The translations under genes were made by a program, and so were the position numbers. From Eledone cirrhosa (Eukaryota), in contig OZ024741.1 of NCBI GenBank assembly GCA_964016885.1, positions 44,578,001 through 44,642,000 of the forward strand: a DNA stretch of 64,000 bases. Direction: 5' to 3'. The first letter of the stretch is position 1, and the number at the start of each line of letters is the position of its first letter. Below, in pieces: positions 1-64,000 of the stretch. The notes beneath the pieces were generated by a model, which saw nothing but the letters and a program-made list of their open reading frames with translations, searched no databases and was not told the origin of the DNA.

Positions 1-179
1 TTATTACATTTCAAGTACGATATACATAAACATATTAGACGCAAGAAGGTTTACAGGAATAATAAAAATGATATAAAGCAATGTATGAAAAAACAAATAA
101 AATAAGGATATGAGAAAAAATGTTATAAACACAATCATTGTTTAGCATTGTTTCTGAGATTCCTTAGAAAATACATTAA

Positions 180-1075
180 TCACAGCCACTATAGGATCGA
201 TGGACAGCTTCTTGTTGTCTTGAAATGCTCTCCTATTACTGTTCGTATAAACGGTGCTAAGTCGAAACCATTCAATGTGGGTGTCGTATAAGACCAAGGC
301 TGCGTACTGTTACCTCACATTTTCATAATCTTCATGGGCAAGATGGAATGCGCAATGGATTGGAAGTGATGTAAAGCTGGCCGGTATAGGATCAGTTCGT
401 TGGAATTTGCGGACAGCATAAAACGCCCAACTTGTCAGAAAGTGATCTCTGACATACACTTCATAGGTTGGATGCCGAGTGATTAAAAGGAGGAAGAAAA
501 TAATTGCTACAAAGACTGAGACAGGTGTGCTCCTAAGGAAGCTTGCGCTGTGCACTCTATGTGGGAATAGAGTTTCCCTGAAGCAGATGGAGAAGTGCAC
601 GTATTTCGGAGCCCTGTTCGCTAGTGATGGATGGCAGGAGGCTGAATTAAGTGTAATAATTGAAGGAGTGTTTGCAATAATGCGGGAAATTCAGCATTCG
701 TCTATTAGAAGGCAGCTAGATGTAAAAGCCAAACTTGTTATCTTCAATACGGTATTCGTGGAAACCATTACCTTTACCATGGTTCTTGTGTAATGACCGA
801 AAGAATACAGACGCTCGAAATAGGGTGCTTCCGAAGATTCTTTGGAGTAACGTTAATCGATAGAGTGCTTCACTCAGAGATCAGAGAGTCACTCCAGGTG
901 GAGCCGCTACTTCTCCGAATTAATAGATCACAGCTCCGATACTAAGGATATTTGGTAGAATGTCTCAGGAAAGAATCACTCATCAGATTTTATGAGAAAA
1001 ACGAAGTAGCAGGAGACCGTAGGTAGACCCCGAGCAAGATGGTTAGATAACGTCTATAGGCCAGGGTTGGCTTAG
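180..1075 (+). mobile_element. Degenerate 3' fragment of an RTE-clade (Expander-like) LINE
   Basis: Broken reading frames give VRINGAKSKPFNVG..QGCVL (RT motif B), LKQMEKCTYFG, AKLVIFNTVF, QVEPLLLRINRSQLR and GRPRARWLDNV, typical of the RTE RT C-terminal region. Many stops and frameshifts. Confidence 0.75.
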
Positions 1076-1187
1076 CTTCTGGATCCAACCGGATCAATAG
1101 GACACGGCTGCTTCTGACAGGCCCCGCTGGAAGACGAACCTACCAGGAATAAACGAGCGAAGAAGTTAAATATATTTGTACAAACAG

Positions 1188-1270
<83 letters not shown>

Positions 1271-1271
1271 C

Positions 1272-1598
1272 GTATATATTGCCAGGGAACGTCTCCACGA
1301 ACCACCGAAACAGAATATTAGTCTACGACTTAATTTATACCATAAACCTGGTTTTGTCTTTGCGTATAATTGTCCTCACCGCTCCAAATAATGACGTATT
1401 ATCTTCGCTTTTTCCCGTTCATTGCCAGGGAACGTCTCCACGAACCAAAGTATCGTCTTCCTGTTTTCCTTCGGTTGCAACGTTTTTCGAAATATTTAAT
1501 TCTGCGTTCACAGATTGATTTTTTTAGTTTCAGAAGATCCCGTTAAGGGTGAAAGCAGCGATTCTTTGCTTAAACTTGAATCCGTTATTTTAATAAAA

Positions 1599-1600
<2 letters not shown>
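1272..1600 (+). mobile_element. Short non-coding PLE-like 3'-end fragment between (TC)n and (TA)n
   Basis: 27-bp direct repeat ATTGCCAGGGAACGTCTCCACGAACCA (about 1278 and 1421), a hammerhead-like motif, then AATAAA running into (TA)n. Confidence 0.5.
1526..1576 (+). ncRNA. Type I hammerhead-like motif with variant core CAGAAGA
   Basis: AGTTT-CAGAAGA-tCCCgttaaGGGt-GAAA-GCAgcgattcttTGC-TT-AAACT. Stems I, II and III all pair; the core has U4>A. Confidence 0.55.
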
Positions 1601-1690
<90 letters not shown>

Positions 1691-1694
1691 TATA
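1600..1694. repeat. (TA)n microsatellite, representative of dozens of (TA)n, (CA)n, (GA)n and (TACA)n tracts in the window
   Basis: Directly visible. Confidence 0.98.
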
Positions 1695-2086
1695 CAGTAT
1701 TTACGTATCGAGAGAGAAAAAAAAAGGGGGGGGGAGGATAGGTGATACATATAGTTATTTGCCAAGTAGTGCATGCCAAAGGTGCTCTATACTAGTGCCG
1801 GCAGTATTAAATATTCGAATTTAGTGGGCTAGATAGTTAGCAGAGCGTAAGCACGTGGGAAAGTAAGAAATCGGAGAATAGACGGTTAAACATGTTTATT
1901 TAAAACAGCACCTACGTACGTTTCGCCCAGATGGGCTTCTCAAGGGCATAAATAATGCATAAATAATTCTCAAGGGCATACAAAATATTTATGCCCTTGA
2001 GAAGCCCAACTGGGCGAAACGTACGTAGGTGCTGTTTTAAATAAACGTGTTTTAATGGTCTATTCTCCGATTTCTTACTTTCCCAC

Positions 2087-2088
<2 letters not shown>
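1695..2088. mobile_element. Asymmetric inverted-repeat PLE-type insertion in (TA)n
   Basis: Arms about 1853-1953 and 1987-2088 (few mismatches), with an unpaired extension on the left. Each arm carries a hammerhead-like motif. Confidence 0.7.
1992..2031 (+). ncRNA. Minimal hammerhead-like motif, variant core CTTGAGAA (mirror copy on minus strand about 1908-1948)
   Basis: TGCC-CTTGAGAA-GCCCAacTGGGC-GAAAC-GTAC-GTA-GGTG. Palindromic stem III as in PLE minimal hammerheads. Confidence 0.6.
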
Positions 2089-2125
<37 letters not shown>

Positions 2126-2128
<3 letters not shown>

Positions 2129-2420
2129 GACACCCACACATACCACCACCACCCCCATTTCACCCATACCCTCCACCCTGGCCCCACCAGGCCGGATCTT
2201 TCACGCACCTCCCCATCATCTTTTTTAACTTCCTTCCCCAACCTTGTCACAATACTCTTATATTTATCTGTTCTCTCCTTATATGAAATTTCCTGAAGAA
2301 GGACGTCTGTCCGAGACGGTGAAACCTCTTCCACTTCCATCAAGCGTGAACCTAATAAAACTGTAAAATTGCTTCCTGTGCTTTCTTTGTTGTTTTGTTT
2401 GTTTCATTTATTAACTAAAT
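2126..2420 (+). mobile_element. 3' end (pLTR) of a C-rich PLE, resembling the end of the 40811-45622 element
   Basis: C-rich UTR, then TTTC-CTGAAGA-aGGACgtctGTCC-GAGAC-ggtGAAA (2289-2324), then AAGCGTGAA..AATAAA and a T-rich tail ending in TA. Confidence 0.6.
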
Positions 2421-3971
2421 ATATAAATATATTTCTGTATATCTATATTTATTTACATATACATATATGCGCGTATCCTTTTGTGTGAAACGTCGAAATG
2501 TTGCCTAATTTCTTAACAAGTGTCTCAGTGTTTCAATATTTATCGCTAACAAAACGCCTTGTTTAGGACCATGTTATAAACATATGATTCATGCTACCCA
2601 ATAAGTTATCATACATATTATTTCTTAATATGTCATTTAAAAATTTTCTTCAAGCTTATTTCTCATGATATATGTATCGTTACTAGAAATAAATATATTT
2701 CTCACAAAATATTCATGCTAAAGGATTAGAAGTAAAGGATTATACATAGTCATATGTACGAAAGATCATTTATTTTTCTTAATTGAGCGTTCATATATAA
2801 CAGAAATAAAAAGGTGTCTTCTTTATTTCCCCAGGAGATATATTTAAATGAAAAAGACAATTGTACAGCAAAAATATTGTGTTTTACATAAAACCTCCAT
2901 ATATCTCTCAATATGACAAACGTCTTAATGAAAATTCTATCGAAAATGCATATAGCAATTTCTTTTTTCTATCTAAAAGAATATATTCTGAATGCAATAT
3001 TTATCGGGAAGTTTCTAAACCTGATTAAAATGCATAAAATTGATTTTCTATAAACTGGAAATGTTATAGCATTGATACCATCATGTATTTTTTTTTCGTC
3101 ACAACGAAATATTTTCATTTTCATTTAAACTTTGATATTCGGTATCATAATCAAAATGTGATCGATTGTATTACATAAACCAATATACTAGAGTATTCTC
3201 TTCTTTATTTCACATGTATTTGTATTCATATCACCAACATCAATGCATTTCTTTTTTTTAATGTTTCTGCCTATGATTCTTGAAAGACCAGCCTGGTATT
3301 ATTCTTCAAAGCTACTGGAAGAATTACAACGAAGTAATTTAACATACCACCAGGTGTGAAATCAGACACAAAGCTTGTTTAATTATGTGAAGGTTTTATA
3401 AACTAAATCAACAAAAGTTGTCAGATTATTTTTTAAAATTTGGCATGTGTTTGATGGATAATGTGATTCTCATAAAAATCATAGTTTGCTTAAAAAAAGA
3501 ACCCAGAAAAAAAGAAACAAAAGCAAAGAACAACAAACAAATATGTGCTGCTAATCATGTCATATTGTTATAATCTGGAATGAGAACCAACATAGTGAGA
3601 TATGTGATTATTTCTTCTAAGAGAAATCAAACATAATTACGACGTTATTTGGTGTATTTCTCTCCAGGAGGAAACAGTCCGTTACATGATGTGTAGCAAC
3701 TAATTTTCTCAAGCAATTATTGTTGTTAAAGTGGTGGTGAAATGATGATTATATAGTTTAATATAGCGTACATAGAAATATGTTTCTATCGGCTTGGAAA
3801 AAGTAAATTACTAATATATATTGTGCGGTGATTATATCCATATATCCATTTTCTTTATGTGACAATAAGAATTTAATGACATGAAAAACTGTATGAATAT
3901 TGTGATATACATGTGCATACACACCCTCACACACATACAAACATATGTTATATATATGAGTATATTTATAC

Positions 3972-4017
<46 letters not shown>

Positions 4018-4577
4018 AAATATACTCATATGTATGTGTGTGTTTTTGTGTCTGTGTGTGTGCATGTTGAAGGTGACATTGGTTAATAATAGTAATTATT
4101 TACTTCGAGGTTTCGCCAAGGTTGCAGCTAATCTCGGCAAGACGTCAAATTTAGCACACTCACAATTAATTACAAATTATTATATCAATGCTACATAATC
4201 TTACAATCTGTATGTATGTATGTATGCATGTATGTATGTATTTAAGTATGTACGTATAATACAAAATGACGATGAAGTTTCGTTTCCATGTATTTATGCT
4301 TTTATTAATTATAGACCTGTTATGCAGGTTTCACAGATAAGTGGTTCAAAATTGTATCACTTAGACTATCTATCTAGCTAGCTATCGATCTGTCTAGCTA
4401 TCTTTCAGTACGGGTATAGATTTATGGTACCCATTTATGCGTGGTGCATGAAAGCGAATAACTTTGTGTCTTTTCTGGTTTATTTTACATAACCTTACCT
4501 ATTGAGATGCATCCGATACTAGCAGTGAAACTAATGCTAGTCTCGTCAACTTCTTATATATATATATATATATATAA

Positions 4578-6026
4578 AACCTCTGTCTAAGTGAGACTCA
4601 GTGGTGGGATAAATCTAATCAATCTTAGGACCGATCTCTTCGGTACATGTAGACACCTTAGGATGGGAACTTTCCTCGGGCTATATGGATAGCAACCGCG
4701 TCGGAGTGAGACGCCGAGACACCAATCCCCACCCCATACATACCTATCCTCCCTATCTTTTCGTCTCGACTAGAATTTAAAACACCACAGAGCCACACTT
4801 AGCAGCTACACCCGTGCCTCACATCGCCGTGGTCCACCCTTCTCTCTCACTTCCATAGCTCGAACCCAAATTAACAGACACTAGCTAATTAGCAAGATGA
4901 TATACGTCGGCAGTGTCCTACCCTGTGTGCAGCCAGGCACCCCATATTTCCGACCACCGGGTCTCACCACCCACCTCTGGTCTGCGATCCGGCTCTCAGA
5001 AGGATATGCTACCTCAAACCTTATTCCTTTCGCACACAAAAGTCAGTACTAACTGTTACAAGTAATTAAGACACACCTAATACCCCCCACCCATCCCTCC
5101 TGTGGGGACATATGCGTCTGTGTCTGTGTGTATGTATGCATGTATCTGTGTGTATGTATGTGTGTTTGTGCATGCATATATGTGTATGCAGTTACGTTTA
5201 GCTACGGATATATGTGCATGTATAGATGTAGGTATGTGTGTGCACCTATGTTTATATGTGTATTCACGTGTGGGTGTACGTCGATGGATGTTTGTGGGTG
5301 TGTACTAAATATTTAAAATATATATTATAATGTTTAACACTCCTAGATTTTAACACGTATAGGGTTTAACACATACAGTTATATTTATAACATCTCCCTA
5401 ACGATATGAAGAATACTAACGCCATATCACTAAGCTATATCAATTTACATACATGAAATCGTCCCTAACAACCTGAATACTACCACAACAGGGTGATAGT
5501 AATTGACCTTCTCTGTGACCTGCTCATACCACTACAGGCAAGTACGTTAACTGGACCAGAATATATGTGCAGTTAAAAGCAACCCTAACAGGAAAACTGA
5601 CCGAAGAATTTCAAGACTTACGGCTGGGGTGTTGATATGGTATCTGACCAATGAGGTAATGGTATGTCCTTTGGACGCTGGAATTCTTTCATTCTAAATC
5701 ATATGCTTTCAGTTCCTTGGATGAATAACACCACACCCGGATCTGAACATATCAACGAATTATCAAGGTAAAATGTATTCCATAACTATGTTTTCCTGTT
5801 TTTTTCTGTTCAAGTTCTAACTGCCTAATGAGGTCATAGCTGTTGAATAATGGTTATCACCGAAATATATATAACAGCGATTATGAATAAAAGAGGTTAA
5901 TTCTACCCTGTAGACTTACACATCTTGTTTTTACATTACTTAAGAGTAAAGAGACACACCTGTGCACTTCACTGAGTGCTCTAACATGCATACTGAAGTG
6001 TCAGTAAACAACCATCACATACTCAA

Positions 6027-6028
<2 letters not shown>
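4578..6028 (+). mobile_element. 5'-truncated PLE (probably Nematis-type): end of GIY-YIG ORF, long 3' UTR, hammerhead-like motif and extension
   Basis: 4578-4692 reads NLCLSE../LINLRTDLFGTCRH..* with one frameshift, matching the LCxxE..LNxRxE..CRH end of the ORFs at 47001 and 56975. CTAATGA-stem-CGAAA-TATATA motif at 5821-5877. Flanked by (TA)n. Confidence 0.7.
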
Positions 6029-6782
<754 letters not shown>

Positions 6783-6799
6783 CTATATATATATATATA

Positions 6800-7118
<319 letters not shown>

Positions 7119-7167
7119 GAGAGAGAGATAGGCGGGATTGAGAGAGAAATAAACATATATATATATA

Positions 7168-7796
7168 TGAGATATAAGAATCAAAGAACTGTTCAAAACA
7201 TTATTGTGCTTACAGCTGTTTCCTCCAAACCGAGGTTTGGATTCTTCGGAGCAATTTATTAATGCATGGACAGTTATATGACCTCCTTTTCAGCCGAGAG
7301 ACATACCAATACATATTCAAACATTGATACATATTCAAACATTGTGGGTCAACATTCATTACAGAATTTAGAGTGGCAGTACACACTTCGATGTAATCTC
7401 GAAGTGTGTACTGCCACTCTAAATTCTGTAATGAATGTTGACCCACAATGTTTGAATATGTATCAATGTTTGAATATGTATTGGTATGTCTCTTGGCTGA
7501 AAAGGAGGTCATATAACTGTCCATGCATTAATAAATTGCTCCGAAGAATCCAAACCTCGGTTTGGAGGAAACAGCTGTAAGCACAATAATGTTTTGAACA
7601 GTTCTTTGATTCTTATATTTCATATAACTGCTCTGTAAATCATCTGATGTTTTTACATTGAGCTACTTAACTTACTGGTAATAAGGTAGTAATACATTAC
7701 TGCCTACCACTATTTAGGGTGTGTGTAAAATACTTACAACTGCTTAAGGTTTTGTGTTTACATAACCATAAATAGTATAACTAATACTAATAACTA

Positions 7797-7800
<4 letters not shown>
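7168..7800. mobile_element. Near-perfect 224-bp-arm palindromic PLE-type insertion with about 180-bp right extension
   Basis: Arms 7168-7391 and 7399-7622 (about 2 mismatches), (TA)n on both sides, hammerhead-like motif in each arm. Confidence 0.85.
7536..7583 (+). ncRNA. Minimal hammerhead-like motif, core CCGAAGA (mirror copies about 7207-7254 and 6098-6145 minus)
   Basis: TGCT-CCGAAGA-aTCCAAACCtcGGTTTGGAg-GAAAC-AGCT-GTA-AGCA. The C at position 4 is shared by all three copies. Confidence 0.7.
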
Positions 7801-7848
<48 letters not shown>

Positions 7849-8581
7849 TATTAAATACTTTGGTGCATGTGATCTGATTCCCAATCCCGCCAGGGTCTTG
7901 CAATAGAGAACCACTCCAGAACTGGTGGATTGTCTGAACTTTTAGAATGTTGACTGGAATGCAGTGTTGTATCTATTCCGTGTCCCATTCACGATTCCTC
8001 CTCTCACTAGATAAGCGGTGAAACGTTTGCCTGGAGGTTTTCAATAACACATTTCGGGATATTTGGCTACTATGTTTGCCATTTCAAATGAAAGAATAGG
8101 AGTTTCGTAGTTGCTTTGTTGTTTCGTAGTCGTCGTTAACTTATGTATGTCGTTTGGGTTAATATTTCGCGTTGTAATGTACGTAGATATTTAACATATA
8201 TAACGCAATCTATCATATTAAATATTTAATGTGCATATTCTGATATGAATGTCAAAGTGCATACCTAACATAATATTTTAAAGTTTATATTAGTGATAGT
8301 TAATATTACTGATAATACGAAGAAACAGAGAGCTGAAATTCTACATCAGCCCTGTAGGAAGTGAAACGTGGTTTGCCGAAAAACGATTTAGCAGCGGTGA
8401 TTTCTATAACCTGAATAATGCTCTTCCTTGTTGTTTTGAAAGTTACTTCCGTTTTATTCAGTTTGCATGATAGAAAATACTTTGAGGGGAAGACAATGAC
8501 AAGAGGCTTTCTATGATATTTATTTCATATATTCACTCATAATGATTTTATGTACATTTAATACAAATATTTGTGCGTTAG

Positions 8582-8639
<58 letters not shown>

Positions 8640-8640
<1 letters not shown>

Positions 8641-8792
8641 TATATATATGCGTATGTTATATATATGCGTATATTATATATCATATACATTATATAAATA
8701 TAGCGTATGTACATATATACATTATATAAATATAGCGCATGTATATATATGCGTTTATTATATATCATATACATTATATAAATATAGCGTAC
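8640..8792. repeat. AT-rich minisatellite derived from (TA)n
   Basis: Three imperfect copies of ..ATACATTATATAAATATAGCG.. with shared flanking sequence. Confidence 0.7.
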
Positions 8793-10277
8793 AAAATGCA
8801 ATATCTCACTGCATATTTTGAGTGATCAAAATGATTTTTATTTTGCATACGTTCCGCCGTCGCAATTGTTGGTTGTACGGGATTTGTTTGAAGGTTTATA
8901 TAATGTGGAAACAACTGCCACTCTGTTGATATTACCTTTCATCTCTTTCTCTCTAACTAGCAAGTGACACATCACTCCCAATTGGACAAGTCAACACGTT
9001 ATTCTCTCTTGTTTCATTACAATTGACGGTCCTCACACAACAGACTTACACACAGTATGTTATTCCTCTATGGTTTCGTTTCGTAAGACTTTTTAGATGC
9101 AGGTGTCAACATAAACAACACGATACTTATATGCGCATCAAGGAATCAAGCTACATAACAGCGCTGCTTATTGTAAATATGAAGGACCCTCCAACGAAAC
9201 AGCTTGATCGTGAAATTAACCTGCATATGACTGAAAATTTCAGACAATCTTCACGTAATTCTCAAAGATATTCTGCGTAACATAGGGTGTGACTAAGAGG
9301 ATCATTTGTATTACTCCCATGTACAATCCAATCGGCGAGTTTCGATACAATTTCTGTCATCTGTATAATTCACACACACGCGTTAATAGACTGGCGTCTA
9401 TAGTATTTGTCACTTGCTTAAGTTACTATGCAGTGGGCTCAAACTTTTGACATTACTGTTATAAATCGAACTTTTAAAAATGTTTTCCTTGATCCGTCCA
9501 CAATAGATCCTACTAATGAATCTGCAAATGAGCAAATTTCCATCTGGATTCATCAGTAATTGGGCATTGAAAATTTGAAGTCAAAATCATAACATAAGCT
9601 ATTAACATGATTAATGTGAACACAGAATATGTGAAAATTGAATACGTTGAGTGGAAAAAAACAAAGGTAATTATTGATTTTATTGAATATATCAAATATA
9701 TTCTGGTGTGTAAAACTTCTTAGAAAAGCAACTATCGGTTTACTCACATTCTGGAAAAGAGAAGGATATAGCAAAGCAAAACTTCATTGGTAAGTGATTG
9801 GTTCATTAGAATTTCAAAGTGATTTATGCTTTCAAACATGTTATAAGGGAACTCCGGTTCACAGATTATATTCATATATGCTCACATACATATTCATAAA
9901 TGACATATCATGTACATTAGATCAAACAAATATATTATAACAATACGATATTAATATCTTACACTCTATAGTATTATTATTTTATTGAAATTATGCTATA
10001 CCGCTTTGATGTTATTTTACGAAATAAATATTGCGAAAGAAACTGTTAGTTCGGTGGTACATTGTTTTTCCCTTCATAGATTTTTGATCTACTTAATATA
10101 TGCAGTATTTCTTTCTTTACAACTAATTCTCTCAATCGCACTACACACACGCACACACACGCGAGTGTGCGTACATACATACATACCTTGATACATGTTT
10201 ATACATATGTATACAAACATACAATCATACAAACACACACACACACCGACGCATACAAAACACAAAAACACACACCA

Positions 10278-10710
<433 letters not shown>

Positions 10711-10741
10711 TCTATCTATCTATCTATATATATATATATAT

Positions 10742-11272
10742 AAAATAAAGTTAAATAAATGTCAAATGATTAAAATTTAGTTTCGTTTATTACTGCTATA
10801 TATATTTCAGTGACAGCTATCTTTGGCTGTGACCTCTTCAGGCAATTTGAATTAGTATGGTATAGACAAGTACATATGTTGTTTAGGTGTATAATATTGT
10901 CAATACTCTGATATGCCCAGTTCCTTGTTGTCATTTCACTGAGGAACTGGAGTCATATGACTCCAGTTCCTCAGTGAGATAACAACCCAACAAGGAACTG
11001 GGCATATCAGAGTATTGACAATATTATACACCTAAACAACATATGTACTTGTCTACACCATACTAATTCAAATTGCCTGAAGAGGTCATAGCCAAAGATG
11101 GCTGTCACTGAAATATATATAGCAGTAATAAACGAAACTAAATTTTAATCATTTGACTTTTATTTAACTTTATTTTACACTACTCCGGAGTAACCAAACC
11201 AACCTGCGCACTTCGTCGAGTGCTCCAGGCTGCATACTGAGGTGTTGGTATACAACCAACATAAACTCAAAA
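10742..11272. mobile_element. Palindromic PLE-type insertion (centre GTCATATGAC, about 10955) with right extension
   Basis: Arms about 10742-10955 and 10956-11177, with several mismatches and one small indel. Extension 11178-11272 is homologous to about 5935-6028. Confidence 0.8.
11073..11125 (+). ncRNA. Type I hammerhead motif (mirror copy about 10793-10845 minus)
   Basis: TTGC-CTGAAGA-ggtcatagcc aaagat ggctgtcact-GAAA-TATATA-TA-GCAG. Confidence 0.7.
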
Positions 11273-11303
<31 letters not shown>

Positions 11304-11402
11304 GTATATATATGTGTGTGTGTGTGTGCGCGCGCGCGCGTGTGTGTATATATTACACTATATTATTACTTACGCCCATTTACAGTCTGAGTTCATATGC
11401 GG

Positions 11403-11506
11403 CAGAGGTTAACTTTGTGTTTCAACCTTACCGGGTCGATAAAATAAAGTACCAGTAATGCACTGGGATAATTGCGGGCCTTTGACCAATGGTAGAAACA
11501 GTTATT
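11403..11506 (+). mobile_element. tRNA-SINE family A, 3' half
   Basis: Core GAGGTTAACTTTG..GGGTCGATAAAATAAAGTACCAG and tail GTAGAAACA.TTATT. Confidence 0.8.
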
Positions 11507-11885
11507 ACATATAAACATTACTTCTACAGGTCCAGAAAGGTTTAATTCTAATGAAACACGGATGGTCCTGTAGAAGTCATTTCTATATATAAGCAGTGAG
11601 GATACCGGCGATAAATATACGATAAATCGCATTTACGTCTAAAATTGCCTACATAAAAGCTAAGAATTCCATATGCTTGGTTACAAATAAATTCCATACA
11701 ATATCACTTCATACAAAATATAATAAAATATTTTAAAGGCATCTCAGTGTTAGGGAAAACATAAATGCTCCAGTCATTGTAACAGACGTAAATATTAAAT
11801 AAGAAAATACACACATATTGAATAAGAGATTATAATAAATCCTATAAACTATGACGGGAAAGGTGCATTCAAGTAATCTGAGCCT

Positions 11886-12058
11886 GGGGAACGACAGAAC
11901 TGCTTTGTATTGTAATATAAGTTACGGCCCTTTTCATTCTGAGTTCAAATCCCGCCGAGGTTAACTTTGCCTTTCATCCTTACGGAGTCGATAAAATAAA
12001 TTACCAGTAATGCACTGGGGTAATTGCTGGCCTTGTGCCAAAAGTAGAAACAAATATT
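11886..12058 (+). mobile_element. tRNA-SINE family A
   Basis: B box GAGTTCAAATCCC followed by the family core and tail. Confidence 0.85.
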
Positions 12059-12859
12059 ACAGTCAGATTAACTCCAAAATAGTACAACACGTTTAAGAAT
12101 TACTAAAGAACATATACGATGATTGAAGTTAGCGAAAAGAGGGGAATAGCTAAATATAATAGAAGAGAAGCCATACATTTTGTTACAATGCATGAAGAGA
12201 TATTTAGCGTTAACGACACAAATAAATGAATTGGATAGATCTGAATACTAGATATCAGAGCGTAGCACGAAATTTGCTATTAATATAGGGAAAACAACGA
12301 TCGAAGGCTGATAGCTACTCGCATAACTTTTAAAAAGTCTTACTTTTAGGAAGTGAAGTAGCGAATATATTTTCTAAACATTGAAATGTAAAACCGTTAC
12401 CTGATACAAAATAACGAACACTACAATTTATAGAAATGTGGGAAAATATCAACGAATGATTATGCTAAGTTTCAAAGCAGAATAAACGTAAAAAGATTTA
12501 AAAGAACTACAAAAACAACAAAAAAGAAGGATTAAAGTACGAACCAGAATTGGGTTAAATTAAAGTTAACATATTTCCAAAGCCATCAGATCGGATTTTA
12601 TATCTGGATTCATTTTCCGTCGGTATTAAGCAACTACGTTTACAAGACAGCAGACCTGTCAACTCGCCCCGTGCGACAGGGAGATCTCCCACTTAATCGG
12701 GTGTGGGTGAGAGATATATTCTTTTGTGAAAATGAGAATAGCTTTCATTATATAAAATCTTCCCATTTTGCCTCAATTCTCCCAGTTTTGGGGGAACCAT
12801 TTTACATGGTACTCCCCGTTTGGGTTTTTAGAGTTTGGTCTGAGACAGACCATTGGAGG

Positions 12860-13000
12860 ATTAGACTCCAGCTACTGCTGGTACATATTTTTAACTGAGT
12901 TCACTAGGACAGCGTGAAATGGTGTTTTTTGCCGAGGAACGCAATGTACCACGACATAATGATCATAGTTCTAATGCCTTCACCGCTACGACACGCTGCG
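12860..13000 (-). mobile_element. Degenerate SINE remnant
   Basis: CTGGTACATATTTT..ACTGAGT..CAGCGTGAAAT..TTTGCCGAGGAACGCAA resembles the reverse complement of the family B core. Confidence 0.4.
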
Positions 13001-14287
13001 TCACTGGGTATGGGTGAAAAACGTATCGCATTCTAAATTTCTCTCTTAGATTACAACAGAAAACGACATCGCCAACACACAGCAACGTCCTTGGCAGTAA
13101 TATACTGCATAGTGAAGAAAAAATAAGGCAGGATAAAATGTTTAATTTAAAATGAGTTGATATATGAATTGGCAGTATCTGAGTGTCGCTTATTTTTACA
13201 TGAGAAATGTCCATCCCGACATTGATTACACAGTCACGTTTGTAGTTGACAACGGAAAGCTTACGTACCACAGAGTCAGATATGAAATTGGACCCATATA
13301 AGTCAAGACAAAGTTTTCAAACAAAGAAGAATATAATGAATGTATTCACGAGCAAGACACAAAATTTACGTGTTATAGGTTGAGTGGTGTACTTTGAATA
13401 TTTTTTCTACCAATTAAATCCCGGAATAAGCTCATGGATACCGAACTTCTGAACTTGGGCCGAACTTTATAATAACCTCAAACTAATGGATTACATAAAA
13501 GACATGAACCCATTGCGAGCTGCATGCAGACCTCCCTACAGCTGCATGCAGACCTCCCTACAGCACATCCAGAAATTGGACTTAGATAGTTTTCGAATTA
13601 ACAAAAAAACAATAACTAAAAGCTGAAATTTCTAAGAAATTATCCGAGCTGTTACAGAAAGTTAATTAAGTATTTGTCATAGATTTATCATCTAAATATT
13701 CTACATCCCATCTAATTTTAATCTCTACAATAACTAAAATGTTGATTAAGAATCAAATATATTACTTTGAGTGTAGTATGGAATTAACTTATATGAAAAT
13801 AATTGTCATTCCTATATTGAAGTGATTTGCTAAATTTGAAAAGTATAATAATAGAAGGCACACTTAAAATATTTACAATGTTGATTAACTGTATTATTAT
13901 GTATATATGGCACTCTAAGCGTAATATAGAAAATCGTATGCAAATTTAACAGAGAGAGGAAAAAAGTGGGAAAATGGAAAGACAATTCTATTTCAGTCCA
14001 TTTGCAATAGTTGAATTAATTATGAAATAACATGAGATTACTAAAAATAAGAGACATCAGCCACTATCTGAGTCAGTCGATATACAGTGTTTCCAATTTA
14101 ACTACAACGTGACCGCTGGGTATCAATGTTCCACAAGTCTCTCCTCCCTGAAGCAACGTTCTAACATTCTAACTGTTTATGGTGCCACAGAAAAGTACAA
14201 TCTATCACATCCCGCGGAATGCCTTACCGGTTCGAGAAATAAGTTACCGGCAGAGTGAGCCTTGTTAAACCGAATGGGAATCCTTAA

Positions 14288-14517
14288 CCCCTTAGCATTT
14301 GCATTACTCTAAACTTACTATTGTATTTTCACAGTAAAGGCTTTACCTCACATAATTATCTCATATAATATTGAATCTATGATTTTGATATTATTTATTT
14401 GATATTAATTTTGAGAAAAATACCTTAATATCTGTATGAGTGGCTGGTTACAGCCAGTTTGAACAGAAAGAGGTGAGAGAATTCTGGCCGTAGATGGCCG
14501 GATTAAATGCTGAAGGG
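14288..14517. mobile_element. piggyBac-type MITE
   Basis: TTAA on both sides (14284-14287 and 14518-14521); imperfect TIR CCCCTTAGCATTT / AAATGCTGAAGGG. Confidence 0.75.
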
Positions 14518-14941
14518 TTAAAGTTACCTTTCGCAAATTTCTCTTCAATTGTAGTATGCATTCAAGTAAGAACAGACAAAGATATACTGATTTAACACAT
14601 GCTTCCGGAGTTGCTGATCATTTAATTTGTATTTTAATGTATGTCAGCGCTCGTGTGTACAAACTCCTTTTTTGAAAAATTTTGTTTCTAAGACCGAATG
14701 ACAAGAAGTCTTTCGTATCCATCAACATTGGCAGATTGGGGTACGTATTCTCTTCTTTCTCTATCTGTTTCTTCCTCTCTATCACTGTATAACTTTCTCT
14801 GTCACTCTGTTCCCCATCTCTCCCTTTTTCTCTGTATATATTTCATTGAGTGAATGGTAAATTGCAATATATCATGATATACGAAAATTATTAATCCATA
14901 AATGTATCCATCCACCCTTTTATACATACATACATACATAC

Positions 14942-15332
14942 ATAATTGTTTCTACTTTAGGCACAAGGCCAGCAATTACCCAGTGCATTACTGGTACTTT
15001 ATTTTATCGACCCCGTAAGGTTGAAAGGCAAAGTCAACCTCGTTATCGAGTATGGCCATTGCACGATATAACATAATTAATAATTATCACTTAATGCTAT
15101 CATGCAATGCCTGTGCGTGAAGATTTTTTTTAAGTGAGGAAAGACTGTGCACTGAACCAATCCCAATCTCTGAGCGACAGTAACTAAAACCCGAAAAGAA
15201 GAAAAGATCAACAACATCGGTAACTACTGAGCTGCAGGTTTTATGTCGGAGTTATCCCAGTTTCCTGAGTTGCCTTCTCCTAGAAGAATGCCCTGACAAA
15301 GGCTAGGGGTCTTTCTTTCCCAGTGGCTTAAC
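14942..15332 (-). mobile_element. Chimeric non-autonomous retroelement: RTE 5' UTR + RTE 3' stem-loop + SINE A 3' half
   Basis: 15038-15332 matches 22444-22697 joined to 26553-26579. 14942-15042 is the SINE A core and tail. The 5-bp overlap is CGAGG. Flanked by (TACA)n. Confidence 0.85.
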
Positions 15333-15494
15333 ATACATACATACTTCATACACACATCCATACATACATGCATACATGCACCCAGTCATCCATACGTACA
15401 AACATGCGTACATTCATACCACAGTATATATATGTGTGTGTGTGTGGATGTGGGTGTGAGAGAGAAAGTGTGTGTGTGTATGTCTGTGTGTGGC

Positions 15495-15543
<49 letters not shown>

Positions 15544-16483
15544 GGAGAGGAAGGACAGAGAACGAGAAGAGAGAGAGAGGGAGAGATATTGATATAGATA
15601 TATAGATATAGGTATATGTATAGATGCATTTATATTTCTCTCTGCTACTTGCTGGCATTTTGACCTCTTCATTTCACCTGATTCTTTTAACAAGTTTATT
15701 AACAAATTATAACGTAACAGCGTGAAATAGTATATCGGTTCTCCATCCATCAATTTTGTAAGTTATCGCGACTTTTCTCATGCCAGCACTTTCAAAATCT
15801 ATAGCTTCATTCAGATTCCACAAATAAACACTAGCTGAAGTTTAGTGTTAAAGACATTTACATTTGATTGATGGTTTTATTAGACAATTAACGATGTATC
15901 TCATCCATCACATTTCCTATTACACCAACTGCTGTTATTGTATTTAGTTCTTAATATCATTTTTCTTTTTTTTTTCTTTACTTTTTTCGCTTCCAGAAAA
16001 TTCCTCACTTCTAAAATTGCCCAAAACTTTCCTGAGAAATTCCTCATGAATTGATTTTCAGCACACACATGCACAAAATAAATGTTCAACGTTTCGTTGA
16101 GAAATAAGGAAGAAAAATCGAACAAAACTAAACGAAGTGTAGAAAAAAAATCACTCATGAAACTTCAGCAAATCGTATAACACAAGTAATTCTTTTTTTA
16201 AAACTACGATAAGGAGTAAAATTACAGCTAACATTTTTGTAAATATCTAACGACAAATATGAGATAATTCACAATAATATACTTATGTGAATTACTTATA
16301 TTTTCTCATTTTAGCCATCGTCGGAACTGTTGATTGATATCTGTTTTAACGTTTTATTTATTCATTTTATCTGGAGGAAAGGACTGTGCACATGATCTTA
16401 GAAGTAAGATTCTGGAGGGCCGGTATGAATAGTAGAATGTAATCAATAATTTTGTGGGGATATTATATTTTAGTCGAGTTAGG

Positions 16484-16677
16484 CCGTTGGATTGGCAACA
16501 CGTCGGACAGCGTGCTTCGCGGCACGTTCTGATTTCAAATCCCACCGAGGTTAACTTTGCTTCTCATCATTACGGGGTCAATACAATAAAGAACCAGTAA
16601 AGAACTGGGGCGGATTTAGTCGACTTTCCCCTCCCCCTAAAAACTGTTCTCCTTGTGCCTAAATCAGAATCCATTAT
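16484..16677 (+). mobile_element. tRNA-SINE family A (older, longer variant)
   Basis: TGGATTGGCA A-box region, TTCAAATCCC, family core, and GTCGACTTTCCCCTCCCC segment. Confidence 0.8.
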
Positions 16678-17004
16678 GTATTTGTCGATTTAGTCATGCG
16701 TGTCTGAGTTAAATGGTTATGAGACGACTGGAGTAAATTTGGAGCAAATAGGTGACTCAGTGAATTTAGAAAATGAAAAGTTGGTATATGATGGTTGTTT
16801 ATCTGTGCTTGGCAGCACAAACATGACATACCCGACATAAACATCCAAACTGAATGAACTGTATAAGTTGTTTGTATCTTCTTATTTGAAGAGGAGAGTC
16901 CATCGCACATAAATACGCACGCACACACACACACACACCATATTTATATATATATATATGTATATATATACACACACACATACACACACACATATATATA
17001 TATA

Positions 17005-17839
17005 GGAACAAACGTGCTGCAAATGGGTTACATATGAATAAAGTTAGTCCTTCATCAGTGATCTTCCAACCATCATTGGTATTTCATCGCTTTAAAGACC
17101 ATATACCTCCGGTTGGTGCGAGCAACGGCTAAAGAAAGTCGTTGGGACACGTAAATAAGGGGAACGAGCGAGAGTGTAAACAAACAAAGATGGTAAAGCA
17201 ATGAAAAGTGAGGAAGAAGAGTCAAGTCCCAGACACGCAGCTCAATTGTTCTCATATTCACACATATATTTTCCCCCGCTGTGACCCGTCTATTTCGTTC
17301 TTACTGCTTCCTCTTTCTCTGTATCTTTACCCCCTCTAACAGTCACTCTCTCTGTTAGCCTCTTCCGCACCCTTCACTCACTCACTCTCTGCTATTACCT
17401 CTCCTACTTCCTCCCGTTTGACCTGTGCGTAATTCTTTTCTCGCGCACGCTTGACCAGGCTGGTTCCCTTTTCTCTCTCTCGTCTATATTTCACAGAACT
17501 TATGTTCACCGAATTCACGGACTGGACGCCTTCTTCCTCCCGTTTGACCTGTGCGGAATTCTTTCCCTGCTCACATTTCGACTAGGTTTGATGGTCTTTA
17601 TTCTCTCTCATTCACGATTTCACCGAACTTATATTCATGGAAATCTGGGACTTGACTCTTTCTTCCTCGTTTTTCGTTGCTTTACCATCTTTGTTTGTTT
17701 ACACTCTCGCTCGTTCCCCTTATTTACATGTCCCAACGACTTTCTTTAGCCGTTTATCGCACCAACCGGAGGTATATGATCTTTAAAGCGATGAAATACC
17801 AATGATTGTTGGAGGATCACTGATGAAGGACTAACTTTA

Positions 17840-17843
<4 letters not shown>
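17005..17843. mobile_element. S-family non-coding element with partial inverted copy
   Basis: Minus arm 17005-17232 mirrors 17644-17843 plus an extension. Plus body 17233-17843 has an internal duplication of about 127 bp. (TA)n on both sides. Confidence 0.8.
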
Positions 17844-17885
<42 letters not shown>

Positions 17886-17889
<4 letters not shown>

Positions 17890-17983
17890 AGGTTGTGGTA
17901 AGGTACCAGTTGGACATTAACCCACCAAAGTTCGGATCTAGCTGTCGAATCGGGCGGAGCTCAGCCGTCGGGGTCCTGAATCT

Positions 17984-17988
<5 letters not shown>
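17886..17988. mobile_element. Short N-family PLE composite in (TA)n
   Basis: Minus piece TGTGGTAAGGTACCAGTTGGAC.. joined to plus piece AGTTCGGATCTAGCTGTCGAA..GCCGTCGGGGTCC..TTTTCATA. Confidence 0.75.
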
Positions 17989-18044
<56 letters not shown>

Positions 18045-18074
18045 GATATACACACACACGCACACACATATGTC

Positions 18075-18168
<94 letters not shown>

Positions 18169-18169
<1 letters not shown>

Positions 18170-18532
18170 AAGTATGTTTTGAAACAGTGAGCAGGTTTGA
18201 AATTAGAAAATAGAATAGCTTTCACCGTATTTTTGACTAAAGGAAATTTAGCCTGATAATGGGGTTTAGAACCCTCAGGTAAATGGAAAAAGATGAGTAT
18301 TGACGTACATGGGAGTCGAACCCACAGAATGTAGCTTCTAATTTGAATGGAAAGAGATGGGTGATGTGTTGGTGTAATGGTAGCACAGTGGTCGCGATAA
18401 CCAAAGATGTGGGTTCGACTCCCATGTACGTCAATACTCATCTTTTTCCATTTATCTGAGGGTTCTAAACCCCATTATCAGGCTAAAATTCCTTTAGTCA
18501 AAAATACGGTGAAAGCTATTCTATTTTCTAAT
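18169..18532. mobile_element. tRNA-containing inverted-repeat insertion in microsatellite
   Basis: 125-bp arms 18202-18326 and 18408-18532, left extension 18169-18201, tRNA-like sequence spanning the spacer and right arm. Confidence 0.8.
18363..18433 (+). pseudogene. tRNA-like sequence (Pol III A and B boxes), probably not a functional tRNA
   Basis: Cloverleaf: acceptor GATGTGT/GTACGTC (3 G-U pairs), D stem GTGT/GCAC, anticodon stem TGGT/ACCA with loop CGCGATA (lacks U33 and R37), T arm GTGGG-TTCGACT-CCCAT. Confidence 0.75.
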
Positions 18533-19033
18533 ATATATACATATATATATATATATATGGATGGATGGATGGAAGTGTTTGTGCGTTTATGTTGACCCAG
18601 GATTTTCATCTCCATAAACATTGATGATTAGCAATTTCCCAAATCTCCATATTTTATATACTGGTGTTTTCCTTCTTCATATAACAACATAGTAAATAGT
18701 AAAGCCATTCCAATATATACACAGTTTAGCATTTATCAGTTTAATGTTTACTCTCACTTTAAATTTAGTATAATCAATATATATAAATGGATTTTAGCCA
18801 TATATATTTTATTATTGTATTCTTTTATTGTATGCAGTTTTTAGATTGCGGCCAGGCTGGAGCACCGCCTTCAATATTTTTCCTCGTGTCTATCGACCCT
18901 TGATATTTATTCGTTCGCATCTGGCAATTATGTTCTCGATTTTGCTTTGCCAAACAGATAAATTACGTGACAGACACAGACACACACTTAAACACACATA
19001 CGTATGCACACACAAACGCATAGACACTTTTAC

Positions 19034-19112
<79 letters not shown>

Positions 19113-19556
19113 CCATAATCACAATAATATATATATGTGTGTGTCTGTCTGTGTGTGTATGGGTGTATGTGTGTAGAAATGCCTGCGTTAAGCAAACAAA
19201 TATCGCCTAATATTCATATTCAATAGTATTTATAATTACGAGTATAATAAAGCGAAATATTGTTAGTATGCATAAAAAGGGGTCGTCGTCTTGCGAGCGC
19301 CTTTTCGACTAAACGTAATTTGAATGTGCAGGCAAATGTCATAAGTTCTTAATCGCATTAATCTCTGGTCTATGTTATCCTTGACGGGATCCGAATATTT
19401 CCACACGTTCCGTTTACAGAGCTTATAATTGACAAAATAATGGAGTTTAAAGACAACTTATTAGTATGTTTTACAATTGTTCCTATACCTATAATCCTGT
19501 AAATTTTCTTCCCTCATTCTTTCGGAATGTTCCTGAGTGAACCTGTGTATTTTCCC

Positions 19557-19640
19557 AATTAGTAGAATGCCTTGAAGAATATTTCTACACCGTACGTTTA
19601 AGTACGATGTAGAAATATTCTTCAAGGCATTCTACTAATT
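19557..19640. repeat. 39-bp-arm fold-back inverted repeat
   Basis: Arms 19557-19595 and 19602-19640, one mismatch, followed by a short tandem duplication. Confidence 0.9.
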
Positions 19641-19866
19641 TGTTTTACTTCATTCTACTAGTTTGTTTTACTTCAAAAAAGAGATTTAATAGAGTGGTAT
19701 ATTTAAAAAAAAAACATGGAATAATTCGGATATAAACAGGTAATGATGTTCTAAACGTGAGTGGTTTCATTTTCTCTGATAAGACACATGGATGGAGTCA
19801 AGTTACTATGAGTGGCATCTAATTAGTTGCTTTGCTTAGCAGTTGCGAGTGTGTTTCTGATTCACA

Positions 19867-20084
19867 TACGAGGGGATGCTAAAGTGTTCCTGGCTTTAAG
19901 GGTATAGCGAAAGGGTAGAGCCGTTTCCTTTACAGGGGAGGTAGAAGCGCTGAAGAAGGTGAATCTGAGAGCGGAATATGTTGAATAAAATCATAATTAA
20001 CTGATCCTTCTGTATTTTGTTTTAACTGATCCTCCTGTATTTTGTTTTACCCAACCCAGGAACGTTTCAGCCCACCCTTTCATA
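19867..20084 (+). mobile_element. Mariner-derived MITE
   Basis: TA-CGAGGGGATGCTAAAGTGTTCCTGG.. / ..CCAGGAACGTTTCAGCCCACCCTTTCA-TA degenerate TIRs. Internal GAATATGTTGAATAA = EYVE*, a mariner transposase C-terminus. Confidence 0.75.
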
Positions 20085-20531
20085 AAATAACCAGTTGAAT
20101 TTCATTGTACGTAAGTCATTTTCTTATAAATATGTAGTATAAAAATAAATTTAATTGTTAAAATTTTTAGGAGAGTTTATTATCTCAGAATATTTTATTA
20201 GCTAGCATATAAATAGCCCCTTGTCTAAATGTAACCCATCATCTTTTGATATCCCTGAGATATGATACTGTAAATCCGAGTGTATGAATAGGTATGACAA
20301 TCATCTGGGCAGGTCAAAGAATGTTTATCTCTAGGACTCTGAAGGCAATATTTCAGTGTCGAAGCGTGTTACATCCATAATTACAGTGTAGATGATGTTT
20401 AAGGGTTAAATGTCCAAGTATTGCACATTGTTAATAATAGAGTAGTAAATTATATTGTGTTAAGCAAATATATATATATATATATATATATATGGGGGGA
20501 GGGGGTTCGAGCGTTCGTGTGTGTACACAAC

Positions 20532-20700
20532 GGGGGCTTTCTGCAATTTCTTTCCACCTAATTAACTCAAACTCACAACATATTGGTCCAAACAAGGATA
20601 TAGTAGAAAACAATTACCTAAGGTGTCATGCAGTAGGGTGGTACCCAGAACCAACGACAGTGCTAAGCGAACGTCCTCTTCACTCAAACATGGCTGCTCC
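20532..20700 (-). mobile_element. Degenerate CORE-type tRNA-SINE
   Basis: GGGCTTTCTGCAATTTC..ACTCACAA..TATAGTAGAAAACAATTACCTAAGGTGTCATGCAGT resembles the reverse strand of a cephalopod CORE-SINE as I recall it. A weaker copy lies at about 9335-9470. Confidence 0.5.
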
Positions 20701-21037
20701 TATATATATATATATATATTCGATAAAAAGAAATATCAACAATCATTCTGATTGAAGCAAAGTATTCAGAAACCATAAAATACCTTCTTAGTATTTTAGA
20801 ATCTCTGCCTGTCTAGCCACCTTATTTCTCTACTCAACTATCGATTGTATGTATGTGTTGTATGTATGCATGTATTTATGTATGTATCTATATATGTGTG
20901 TATACATACACACATATATGAATATATATATATACATATGTGTGTGTGTAGAGAGAGAGACATATCTATATATATATATACATAAATACATATAAATGTA
21001 TATGTGTGTATAAATATGCATACACACACATACATAC

Positions 21038-21123
<86 letters not shown>

Positions 21124-21129
21124 ATATAC

Positions 21130-21160
<31 letters not shown>

Positions 21161-22015
21161 TGTATTTATGTATGTATGTATGTATGTATATACAAGATAT
21201 GTAGGGAGCTTATAGATAGGACAACACACGCTGTCTCTTCGTGGGGTAAGTTTTTAATTAATTTTTGTATTCTGAAACATCAAAATACAACAATTTGTTG
21301 GTTACTGGTCTCGGGAATGTCACGACAGAAGTTTGTGGAAGTTACACAAATATTTTAGTATATTTTAGCAGAGCAATCCTTATTTATATTTTACATTTAC
21401 TTACATCTCAATATAACATGGCTAGAATTCAAATTTTGCTAAGAGAAGAAAACGGTCAAATGAACTAGATACATCTTACTGTCCACACCACCACAATAAC
21501 GTCTACACTCTCTCCCCACCATCACATGTCATTACCATACCATACCCTATCGAGACTAAAGTCATCGACCTGTTGTCAAACTTTCTACTCTCTGATGAAT
21601 GTATATATGTGTGTGTATGTATATGTGTGTATATACATCACTCAGTCAAACAACCAGATTTCAACCCCAACATCTACAACAACAACACCGGCCCTAATGT
21701 TTACAGCAACAACAGCTTCAGAATGAACTGAAATGAACATTTACAACAATTACAACAACAACAACAACAGCGGCATCAAAACATAAAAAAAGGAAGGGAA
21801 AAGAAAAAAGAAAAGGGAAGGGGAAAAAAAAAAAAAAAAAAAAGGAGAAAAAAAAGAAAGGAAAAAAAAAAAAAAAAAAAAAAAACTCAAAATAACAAAA
21901 CACACACACACACACACACACACAACAGAACAACAACATCAACTGCCACCACCACCACCACCGCCACCGCCGTCGCCATCACCATCACCAGCGACCTGGC
22001 CTTAAGAACAACTTT

Positions 22016-22122
22016 AATAATAATTTTTCTGCGTTTGGCACGGATCCAGCGACTGGCCAGCGCATCACTGGTACTCTCTTTTGTTGACTCCGTGGAGAGC
22101 CATAACTCTATGCTGTAAAGCA
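22016..22122 (-). mobile_element. Degenerate, internally deleted SINE A remnant inside the 5' extension of the RTE insertion
   Basis: TTTGGCACGGATCCAGC..CAGCGCATCACTGGTACTCT..TTGACTCCGT..GCCATAACTCTATGCTGTAAAGCA aligns to the reverse complement of SINE A. Confidence 0.6.
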
Positions 22123-22365
22123 ATTATAGTAATACTGGACTGTAATACGATCGGCTTCAACTATACAAACTCTTGAAAGTCAACAGTTGACATAATCTGG
22201 TAATCCTGTATCAGTAATGACGGTAATATATATATATATATGTGTGTGTGTGCGTGTAAGTGAGTAGAGTAGCGTGTGTGTGTGTTTGTTGTGTGTGTGA
22301 GTGTTGCTGTGTGCACGCATATGTATGCGTGTGTGTGTATGTCGTACGTATAAGTGTCAATAAGT

Positions 22366-22401
<36 letters not shown>

Positions 22402-22702
22402 GCGGGGACATAGAAATAATCGGGCTGGATGCCCGATCGCGCAGTTAAACCACTGGGAGTGAAGAACCCCTAGCCCATGTCAGGGTATTCTTCTAGGAGA
22501 AGGCATCTCAGGAAACTGGGTTAACTCCGATATAAAACCTGCGGCTCAGTAGTTACCGATGATGTTGATCTTTTCTTCTTTTCGGGTTATAGCTACTGTC
22601 GCTCAGAGAGTGGGATTGGTTCAGTGCACAGTCTTTCCTCACTTTAAAAATATTCGTCACGCACAGGCATTGCACGAGTGCATTAATAATTATTAATAGT
22701 GT

Positions 22703-22737
<35 letters not shown>

Positions 22738-22742
22738 TATTA

Positions 22743-22778
<36 letters not shown>

Positions 22779-22788
22779 CCCCAATTCA

Positions 22789-25700
22789 ATGATGTTCCAG
22801 AACAATGTAAACGAGATAATTGGCAATTTGGGTTCTGGAACAAAAAAGATCATTGGCAATAAGGGCAGGGGCCCCAAGTTATCACAACCTGGGCCCGCCC
22901 GTCATCGTGCCATTGTAATAGAGCCAAACAGGGCATTTAGTCTTGGCTGCTGGAACGTACGGACGCTGCTTGACAGGGATTCTTTGGAGCGTCCTGAACG
23001 AAGGACCGCTCTTGTTGCGAAGGAGCTTCGACGTTACGATCTTGACATCGTGGCTTTGTCTGAGACGAGGTTAGCTGGAGATGGTCATCTTACGGAATTT
23101 TGTGGAGAATATACATTCTTCTGGAAAGGAAGAGATGAAGGAACCAGAAGAGAGGCTGGGGTAGGATTTGCTGTTAAGACTGTACTGGTGAATAAATTGG
23201 AAGAATTCCCAGTGGGGATTGGTGAGCGTCTTATGTCCATGAGAGTTCCGCTGGACAAGGGAAGATATGCTACCCTGGTGAGTGTGTATGCTCCAACTAT
23301 GAATTCTGTCGATGAAGAAAAACTGTCCTTTTACCATGCCTTGAAAGGTGTTTTAAGAAATATCCCTCAGGCAGACAAAGTCATCGTGCTTGGTGACTTT
23401 AATGCTAGAGTGGGTAGGGATTTTAACACATGGAATGTAATCGGAAGGCATGGGGTGGGAAAGTGTAACAGCAATGGTATGCTCTTGCTGCAGATGTGTG
23501 AGGAGCTGGATCTGTGTGTTACCAACACCATGTTCCAACAAAAGAACAAATTCAAGACCACATGGATGCATCCTGCATCTAAGGAATGGCATCTTTTGGA
23601 CTACGTCCTAGTCAGGATGCGTGACAGACAGGATGTGCGGTGTGTTCGTGTTCTTCGTGGAGCTGAGTGCTGGACGGACCACCGCCTGGTACGCGCAAAA
23701 GTGAATCTAATCACCAAACGTAAAATCCGGGCTCCTGGTGTTACCCTGCCCAAAAGATTGAATGCTGCTCGTCTTAAGGATAAAAATGTGAAGAGGACAT
23801 TGGAAGAAGAGATGCAGGCTGCAGATCTTGGTGAGGATTGGCCGACCCTTAAAAAGTCGGTTTATGATGTAGGCAGACGTGTTCTGGGATTGGTGCAGAG
23901 AAAACATCAGGACTGGTTTAATGAGAAAGATGTGCATATAGATGACTTGTTGGCTGATAAGAGGCGCGCTCTGTCACGCTACTTGACGGCAAGACCACAG
24001 GAGAGGAATACGTTGCATGAGGAGCTCAGGGATGTAAAATCACGTGTTAGGCGGAGTCTTTCTCAGATGAAGGATCAGTGGTGGAGTGAGAAGGCTGGTG
24101 AGATACAAACTGCGTCTGATTGCAATAACACAAAGCTGTTGTACAGTCTCTTGCGTGAGGTTTATGGACCGTCTTCTTCTCTGGTGACACCGATTCGCAG
24201 CGAGGATGGCAAAGAACTTCTTCGTGACTCACAGGGAATTCTACGAAGGTGGCGGGAGCACTTTGATGATCTTTTGAATCAGCCGTCTGTCGTCAGTGAA
24301 GATTTCCTCAATCTCATTCCGGAAAGTCCTGTGAAAGTAGCTCTCGCAGAGCCTCCGACACTTGTGGAGGTTGCAGTGGCTATTTCGAAGCTGAACAGTG
24401 GAAGATCTCCAGGTATGGATGGCATACATGCTGAGCTCCTACAATATGGTGGTGAGAGACTCCTGCAACATCTTCACTCTCTGTTTGGAAGGATATGGGC
24501 TAATGAATCCGTGCCTGAGGACTGGAGAGATGCAGTAATGGTGGTCTTGTACAAGGGAAAGGGTAACAGGAATGATTGTGGGAACTACAGAGGTATATCA
24601 TTGCTTTCTGTCGTGGGGAAAGTTTTATGTAGGGTGCTTCTGGACCGTCTGCTGACACACATTGCAGATTGTGTCCTTCCTGAAAGTCAATCTGGTTTTC
24701 GTGTTGGACGCGGCACTACTGATATGGTCTTCTCAGCTAGACAGCTCCAGGAGAAGTGCATTGAACAGGGCTTGGATCTGTATCAGGTTTTTGTCGATCT
24801 GACAAAGGCTTTCGATACTGTCAACAGAGATGCATTATGGAGGGTTCTCCAGAAACTTGGTTGCCCTGATAAGTTCCTTGCTTTAGTTAGGTCTTTCCAT
24901 GACGACATGAAGGCTTGGGTTAATGTCGGAGGTAGCGTGTCGGAGCCTGTCTCAGTAAAAAATGGAGTGAAACAGGGGGATATTCCAGCACCGACCCTGT
25001 TTGCCATATACTTTGCAATGGTTTTCTGTATTGCATTCAGGAATTGCGAGCATGGTGTTTACATCCGATATCGAACCTCAGGCAGCATATTTAACATCAG
25101 GCGCTTTGCTGCGAAGACAAAAGTATTTACATCAGTCATAAGAGACCTCTTGTATGCAGATGATTGCGATCTTGTAGCGCACACAGAGAGTGATATGCAG
25201 CACATTTTGAATGTATTTTCTGACGCTTGCACTGCCCTGGGTTTGACTGTCAGTCTCAAGAAAACCGTCGTCATGTACCAACCTGCACCTGGTAGGCAGT
25301 ACACTGAACCAAACATCTATGTGTATGGCAAACGACTTGGAGTGGTTGATCAGTTTGTCTACCTGGGAAGCACTGTCAATCGATACGGCAACCTTGACAG
25401 TGAAATCTCACTTAGGATTAGGAAGGCAAGTGATGCTTTCGGAAAGCTAGAAAGGCGACTCTGGGGTCGGCGAGACATATGCAGGAGGACAAAGGTAAAG
25501 GTGTACAGGGCATGTGTACTCTCTTGTCTTCTTTATGCCTGCGAGACCTGGGTCACATATCGACGCCACCTTAAGCAATTGGAGCGTTTCCATCAGATGT
25601 GTCTCAGACGGATACATGGCGTTCGCTGGAGGGACCACATCAGTGATGTCGAGATTTTGGAAAGCTCTATGTGTGACAGTATAGAAGCTCTTGTGCTTAA

Positions 25701-26334
25701 GCAGCGACTCCGTTGGAGTGGTCACCTTGCCAGGATGAAGGATTCTAGAATACCAAAACAACTCTTCTATGGAGAGTTGGTTAAAGGAAAACGACCGCCA
25801 CATAAACCAAAAAAGAGGTATAAGGATTCCTTGAAGGCCTCTCTGAAAGACGCTAACATCTCTGCTGATACATGGGAAAATGTTGCTGCTGATCGTAATA
25901 AATGGAGAAAGACTGTATATGAGGGAAAAGTTGCCTTTGAGGCATCTCGAATCGCACACGAGAAAGTAAAGCGGGACGTGAGGAAGGGTATTGCTGTTGC
26001 ACTTCCAGACGGCGAGGGTCCTCCTATGTTTCTGACATGCAGCGTCTGTGCGAGACTCTGCCTAAGCAAAGCTGGACTCGAAAGTCATCTTCGCAGTCAT
26101 AAAGTAAGACCAGTGGTTGACTACCAGGCTGCTGTTGGAGATGCTACTCATCATGCTTGCCAAACATGTGGTAGAGAATGTAAATCAGCAGGAGGACTCA
26201 AGCGACATGCAAAAGTACACGAACTCCAACCACAGCCGACTATTCCCAGTAAATGTTTTGGTTGCCGACTCTGTGCAAGACATTTTGGATCATTGGCTGG
26301 GCTAAAAAGCCACATTCGATCGCAGCACTGTTAG
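22789..26334 (+). CDS. RTE retrotransposon polyprotein: AP endonuclease, reverse transcriptase and three C-terminal C2H2 zinc fingers (1181 aa)
   Basis: APE motifs WNVRTL, LSETR, VYAPT, GDFNA, LDY, TDH. RT motifs YRGISLL, VDLTKAFD, GVKQG, YADD. Fingers CSVC..HLRSH, CQTC..HAKVH, CRLC..HIRSQH. No stops. Confidence 0.97.
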   Translation: MMFQNNVNEIIGNLGSGTKKIIGNKGRGPKLSQPGPARHRAIVIEPNRAFSLGCWNVRTLLDRDSLERPERRTALVAKELRRYDLDIVALSETRLAGDGHLTEFCGEYTFFWKGRDEGTRREAGVGFAVKTVLVNKLEEFPVGIGERLMSMRVPLDKGRYATLVSVYAPTMNSVDEEKLSFYHALKGVLRNIPQADKVIVLGDFNARVGRDFNTWNVIGRHGVGKCNSNGMLLLQMCEELDLCVTNTMFQQKNKFKTTWMHPASKEWHLLDYVLVRMRDRQDVRCVRVLRGAECWTDHRLVRAKVNLITKRKIRAPGVTLPKRLNAARLKDKNVKRTLEEEMQAADLGEDWPTLKKSVYDVGRRVLGLVQRKHQDWFNEKDVHIDDLLADKRRALSRYLTARPQERNTLHEELRDVKSRVRRSLSQMKDQWWSEKAGEIQTASDCNNTKLLYSLLREVYGPSSSLVTPIRSEDGKELLRDSQGILRRWREHFDDLLNQPSVVSEDFLNLIPESPVKVALAEPPTLVEVAVAISKLNSGRSPGMDGIHAELLQYGGERLLQHLHSLFGRIWANESVPEDWRDAVMVVLYKGKGNRNDCGNYRGISLLSVVGKVLCRVLLDRLLTHIADCVLPESQSGFRVGRGTTDMVFSARQLQEKCIEQGLDLYQVFVDLTKAFDTVNRDALWRVLQKLGCPDKFLALVRSFHDDMKAWVNVGGSVSEPVSVKNGVKQGDIPAPTLFAIYFAMVFCIAFRNCEHGVYIRYRTSGSIFNIRRFAAKTKVFTSVIRDLLYADDCDLVAHTESDMQHILNVFSDACTALGLTVSLKKTVVMYQPAPGRQYTEPNIYVYGKRLGVVDQFVYLGSTVNRYGNLDSEISLRIRKASDAFGKLERRLWGRRDICRRTKVKVYRACVLSCLLYACETWVTYRRHLKQLERFHQMCLRRIHGVRWRDHISDVEILESSMCDSIEALVLKQRLRWSGHLARMKDSRIPKQLFYGELVKGKRPPHKPKKRYKDSLKASLKDANISADTWENVAADRNKWRKTVYEGKVAFEASRIAHEKVKRDVRKGIAVALPDGEGPPMFLTCSVCARLCLSKAGLESHLRSHKVRPVVDYQAAVGDATHHACQTCGRECKSAGGLKRHAKVHELQPQPTIPSKCFGCRLCARHFGSLAGLKSHIRSQHC

Positions 26335-26457
26335 TTGCTATCGTGTGTTTGTGTGTGTGTGTGTGTGTGTGTAGATATGCTTATGTGCGTGCGTGTGTGT
26401 GTATATATATATGAATATGTATATTATTATTGTTGTTGTCGTTATTATTATTATTGC

Positions 26458-26553
<96 letters not shown>

Positions 26554-27000
26554 TGCAATGGCCATACTCGATAACGAGGGGGCAGCCATCATATACAAGA
26601 TATGAATATTTGTGCACACGTTCTGTTGCAATAAATGCAGTGAAGCTCTCTAATAAATCAGTCCATTTATTTCAGAATCTTTTTTTCTTCTCTAAGTCTT
26701 TTCACGACTTTATATATGTTTTACTTACTGCTTGATAACATAATGATATTGATATTCCACAGTGGGGTAAAGTCGTTTCAAACATTCGTAAGAACGGTAA
26801 ATAACATAGTATGAGCGCTAAGCCGAAATGCGTCTGAAACTCTAACTAATGAACCATAATGATATCATCCAAACATATACAAGACAAGAAGGGCATATAC
26901 ATATATAGATGTCTAGCTATCTGCCTGGCTCTCCCCCTCTCCCACTCTTTCTCTTTCTTTCCCTCTCTCTCTCTCTCTTTGTAAATATATATATATCTAT

Positions 27001-27032
<32 letters not shown>

Positions 27033-27131
27033 GCATATATATATAAACATATACATATTTATGTATATACATATGTATATACATCTCTCTCACTTTCTCT
27101 CTCTCTCTACACACACATACATATATATATA

Positions 27132-27231
<100 letters not shown>

Positions 27232-27811
27232 CATAATTATATATACATTTGTATATATACATATATTCATTTATATATATATATATATATTCGTATATAT
27301 ATAAATATATATACAAATGTATATATTTATTTATGTATTTATGTATGTGTGTATTTGTGTATAAAAATAGGTTAAATAATAGATAAAACAAACATTACAA
27401 AAGATCGGAATAGTCGAACCCAAAACGAGAACTAATGATCGCATAAATACAAAAGAAAAACCAAGATTAAAGCCATAACTACTCGATAGTGAAAGACCAA
27501 AAAATAATAATAAATAGATATAAATAAAATATAAAAAAATCGGAAACCTAATGCCACTCATCGATGAACTGGTGGTGATTTTTCATTAGTTATTGATGAG
27601 TGGGTATATATTTATAAGAAACGAAAGGAAGGAGAGGAGGAAAAAACACGACTTTTACGCTAGACTAATTATTGGCATGAACTGTTTCAATGAGGTGAAA
27701 CATGGATGATAAAACGGCTGTAATATTGCCTATTAACGAAGATATTCAATACTCACCGACATAACAACCTATGTGTATATATATGTGTATATACACGTAT
27801 ATATATATATT

Positions 27812-27894
<83 letters not shown>

Positions 27895-27969
27895 ATATAC
27901 ATATATATACATATACATACATATATATATATGTGTGTGTGTGTGTATGTGTATATATATATATATATA

Positions 27970-28023
<54 letters not shown>

Positions 28024-28095
28024 TATGTATGTGTGTGTGAGCGTATTTGAGTGTGTGGGTGTGTGTATGCATGCATAGATATATTATATATCATT

Positions 28096-28280
28096 TGGAT
28101 TGGCAGAATCGGTAGAGGGTCGGACACCATCCTTTGCCGCATACAGTTACGGCCCTTTATGATCTGAGTTCAAATCCCGTCGAGGTTAACTTTGCCTTTC
28201 ATCCTTATGGGGTCGATAAAATAAAGTACCAGTAATACATGGTTAATTGCTGGCCTTGTGCCAAAAGTAGAAACAATTAT
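28096..28280 (+). mobile_element. tRNA-SINE family A
   Basis: A box TGGCAGAATCGG, B box GAGTTCAAATCCC, core and tail. Confidence 0.9.
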
Positions 28281-28289
28281 ATTGACATC

Positions 28290-29200
28290 TGCTGGGCTGC
28301 CAATTTTCACTACTGTGCGTACCTTCCTTTGCCTGTCTATTCATGCCTGGTCTGTTATCTTCGTATTTTATTGCGATTTTGACGAGAACATTCGACCAGT
28401 ACTCTTTCATATTATGTATATGCCTCCACATTGCTGTAACTCTTATATGTATATTTTCAGCACTGTCCTTTTCAACGGATTGCATGTACAGTGTTTTGGC
28501 CATTTTGTGATGACATATTTCGACAGCAGCTTATGATGTGGGCTATATCTTGGATGATTATTCCGTATGATCTGCATCTGTTGTAAAATTTCGGTATTTT
28601 GTCTATATCCCTATCTTTTGTGTGTTTCAGGTATTTGTTGGTATTTCATGTACTTGGATTACATTAGCTTATTCAAGGTCAGAGCCAATATACCGGTTGT
28701 GTGTCCAAGATAGAATAATTTGCTTAACTATATCACACTCGCTTTGAAATTTTCTGTCAACATAGACATGAAATAGTTTACTCTGATAAGTATGCAGCGT
28801 TTCATCCACAGATATAGTCCAAATGTTGATGTTAGAAGAGGCACAGGACACACATTGGAGATCACTGATTTATTGTGGTCAGAAAGTGCAGAAGATCATA
28901 TTATTCTCATTCGGGTGTTTTCTTCAATGGTTACTCCTCCAGGATATATTTTCGTCTATCCCTAAGTATATGTAGCAGTTGTAGTCAGATACTAATGAAA
29001 CAGTCCAGCCTTTCATAGAAATTATTCTAGATTGGTTTGTATGTTTTCCTCGCTTTACAATCATAAATGAACATATATCCTATTCAAACTCCATTCCTAC
29101 ACATTTCGAGAGTGTCGTAACCAGGTCAAACTTTTCTTCTTCATACCATTTATAATATAGGCATAACATGTCAAGTCATCCACAATTAAACCGTGTTAGG
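28290..29200 (-). mobile_element. Highly decayed non-LTR element, possibly R4/Dong (RLE) type
   Basis: Minus-strand remnants VGMEFE*DIC (cf. IGMEFGLDKC), YIYLG and IAHIISCC (cf. HIISGC zinc knuckle) in the expected order. Confidence 0.45.
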
Positions 29201-29400
29201 TTTGTGATTCTGACCTCCTGTGAGCCAATCTCGTATCATTCATATGTCACTCAGCACTTTAACATGTCGAAGGGCTTCTAGAATCCAAGAAAGGAGAACA
29301 GAACCGAATGATTTCCTGTAGTCCAACCAGACAGTAATTAAGTTCCTCCGATGCAGGTGCATCTCTGCCATCGGGGTTTTGTTAACTTAGTTGTTAACTA

Positions 29401-30323
<923 letters not shown>

Positions 30324-30331
<8 letters not shown>

Positions 30332-30852
30332 TATAGAGAAAAATACTGCAGGTAGCACATGGATAACATGTAATAAAATAAGTCCCTCATCAGTGATTTG
30401 CCGAAGATCATAGATATTTCATTGCATTAAAAATCATATATCTCACGTCGGTGCAATAATAACCAAAATAAGTTATTAGGACAATTAAAACGCGTAAAGC
30501 GAGTGAGACAGGAGAACAACAAAGAGTATAGCTAACCGTAGGGGAAAGAAACAAGCTTCAAAAATTATTCTGTTTAGCATAAGCTAGGTGAATATATGAG
30601 CGCTTAGAGAATAGATCCTACACGAGCGAAGGCTATGAGCAGAGAGAGAAAAATAGCGTTCGTGGTGTGCAGGATGAAATGAAGAGAAGAGAGAGAAAAA
30701 CAGTGAGTGAGTGAAAGTGTGAGGAAGAGTTAACGGACATGACAGAGGGGGAGAAACAGAGAGAATGGGGGAACAGTAAGAGAGAGAGAAAAAAACACAG
30801 AATCGCAGTGGTAAATATATGTATTAAAATATAGAGAAAAATACTGCAGGTA
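30324..30852 (-). mobile_element. S-family non-coding element with 31-bp terminal direct repeat (period 498 bp)
   Basis: TATTAAAATATAGAGAAAAATACTGCAGGTA at 30324-30354 and 30822-30852. Body is a diverged homologue of 17233-17843 and 47913-48340. Confidence 0.75.
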
Positions 30853-31319
30853 ATATATATATATATATATATATATGTATAATCCATTTTTTATGCTAAA
30901 AAAAGTGTACATGAAATCGTATTGAAAAAATGAGAAAATCAACACAGTTCATATAGGATATTTGATTTTAACTAACGTTTGCGTTAATATTTTCCGGTAA
31001 AACACGGATAAGTGCTTCTGATTCTTATATATGTGCTTTTTATATGTATCATAAAAATAAAAGTTTTAGGATTTGGGGATTTGTTTCTGTATTTCTGTAT
31101 TTGTTGGAAAGGAATATAAAACACGGATTTAGGAACTATTTACTCAATAGTAATTTAGATTTCCCAACGATCGTCGACAAATCTGATAGGTTTCATTTGA
31201 CTAACGGTCTGTAAAATATTCTTTATGAAATGTTTTGCTCAAAAACATTTCGGCTTTACGCATGAATATATACGCTGAAACATAAATGATATAATTAAGT
31301 CACTCTCACTCTCTCTTTA

Positions 31320-31435
<116 letters not shown>

Positions 31436-34400
31436 CATACACAATACACACGCACAAACATACACACACACATACGCACACACACAAACACACATCGTAT
31501 GAACCGAAAATTGCCTAACAGAAGTACATTGTGTTGGTTTGTTCGGAATGTGTCCTCATAAGTATACATCCGTTATGAGATGTAAATAATTTGCTACAGA
31601 ATTGAATAACAATGATATTAAAACAGAGACTAAGTTACATCATTTCATGGCTCCTACACTTGTTTCAGTCAACATGCTTGTTATGCGTGTTTTTAAAAAA
31701 TAGCATGCTAAATTGCAGAATTGCGTTTATGATTCTATATAACAAGTTATTCAAAGCTTATTCTTTTTCTCAAGGAAGCTTTGCAAATTACTTTAGTCAT
31801 AGCACCTCTAGTCATTACATTGTTCAGACTGGTGGGCATGGCTATACTTACAAGTAAGAAGTTTAACACTGGATAAGATAAAGAACCTAATAAAAATATA
31901 AAGAAACTATAACAATAAAACCATATACACTAGAAACCTTCTAGTGTAAGTAAAATGACTGTAATTGAGGTGTGAGGGGAAGGTGGTTTGTATAATTTTC
32001 TTGTAATTGATTTCAGCGATTCCTGGAAGAATAAATGGTAAAGATTACCTTGGCGAGATTTGAACTCAGAAATTAAAGTGTCAAGATTTTTCCTACTCCT
32101 GCCATCGGTTGCCTTGCACGTTTTGTCTTGTTAATTTTTCATGGATAGCCTGCTCATCAGTTTTTAATATTATTATTATCGAATTCTTACGCTATTGTCA
32201 TAATTCATGTTTTCGTAAGTTGTATTGGTTGTATCCTATGTCAGATGTGACATTTATGTTTATGGAAGCAGAGTTTCTCGAAGATCTACACACTTGAGGT
32301 ACAAAAATAACGTCGGATTTGGAAATAATAAGGATATATACACAAGAGCGGATCATACACTAGAAAATGTTAAGATAATTCCAAGAATAAATAATATATT
32401 AGACACAAATAACATAAGTATTGGCAATAGTAATAACATGTGGAAAACGTTTCTCAGTCATATAAGCACTATAGAATAATAAACAATCCTTAGGTTTAAC
32501 TTTCTTACTCAGCAGTACCTAGCCTAGCAGGGGATTATTTTATGCTGATTATTTTATGCTGTTCGCATGATATTCTTTGAACATTCTATAAAATCTTTTG
32601 TGAATACTACACTTTGCTGTATCTCAAATTAAATACAACACAGTTATTCAAATAGTATGCACCAATCAAAACAATTGTGTTGTTGACATGGCATAGAACT
32701 AAGCATTAATCAATTGAAAAATATTTAAATACAAGAATGAGTGAACATGTATATTTAAATATTCACGCCTACATATTCAGGGCGTGAATAATTATTCGAT
32801 TTTTTTATGTTGTTTTTAATGAGTTTATCAATATATAATATTGTTCTAATTTCAGAGTAACTCTTGTGTTAACGAGGCTTTCCTTGACATAATTACTTGA
32901 AATATATAAAAGAATTATTAAATATGATTTCTAAACATAAAATGTTTACATACTTTTATTTATTTAACTCGATTTCAAGCTAGATTACTTCAGCATATTC
33001 AGTGTAAATAAGTTTGTGTGTGTCAATTGTTCATCATTCTAACACCACAGTGATTAAAACTCTGTATTAGTGTAATAATTAATTGTCATGGGAAATATTA
33101 TAGGCCATTTTGTTCATGTGTAACAATTGCTATACATCTGTAAATTTGCTCGAAATGGAGCAGACCTGGGCATCCTTTTTGTGAAAGGCCAGTAGTCGTT
33201 CATCCATGATACGGATGTTGTCCAAAGGAAATGCAAAAGCAGCCGATAGAACTTGCCAACAGAGAAACCACAAAATATCTCTTATGCTGCCCAAACAGAT
33301 CTGCTTGGGTTGGTTTACTATCTATCGATACAGAACAGATTAAAAGGCAAAGTTGTCTTCGGCGGTATGCAAACTTGGGGCACAATCAGCAAGAAGAATT
33401 AGTACGTGTTTTAATCCAATTTTCTAACCACTCTGTCAATTCTATATCTATATATGGAAACTATGTGATCATAAAATAATGTATAAATACGTATATAAGA
33501 GCAAATAGTTTAAATAAATTTCAGAAACCTACAATTAATATTTGGACAATAAATTATTATATATTCACAATAGACACAAATTAGTCAACAACATTATACG
33601 GATGATGAAACGCAATATTGATTTCTCATAAATATTGGTAAATATTGATAATAATTAAATATATTTGACAAGGTTATAACATTGTGTAGGTTATAACATT
33701 GAAATATCAATGTTATAACCTACACTACTATGTGAAATAATAAATATGTTGCCCTAGATTTCTCCTAAGTAGAGGAAAGCAAACTTGGAGAATTTTACGT
33801 TTTCCTTTAACCACCAAATACCTCTAATTGTAACAAGCTTCAATTTTCTATGTTGTTCAATACGTTTGGCTTTGATTTAGCCTAGATCCTCAGTGATATT
33901 ACAACATTTCAGTTAGCCTGGTTCTATATTACATTTAAAGCTCAGTAAGTGGTAAATAGTCATATCCGTGGCAATCTCCTTGCCTACAAAACCAATGGGC
34001 GAAAGTGACGATGAAAGCTAGTAGTATACATAAAGTGCATATGATACAATAGGCCTTGGCATATATTTTGAAATGATTATGAAAATATTTACAAACTAGT
34101 GAATGCAAATACGAATGACATGTCAACTGGGGATTAAGAAACGATATATTAGGTATAGAAGAGATTAAACTATTCACAGTGAGGCTAATGTTATGTTTAT
34201 TATAGGTAAAAGTATTGAAAATGGGGTCATATAGCCTTTATTCTCAACAACAGTGTGTTAGTAATATCGCTAATTAATAATAGACGGTCAAAGTTGCATA
34301 TCATACTATATAAATAATTCTACAGTAAAAGAGTACGTTTACAAAACCTTTAAGATTTTCCATAATTCAAAATCCAGTCTTTAGTAAGCGAGTGATGCCG

Positions 34401-34562
34401 AACTAAAATAGCAGAGAAATACATTCCATTCATTTAAGACGATGCCGTTGTTGCTGAGACATGGTCGCAGCGTAAAGCAGACTGAGCTAGATGAAATGTA
34501 TGTTTATTAAGCGTAAACATATTGTAATGCGTCCATATGCGCCTTTATTATTAAGTATAACA

Positions 34563-34764
34563 TAGGGGCTGTGGATTGGCAGTATCGGTAGAGGGTGGGA
34601 CGCCATGCTTTGCAGCAAAGAGTTATGGCCCTTTATGGTCTGAGTTCAAATCCCGCGGAGGTTAACATTGCCGTTCATCCTTACGTTACGGGGTCGATAA
34701 AATAAAGTACCAGTAATACACAGGGAAAATTGCTGGCCCTGTGCCAAAATTAGAAACAATTATT
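34563..34764 (+). mobile_element. Full-length tRNA-SINE family A with TSD
   Basis: A and B boxes, core, and 16-bp direct repeat ATTATTAAGTATAACA at 34547-34562 and 34759-34774. Confidence 0.92.
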
Positions 34765-35514
34765 AAGTATAACAAAGTAACAAAATTGCTGGTATTAATT
34801 TCTAACATATTCTATTACTTATGCCATGTAAGCCTCTCTGCTCTTGGGTATTTACATGGATATTTGTTAATATATTAGTGATGCTTGTGTTAGCATCATC
34901 ATTACGCGAGTGCAGTTATATACGTGTTTCTATGTATAAGTCTGCAATGTTTGGTGCGTATGCACGTACGTGCATGTGATTTAGTTCAGAAATAATCAAT
35001 GGATTTAAGTACTGTTGTCTGCAAACCCGATAGCATCATGCAAATCTATTAACGTAATCTGTTCATTTCTCATTAACTACGAAAAGACACATTCTTCAGA
35101 CTGACATTTATTTAACTGATTATTATATCTATTTGATATAATTGTCTACAACAGCTGAACCTACAATCTGACATATTCAGATTATTTGTTTTCTCTCATT
35201 GAAACACAAAATAGCGTATTCTTATCGCATGAATCACGAATAAGTGTGACTACAGACACGAATTATTCCAAACCAATAATTGGTAGAAACATGGAGAGTT
35301 ATTCAAAACGTCACAAGCTTTTAAGCCATCCAAAAGGACATGTTACATATCTGTGTGCTTAATAACCCTCACTCTAACCACTTTTCAACCATATGCTTCC
35401 AAATTCTATACTCCTCGTGGCATTCTCGCCGACAGTTTTCACTAAAATGTATTGAAATTGGACAAAAACATACACACACAATCACAGGCACACAGACACA
35501 CGCACAGATATATG

Positions 35515-35671
<157 letters not shown>

Positions 35672-35729
35672 ATGTACGTGTGTGAGTGTGGGTGTGTTTG
35701 TATATGTACGTGGTGTGTATGTATATATT

Positions 35730-35828
35730 AGGTTGACTTTGCCTTTCATCCTTACGGGGTCGATAAAATAAAGTACCAGTAATGCACTGGATAATTGCTG
35801 GCCTTGTGCCTAAAGTAGAAACAATTAT
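35730..35828 (+). mobile_element. SINE A 3' half
   Basis: Family core and tail. Confidence 0.85.
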
Positions 35829-35943
35829 ATACATTATATAAAGTGCGAGAATTTCTAAAGAAAAAAACTGTAATGCATAATTCAAGAAAACTTATACAAA
35901 TATCATCTTCCATCCAAAACTAAACGGGAGGATTTTTATAAAA

Positions 35944-36040
35944 TATAATTGTTTCTACTTTTGGCACAAGGCCAGCAATTAACCAGTACATTACTGGTAC
36001 TTTATTTTATCGACCCCGTAAGGATGAAAGGCAAAGTTAA
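35944..36040 (-). mobile_element. 5'-truncated SINE A with probable 12-bp TSD
   Basis: Reverse-complement core and tail flanked by ATAAAATATAAT on both sides. Confidence 0.85.
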
Positions 36041-36066
36041 TAAAATATAATGTATATAAAATATAG

Positions 36067-36097
36067 TTCACAAACATTAATAAACTCATAAGCATCC

Positions 36098-36152
<55 letters not shown>

Positions 36153-36192
36153 ATATATGCAAGATGCTTATGAGTTTATTAATGTTTGTGAA
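36067..36192. repeat. Inverted repeat centred on a (TA)n tract
   Basis: 34-bp arms 36067-36100 and 36159-36192, one mismatch. Confidence 0.9.
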
Positions 36193-37831
36193 TTTTACTT
36201 ATGCAGTACACAGAATGTTGCCGAACGGTCATAAAATGTCACTGTACAATTGTCATTTCCCGACATCCCATAGCATTAGGTCTAACCAATCCTTGAAAAT
36301 GAAATTTAGCCGAATGAAACATTAGAACACTGCGGGTTGATTTAAAGGGTCAGCTTTGTCACGCTAAATCTCTTCAAAGATTAATTTATGGTTACACCAG
36401 CCTGAGAAATACTGAGTCGTGTTCACAGTAATTTAGTGAGCAGGCTGTTCTGTTGATCAAAGAAATATAAAAATCATCCAAGAAATAGAAAAACCCATTC
36501 GATTTAATTCCATACATGCACGATGCTACGAAACCTAACACTCTTTTTCGGAGAATTTTGCATTAAATGAAGTTAAAATACAAACTGAAGTGAACCCAAC
36601 GTGAAAAATATTTGTTCATCGTAACTCACAATATCATACACATTCATTGTATTTTCAGTGAATAGATTCTGTCATTCGTTTCTGGATGAAAATAGCAATT
36701 ACTGAAACAATCTTTTAGTTTCTCTATATATATATCTTACTTGTTTCATCTAAAATTATATACAGGATTCAACTGAATTAATTTGCCAAATAGTTAGAGT
36801 GAAACAAAAACTGTTAAAATAATCTTAACCGTCTTGCTATTTTAGTTGTAATGTATTAGGAAATATTTTATTATCAACAAAAGCAATTAACACTTGAGAT
36901 AAAACGATTATCAAATGGATTGGTGTGCAATAAATACAAACATTTTATGATGTAGATCAAAGATCAGAAAGAGAAAAAAAATGTTGTCTCTATAACTACA
37001 TATTTATCGAATATTATACTTATATAAACAATAAAAAATGCATATAAAAGAAATTAAAAAAATAATCTGGTGAATAGTAATATATTGTATTCAGTTTCCG
37101 CTCCATGTTCCATTATTTTACGCATTATATAGCCTGGTGCTGCCTAGCAATTGTTCATAAGTGAGATAATATCTTGAAATTAAAGACATTGCTTTCGCAA
37201 ACAACACGACATTGAAGAAAGCAGTCGTGCGATTAGGTTTATTGAATACAATTCAGAAAGCAACGGTCATACAAATTCTTTGTCTTCAACTTTATTGGAA
37301 GTAAGTTATGCTTGAATATGTATTGGTATGAATATGTAATTGTCCTTTTTTCTTCTCGCACAATTTCATGGAATAACCTCAGATAATACACTGGCATGTG
37401 GTATATATATATATTCAAGGAAAAAATTATTGTGTTAAGAAAATAATAGAAATCTATATGTTAGTCATTTTCTTTATGTTAAAAAAAATATATATTTCCT
37501 ACCTTTTAATACATTATTCAGAAAACATATGAAGAAATCAATATATAAAATATTTACTCCGGAGAAAATCACTCAATTATTTCTTTCATATATTTCTCAA
37601 ACATATTGATGCACCGAACAAGAAATCATCGATTGATAAAATTTTAATATTTCTATTTTTATTTTTTCAATAGCTTAGTGAACAACACACGATGGTTTGA
37701 AACCTCAATACACTAGAAACGGGAAAAATATTTCATAGAATGCAATGTTAAAAATATAATTTAAGTACTTTATACATACATGTATATATATATATATGTG
37801 TGTGTGTAAGTGTGCTTATATATATATATAT

Positions 37832-37863
<32 letters not shown>

Positions 37864-38447
37864 TGGAAGTACGTCGGTTTCGACGATGAGCGTTCAATTT
37901 CTTCGATCTACAGAACAGCCTGGTTGTGGAGTTAACGTGTAAGTGTCTGAGCTGGCTCCTAATTCTCATGGTGATTCAGTGAGACAGACTATGTTATAAG
38001 GATAACCCTTTGTATTAATGTTCATTCTATCCAGATTTATATTCTGGGGACGCGGGACACTTCAGATTTGGAAGCTCCTCATACACAAAAATAAATAGAA
38101 TACCCCGCAATTTTACATACGAAAGTTAGATTGGCGCAAGCAATTGGAATTTAAAAAATATACATACAGGTATTAAATTAAAAAGTGCTAACCATCCAAA
38201 AATTAAAAAGCCCAGCTGAGGGTACAAATAATTCGCTATGGCCGTCGCTGGTGCGGCCCCTCACTGCGGGATCTCTGGGGCAATAGGTCCCTTTTAGCCT
38301 CATTTAATACGGCGCTGATTCCATGCAAACAGTTACAGTCTCTACACAATTTTACTCACAAAACTTGGGTCGACTCTTGGCTATAGTAAATGACACATAC
38401 ACGATATCAAACAATAGGATCGAATCACCTATTATTATACAGAAGCA

Positions 38448-38670
38448 TGGGGGCGGTGAATTATCAGTGTCGGCAGATGGTCGGACACCATGCTTTGCAG
38501 AATAGACTTACGGCTCTTTATGATCTGAGTTCAAATCCCGCTGAGGTTAACTTTGCATTTCATCCTTACGGGATCGATAAAATAAAGTACCAGTCACGCA
38601 CTGGGATCGATTTAATCGACTTTCCCCTCCCCCAAAATTGCTGGCCTTGTGCCTATATAAGAAACCGTTA
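38448..38670 (+). mobile_element. Full-length tRNA-SINE family A (long variant)
   Basis: GGGGGCGGTGAATT head, B box, core, and GATCGATTTAATCGACTTTCCCCTCCCC segment. Confidence 0.88.
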
Positions 38671-38994
38671 TACAAAAGAATGTAATTTAATCACGTTACT
38701 TTTTTGACTTTAGAAACAGTATTCTTCTTGTACGCAAACCGGTTTATACACAAATAAATAGGTTATTTACAATCATTCGTTTGTCGATGTTTTCGATGAG
38801 GAAACCAGTTTCCGGCTGGCACCTGGGCAACGCAAAATAGTTCCTCCTTGACGATGTGCGACGGTATCATACTCATCACCAGATCCCATGTAACTGACAG
38901 CAGGGACACTACTGCTATTCTTTCTCGGTGTTACTTCTCATAGATGAACATAACGCAGACACACACACACACACACATATGCATATATATATAT

Positions 38995-39232
38995 AAAGAG
39001 AGAGGTAGAATACTGGAAGGTAATATCCGTAGTAGTAGAGCACTCAGTCCATGGGACGAGTTTGATAGAAGTTGTAATACAACAGTTAGTTCACCATACC
39101 GAGAATAATTGTTTCACCTTAAGCGAATCTTCAGCTCGGACTGGTAAGGGTTATACGGAACAGGAAGAATCCACTTAAGGTGAAACAATTGTTCTCTGTA
39201 TGGTGAACTAACTGTATGGTGAACTAACTGTT
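38995..39232. mobile_element. Older asymmetric inverted PLE-type insertion
   Basis: Diverged arms about 39081-39131 and 39163-39215; left extension runs to (TA)n. Confidence 0.6.
39099..39139 (-). ncRNA. Minimal hammerhead motif
   Basis: CCGAG-CTGAAGA-ttcgcttaaggt-GAAAC-AATT-ATT-CTCGG. The other arm has GAAAC-AATT-GTT. Confidence 0.6.
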
Positions 39233-41323
39233 GCAGGTTCCATTCTATGATATGCCACTGGTGGGTTATTGAAGATGACTCCACAAAGCTCTGCTGACAT
39301 ATGATTTAGTTCAAACACACTCACAGTAGCATCACAAAGGCCGTAATCAAACCCATTGGTTGAACATAGTTCCAGGCTTTCACAAGTCTTGCCTCCTTGA
39401 ATATATGAGATCATCTACTCACACTGGGATCAAGTCAGTTGTACAATCATTAACAGTATAGTATTTCAACATGGCACGCCTTTGATAGCTCAACGATAAG
39501 CGTGTTAAGAGCCCATGTTGTTTTGAATGAAAATGTTGTTAACAACAATAGCCAAAGCAGCAAAATCACCAACAACAACAACAGTTAAATATGAGGTAGT
39601 AGCTATCGGTATCAATGAGTGCAGCAGCAGGAGTAGTAGTGATAATAGAAGTGATGGTATTAGTAGCTCCATCATAGTTGTTATATAATATCATAGAGGG
39701 ATAAGTATAAAAGGGAAATATGATAAAAATGAAATAAAAAGTAATAGGAATCAAATAGAGAAAAACAATAATGAAATAACACATAAAAAGTACATAAAAT
39801 AGAAAAAAATAAGAAAGTATGTAAAAAAAATGTATTAATGATAAATAGAAAAGGAAGAGATACATCAACAAAAATATACAAGTAGTGAAAAATATAGCAG
39901 TACAGAGATTTTAAAGAAATATACGTTGTACAGTATAAACACTTAAATGCAGTGAGAAGAAAAGGACCCTAAGTATTAATGTAGTTAATGAAAGATGGAT
40001 ATAGTATTATGGCTTGATGAATGTTGTCAGCTATTTCAGATATATAAACTTGCTCTCCTAGAGGGAATTTGAATGGGTTATAACTAACTACTCTTCATAA
40101 TCGGTCAAATCTTATTGTGTCGTGGACTACTCTATCATGTATCCAGGATAGGTGGGTGGTTAAATCAAAGCATCAGTGGAATATTGTGACTATTCGAGAG
40201 TGAGTGAATGTCCATTCTAACGTTAATCTGTGTCTTTGGTGTAGATGACTTGTATTTATGTCTGAAAACAGTGTGTTAGCTATATTGAGAGTCTGAAAAG
40301 GTTCCATATGGTATGTAGGGATAATTTCACATAGGCTTCATCGATGGTGGGTGTTCTATCTAGGACCACACAAAAGTGAGTTTACATTCCATATCGCTTA
40401 AGGAAAATCCCGCACTCAGGTGCAAACATGCATGAAAGAAAGCTGCAGTTAATTTGTTGCAATCCACCCTCTAAGTATCTCAATAGTCTCACACAGAGAG
40501 GAGCTACCGCCGTCTAGGATTATCTCATATCCCATGATTTAGCTATTTGTAGTAGTCTACATGTCGTCCTAACTGTGGTAGATGACTTTTCTCCCTTTTT
40601 CATAAACCTGATTGATTGACTCAGTTTTCTTTGAGTTGGTGTTCCATGCTTTTCTGTTGATCCAGAAAGTTGACAAGCGCCATGACGCCCTGTATTTCTC
40701 CCATGAGTAAGAGCTATTTTACATTCTGATAAAATCTGGAATATGATGTCTCTTGTTCCAAATGACCTACATAATCGTATGTATGTATATATATATATAT
40801 ATATATATATCCCACCACCACCCCACTCTCAAGAGCGTGAAATTAATAAACATTCGTTGTACTGCCTCTCTGTTTTGTTCCTGTTCAAATTTTCCATTAT
40901 ATATAATACACGCTCACACGGCTTCCATTCCTTTGGAATATAACTTAACTACCGGCTCAACCCCGATCTAATCCGCCGTGACCACTCTCTGAACTTTACA
41001 CACCTTCCCACACTTGTTCTTTCCTTCCACGCATTACCTTTGTTTGATTTTGTTACTGTACTTGTTTATTTCCGTATCTGATTTTTTGCCTGTGTTTTTA
41101 CAATTTTATTTCTATGATTTTCTGTTCACGATTGCCTGTGTTTTTACCTTTATGATTTTTTGTCTTTAATTTTTCTCCGTATACTCTCCCCTCCTTACGT
41201 TTTTCTGTTTCATTTTCCCTTCCCCGTCTCTGCCTCTCCTTCGCACTCACTCCTTTGTTCACTCCAGCCCGCTTCACACACCTGCTTTCTCATCCCTCCC
41301 CCTGCTTTCACCCAACGCCCACC

Positions 41324-44090
41324 ATGCCCAGCCTGAGATCCTTTCTCCACCAACTACACACTAGCCTCAAACTTTTCCTCACCCCCCTCCTCCCACCCTG
41401 CTATCTCCCCTCTGCCCTTCAACTCTCCTACATTCTCTTCGCCAAAACCCGGCACTCCAGCCACATCCATTTCCTCAGCCACTGCCTCCGCCTCCACCTT
41501 ATCCCCCTCGGCTTCCGTCTACATTTCCACCCTTCCCCCGCCGCTTCCCCCTCCACGCAACGTATCCTCACCCGATCCTCACGCCTCCTGATGCGCAACT
41601 CCATCCGCGCCTCCCGTTCCACCCTCCGCCAACTTGACCACCAACTGACACCCACCCTCCTCCGCCTTAACTCCACCTGCCACTCCATCCTTGCCCAAGC
41701 CATCCTCTCCTTCATCCAAAACCTCAACCACGACCTCTTCTCCTCCTCAGCTCCACCAAAGCCCGCAAGCTACACTCACTCCTTCCAACCACCCCCATCC
41801 ACCACCACCCGCCCATCCCCATCAGCCCACCACTCTCCACCCCTCCCTCGACCCACACCCCTACCCAATCTCCACCCTCCACCTCACCCCTCACCACACC
41901 CTCCCTTCCCCCACACACCCAAACCCCACCGCTTGTTGTCACCATACCCCCTCACCTCCCACTCTCCGCACCTGAGCGCTCACTCCTTAGTAGAGGCCTC
42001 CGCTTCATACCCCAAACTCCGCACAGCGACGAGTTCCGCACCCGAACGGAAGCCGAGCGATTCGTGCGACGCACGAAGCTACAGGCACATTTCGGCCGAA
42101 CGGCACCGGCTCCGGACGCCCCAGACCCGTTTCTCGCCCTGGGCCGACGACCATCTTCTTGGACGCGGGCCCCAGGGCAATTTAGCACCCTGGACGCGTT
42201 TGTCGATGCCAGCCGTAGCGCCGTAAATCGTGTCGCCTTCCGCCACCGTTCCAAACGGAATAATATCTCACGGGGCGAACTCCTCGCTCTCCGCTCCCTC
42301 CGTAGGCGAGATGACATCGTCATCAAACCGGTGGACAAGGGAGGCGCCGTGGTGGTGTGGTGCGCGGACGTATACACGGCCGAAGCCCTCAAGTAGCTCC
42401 GTAACCCCTCTTCTACCGCCCTCTACCCTCCAATCCCACACCACTCTACCAGCAACAAGTTTCCTCCACCATCCAACACCTTCTCTCCTCCTCCCTCCCC
42501 GCCCACCACTTCCCACCTCATCGTCCGCATCCCCCGCACCCCCACCATCTACTTCCTCCCCAAACTCCACAAACCCGACAACCCCGGCCGCCCCATCGAC
42601 TCCGCTTGCAACTGCCCCACCGATCTCATCTACGCCTTTCTCGACTCTATCCTCGCCCCCTTGTCACCACCCTCCCCTCCCACATCTCCGACACCAACCA
42701 CGCCCTGCGCCTTTTCGACTCCTTCACCTACCCACCCGGCCCACAGCCCTTCCTCTTCACCCTAGACATCAAGTCCCTCTATACCGTCATCCCCCACGCC
42801 GACGGTCTACGCGCCCTCAAACACTACCTCGAGCTTCGCCCCTCCCCCATCCACTCCACCCCCACCCGCCTTCGCCTCGCCGAGCTGGTCCTCACCCTCA
42901 ATTGTTTCTCCTTCTCGGGTGAGTTTTACCAACAGGTCACGGGGGTAGCCATGGGTACAAGAATGGGCCCGAACTATGCCAACCTTTTTGTTGGCCATGT
43001 TGAGGCCCAAATCTTTGCCCAGTACACCGGCCCCACGCCCGAAGTGTACGGTCGTTACATCGACGACTGTATCGGAGCCACGACTCTCACCCGAGAACAG
43101 CTCGACTCCTTTCTCTCCTTCTTCTGCTCCTTCCACCCCTCCCTCCACTTCACCACCTCTATCTCCACCACCCACGCCCACTTCATAGACATCTCCGTCG
43201 CCGTCGACCCCTACCACCACTCCCTCGTCACCTCCGCCTTCTTCAAACCACCGACTCCCACTCTTACCTCGACTTCACCTCTTCCCACCCCCCACACACT
43301 AAACACTCTATTCCCTACTCCCAACTCCTCAGGATCCGCCGCCTCTGTAGCCGAGATGCTGACTTCGAGTCCCAGGCCCTTTCCCTAGTCAGCCATTTTA
43401 TCCGCAGAGGTTACCACCCCGCCTCTCGTCCACACCGCTATCACCCGCGCCCGTGCTGTCCAACACTCCACCACCCTCACCCCACGCCACCGCACACCCA
43501 CCCACCGTCTCCCCTTCCCCATCACCTACCACCCCTCCAACTTACCCCCCCCCACCCCACCATCCGCCGCCTCTTCCGACGCCTCCAGTCCGACCCCTCC
43601 ACCTCCCACATCTTCCCAACCCCACCACTCCCCTCCTTCAAACGCGCACGCAATTTCCGCACCCTTCCTCGTCCACAGCTCCCTACCCCCCCACGCTCCC
43701 CCCCGGTTCCTTTCCCTGTTCTAGGCCCCGCTGCAACACCAGTCCCCACATCACCAACACCACCACCTTCCAGGGTCCCAACGGCCACTCTCTCTCCGTC
43801 CGGCATGCCTTCCGCTGCACCTCCTCCAACCTAGTCTACGGACTTACGTCGGACAGACGGGTCGTCGCCTGGCGGACAGATTCACTGAGCACCTCCGGGA
43901 TATTCGTCTCGGTGGTAGTTCCCCCATCGCCCGCGTCTTTGGTGCCCCTGGACATTCCGCACGCCATCTCACAGTCTGTGGCCTACTCCAATGCCACGAA
44001 ACACCCGCCAATCTCCTCAGAGTTGAACAAAGAACCATTTTCATCTTACAGACCCACACTCCCCCCGGCCTGAACTCCTCTCACTTATTC
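41324..44090 (+). pseudogene. Frameshifted PLE polyprotein (RT + CxxxxC linker + GIY-YIG endonuclease)
   Basis: IKPVDKGGAVVVW, LPKLHKP, LDIKSLYTVIPH, GVAMGTRMGPNYANLF, RYIDDC, FPCSRPRCNT, CTSSNLVY and YVGQTGRRLADRFTEH, spread over several frames. Confidence 0.93.
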
Positions 44091-45495
44091 CTTTAGCCTT
44101 CGACCGCCCCCTTCCCCCACACATATCCCCCACTAACACCACTAACACACCGCTCCTTTTCACCGCCCACCCCACAACTAACAATACTAACACCTCCACT
44201 CCACCCCTCATCCGACCACCCTTCCCCAACTAACATACTAACATCCCTCCCTTCTTCTCCTCCCTCCCTCCTTATCACACGCACACACCCACCGGCACAT
44301 ATATACACGCGCTCACACTAAACACACACCCTACTACCACCACAAACCCTCACCCCCACACATCCACCCCACCACCTCGCAACTAACATCACTAACACCC
44401 CCTGACCCCAAGCACACGAACACACGCACCCACTTACACCACCCACCCTACACGCAACTAACATCGCTAACACCCCCTAACCCCACGCACACGTACACAC
44501 ACACCCTCTTACACCACCAACTCTATACACCCTACCACCACTAACCCCCACTCACACCCGCATTCAACCCTTTCTCGACCTCCCGTATACTAACACCCAC
44601 TAACACCCCCTTCATCAAACTACACACACACCAGTACACCACACTCCCTCCATCGACCCCCACACCCTTCTCTCCCCGCTCCACCCACACCCTTTCTCAA
44701 ACACTCACTCATCCCACTAACACCTCTACTAATACCCACACACACCCTCCTCACTCCAACTTTCACACCTACCCATCCTCGCCCCTTTACCATTCCACTC
44801 TACTGCTGCTATGCCCTCTGACCACCTCCCAGCACACACAGACACATAGCACTCCTACTGCCTTGACCACTTCCTGTTGCGCGCGCACCCCACATCTCCC
44901 CTCTTTCGACCATCTCTTCACGGATTACTCGTATGTGGACCTTGACCGCGGAATCAAGTACCATCCTAGGATTTTACCAACCATTCCACAATATCTTCTT
45001 ACAGAATCACCCTTTTGACTCACCCACACACACACCCCCAAACATTCTTTTCCCACACGCCACCTACACCCACAACACGCTTAAACCCCACACGCACGTG
45101 CGTTCCGCCACATATTTACACATTCAGCCTCCGGATTCATGTCCCCCCACCCCTCTATCCACACACGCACACACACTCCGACCTACACCCCACACACACC
45201 TCTTCCTGAACATGCAACCCCGTTCTTCCCCAACCCTTGCTTTCACATACACACACACACACACACACCACCTTCAGCTCTCCCCGCTCGGACACCTCGT
45301 CTCCCTCTCCCCACTCCACCCGCCACCACCCCTACACTCCCCACACCCTTCCACCACCTGTTTTACCCTATTTTAATTTTATTTTGATCATGCTTTTATT
45401 TTTAATTTCATTCGCACCGTTTCCTCCCACCCCCTTTTCGCTATATGCCTCTCCACCACTCCCCCACACACCCTTTGAACTCTCTTCCCACACAC

Positions 45496-45530
45496 TTTTC
45501 ACCTGAAGAAGGGATTATGCCCGCAACGTC
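45496..45530 (+). ncRNA. Degenerate minimal hammerhead motif at the start of the 3' pLTR
   Basis: TTTTCAC-CTGAAGA-aGGGattatgCCC-GCAAC-GTC (GAAA>GCAA). Confidence 0.55.
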
Positions 45531-45641
45531 TTTCCCCACCACTACCCATCTCTCAAGAGCGTGAAATTAATAAACATTCTTTGTACTGCCTCTCTGTTTT
45601 GTTCCTGTTCAAATTTTCCATGATATATATATATATATATA

Positions 45642-45812
45642 TGAAAACCTATATCCGAACCGGAGTTCGGATCTAGCCTTCGAAACGGCCGGAGCACTGC
45701 CGTCGGGGATCCTGACTCTTTTCCTATTTCCTATTACCCACACTACTACTCTAAGTATCGAGTACTCTGGTGCGTTATGGTCCACCTGGCTTCTTACCAC
45801 ACTTTCTTTCTT
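45642..45812 (+). mobile_element. N-family mini-insertion
   Basis: AGTTCGGATCTAGCC..GCCGTCGGGG..CTTACCACACTT..TTATA preceded by a tiny inverted stub ATCCGAAC. Confidence 0.8.
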
Positions 45813-46065
45813 ATATATATGTATATATATATATATATACGGGATAACAAATTATTGTTATAGGTAGTTCACTTAGATGTAGTCCAGTTAGGGTACTCCA
45901 AATAGTGGATAGTATCAACGCTTGGCTAAGTTTGACTTAACAAGGCGTTTCCATAGTGATGTTGCGAGTACGCGGTGATTTCTATGTTGTTTCCACTTGG
46001 AGTAATGATAAATCAAGAAAGAAGAGTGACACGGTTTGCTATACAATAAGGGCTTTAATTACATT

Positions 46066-46172
46066 GCTGACAATTGTTTCTCTGAACTGGTATGTCTAGA
46101 GATCGCTACCCGCCTGTTTCTGCGTCAATCGATCACCAATACATAGTTATAACCAGTCAATTCATCAGAGCT
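46066..46172 (-). ncRNA. Type I hammerhead with canonical core and enlarged stem-loop II
   Basis: GCT-CTGATGA-attgACTGGT..(about 60 nt)..ACCAGTtcaga-GAAAC-AATT-GTC-AGC. Confidence 0.7.
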
Positions 46173-47000
46173 AGCGAGAATGAAGGGAATACACAGGCAT
46201 GGCTTCTATATATACTAGTGGCATTCAATCAGAACAATAACAACAATACTAACAATACTAGCAATAAATTAGTTGAAATAATCACAACATCAATCTAAGT
46301 AAGACATAGAGTATACTTATGGCTTTAGCATGTAAAACGAGCTGATATGAGGCAGATGTATGAAATTGACATGTAAAAACTGTCATGGTGTGTATTATAT
46401 ATAGTGTAGAGATAAACCGGGGCTTTAAACAATGTACCATTTCCATTAACGTAGGTTTGGTGACCGGAAGAATTATTTATTATCTGACAGATAAAATATT
46501 TTCATTGTAGTGAGGATAGTAATTTTTGTTGTGTAAAGCTGATTCAATATTTAAGTGGACTATATTAGATGAAGGGATTGTTAGTTCGAATCATAGGGTT
46601 GTTTAGCTTTCACATCACCAATAACATACATGTATAAGATAACATTGACAGAGTAGCAATATAATAGGTAAGTTAATACAGAGGTTAAGGAGGCAAAATA
46701 TATATAGAGAGAAAACATGCTGACTACAATTATAACAACAGGAGGAAGGTGATGTTTTACTGTGGTAGTATTCTGATAATGTACTTGGATTTAGGTTCAT
46801 CTGTTGAGAATCAAGGGTGAGGAAGTTGTGTTGACAGCAGCTGAGAAGAGATATATTTATGGGTTGATAAGATATTTGCAGACATTACTGTGGTATAGAA
46901 TTAAGGAGGCTAGAGCTGCTTAAAAAATATTATAGTTCTGTGCTGGTCTGTGTAAGAGTGTGGAGTTCATATGTTGAATACTAAGTTACGTTGGTTCAAT

Positions 47001-47324
47001 TCACGGTGGCTTAAATCTTGTAAATTTAGTAGCGATCCTGTGTCTGCAGAACATTGATCTTTCTATCTTGTTGTTGAGTAGCCTTTTTTCATTCCTAAGG
47101 ATATACAGTAATTCAAGATCACAGAGCCTACAATAGGACATACCGGTACTATATGCCCTTGCGGCCGACAACCTCGACCAGTTGATATTGTAGTTGATGT
47201 TATTGTCCTTAAGTTCCCAGATTGTTTTGGCGAGGGTTGTAAAACTAATTAGTGCAGGGTTCTTCATCGAGTGTCTGTGCACATACCATCTTTTTTTAAA
47301 AGTACCCGCGGTGGATCCAATATA
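47001..47324 (-). pseudogene. C-terminal fragment of PLE GIY-YIG endonuclease
   Basis: YIGSTAGTFKKRWYVHRHS..TTLAKTIWELK..INW..A.AY..CRLCDLE..LLNNKIE..CRH. Confidence 0.88.
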
Positions 47325-47350
47325 TATATATATATATAGGTGTGTGTGTG

Positions 47351-47575
47351 AAGGCGCGTGGCTGAGTGGTAAGAGAATTGAACTCTCAATCGTCAGGTTT
47401 TGAGTTCGATTCCTGGACTGGGCGATGCATTATGTCCTTGGGCAAGACACTTTATTTCACGTTGCTTCTTCTACCTGGAGTTGCGACCGATAGATAGTAT
47501 TAGCAATTGGAAAGACCAATGCAAACATTGTTTCCTCGGTCAGATTTGACGAAAGTCAATTGACTAAAACAAATA
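47351..47575 (+). mobile_element. tRNA-SINE family B
   Basis: GGCGCGTGGCTGAGTGG, GAGTTCGATTCC and TGTCCTTGGGCAAGACACTT. Confidence 0.88.
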
Positions 47576-47596
47576 AAAAATTAAATAAAAATATAT

Positions 47597-47642
<46 letters not shown>

Positions 47643-47645
<3 letters not shown>

Positions 47646-48340
47646 AAGGCAACGGAAAGAGAGGAAGATGAGAGATAAGTCCATGATATCTGTGAACTTA
47701 AGTTCGAGCAAATCTTGGACGAGTACAAAAAGACACGTCCAGACCCTGTGAAATGTGAGCGAGAAAAGTATTTCACACCGGTCAGACGGGAGGAATTGAG
47801 AGAGGGGAGTAGCAGAGAGTGAGTGAGTGAAAGTGTGGGGAAGAGGCCAGCCGAGATAGGGTGACTGGCAGAGGGGTGAATGAAGGTAAGCTTTCTCTCT
47901 ACTTGTATCTCTTTTACCTTCATTCACCTCCTCTGCCAGTCACCCTCTCTTGGCTGGCCTCTTCCCCACACTTTCACTCACTCACTCTCTGCTACTCCCC
48001 CTCTCTCACTTGCTCCCGTCTGACCGGTGTGAAATCCTTTTCTCGCTCACATTTCACAGGGTCTGGCCGCGTCTTTTTCTCCTCGTCCACGATTTTCTCG
48101 AACTTAAGTTCACAGATATCACGGACTTATCTATCATCTTCCTCTCTTTCCGTTGCCTTACCATCTCTGTTTGTTTACACGTCTCGCTTTCACCACCAAA
48201 TTTTTTTGTCCCAATAACTTTTTTTAGTTATAGCTCGCACCAGCCGGAGGTATATGGTCTTTAATGCGAAGAAATACCGATGATGGCTGGAAGATCACTG
48301 ATGCGGACAGTCCTGTCTTCTTGCTCTAATTTTATTCAAA
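47643..48340. mobile_element. S-family head-to-head insertion
   Basis: Arms about 47643-47889 and 47914-48161 (diverged). The plus arm continues through the conserved hairpin and ATCACTGATG to TA-rich sequence. Confidence 0.8.
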
Positions 48341-48412
48341 TATATTTATATACATATATTTACATATATATATATTCAAACATACTCACTTATTTTAAAC
48401 CTGACAAAACGC

Positions 48413-48413
48413 A

Positions 48414-48476
<63 letters not shown>

Positions 48477-48522
48477 GCTGCTTCTGCTGCTTCTGCTGCT
48501 GCGGCTGCTGCTACTACTACTA

Positions 48523-48554
<32 letters not shown>

Positions 48555-48588
48555 ACTACTACTACTACTAATGATGATGATGATGATG

Positions 48589-48652
<64 letters not shown>

Positions 48653-48689
48653 CAACAACAGCAACAACAAAAACAACAACAACAACAAT
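48413..48689. repeat. Compound trinucleotide microsatellite (CTA)n(CTG)n(ATG)n(ATA)n(ACA)n
   Basis: Directly visible. Confidence 0.97.
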
Positions 48690-50791
48690 ACTCTGATGTT
48701 TCCGAATGCAGATTGTCATTTTCTAGTCTTTGATTAACTAATATGTATAATGTCTATCGTAGAAGTATTCCTATATGTAATGTCTAATCTTAATAGATCC
48801 GAAAATACTTAATCGTTAAGCAAACTTGTTAAGGAGACAGCATTTCTTTGGAGTAATTCTATTATAGATAACGTTGATAGAGAAGCTAGAAAGTAATTAT
48901 AACATCCTTCAAGCCAAGTTGTGACATTCTTCTGAAATTGTATAAAAACAAACACAAGAAAATAACACTTTATCAACAGTAACAATTACAATTTCTTTAC
49001 CATTAATGCATACTGAGTGTGTCGCCGAAAGAAATATATTTTCTGTTTTTCGTATTTAACGTAATATAATTAAACAATATTAAATGTACCAAGACTTATT
49101 CTATCTCCTTCAGCTACATGACATAGCAGATCCTGTTAATATCAATGAGATAATCTAAAATGATGAAATATCAGCGTAATAATTAATGATATTTTAGCAA
49201 GAATCTTGAATCCAAATCCATAATAATGGGAAAACAATCTCATTAATGAATATATGTGACATTTATATAAATTGATTTATATAGAAATTGCAGATATTCT
49301 GAGAAATTTCATTTTAGTTTTGCAATTTATTTGTCATTTCATGCTTTGTTTTTTGTTTTTTGTTTTTGTTTTTTTGGGGAAGGGTAGTCAATTTGTTTTG
49401 AAGCGTAACTGACTCTCTTAATTTGTATTGATTTATTTATTCATTCAAATTAAACGTCCGTATAGAGCTAGTAATTCATGACAAACTAGGGGAATTATCG
49501 AGTACTACTTACAGTTGGTTATCAAAAAGAGCTAGTGAGACAAGTAATTTAAAAAAATGTATACACACTTTGATTACCTGTATATGCAATATTTATTAGA
49601 ATATTGTTGTAGTGTGTATATATCTTTTGGGGACACCCTGATACATATATAAAAGGATTACTTTTTTTATGGATATTTATTCAAATTCAAATTTCGTTTG
49701 GTTTGTCATATTCTTATGCAGGCACAAGATCTTCAATTTTTGATGAATATAATTATAATATTTGCCAATGGATATGTGGGATCTCTAGATCTCACATCTC
49801 CATTGACAAACCAACCGAAATTTGAATTTGAATAAATTATTAAATATGTTTGTAGCGATCGGAGAGCGTCAAGTGCATGTGGGACATGTAATTTAAAAGT
49901 AATACATCAATACTGAAGTAAAGCTACTGGATTCTCTATGTACAACACTGATTTTCAGGCCAGTGACGGTCCGGCAACTTTTAATATCAAGATATAATTA
50001 TAGATGGACGCTTACCTATCCCTTAACCTACAAGATGAGATAATTCGTATGATGGGTTTACTACGTAGCATTAGGTTTGGTTGTAAAAGTTTCGCCTTTA
50101 TATGAACATAGTTGTTAATCTGGCACGAGTTTGGAATCATTGGTGCTATAAAATTACCGATATATCTTCATATAAGTTGACAATATATTGAGAGAATATC
50201 ACACAATGTATCATTATCTATACAAAAATGTGCATATAGCGTTTTGAAAACTATTAAATGTAGATATATCTTAATGGAAATTTTCAATAAATGATAAATG
50301 CATTTAAAATACAAGATATATGTATTTGAAATGTTATTAAACTACATTAAAACATCGTTGAAAAAATTATAATTTTTCCAACTACGATGTTTAGAATAAA
50401 TCGTAGGATTACTCGGTATAATTTTCCATCATTTGCAATTCATATTTCATATGTATTTCTTTTTTCCTGATTGCAATAATTTATTTTTTCGGATATAATT
50501 CCCATAATTGAAGATCTAGAAATGACTGTATCTTCTAATGCAAACGATGATTACGTAAATTGCATTAGCAATTAGGTATAAAGCAGGGATGGAATTCGTA
50601 GTTTTCTTTTCGTATATATTGGAATTCAAAGAATTCCTATCTCTGTAAACGTACAAACACATATATGCATATATATATATACGTGCTTATACGTACACAC
50701 ACACATAAACAAATACACACATACACGTGCACATACATACATACACATACACCCATCTACCTCTAGATATACAGACGGAGACAAACAAACT

Positions 50792-50864
<73 letters not shown>

Positions 50865-50976
50865 GTGTGTTAAAAAGTGAAAATCACATGGTAAGTATGT
50901 TCCATTTCATTGGAAATACTGGCAACATGCTCGTCCACAAATAAATCAATATATATATTGTTTATATATATATATT

Positions 50977-52055
50977 AGGTATAGGATTATCCTGGATGCA
51001 GTAGTGGTTAATTACTACACTGGATAGAGTTGACGTACGATGAGAGTTTACTCAACGAGTTATGGAAGAATAGTTCAAGAAACTCAGTTCCTGATCCTTC
51101 TGTATTCCGGAGTGTAGATAAAGAATGAATAATAACAGGTAGGCATCATAAAAAGGTAATTTATTCTGTGTGCTTACAAATGTTTCCACGGTGTTTATAC
51201 TGCCTTGTTATGCTATGTGCAAATTTATAACTATTTGCGAAACTCAATTATCAAATGTTGTGACCATTGTATCATCAGAGCAGAATGGTTAAAATATACA
51301 ATGTAAATAACCTTATGTGAGGTTATTGGAGAAGATAGAGTAGAAAAGGAAGAGAGAAAAGAAGGGAAGAGGGGGAGAGAGAGAGAGATATGCAGGGGTT
51401 GGAGAAATGGGAGAGAGTGGTTTGTAGATATCTTAATCAAAATGTTGTGGTAGGGGTTTTATTATACCGGTTACACTTAAAGCGACCACCTTAAGCGATG
51501 CGTTGATAGTCAAGGTTAGAATTATTTATTGCCACAGAGGGCAGGTTCGTCTGTCCCTTCTCTATCTCTCCCTCTCTATCCCCCTATATCTCTCTCTCTC
51601 TCTCGCCCTAGGGCCACCTCCCTCCCTCTCCACATCTATTAAGCTGCCCTCTGTGGCAATAAATAATACCAACCTTGACTATCAACGCATCGCTTAAGGT
51701 GGTCGTTTTAAGAGTAACCAGTATAATAAAACCCCTACCCCACCATTTTGATTAATATATCTACAAACCACTCTCTCCCATTTCTCCAACCCCTGCATAT
51801 CTCTCTCCCTCTACATTTCTTTTCTCTCTTCCTTTTCTACTCTATCTTCCCCAATAACCTCACATAAGGTTATTTACATTTTACATTTTAACCATTCTGC
51901 TCTGATGATACAGTGGTCACAGCATTTGATAATTGAGTTTTCCAAATAGTTATAAATTTGCACATAGCATAACTAGGCTGTATAACCACCGTGGAAACAT
52001 TTGTAAGCACACAGAATAAATTACCTTTTTATGATGTCTACCTGTTATTCATTCT

Positions 52056-52058
<3 letters not shown>
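50977..52058. mobile_element. Large asymmetric inverted PLE-type insertion
   Basis: Arms about 51123-51545 and 51643-52056 (diverged), left extension from 50977, (TA)n on both sides, hammerhead in each arm. Confidence 0.85.
51898..52009 (+). ncRNA. Type I hammerhead with canonical core and enlarged stem-loop II (mirror copy 51171-51282 minus)
   Basis: TGCT-CTGATGA-TACaGTGGT..(about 65 nt)..ACCACcGTG-GAAAC-ATTT-GTA-AGCA. Confidence 0.7.
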
Positions 52059-52098
<40 letters not shown>

Positions 52099-52107
52099 AT
52101 ATATATA

Positions 52108-52225
<118 letters not shown>

Positions 52226-52234
52226 ATATATACA

Positions 52235-52390
<156 letters not shown>

Positions 52391-52477
52391 CAAACTACGA
52401 GTTTTGAGAGCTTTCTCCTGCTTGCTGCTGTTTTTACCAAAACAATCCCTTCGGAACAATATTTATATATATATATA

Positions 52478-52676
52478 GGAACGAGTAGGACCCTGACGGC
52501 TGAGCTCAAGCCGTTTAACGGCTAATTCTGGACAGTCCAGAATTAGCCGTCGAAACGGCTTGAGTCCAGCCGTCGTGGTCCTACTCGTTCCTATTACCCA
52601 CTCTACTACCCTAAGTATTGATGAGTACTTTGGTGCGTTATGGTCCATCTGGTTCCTTACCACATTTACTTCGTTA
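52478..52676. mobile_element. N-family head-to-head mini-insertion
   Basis: Short minus arm 52478-52533 and long plus arm 52534-52676, meeting at CTGGAC|AGTCCAG. Confidence 0.85.
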
Positions 52677-52687
52677 TATATATATAT

Positions 52688-53350
52688 AATTTCTGATATT
52701 TGATTTAGGATTTTAATTTTTATTTCCAACTCTCACTCTTAACTTCCAATGTAAAACCATGATACCTAGAATTAAGTTTATTTTCCCTTATGAGTTGATG
52801 GTCAGTCGTACTGTCCACGCTTGGTGAGAGGTAGTATTATGACCTGCAAAAACTAACATTATCCCATCCCTCTGGCTTTCGGCTGAGTGCTACAGTCGGC
52901 ATGCGTAGCAGTAAACTATGGTACAGGCATAGGTGGGCCATTGTTTGGCTAAGAGGGTGAACTGACTAAGCGAATTTCGTTGAAATCTGCGGTAGCTAAT
53001 GGTCAACTTCCTTCGGACATGCGCCTGCGCAGACCGGTGGGGGTGAATTGGTACTCACAGGGGAGCGGATGAAATACCCAAAAGCACGCACTTCATCCGT
53101 TCCCATGTCGATTCAATTTGGATTGCCTCGGAAACATAACCTTATTATGTAACAAGCTGTCTGATGATGTCACGACACTCGTCACAGAACAGTGTGGCCA
53201 GTGTCGTCATTGAAATATATATCACAGCATTATTATTAAAGTACTTGAACATCTGAAACTACTTCGCTTTTCTTTATTCGATATTTACTCCGTCACTCCT
53301 ATGTGGAAAAAGTACGTTGAGTGCTTGAATTGAATTGCATCAATATTTAC

Positions 53351-53356
<6 letters not shown>
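52688..53356 (+). mobile_element. Non-coding PLE-like 3' region with hammerhead, between TA tracts
   Basis: GC-richer structured segment followed by a canonical hammerhead and ATTAAA; ends in (TA)n. Confidence 0.6.
53156..53228 (+). ncRNA. Type I hammerhead ribozyme (best-formed example in the window)
   Basis: GCTGT-CTGATGA-tgtcACGACACT..AGTGTCGTcatt-GAAA-TATATA-TC-ACAGC. 5-bp stem I, canonical core, AUC site. Confidence 0.8.
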
Positions 53357-53402
<46 letters not shown>

Positions 53403-53403
53403 T

Positions 53404-53464
<61 letters not shown>

Positions 53465-53514
53465 CTCTCTCCCTCTCACTCTCTGACTCTCTCACTCACT
53501 CTCTCTCTCCCACC

Positions 53515-53571
<57 letters not shown>

Positions 53572-53600
53572 CCATATATATAAATATATATAAATATATA

Positions 53601-53701
53601 TAACGAAGGAAATGTGCTAAGGAACCAGATGGACCATAACGCACCAAAGTACTCAATACTTACGGTAGTAGAGTGTGTAATAGGAACGAGTACGTTCCTA
53701 G

Positions 53702-53703
<2 letters not shown>
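53601..53703 (-). mobile_element. N-family fragment
   Basis: AACGAAGGAAATGTGCTAAGGAACCAGATGGACCATAACGCACC..AATAGGAACGAGTA. Confidence 0.8.
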
Positions 53704-53754
<51 letters not shown>

Positions 53755-53759
<5 letters not shown>

Positions 53760-54105
53760 GTTAAACAATATTCAATGAGTATATCAAAGAATGAGATTTA
53801 CAGTAGATTGGAAGCACTCTATGGAAAATAATTTTCCAGAGTTATTAATATTAAAATACAAATATTAATAAAATAGATGTTCTTTTTATCAATTACATTT
53901 TATTATACATATTTCAGATGTACAACAGTACGTCCTCATCAGACAAAATATAATGATACATGACATACCCTGAGATGTTAAATGGTTAAGATTTAATCAA
54001 GGTAGGACGTACTGATGAGGACGTACTGTTGTACATCTGAAATATGTATAATAAAATGTAATTGATAAAAAGAACATCTATTTTATTAATATTTGTATTT
54101 TAATA
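53755..54105. mobile_element. Asymmetric inverted PLE-type insertion with hammerheads
   Basis: Perfect arms about 53848-53942 and 54012-54105, left extension. Minus-strand motif 53897-53949 reads ATTTTGT-CTGATGA-ggacGTACtgttGTACatct-GAAA-TATGTA-TA-ATAAAAT. Confidence 0.8.
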
Positions 54106-54125
54106 TATATATATATATATATATG

Positions 54126-54592
54126 TACGTGGGGAGCGTCATATTTGTGTGATAATAACACACTCACTGTTTGGTTGATATTCGCATCTGTGTCTTTTAT
54201 ATCGGTTAATTTCATTTATTCGGCCTCAATGTTACGATTTACTAACCAACGGTCAGATGGTGTAGGCATACAATACAACAGGAGAAACAGGGGGAAACAT
54301 AATAGCACCACTGACGATGTTGCAGATGTGCAACGAAAGAATTTGTTAGACTAAATATATGTGTTTGTGTCTATATTATATCTGTATTCTTGACCGTTGG
54401 TCAGTCAATGGTAACATTGAGAACCGAATAAATTAAATTAACCGATATAAAAGACACGGAAGCGAAAACCAACCAAACAGTGAGTGTGTTCTGTTATTAA
54501 TTCTGGCAATATTATTACACAAATATGACCCTCCCCAAGCAAAACAATATTTGTTTCGACACACGATTTCATACCAACAACCTCGCAAAACT
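54126..54592. mobile_element. Asymmetric inverted insertion in (TA)n without a recognisable hammerhead
   Basis: Diverged arms about 54132-54256 and 54391-54537; right extension to 54592. Confidence 0.65.
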
Positions 54593-54647
54593 ATATATGT
54601 ATATATATAGATGAGATTCTACAGGATTAGAACTGTTTCATTCTTTG

Positions 54648-54682
<35 letters not shown>

Positions 54683-54719
54683 AAATATATATATATATTT
54701 ATATGTATATATATATATG

Positions 54720-54773
<54 letters not shown>

Positions 54774-54952
54774 TACATATATATATATATGCTAAGAATG
54801 CTTATATTTAAAATATTATATATTATAGTTTTATGTATGTCACTAATGCATCAGAATCTATTTCGATTTGAGCGTTAATAGTGACGACAGATTAAATTAA
54901 TCATTATCACAAAATTTCAAACATCAATTCCATTAACGTAGTGATATATGTA

Positions 54953-54988
<36 letters not shown>

Positions 54989-55179
54989 TTTATTTATTTA
55001 TATATTTATTTATTTGTACATATATAGATACATATATATGCATAAATGTAGAAATATGTATATGCATATATGTGTGCGAGCGTGTGTGCGCGTGTGCGCG
55101 TATGTACGTATGACAGTGTTTCTGTTTGATTGAGCGTGTGTGCGTATATATATATAAAAATATATATATATATATATGT

Positions 55180-55256
<77 letters not shown>

Positions 55257-56088
55257 TTACTATATGCTAATAGTAATATAAAATATGATAAAGCTTTTAA
55301 TGGCCGCATGCACGTGATGTACATTGTAAGAAAAATGGAGTTATTGATCATGTTATGCATTTACGTGTATGTGTTTCAATTTTTATGTGACTTGAAAGGA
55401 AAATATGCATAATATGCAGTAGTATTGTAATATATAACATAATGTGTTTGACGCACATTGCAATACAATTTTCAAAGGTAAACAACGTATATATTTTATG
55501 TGCTGTGCAACAAAGTAGACATTTAATTAGGTATTGTTCATTGTTTTAAATGAAATGATAACTAGAGTTAAGATAAAAACATTTACATAATAACAGTCGC
55601 CCAGTTAATCATCAACATTCCCGGGATAAAGGGTGTGTGTGTAGTTGAATCCACTACTGCAAGTATTCGAGCAAGATATTTTCCAGCATTTTGAGTGGTG
55701 GCTGCACTTCCTTACGGAGTATGTGAAAACTAGTGGCTTGATCTAAATATACAATCCATCCATTAGGACAACGAGTATTCATGCTCAACGAACAGCCTGC
55801 CCATGAAATTAACGTGCAATTAGCTGAGTATTCCACAAACAAGCGTACCTTTAACGTAGTTCTCGGGGAGATTCAGCGTAACACAAAATGTGAAAAAGTT
55901 GGCTGTTTGAATTACAGCTACAACTCATCTTTGAGCCATCAAACGCACGATGAGTCTATTTCTTCAGTATAAGGTGAATGAAATTCGTTAGGGAGAACCT
56001 ATCCAACAGCTTATAGTGTATGTAGGAATATACATATTACACAGAATTTGAAATCTACAGACGTTGAGTCTCTGTAGCAGCTGCTGGC

Positions 56089-56197
56089 AATACCTATGAT
56101 GGCTAGTAGATCACTGATGAAGGATAGTCCCTACTTCTCTTTCTAATTTCTACTTCATATGTATCACATTCGCAACAACACAGCACGCCATTTTTCA
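56089..56197 (+). mobile_element. S-family 3' fragment
   Basis: AATACCTATGATGGCTAGTAGATCACTGATGAAGGA..CATATGTA..CAGCACG..TTTTCATA. Confidence 0.65.
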
Positions 56198-56974
56198 TAT
56201 ATATATATATAACGAAGGAGGTGTGGTAAGGAACCAGATGGACCATAATGTACCACGGTACTGGAGTACAGAAGTAGCCCTCGAAACGGCAGAGCTCAAG
56301 CCGTTTCGACGGCTATTTCTGGACTAAATTAGAATTTTTAGAGTGGTAAATAAATTGCCGAACTTTTCAAGGGGTAAGTCCTTATATGGAAAGATTGTAG
56401 TTGTCAAAAGGATTGGTCAACATTTCTTGTAAACAGAATTAACTCTTTCATATCAGTAGGTGGGAGGTGGGGTGGCTGAACTTGCCTGTAGAACAATGAG
56501 GGAGTGGGTGGCGCCGGTCAAGCATCGAAAGTGAATTATTCTATACAACAAATTCTAAGGAGTGTGTATGAAATTATTGAGGGGACGTTATAGAATAGGT
56601 TAATAAATTGAGATTAAAAGATAATAAATGAATATATATAAATAATAAAAATGGATAGTAAGAAATAATAAAAAAAATCTCTAGAGTCTAAAGCAGCTGC
56701 TATATTTAGTTGGTATTGCGTTTTCGGCCAATGCTACATATCATTTACTGGGGTGGGGGTACTGAGGCGACAAACACCCGATGGGCTGCCTCGGGGTATG
56801 CGAAAGAGGAAAAAGTAAAAGGAAGAGGAGGGGGAGTGGAAAGAAGTGATAGGAAGCGATAAAGGGAAGAAGAAAAGAAAAAGGAAAAGAAAAGAAGTAC
56901 ATCAACCTATGTTAGCTGGGGTTTCCTCTATCTTGTTCAGCAAATGGGGAAAAGGAGGATGTTACAGCCATAGT

Positions 56975-57524
56975 CTACCCACACGGGTCATGAGGGTGTT
57001 TGAGGGCGAGGTAAGTCCTACGCAATCGGTGTTTACATACAGTTACAAGTTCGTCTTTTTTGTTTAGGAGTTGGTCCTTCGTAAACAGCATTTGTAATGT
57101 TTCCTCCGAGCGTATGTTACACGGACAGCGTCCTCCCGTGTAGGGGTTAGCCCTGGACAGTAAGCTCCAAATAAGATTGTATGTTATGTTATTATCTTGG
57201 AGGTCCCAGATGTGGCCCGAAAGTGTAGTGGCATGACGCCGGGCCGGGTTTCGGAACGTACGTCGGTGTTGGTAGAGCCGGGTTTTAAAGTCACAAGCGG
57301 TTAATCCTATATAGGTTTTATTGGAGGTTTCCGTCCTCACGTTGCATTGGTAGATCATGTTAGGTTCTCGGCATCTGTTGTTGTTGGGGGGGGGGGGAGG
57401 GCGGGCACGTAGATCTATCAGGGCAGTTACACCACCTGGTCGGCTCTCCACTAATGTCTAGGTTGTTTCTTCCATAGGGGTTGAGTTTCTTATTGTTTGA
57501 GGAGGCGATGTTTTGTGCGAAGTT
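56975..57524 (-). pseudogene. PLE GIY-YIG endonuclease fragment
   Basis: NFAQNIASSNNKKL (other frame), CREPNMIYQC, YIGLTACDFKTRLYQH, TTLSGHIWDL, CPCNIRSEE and LLNKKDELVTVCKH. Confidence 0.9.
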
Positions 57525-57754
57525 GTCTAGAAATAGACGTCGAAACGGCTTCAGCTCTGCCGTCGGGATTAAACATTCTCCTATTACTCACTCTACTACC
57601 CTAATTATTGAGTACTCTGGTACGTTATGGTCCATCTGGTTCTTTACCACACCTCCTTCGTTATCTAGCTCCTACCTCCGTAGTAGAGCACTTTCCGACC
57701 CTACCACGCCATACCCTGACTTTTCCATCCAGCTCAAGTTTCATTACCCTCACC

Positions 57755-58185
57755 ATGCGAAAACACAATATCAACTTCTCCACCAAGAACATCCCAGTCC
57801 ACCGAGAAAACTTTACCTTCGGATGCTCACGCAAAAAATCGACCTGTTTGCGAAAAGACTGAGATGAAGAACATTTTTCTACGAAAGATACCGCGACAAC
57901 CAGGACTTCGACACCAAGAAGGAATTCGGATTCAATACCTACAATTCTCCCCCACCGAACCCTATGCTCTCACACTTCGAGAACGACCTCTTCCACCTGG
58001 TCAAGGGTATACAATTCAAACCCAGACACAACCGATTCCTACAACTCCGTAGCAAAATAACGGAGCAAGAAAGCACCAAAGACATCCTGGTGCATTTGGA
58101 CAAAACTGGAAACCTCTATTTCGTCAACCTTGACAGATACCACACACTGATCAGGAGCAGCCTGAACTCCATAATCGATGACATA
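57755..58185 (+). pseudogene. Degenerate N-terminus of the PLE ORF
   Basis: MRKHNINFSTKNIP, YLRMLTQKIDLFAKRLR*RTFF, EFGFN, FENDLFHLVKGIQF and LDKTGNLY. Frameshifts and stops present. Confidence 0.8.
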
Positions 58186-58370
58186 AATCTAGAATTTGCT
58201 GTATATAATTCACTTTCAACGCTTGACCGGCGCCACCGACTTTCTTGTTGTTCTACAGGCAAGTTCAGCCACCCACCCCCTCCCACCCACTGCTATGTAA
58301 GAGTTCATTCTGTTTACAAGAAATTTTGACCAATCCTTTTGACAACTACAATCTTCCCATATAAGGAATT

Positions 58371-58466
58371 ACCCCTTGAAAAGTTCGGCTATTAATTTAC
58401 TACGCTAAAAATTATAATTTAGTCGAGAAATAGCCGTTGAAACGGCTTGAGCTTTTCCGTCGGGGT
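58371..58466 (+). ncRNA. Variant hammerhead-like motif of the N family (mirror copy about 56280-56375 minus)
   Basis: ACCC-CTTGAAAA-gttCGGCTATT..(35 nt)..AATAGCCGtt-GAAA-CGGC ttgagcttt tCCG-TC-GGGGT. Other copies give a perfect ACGGC/GCCGT stem III. Confidence 0.65.
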
Positions 58467-58476
58467 TAAACATCCT

Positions 58477-60353
<1,877 letters not shown>

Positions 60354-60402
60354 TGTGTATTTACATACAGAAATAAGTTACGACGCCTATTGTGCTAAGC
60401 TG

Positions 60403-60480
<78 letters not shown>

Positions 60481-60481
60481 T

Positions 60482-60512
<31 letters not shown>

Positions 60513-61000
60513 ATCTGTGTATTGTGTGTACGTGTCTGTACGCGTTTTTATGTCCAAAGATATGTGAATACGATGTTATGTTAAGTATTATGTGCTGGGT
60601 TCTCATCTGTTGTAGATTAATGGGTTAAGCTTAGATATTAATAATGCTTGTTTCATTCTGAAATTACTGATATTCTTATCTCCTGTTTCAATATTTACTC
60701 TTATGACATTGTTGCCATTTTATAACACAACTATATTCGTTGCCTTCAATAATTCAAAAGTTAGTCAGTTTCGCATTGTTACACACTTCGAATAACGCAC
60801 TACTTTATGAAATACACAAAATATTTCATGCAACTTATAACACCCCTTATATACATATATATTTAAGAAGTAAGATTCAAGGGTGAGCCCAGTCGTTCCA
60901 TGTTACCACAATTATTTTCAAGGCTAATGAGAAAAATATTATCCATGAAAATACTTCTGCAAATACGGTGGGTATATATTCTGCATCTCATTATTATCCC

Positions 61001-61114
61001 CGGTGGATTGGCAGTATCGGTAGAGGGTCGGACGCCATGCTTTGACGCATAGAGTTACGGTACTTGCCATTCTGAGTTCAAATCCCGCCGAGGTTAACTT
61101 TGCCTTTCATCCTT
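61001..61114 (+). mobile_element. SINE A 5' part, interrupted by (TA)n
   Basis: A box, B box and start of core. Confidence 0.85.
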
Positions 61115-61127
61115 ATATATTTATATA

Positions 61128-61164
<37 letters not shown>

Positions 61165-61187
61165 CTATATGAATATCTATCTCTCAT

Positions 61188-61218
<31 letters not shown>

Positions 61219-61843
61219 GTGTGTGTATATATATGTATGTATGGATATATTTACGAAAATGTATCATTAGCAATTTAAATACACGTTTACAATAAACCCG
61301 TTAGGCTTCAGTGTTTCAGATAGATATATAAACACTCAGGAACGTCCATGTTATGATACATGGTGTTTGCTAGTTGCCATTGAAATATAATTCAATACAG
61401 CGTTTGTAAATTTATTGAGACAAATATCTTCATTGAATAGAGATGAAGCACCAGTTTTTGATAAATATAATCTCTCCAGAACAAATATATGTAACTAAGG
61501 TAATGTAAATTACAGAAAACCATAGAAGTATAACTTAGAGATGTTTCCATGAAATCGATTATTCCCAGCCTTGGAAAATACTTGATGTTATGTAATATAT
61601 ATGACGCAAAATACGAAAACTAGAGAAAGAATTATACTCAATTCAATATGAATATTGACCCAATATATCTGCCATTTCCCTGCCCATCATCATCACCACC
61701 ACTATAACTCTGTAAATCAACATCATCATCTTTAGTATTACAATTATTGAACTTGCATTGTAGTTCTATATATTTTCACTCCGCGCTTCATAAATTCGTA
61801 TGTTCGAGCTTCAAGTAGTATGTTTGTTTAAATTTTCAAAGCT

Positions 61844-61910
61844 GTCCTTAGCCCAGTGACTAGAGCATCTAGCCGGTATCTTTGAGATTCGATGTTCGAT
61901 CCCTCGTCTC
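61844..61910 (+). pseudogene. Degenerate tRNA-like head
   Basis: TAGCCCAGTGACTAGAGC (A-box like) and GTTCGATCCC (B box) at tRNA spacing; stems decayed. Confidence 0.4.
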
Positions 61911-62081
61911 TAAAAGTATCTACTCTATTTTATAAGATATTTATAGACACCATTTGTACTTGGTGCTAATTCTACGCTGGATCACACTACATTTTAAATA
62001 AAATTAATATTCTCTAAGTTCTTCGTCCGGGCTTCGCATAATGTATAATTCCCTTCTTTAAGATAAGGTCAGACAACGAAC

Positions 62082-63640
62082 ATTTCCGAAAATATAAAGA
62101 ATTCTTTATTAGAAAATACAAATCACTACTGAACACAAAAAAGTGATATTCCATTTTCCATCCAACAATACTTAGGAGTTGAAGCTGTTGTCCTCTGGAT
62201 TACAAAACACCCAGACTACATTTCAGAGAGATACCCAAAAAAATTTATTTTGGAAGGACTCAAACTAGTACTGGAGAACAACCACTTCCTTTTTGATAAC
62301 GAACTATATTTACAAATAAAAAGAACGGCCATGGGCCACAAAGTGGCCCCAACATATGCAACACTCGTTATGGGCCACCTGGAGGCAAAATTACATTCCA
62401 AACTGCAGGAAACATTCAGTCATGACTTCGCCACCTACATTAATCACAACTGGAAACGCTACCTAGACGACTGCTTCATTTTCTGGAATAGAAGCCAAGA
62501 AGACCTGCAAAGATTCCATTCCATCATAAACAATCTTCAAGAAGAAATAAAATTCACCATGAAATGTAATAAAAAGGAACTACCGTTCCTGGATATCCTT
62601 ATCATTAAGGAAGGGGAAAATATCAAAACGGACTTATTTTACAAACCAACGGACACACACCAATACTTGAATTTCCGTTCAGCACACCCATCACATACCA
62701 AAGGAAACATTCCTTTTAACATGGCAAGACGCATCTGCACCATAGTGACACACCCCACACTACATAAAAAAAGATTATATGAATTAAAAGAATTCCTTAT
62801 AAGACAAGAATATCCGGTGAACCTCATCAACACAGCGATCTCCAAAGCCCAGAACATCCCAGTGACAACACTGAGAAAAGCAAAGCAACAAAATAGAATG
62901 GAAAAAACAGTTATACCTTTTGTCATCACTCACAATCTAAGGAATTTCAAAATTATGAAAGCCGCCAAACAATATCTCCCGATCTCCAGCAATCCGCTAA
63001 AATAAATACACTCTAAAAGACGCACAAATTATATATAGTAGACGCCAAGCACCCAACCTAAAGAAACTGCTTACCAAGGCGAAATTTACGTCTAATAATG
63101 GAAATTAAGAAATGCGGGTATCCTCGATGCGGAACGTGCGAACACATTAAAGAGGGTGGACAAATCTCATTTAAACACAACCAGTCTTTCACAGTTAATG
63201 CAAACTTGAATTGCAAAACAAAAAAAAATTGATTTACTGTGCAACCTGCCCACAATCTAAGGAATACTACATTGTTGAAACCGGAACGGCATACATGACA
63301 GAGTTCGAGTACATAAGCAACAAATTAGAGATCTCTCTGTCAGAAACACCACATGCAGAGAACACTTCGCAACACACGGAAAGGGAAATTTCTAAATTTT
63401 CCGAAAATATAAAGAAGAATTCTTTATTATAAAATACAAACCACTACTGAACACAAAAAAGTGATATTCCATCTTCAAGTAACGGGATTCTCCCCCTCTC
63501 TTTTCTTTAAAAGAAATCTCATAGGGAAAAAGAAAAAATAGTTGATGACACCGTACTTTCAAATATTCGATCGCTGAAGAGAAGAAAAACCCTCAGAGGT
63601 ACAATAACATTTCATTAATTTCCCCTTCCACACACCAATG
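62082..63640 (+). mobile_element. 5'-truncated Neptune-type PLE with direct repeat of the ORF end
   Basis: About 72-bp direct repeat at about 62082-62153 and 63396-63472, RT and endonuclease remnants, degenerate CTGAAGA at about 63574. Confidence 0.85.
62160..63450 (+). pseudogene. PLE RT and GIY-YIG remnant
   Basis: YLQIKRTAMGHKVAPTYATLVMG, RYLDDCF, LPFLD, KPTDTHQYL, CGYPRCGTC and LIYCATCP..YIVETG. Confidence 0.9.
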
Positions 63641-63810
63641 TATATATGAACTTAAAACACTTGAGTAGATGTGTGTACATATATGTATGTATATATGTGT
63701 TTTTTTTTATATATGTGTCTATAGGTATACAGATATATGTGTACATGATTATATGTATGTGTGCATATGTGTGTGCGTATCTATGTGCATGTAGGCATGT
63801 GCGTATGTGT

Positions 63811-63925
<115 letters not shown>

Positions 63926-63937
63926 TTATATTTAATA

Positions 63938-64000
63938 TAGAAAAGCTTCTACATGACTAGAACTGTTTCATTCATGCGAAATCATCTCAAGCTAGCTAGC
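63938..64000 (-). mobile_element. End of another PLE-like pLTR at the window edge (related stub at about 54609-54647)
   Basis: Minus strand CTTGAGATGA..GAAACAGTTCTAGTC followed by (TA)n. Confidence 0.4.

What the first reader, a model, noticed from the sequence alone, without database searches (positions are those of the whole stretch)
30324..30852. About 500-nt non-coding, terminally redundant element: retrozyme-like parasite of PLEs
Seen: the 31-bp perfect direct repeat is element sequence, not target, because homologues occur in other copies. The period is 498 bp and no meaningful ORF is present. Four diverged loci occur in 64 kb, in or next to TA tracts, two with PLE-type inversion. Known: metazoan non-LTR retrozymes are short tandem units processed by type I hammerheads into circular RNAs and thought to use PLE RT. 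Inference: copies derive from a circular or multimeric small RNA, but this family carries a different structured motif, so it may be an undescribed class.
Basis: partly seen in the sequence, partly recalled or inferred. Interest (0 to 1): 0.75.

Follow-up and report, generated by a model that had tools for sequence, protein, structure and literature searches.

The report
Retrozyme-like element with rearranged hammerhead
A 498-base non-coding mobile element, found in many copies and tandem arrays in this 3-Gb animal genome and likely spread by the enzymes of Penelope-like retrotransposons, carries every part of a hammerhead ribozyme in a rearranged order that standard searches miss and that is predicted to cut its own RNA.

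Summary
Window 30324-30852 is one 498-bp unit plus a perfect 31-bp repeat of one end. It has no ORF and lies in (TA)n.

In the own genome the family forms copies from 66 bp to an array of at least 33 units. One end is constant at unit position 1-14, with an alternative start at 45-55. The other end is variable. Some loci carry inverted 5'-truncated partner arms. These are the hallmarks of Penelope-like element (PLE) insertion, with the window's minus strand as the RNA sense.

Canonical PLEs are very abundant here and also end in (TA)n. No ORF-bearing partner sharing the element's 3' end was found.

The "different structured motif" is a 110-nt module with 15,025 exact core matches genome-wide, against 10 for the control. 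It holds all hammerhead core nucleotides. [quoted passage not shown] 2023. Here stem II is branched. A second, sequence-unrelated family has the same architecture.

Self-cleavage, a circular RNA template and the identity of the partner remain untested.

Verdict: a new variant of a known kind, a PLE-dependent retrozyme-like element with a permuted hammerhead.

The parts
30324..30852 (-). One insertion of the family: a full 498-nt unit preceded, in RNA sense, by a 31-nt 5'-truncated second unit (a pLTR-like partial tandem). The RNA sense is the minus strand. The constant (RT-start) end is at 30324 and the variable 5' end at 30852.
   Evidence: strand fixed by G-U pairs
30324..30354 (-). 31-nt terminal repeat, copy at the constant (3') end of the unit
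30822..30852 (-). 31-nt terminal repeat, the partial second unit at the variable end
30264..30323 (.). (TA)n flank at the constant end
   Evidence: most other copies have the same flank
30853..30877 (.). (TA)n flank at the variable end
30377..30487 (-). Conserved structured RNA module, a hammerhead-like motif in S-G-C block order (alignment A4, columns 1-113)
30387..30393 (-). CUGAUGA core box (C3-A9). 10.1 lies at 30386.
   Evidence: U4-G8 invariant and C3/A9 at least 90% conserved in 37 distinct copies
30418..30420 (-). G12 A13 A14 of the core. 11.1 lies at 30421.
   Evidence: invariant; 11.1-10.1 pair UA:18, UG:17
30436..30437 (-). Predicted cleavage site, between H17 (30437, A in RNA sense) and 1.1 (30436)
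   Evidence: Inferred by analogy with hammerheads. H17 is A or C in 36 of 37 copies and G in one. Cleavage not tested.
30430..30436 (-). Stem I, strand 1.x, pairing with 30394-30400 (2.x)
   Evidence: 93.1% paired, 3 pairs with changes on both sides
30438..30442 (-). Stem III, strand 16.x, pairing with 30413-30417 (15.x)
   Evidence: 97.3% paired, 2 pairs with changes on both sides; A15.1-U16.1 invariant
30453..30456 (-). Distal stem II, strand 10.2-10.5, pairing with 30422-30425 (11.5-11.2)
   Evidence: 96.6% paired; pair 34-66 CG:27, UA:7
30446..30451 (-). Clamp stem P3, 5' strand, pairing with 30401-30406. It ties the distal ends of stems I and II.
   Evidence: 96.4% paired, 4 pairs with changes on both sides. 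Corresponds to the fourth stem of type-SGC hammerheads.
30457..30478 (-). P2 hairpin, a branch in stem II
   Evidence: 4 pairs with changes on both sides
30479..30482 (-). P1 strand, pairing with 30382-30385. It closes the module across the rest of the unit.
   Evidence: Invariant in the main family. The equivalent stem has different letters in family Z.
30324..30381 (-). 3' tail between the module and the RT-start end. The alternative start at unit position 45-55 gives an optional tail of about 44 nt.
   Evidence: (L020, L109, L113, L100); compare
17005..17845 (.). Diverged relative (family B): head-to-head inverted pair with constant ends outward
47645..48320 (.). Diverged relative (family C): head-to-head inverted pair. 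The core box is degenerate.

Best explanation
Window 30324-30852 is one copy of a non-coding, tandem-forming repeat family (a full 498-nt unit plus the last 31 nt of a second unit). It was likely inserted by target-primed reverse transcription by the reverse transcriptase/GIY-YIG endonuclease of Penelope-like elements (PLEs), and its RNA is predicted to self-cleave through a rearranged hammerhead.

Shown:
- The RNA sense is the window's minus strand.
- Copies share one end, at unit position 1-14, less often 45-55. They stop at any position on the other side and run on through unit boundaries to form arrays.
- Some loci carry a second, inverted, 5'-truncated arm.
- Flanks are (TA)n, sometimes after a (CU)n run.
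- Each unit holds a 110-nt module in which all hammerhead core nucleotides are conserved and stems I, II, III and a clamp stem covary. The blocks stand in the order S (cleavage site), G (GAAA), C (CUGAUGA).

Inferred:
- The template is a multimeric transcript or a circle.
- The PLE protein binds near the module and starts reverse transcription about 113 nt downstream of the predicted cut site, as the anole PLE does about 90 nt downstream of its hammerhead.
- Both target strands prime, which gives the inverted arms.
- The ribozyme processes multimers.
For: Repeat and unit:
- 31-nt repeat and 498-nt unit. No ORF.

Genome-wide copies:
- 101 scored matches at 91-100% identity, from 38 scored regions out of 1374 first-look candidates.
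- Arrays of about 7, 11 and at least 33 units.

Ends in about 35 independent loci:
- The constant end is at position 1-14 in most, and at 45-55 in 4.
- The variable end is spread over the unit, with none of 37 ends at 472-498.
- The flank is (AG)n on the window's plus strand, that is a (CU)n tail in RNA sense, in 9 loci.
- An inverted partner arm is present in 4 loci.

Orientation of inverted pairs:
- 17 of 17 opposite-strand module pairs lying within 1 kb in the listed places have their 3' ends outward (my reading of the coordinate lists, not a computed count).

PLEs in this genome:
- 10,595 GIY-YIG candidates.
- Two PLE lineages end in (TA)n, with a pLTR or an inverted 5' copy.
- Their canonical minimal hammerhead sits about 92-105 nt from the 3' end.

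Module:
- 15,025 exact core matches against 10 for the control.
- 37 distinct copies: 94.7% of cells paired against 28-47% in slid controls, 14 pairs with changes on both sides, 0 of 500 shuffles reaching the observed values.
- Core nucleotides are invariant or at least 90% conserved.
- A second family, Z, has the same eight helices with other letters: 90.9% paired against 32-51%.

Literature:
- Type-SGC and type-CSG hammerheads cleave in vitro (PMC10085705, sections read).
- The anole PLE cuts and extends both strands, prefers AT-rich DNA, starts reverse transcription internally at two sites that define the 'tail', and uses multi-copy transcripts (PMC11167929, main text read).
- pLTRs, inverted copies, the tail and (TA)n bias are PLE hallmarks, and non-autonomous PLEs give head-to-tail arrays (PMC8557442, passages).
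Against: - No autonomous PLE sharing the module or the unit body was found in the PLE sequences examined: module profile over 42 PLE-derived loci and the window, covariance model over the window and 3 of these loci, unit bodies against 7 PLE sequences.
- Three direct element-PLE head-to-head junctions (L140, L141, L157) are only suggestive. L157 looks like an insertion into an existing PLE palindrome.
- Rfam finds no hammerhead at E up to 1.
- Stem II is branched, so the C block is interrupted after 10.1. Published type-SGC ribozymes are not built this way.
- P1 never varies within the main family.
- Genome-wide, copies whose homology starts at the predicted cut site (25) are no more frequent than at control positions 4 nt away (57 and 17) among 1865 intact sites.
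- The module's folding energy is not unusual (z -0.8).
- No RNA data could be obtained.
Confidence: 0.75

Rival explanations
1. Full retrozyme cycle. Unit-length RNA is cut out by the ribozyme and ligated into a circle, and rolling-circle reverse transcription of that circle gives the more-than-one-unit copies and the arrays.
For: - Copy lengths are continuous across unit boundaries, and no variable end falls in the last 27 nt of the unit (0 of 37 at positions 472-498).
- Units within an array are more alike (98.6-99.2%) than units between loci (97.4%) and share array-specific indels.
- Metazoan retrozymes are expressed as circles (PMC7229834, passages).
Against: - The same anatomy follows from internal initiation on multi-copy linear transcripts, which is what was seen for a PLE in vitro. 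There the hammerhead was dispensable.
- Autonomous PLEs in this genome, which are not small circles, show the same partial tandems.
- Arrays contain non-identical units, for example 494- and 498-nt types in L008.
- No RNA evidence.
Confidence: 0.3
2. The module is not catalytic. It is a protein-binding or RT-recruiting 3' structure that only resembles a hammerhead, possibly descended from one.
For: - The C block is interrupted by a four-way junction.
- There is no excess of copy ends at the predicted cut site.
- Several unpaired positions outside the hammerhead core are also invariant.
- In the anole PLE the protein-binding region overlaps the hammerhead region.
Against: - All 11 core nucleotides, the A15.1-U16.1 pair and the rule that H17 is not G are kept across diverged families and in a second, sequence-unrelated family.
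- The four stems needed for type-SGC activity are all present and covary.
Confidence: 0.3
3. A SINE-like element mobilised by a LINE (apurinic-type endonuclease) rather than by a PLE.
For: - An intact LINE ORF with endonuclease and RT domains lies in the window at 22705-26334.
- 5' truncation and 5' inversions also occur with LINEs.
Against: - That LINE ends in (TG)n directly after its stop codon, not in (TA)n, and has no module.
- Partial tandems, an optional tail of about 44 nt from two start sites, and symmetric head-to-head pairs are PLE signatures.
- Both PLE lineages examined here share the (TA)n ends.
Confidence: 0.05
4. Ordinary satellite DNA, or a DNA-level rolling-circle (Helitron-like) element, spread by recombination or DNA transposition.
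For: - Long arrays exist, of at least 33 units.
- Helitrons insert at AT dinucleotides.
Against: - There are hundreds of dispersed short copies with one fixed and one variable end, (CU)n tails and inverted 5'-truncated arms.
- Selection acts on an RNA fold of one strand, shown by G-U pairs.
- No Helitron-type termini were seen at the copy ends read (by eye; no dedicated search).
Confidence: 0.03

Closest known systems
Metazoan non-LTR retrozymes (Cervera and de la Pena 2020, PMC7229834; Li, Clavereau and Pollet 2026 preprint, 10.64898/2026.07.22.740005)
   Same: Short non-coding AT-rich units in head-to-tail copies, from dimers to large multimers. One hammerhead-type motif per unit. Linked to Penelope-like elements.
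   Different: The unit is longer (498 nt, against about 150-450). The motif is not the canonical type I hammerhead that defines retrozymes, but an S-G-C permuted one with a branched stem II. Many copies are less than one unit or one-plus units in (TA)n. Expression and circular RNA were not examined.
Type-SGC / type-CSG non-circularly permuted hammerhead ribozymes (Eckert, Friedrich, Weinberg and Weinberg 2023, PMC10085705)
   Same: Block order S, G, C. Strand 1.x is joined to 11.x by a short linker (4 nt here, typically 3 there). A fourth stem ties the other sides of stems I and II. All core nucleotides are conserved, and stems I-III covary.
   Different: Those came from metatranscriptomes, beside hairpin ribozymes. 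A term search of that paper shows no retrozymes and names Penelope-like elements only in a reference title. Here only 10.1 follows the CUGAUGA box. The rest of the 10.x strand comes from upstream through a four-way junction (P1, P2). Activity is untested.
Non-autonomous PLEs such as MRC1 of Chlamydomonas (Chlamys clade; Craig et al. 2021, PMC8557442)
   Same: Non-coding elements that produce pLTRs and multicopy head-to-tail insertions with microsatellite bias.
   Different: Those share their 3' ends with known autonomous families, and most Chlamys elements lack hammerheads. Here no autonomous partner sharing the 3' end was found, and a permuted hammerhead is present. The host is an animal.
pLTR-ORF junction of canonical PLEs (Poseidon of Anolis; Frangieh et al. 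2024, PMC11167929)
   Same: A hammerhead lies about 90-110 nt upstream of an internal RT start. Two start sites give an optional tail. Both strands are cleaved and extended. The target is AT-rich, and the template is a multi-copy transcript.
   Different: That is part of an ORF-bearing element with a canonical minimal hammerhead. Here it is a stand-alone 498-nt unit.

Membership tests
Metazoan non-LTR retrozyme | Short non-coding unit in head-to-tail tandem copies | tested here: met
Metazoan non-LTR retrozyme | Canonical type I hammerhead in each unit | tested here: not met
   Rfam at E up to 1 on an array and on the window locus found no hammerhead. My own canonical descriptor gave no hit inside the three window elements. 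The single CUGAUGA box is not followed by GAAA.
Metazoan non-LTR retrozyme | Expressed as linear and circular unit-length RNA | not testable with these tools
   No RNA holder was listed. Contigs cannot show RNA ends.
Non-autonomous Penelope-like element | Partial tandem (pLTR) and frequent 5' truncation | tested here: met
   The window PLE at 40810-45632 has the same architecture.
Non-autonomous Penelope-like element | Inverted 5'-truncated copy head-to-head | tested here: met
   4 of about 35 loci. 17 of 17 close opposite-strand pairs have 3' ends outward (read by eye from the lists).
Non-autonomous Penelope-like element | Optional 30-40-nt tail from two RT start sites | tested here: met
   Constant end at position 1-14 or at 45-55. 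At about 44 nt it is slightly longer than the published range.
Non-autonomous Penelope-like element | AT-rich or microsatellite target | tested here: met
   (TA)n flanks in most loci. L157 suggests that part of the (TA)n may be added at insertion.
Non-autonomous Penelope-like element | 3' end shared with an autonomous PLE of the same genome | tested here: not met
   No module in the 42 PLE-derived loci and the window. No similarity of the unit bodies to 7 PLE sequences. Only a small sample of more than 10,000 candidates was examined.
Type-SGC hammerhead ribozyme | Blocks in the order S, G, C with all conserved core nucleotides | tested here: met
   H17 is A or C in 36 of 37 copies.
Type-SGC hammerhead ribozyme | Covarying stems I, II, III and a stem joining stems I and II | tested here: met
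   and, for family Z
Type-SGC hammerhead ribozyme | Uninterrupted C block (2.x, CUGAnGA, 10.x contiguous) | tested here: not met
   Only 10.1 is contiguous. Positions 10.2-10.5 lie upstream, joined through P1 and P2.
Type-SGC hammerhead ribozyme | Site-specific self-cleavage | not testable with these tools
   The genomic break-point proxy was inconclusive.

The most novel reading that the evidence does not exclude
An abundant animal superfamily of PLE-dependent retrozymes runs on an active, non-circularly permuted (S-G-C) hammerhead whose stem II is a four-way junction closed across the whole unit. The module has at least 15,000 copies in this genome, plus a second, unrelated family. As far as my literature searches show, this would be the first such ribozyme in a nuclear genome and in a retrotransposon. 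It would mean that 'hammerhead-less' PLE lineages and hammerhead-based retrozyme censuses have been missing a whole class.
Probability: 0.5. Interest if true: 0.85.

Novelty: new variant of a known kind. Interest (0 to 1): 0.72.

Why it matters
- Retrozymes and PLE-associated ribozymes are found by searching for canonical hammerheads. An element family of this size that escapes Rfam shows that such censuses can miss whole superfamilies.
- In the one paper my term search found, permuted hammerheads come from metatranscriptomes and from one bacterial candidate of unclear significance. Placing one in a metazoan retroelement would give it a biological setting: multimer processing next to an internal RT start.
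- The thousands of natural variants would serve structure-function work.
- The layout is the same as in the one PLE studied in vitro, with a ribozyme about 100 nt upstream of the RT start, two start sites and both strands primed. That makes the 498-nt unit a minimal natural substrate for studying PLE transposition.
- The (TA)n tracts that follow the 3' ends, even inside a non-TA target (L157), raise the testable idea that PLE reverse transcriptases help to seed (TA)n microsatellites.

Tried and rejected
- **Rfam.** No ribozyme hit on an array and the window locus at E up to 1. A gathering scan of the window found only a tRNA. A gathering scan of 12 PLE loci found nothing. An E-value scan of 5 PLE loci was swamped by microsatellite false positives. 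The 3' region of the window PLE gave nothing at E up to 10.
- **RNA evidence.** No RNA holder was listed. Contigs of four runs of unknown kind were laid. They show only that the module region has higher word depth than the rest of the unit, and that a 489-nt junction-spanning contig exists in a second organism. No statement on expression can be made.
- **Covariance-model search of the own genome.** It was replaced by IUPAC patterns.
- **Break-point enrichment at the predicted cut site.** 25 hits against controls of 57 and 17, so no enrichment. Of 12 such loci inspected, 9 were true breaks, 3 of them onto (TA)n. TA microhomology at the site confounds the test.
- **Search for an ORF-bearing partner.** GIY-YIG family search and 12 ten-kb PLE loci, and tblastn of 17 ORF products from the 12 PLE loci plus the window LINE against 75 element loci. 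A 2.9-kb module spacing turned out to be a composite.
- **Other checks.** The metagenome pattern scan gave 0 matches. The earlier-findings look-up returned nothing for this genome. Thermodynamic folding alone is not significant. Within-array against between-locus identity does not separate a circle from template jumps or later homogenisation.
- **Readings set aside.** Reading the motif as a canonical hammerhead in cis, in trans or as a dimer was rejected, because the block order a-c-b cannot be turned into a-b-c by rotation. P1 alone as stem II was rejected once the 33-36 / 64-67 pairing was found.

Full report
**1. The observation**

The window carries a perfect 31-nt direct repeat at 30324-30354 and 30822-30852, 498 nt apart. 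(TA)n lies on both sides. No frame longer than 85 codons crosses it, and those present are low-complexity.

A search of the own genome (3.0 Gb; the window is C2:44578001-44642000) returned 101 scored matches at 91-100% identity. These came from 38 scored regions out of 1374 first-look candidates. Many are head-to-tail arrays of about 7 and 11 units. A 66-nt family-specific probe found an array of at least 33 units at C3:160217079-160232976.

The 31-mer is therefore element sequence. The window copy is one full unit plus the first 31 nt of another.

**2. Anatomy of the copies**

I mapped the unit onto about 35 independent loci. They combine the best-scoring loci with the less biased set from the short probe.

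- One end is nearly constant. It lies at unit position 1-14 in most loci, at 45-55 in four (L020, L109, L113, L100), and at about 113 in one (the inverted piece in L026, TA-ambiguous). It is flanked by (TA)n.
- In nine loci an (AG)n run on the window's plus strand precedes the (TA)n.
- The other end lies anywhere in the unit, at positions 31 to 471. Copy length runs from 66 bp to many units.
- None of 37 variable ends lies at 472-498. There is thus no pile-up at a unit boundary.
- Four loci carry a second arm in inverted orientation whose variable end abuts that of the first.
- By my reading of the coordinate lists of two pattern searches, all 17 opposite-strand module pairs within 1 kb have their constant ends outward.

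This is the pattern expected of target-primed reverse transcription. There is a fixed start on the RNA, 5' truncation, and priming from both target strands. The RNA sense is the window's minus strand, and the template has no fixed 5' end at the unit boundary.

The window's relatives at 17005-17845 and 47645-48320 are two such head-to-head pairs.

**3. Penelope-like elements in this genome**

- A GIY-YIG family search gave 10,595 candidates.
- The dominant AT-rich family has a C-terminal endonuclease. It has pLTRs of about 1.1 kb and an inverted 5'-truncated copy, and it ends in (TA)n.
- A GC-rich family is present in the window at 40810-45632. There a 95-nt copy of its own 3' end stands in front of the body. 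This is the same architecture as the 31-nt redundancy under study. It too ends in (TA)n.
- Other copies of this family carry a canonical minimal hammerhead about 92-105 nt before the 3' end.

The literature fits this picture.

- Partial tandems, inverted 5'-truncated copies, an optional 30-40-nt tail and (TA)n bias are described as PLE hallmarks. Non-autonomous PLEs that make multicopy head-to-tail insertions are also described (PMC8557442, passages).
- A purified anole PLE cleaves and extends both strands and prefers AT-rich DNA.
- It starts reverse transcription internally at two adjacent sites, 85-92 nt downstream of its hammerhead cut site by my arithmetic from the stated positions.
- It uses multi-copy transcripts (PMC11167929, main text).

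The element studied here reproduces each of these points. The alternative start at 45-55 corresponds to the tail, at about 44 nt.

**4. The partner was not found**

- A profile of the module found no copy inside any PLE body in the 42 PLE-derived loci and the window. The covariance model, run over the window and three of these loci, found none either.
- Unit bodies show no similarity to seven PLE sequences.
- In 75 element loci no copy is joined in tandem to a PLE ORF.
- Three loci (L140, L141, L157) show the element's 5' end abutting the 5'-truncated end of a GC-rich PLE in inverted orientation, with no TA between them.

The last point could mean co-insertion. But in L157 the element sits between two inverted copies of a PLE 5' segment, which looks like insertion into an existing PLE palindrome. 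I therefore count these junctions as suggestive only.

In L157 about 115 bp of (TA)n follow the element's 3' end although the target is not TA. Some (TA)n may therefore be made at insertion. This is an inference.

**5. The structured module**

The part conserved between diverged families is about 110 nt long and ends about 60 nt before the constant end.

- A loose pattern through its core (GAAA, 20 free positions, then a 10-nt box) matches 15,025 times in the genome, against 10 for the reversed control.
- From 32 sources I collected 63 matches with a covariance model and aligned 37 distinct full-length copies.
- Seven helices are supported: 94.7% of cells pair, against 28-47% when the partners are slid.
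- 14 pairs change on both sides, and 0 of 500 shuffles reach the observed values (first version).
- G-U pairs, for example 17 at one stem I position, fix the RNA strand.

Read on that strand, the module contains:

- CUGAUGA, with U4-G8 invariant and C3 and A9 at least 90% conserved;
- GAA followed by A, all invariant;
- an invariant A-U pair closing the helix that follows GAA;
- an unpaired A or C (G in one copy of 37) next to that pair;
- helices in exactly the places of hammerhead stems I and III.

The order of the three blocks is site, then GAAA, then CUGAUGA. No rotation turns this into type I, II or III, and Rfam finds nothing.

**6. The block order has a precedent**

Eckert et al. 2023 (PMC10085705; sections read) found type-SGC and type-CSG hammerheads in metatranscriptomes and showed that they cleave at the predicted site. 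They also showed that four stems are needed: I, II, III and a stem tying I to II.

The module matches these features.

- Strand 1.x runs through a 4-nt linker into the 11.x strand, where they report typically 3 nt.
- 11.1 pairs with the nucleotide right after the CUGAUGA box (U-A in 18 copies, U-G in 17).
- The rest of 11.x pairs with a strand that shows one compensatory pair (CG:27, UA:7).
- P3 joins the distal ends of stems I and II.

The module differs in one respect. After 10.1 the chain enters P1, which pairs with a strand upstream. It then passes hairpin P2 and only then supplies 10.2-10.5. Stem II is therefore a four-way junction, and in a multimer or circle P1 closes over the rest of the unit.

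Literature check:
- A search for the term 'type-SGC' found only that paper.
- A search joining non-circular permutation, hammerhead and retrotransposon listed, among its 15 best titles, none linking the two.
- A term search of the Eckert paper shows no retrozymes and names Penelope-like elements only in a reference title.

I did not see its supplementary figures, which hold the consensus drawings.

**7. A second family**

A simple S-G-C descriptor run over all 1.37 Mb held gave 323 hits, against 1 in shuffled sequence. Of the 323, 322 are module copies.

The remaining hit belongs to another family, here called Z, with 46 pattern matches against 1 for the control. Thirteen full copies fit the same eight-helix plan with different letters in every helix, including P1. 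They pair at 90.9% against 32-51% when slid, and seven pairs change on both sides.

Two unrelated sequences that keep one intricate architecture and the same core nucleotides argue for function.

**8. What speaks against catalysis, or leaves it open**

- Genome-wide, copies whose homology begins at the predicted cut site with a non-TA junction number 25. The same test 4 nt to either side gives 57 and 17. Of the 57, 26 are a palindromic snap-back. There are 1865 intact sites.
- So there is no excess. The site is itself TA-like, so TA-joined ends are hidden. Individual junctions at the site exist (L119, L123, L125) but prove nothing.
- In the anole PLE unprocessed RNA was the main template, and no reads ended at the cut site. 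The missing excess is therefore weak evidence either way.
- No RNA run could be found.
- Folding energy alone is unremarkable.

**9. Verdict**

The finding is real. It is one copy of a young, abundant, non-autonomous retroelement family, 96-100% identical between full-length copies. It shows every structural hallmark of PLE-mediated insertion that I could test.

Its motif is a hammerhead in the non-circularly permuted S-G-C order with a branched stem II. The element is retrozyme-like in build, but it fails the defining canonical type I hammerhead. It also lacks the uninterrupted C block of published type-SGC ribozymes.

I rate it a new variant of a known kind. Self-cleavage, circular RNA and the identity of the mobilising PLE are predictions, not results.

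Noticed in passing
window 30066-30263; also 17886-17990, 45640-45820, 53584-53700, 56103-56330, 57360-57600, 58405-58640; L070 6430-6480: A roughly 200-bp element with a 63-nt perfect-arm hairpin (arms 30142-30204 and 30206-30268, 92% complementary) recurs many times, always inside or beside (TA)n. It looks like another very abundant TA-associated non-coding element, MITE-like or SINE-like.
   Followed up: no
L107 2085-2590 (-) = L163; 46 genome matches: A second family ('Z') of about 500-nt elements in TA tracts carries a sequence-unrelated S-G-C hammerhead-like module with a GUC-type cleavage triplet and a long P1.
   Followed up: partly
window 11076-11120 (+), 53159-53203 (-), 10058-10096 (-); L067, L068, L064, L066: My own descriptor finds canonical-looking minimal hammerheads with a palindromic stem III, the PLE type. 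Rfam's gathering thresholds do not report them. Their host elements were not examined.
   Followed up: no
window 40810-45632 (+): A GC-rich, C-skewed PLE copy with RT and endonuclease remnants in broken frames. It has a 95-nt pLTR followed by TATATA and a 3' end in (TA)n. Its hammerhead region at about 45501-45530 is degenerate here but intact in copies L154 and L157.
   Followed up: partly
window 22705-26334 (+): An open 1209-codon LINE ORF with an apurinic-type endonuclease, RT and C-terminal zinc fingers. It ends directly in (TG)n.
   Followed up: partly
G000, 26 of 57 hits (e.g. C3:248640804/248640813): Recurrent perfect palindromic junctions are centred on the CUUUAAAG loop of family-B modules. 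They are head-to-head copies that turn back exactly at this 8-nt palindrome, suggesting snap-back priming.
   Followed up: no
L157 5175-5291: About 115 bp of (TA)n/(TG)n follow the element's 3' end inside a target that is PLE sequence, not TA. The microsatellite may be synthesised or seeded at insertion.
   Followed up: no
window 56975-57457 (-), 57868-58329 (+), 62045-63461 (+): Further PLE fragments on both strands: a weak GIY-YIG hit, an N-terminal DKG-like region, and an RT-endonuclease stretch 78% identical over 271 aa to the PLE ORF in L061.
   Followed up: no
window 18363-18433 (+): A tRNA gene (Rfam 41.2 bits) lies just beside the family-B element and TA/TG tracts.
   Followed up: no
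run X4, organism B: A 489-nt contig from a second organism matches the unit at about 96% in circularly permuted register. A junction-spanning form of the family therefore exists in a related species.
   Followed up: no
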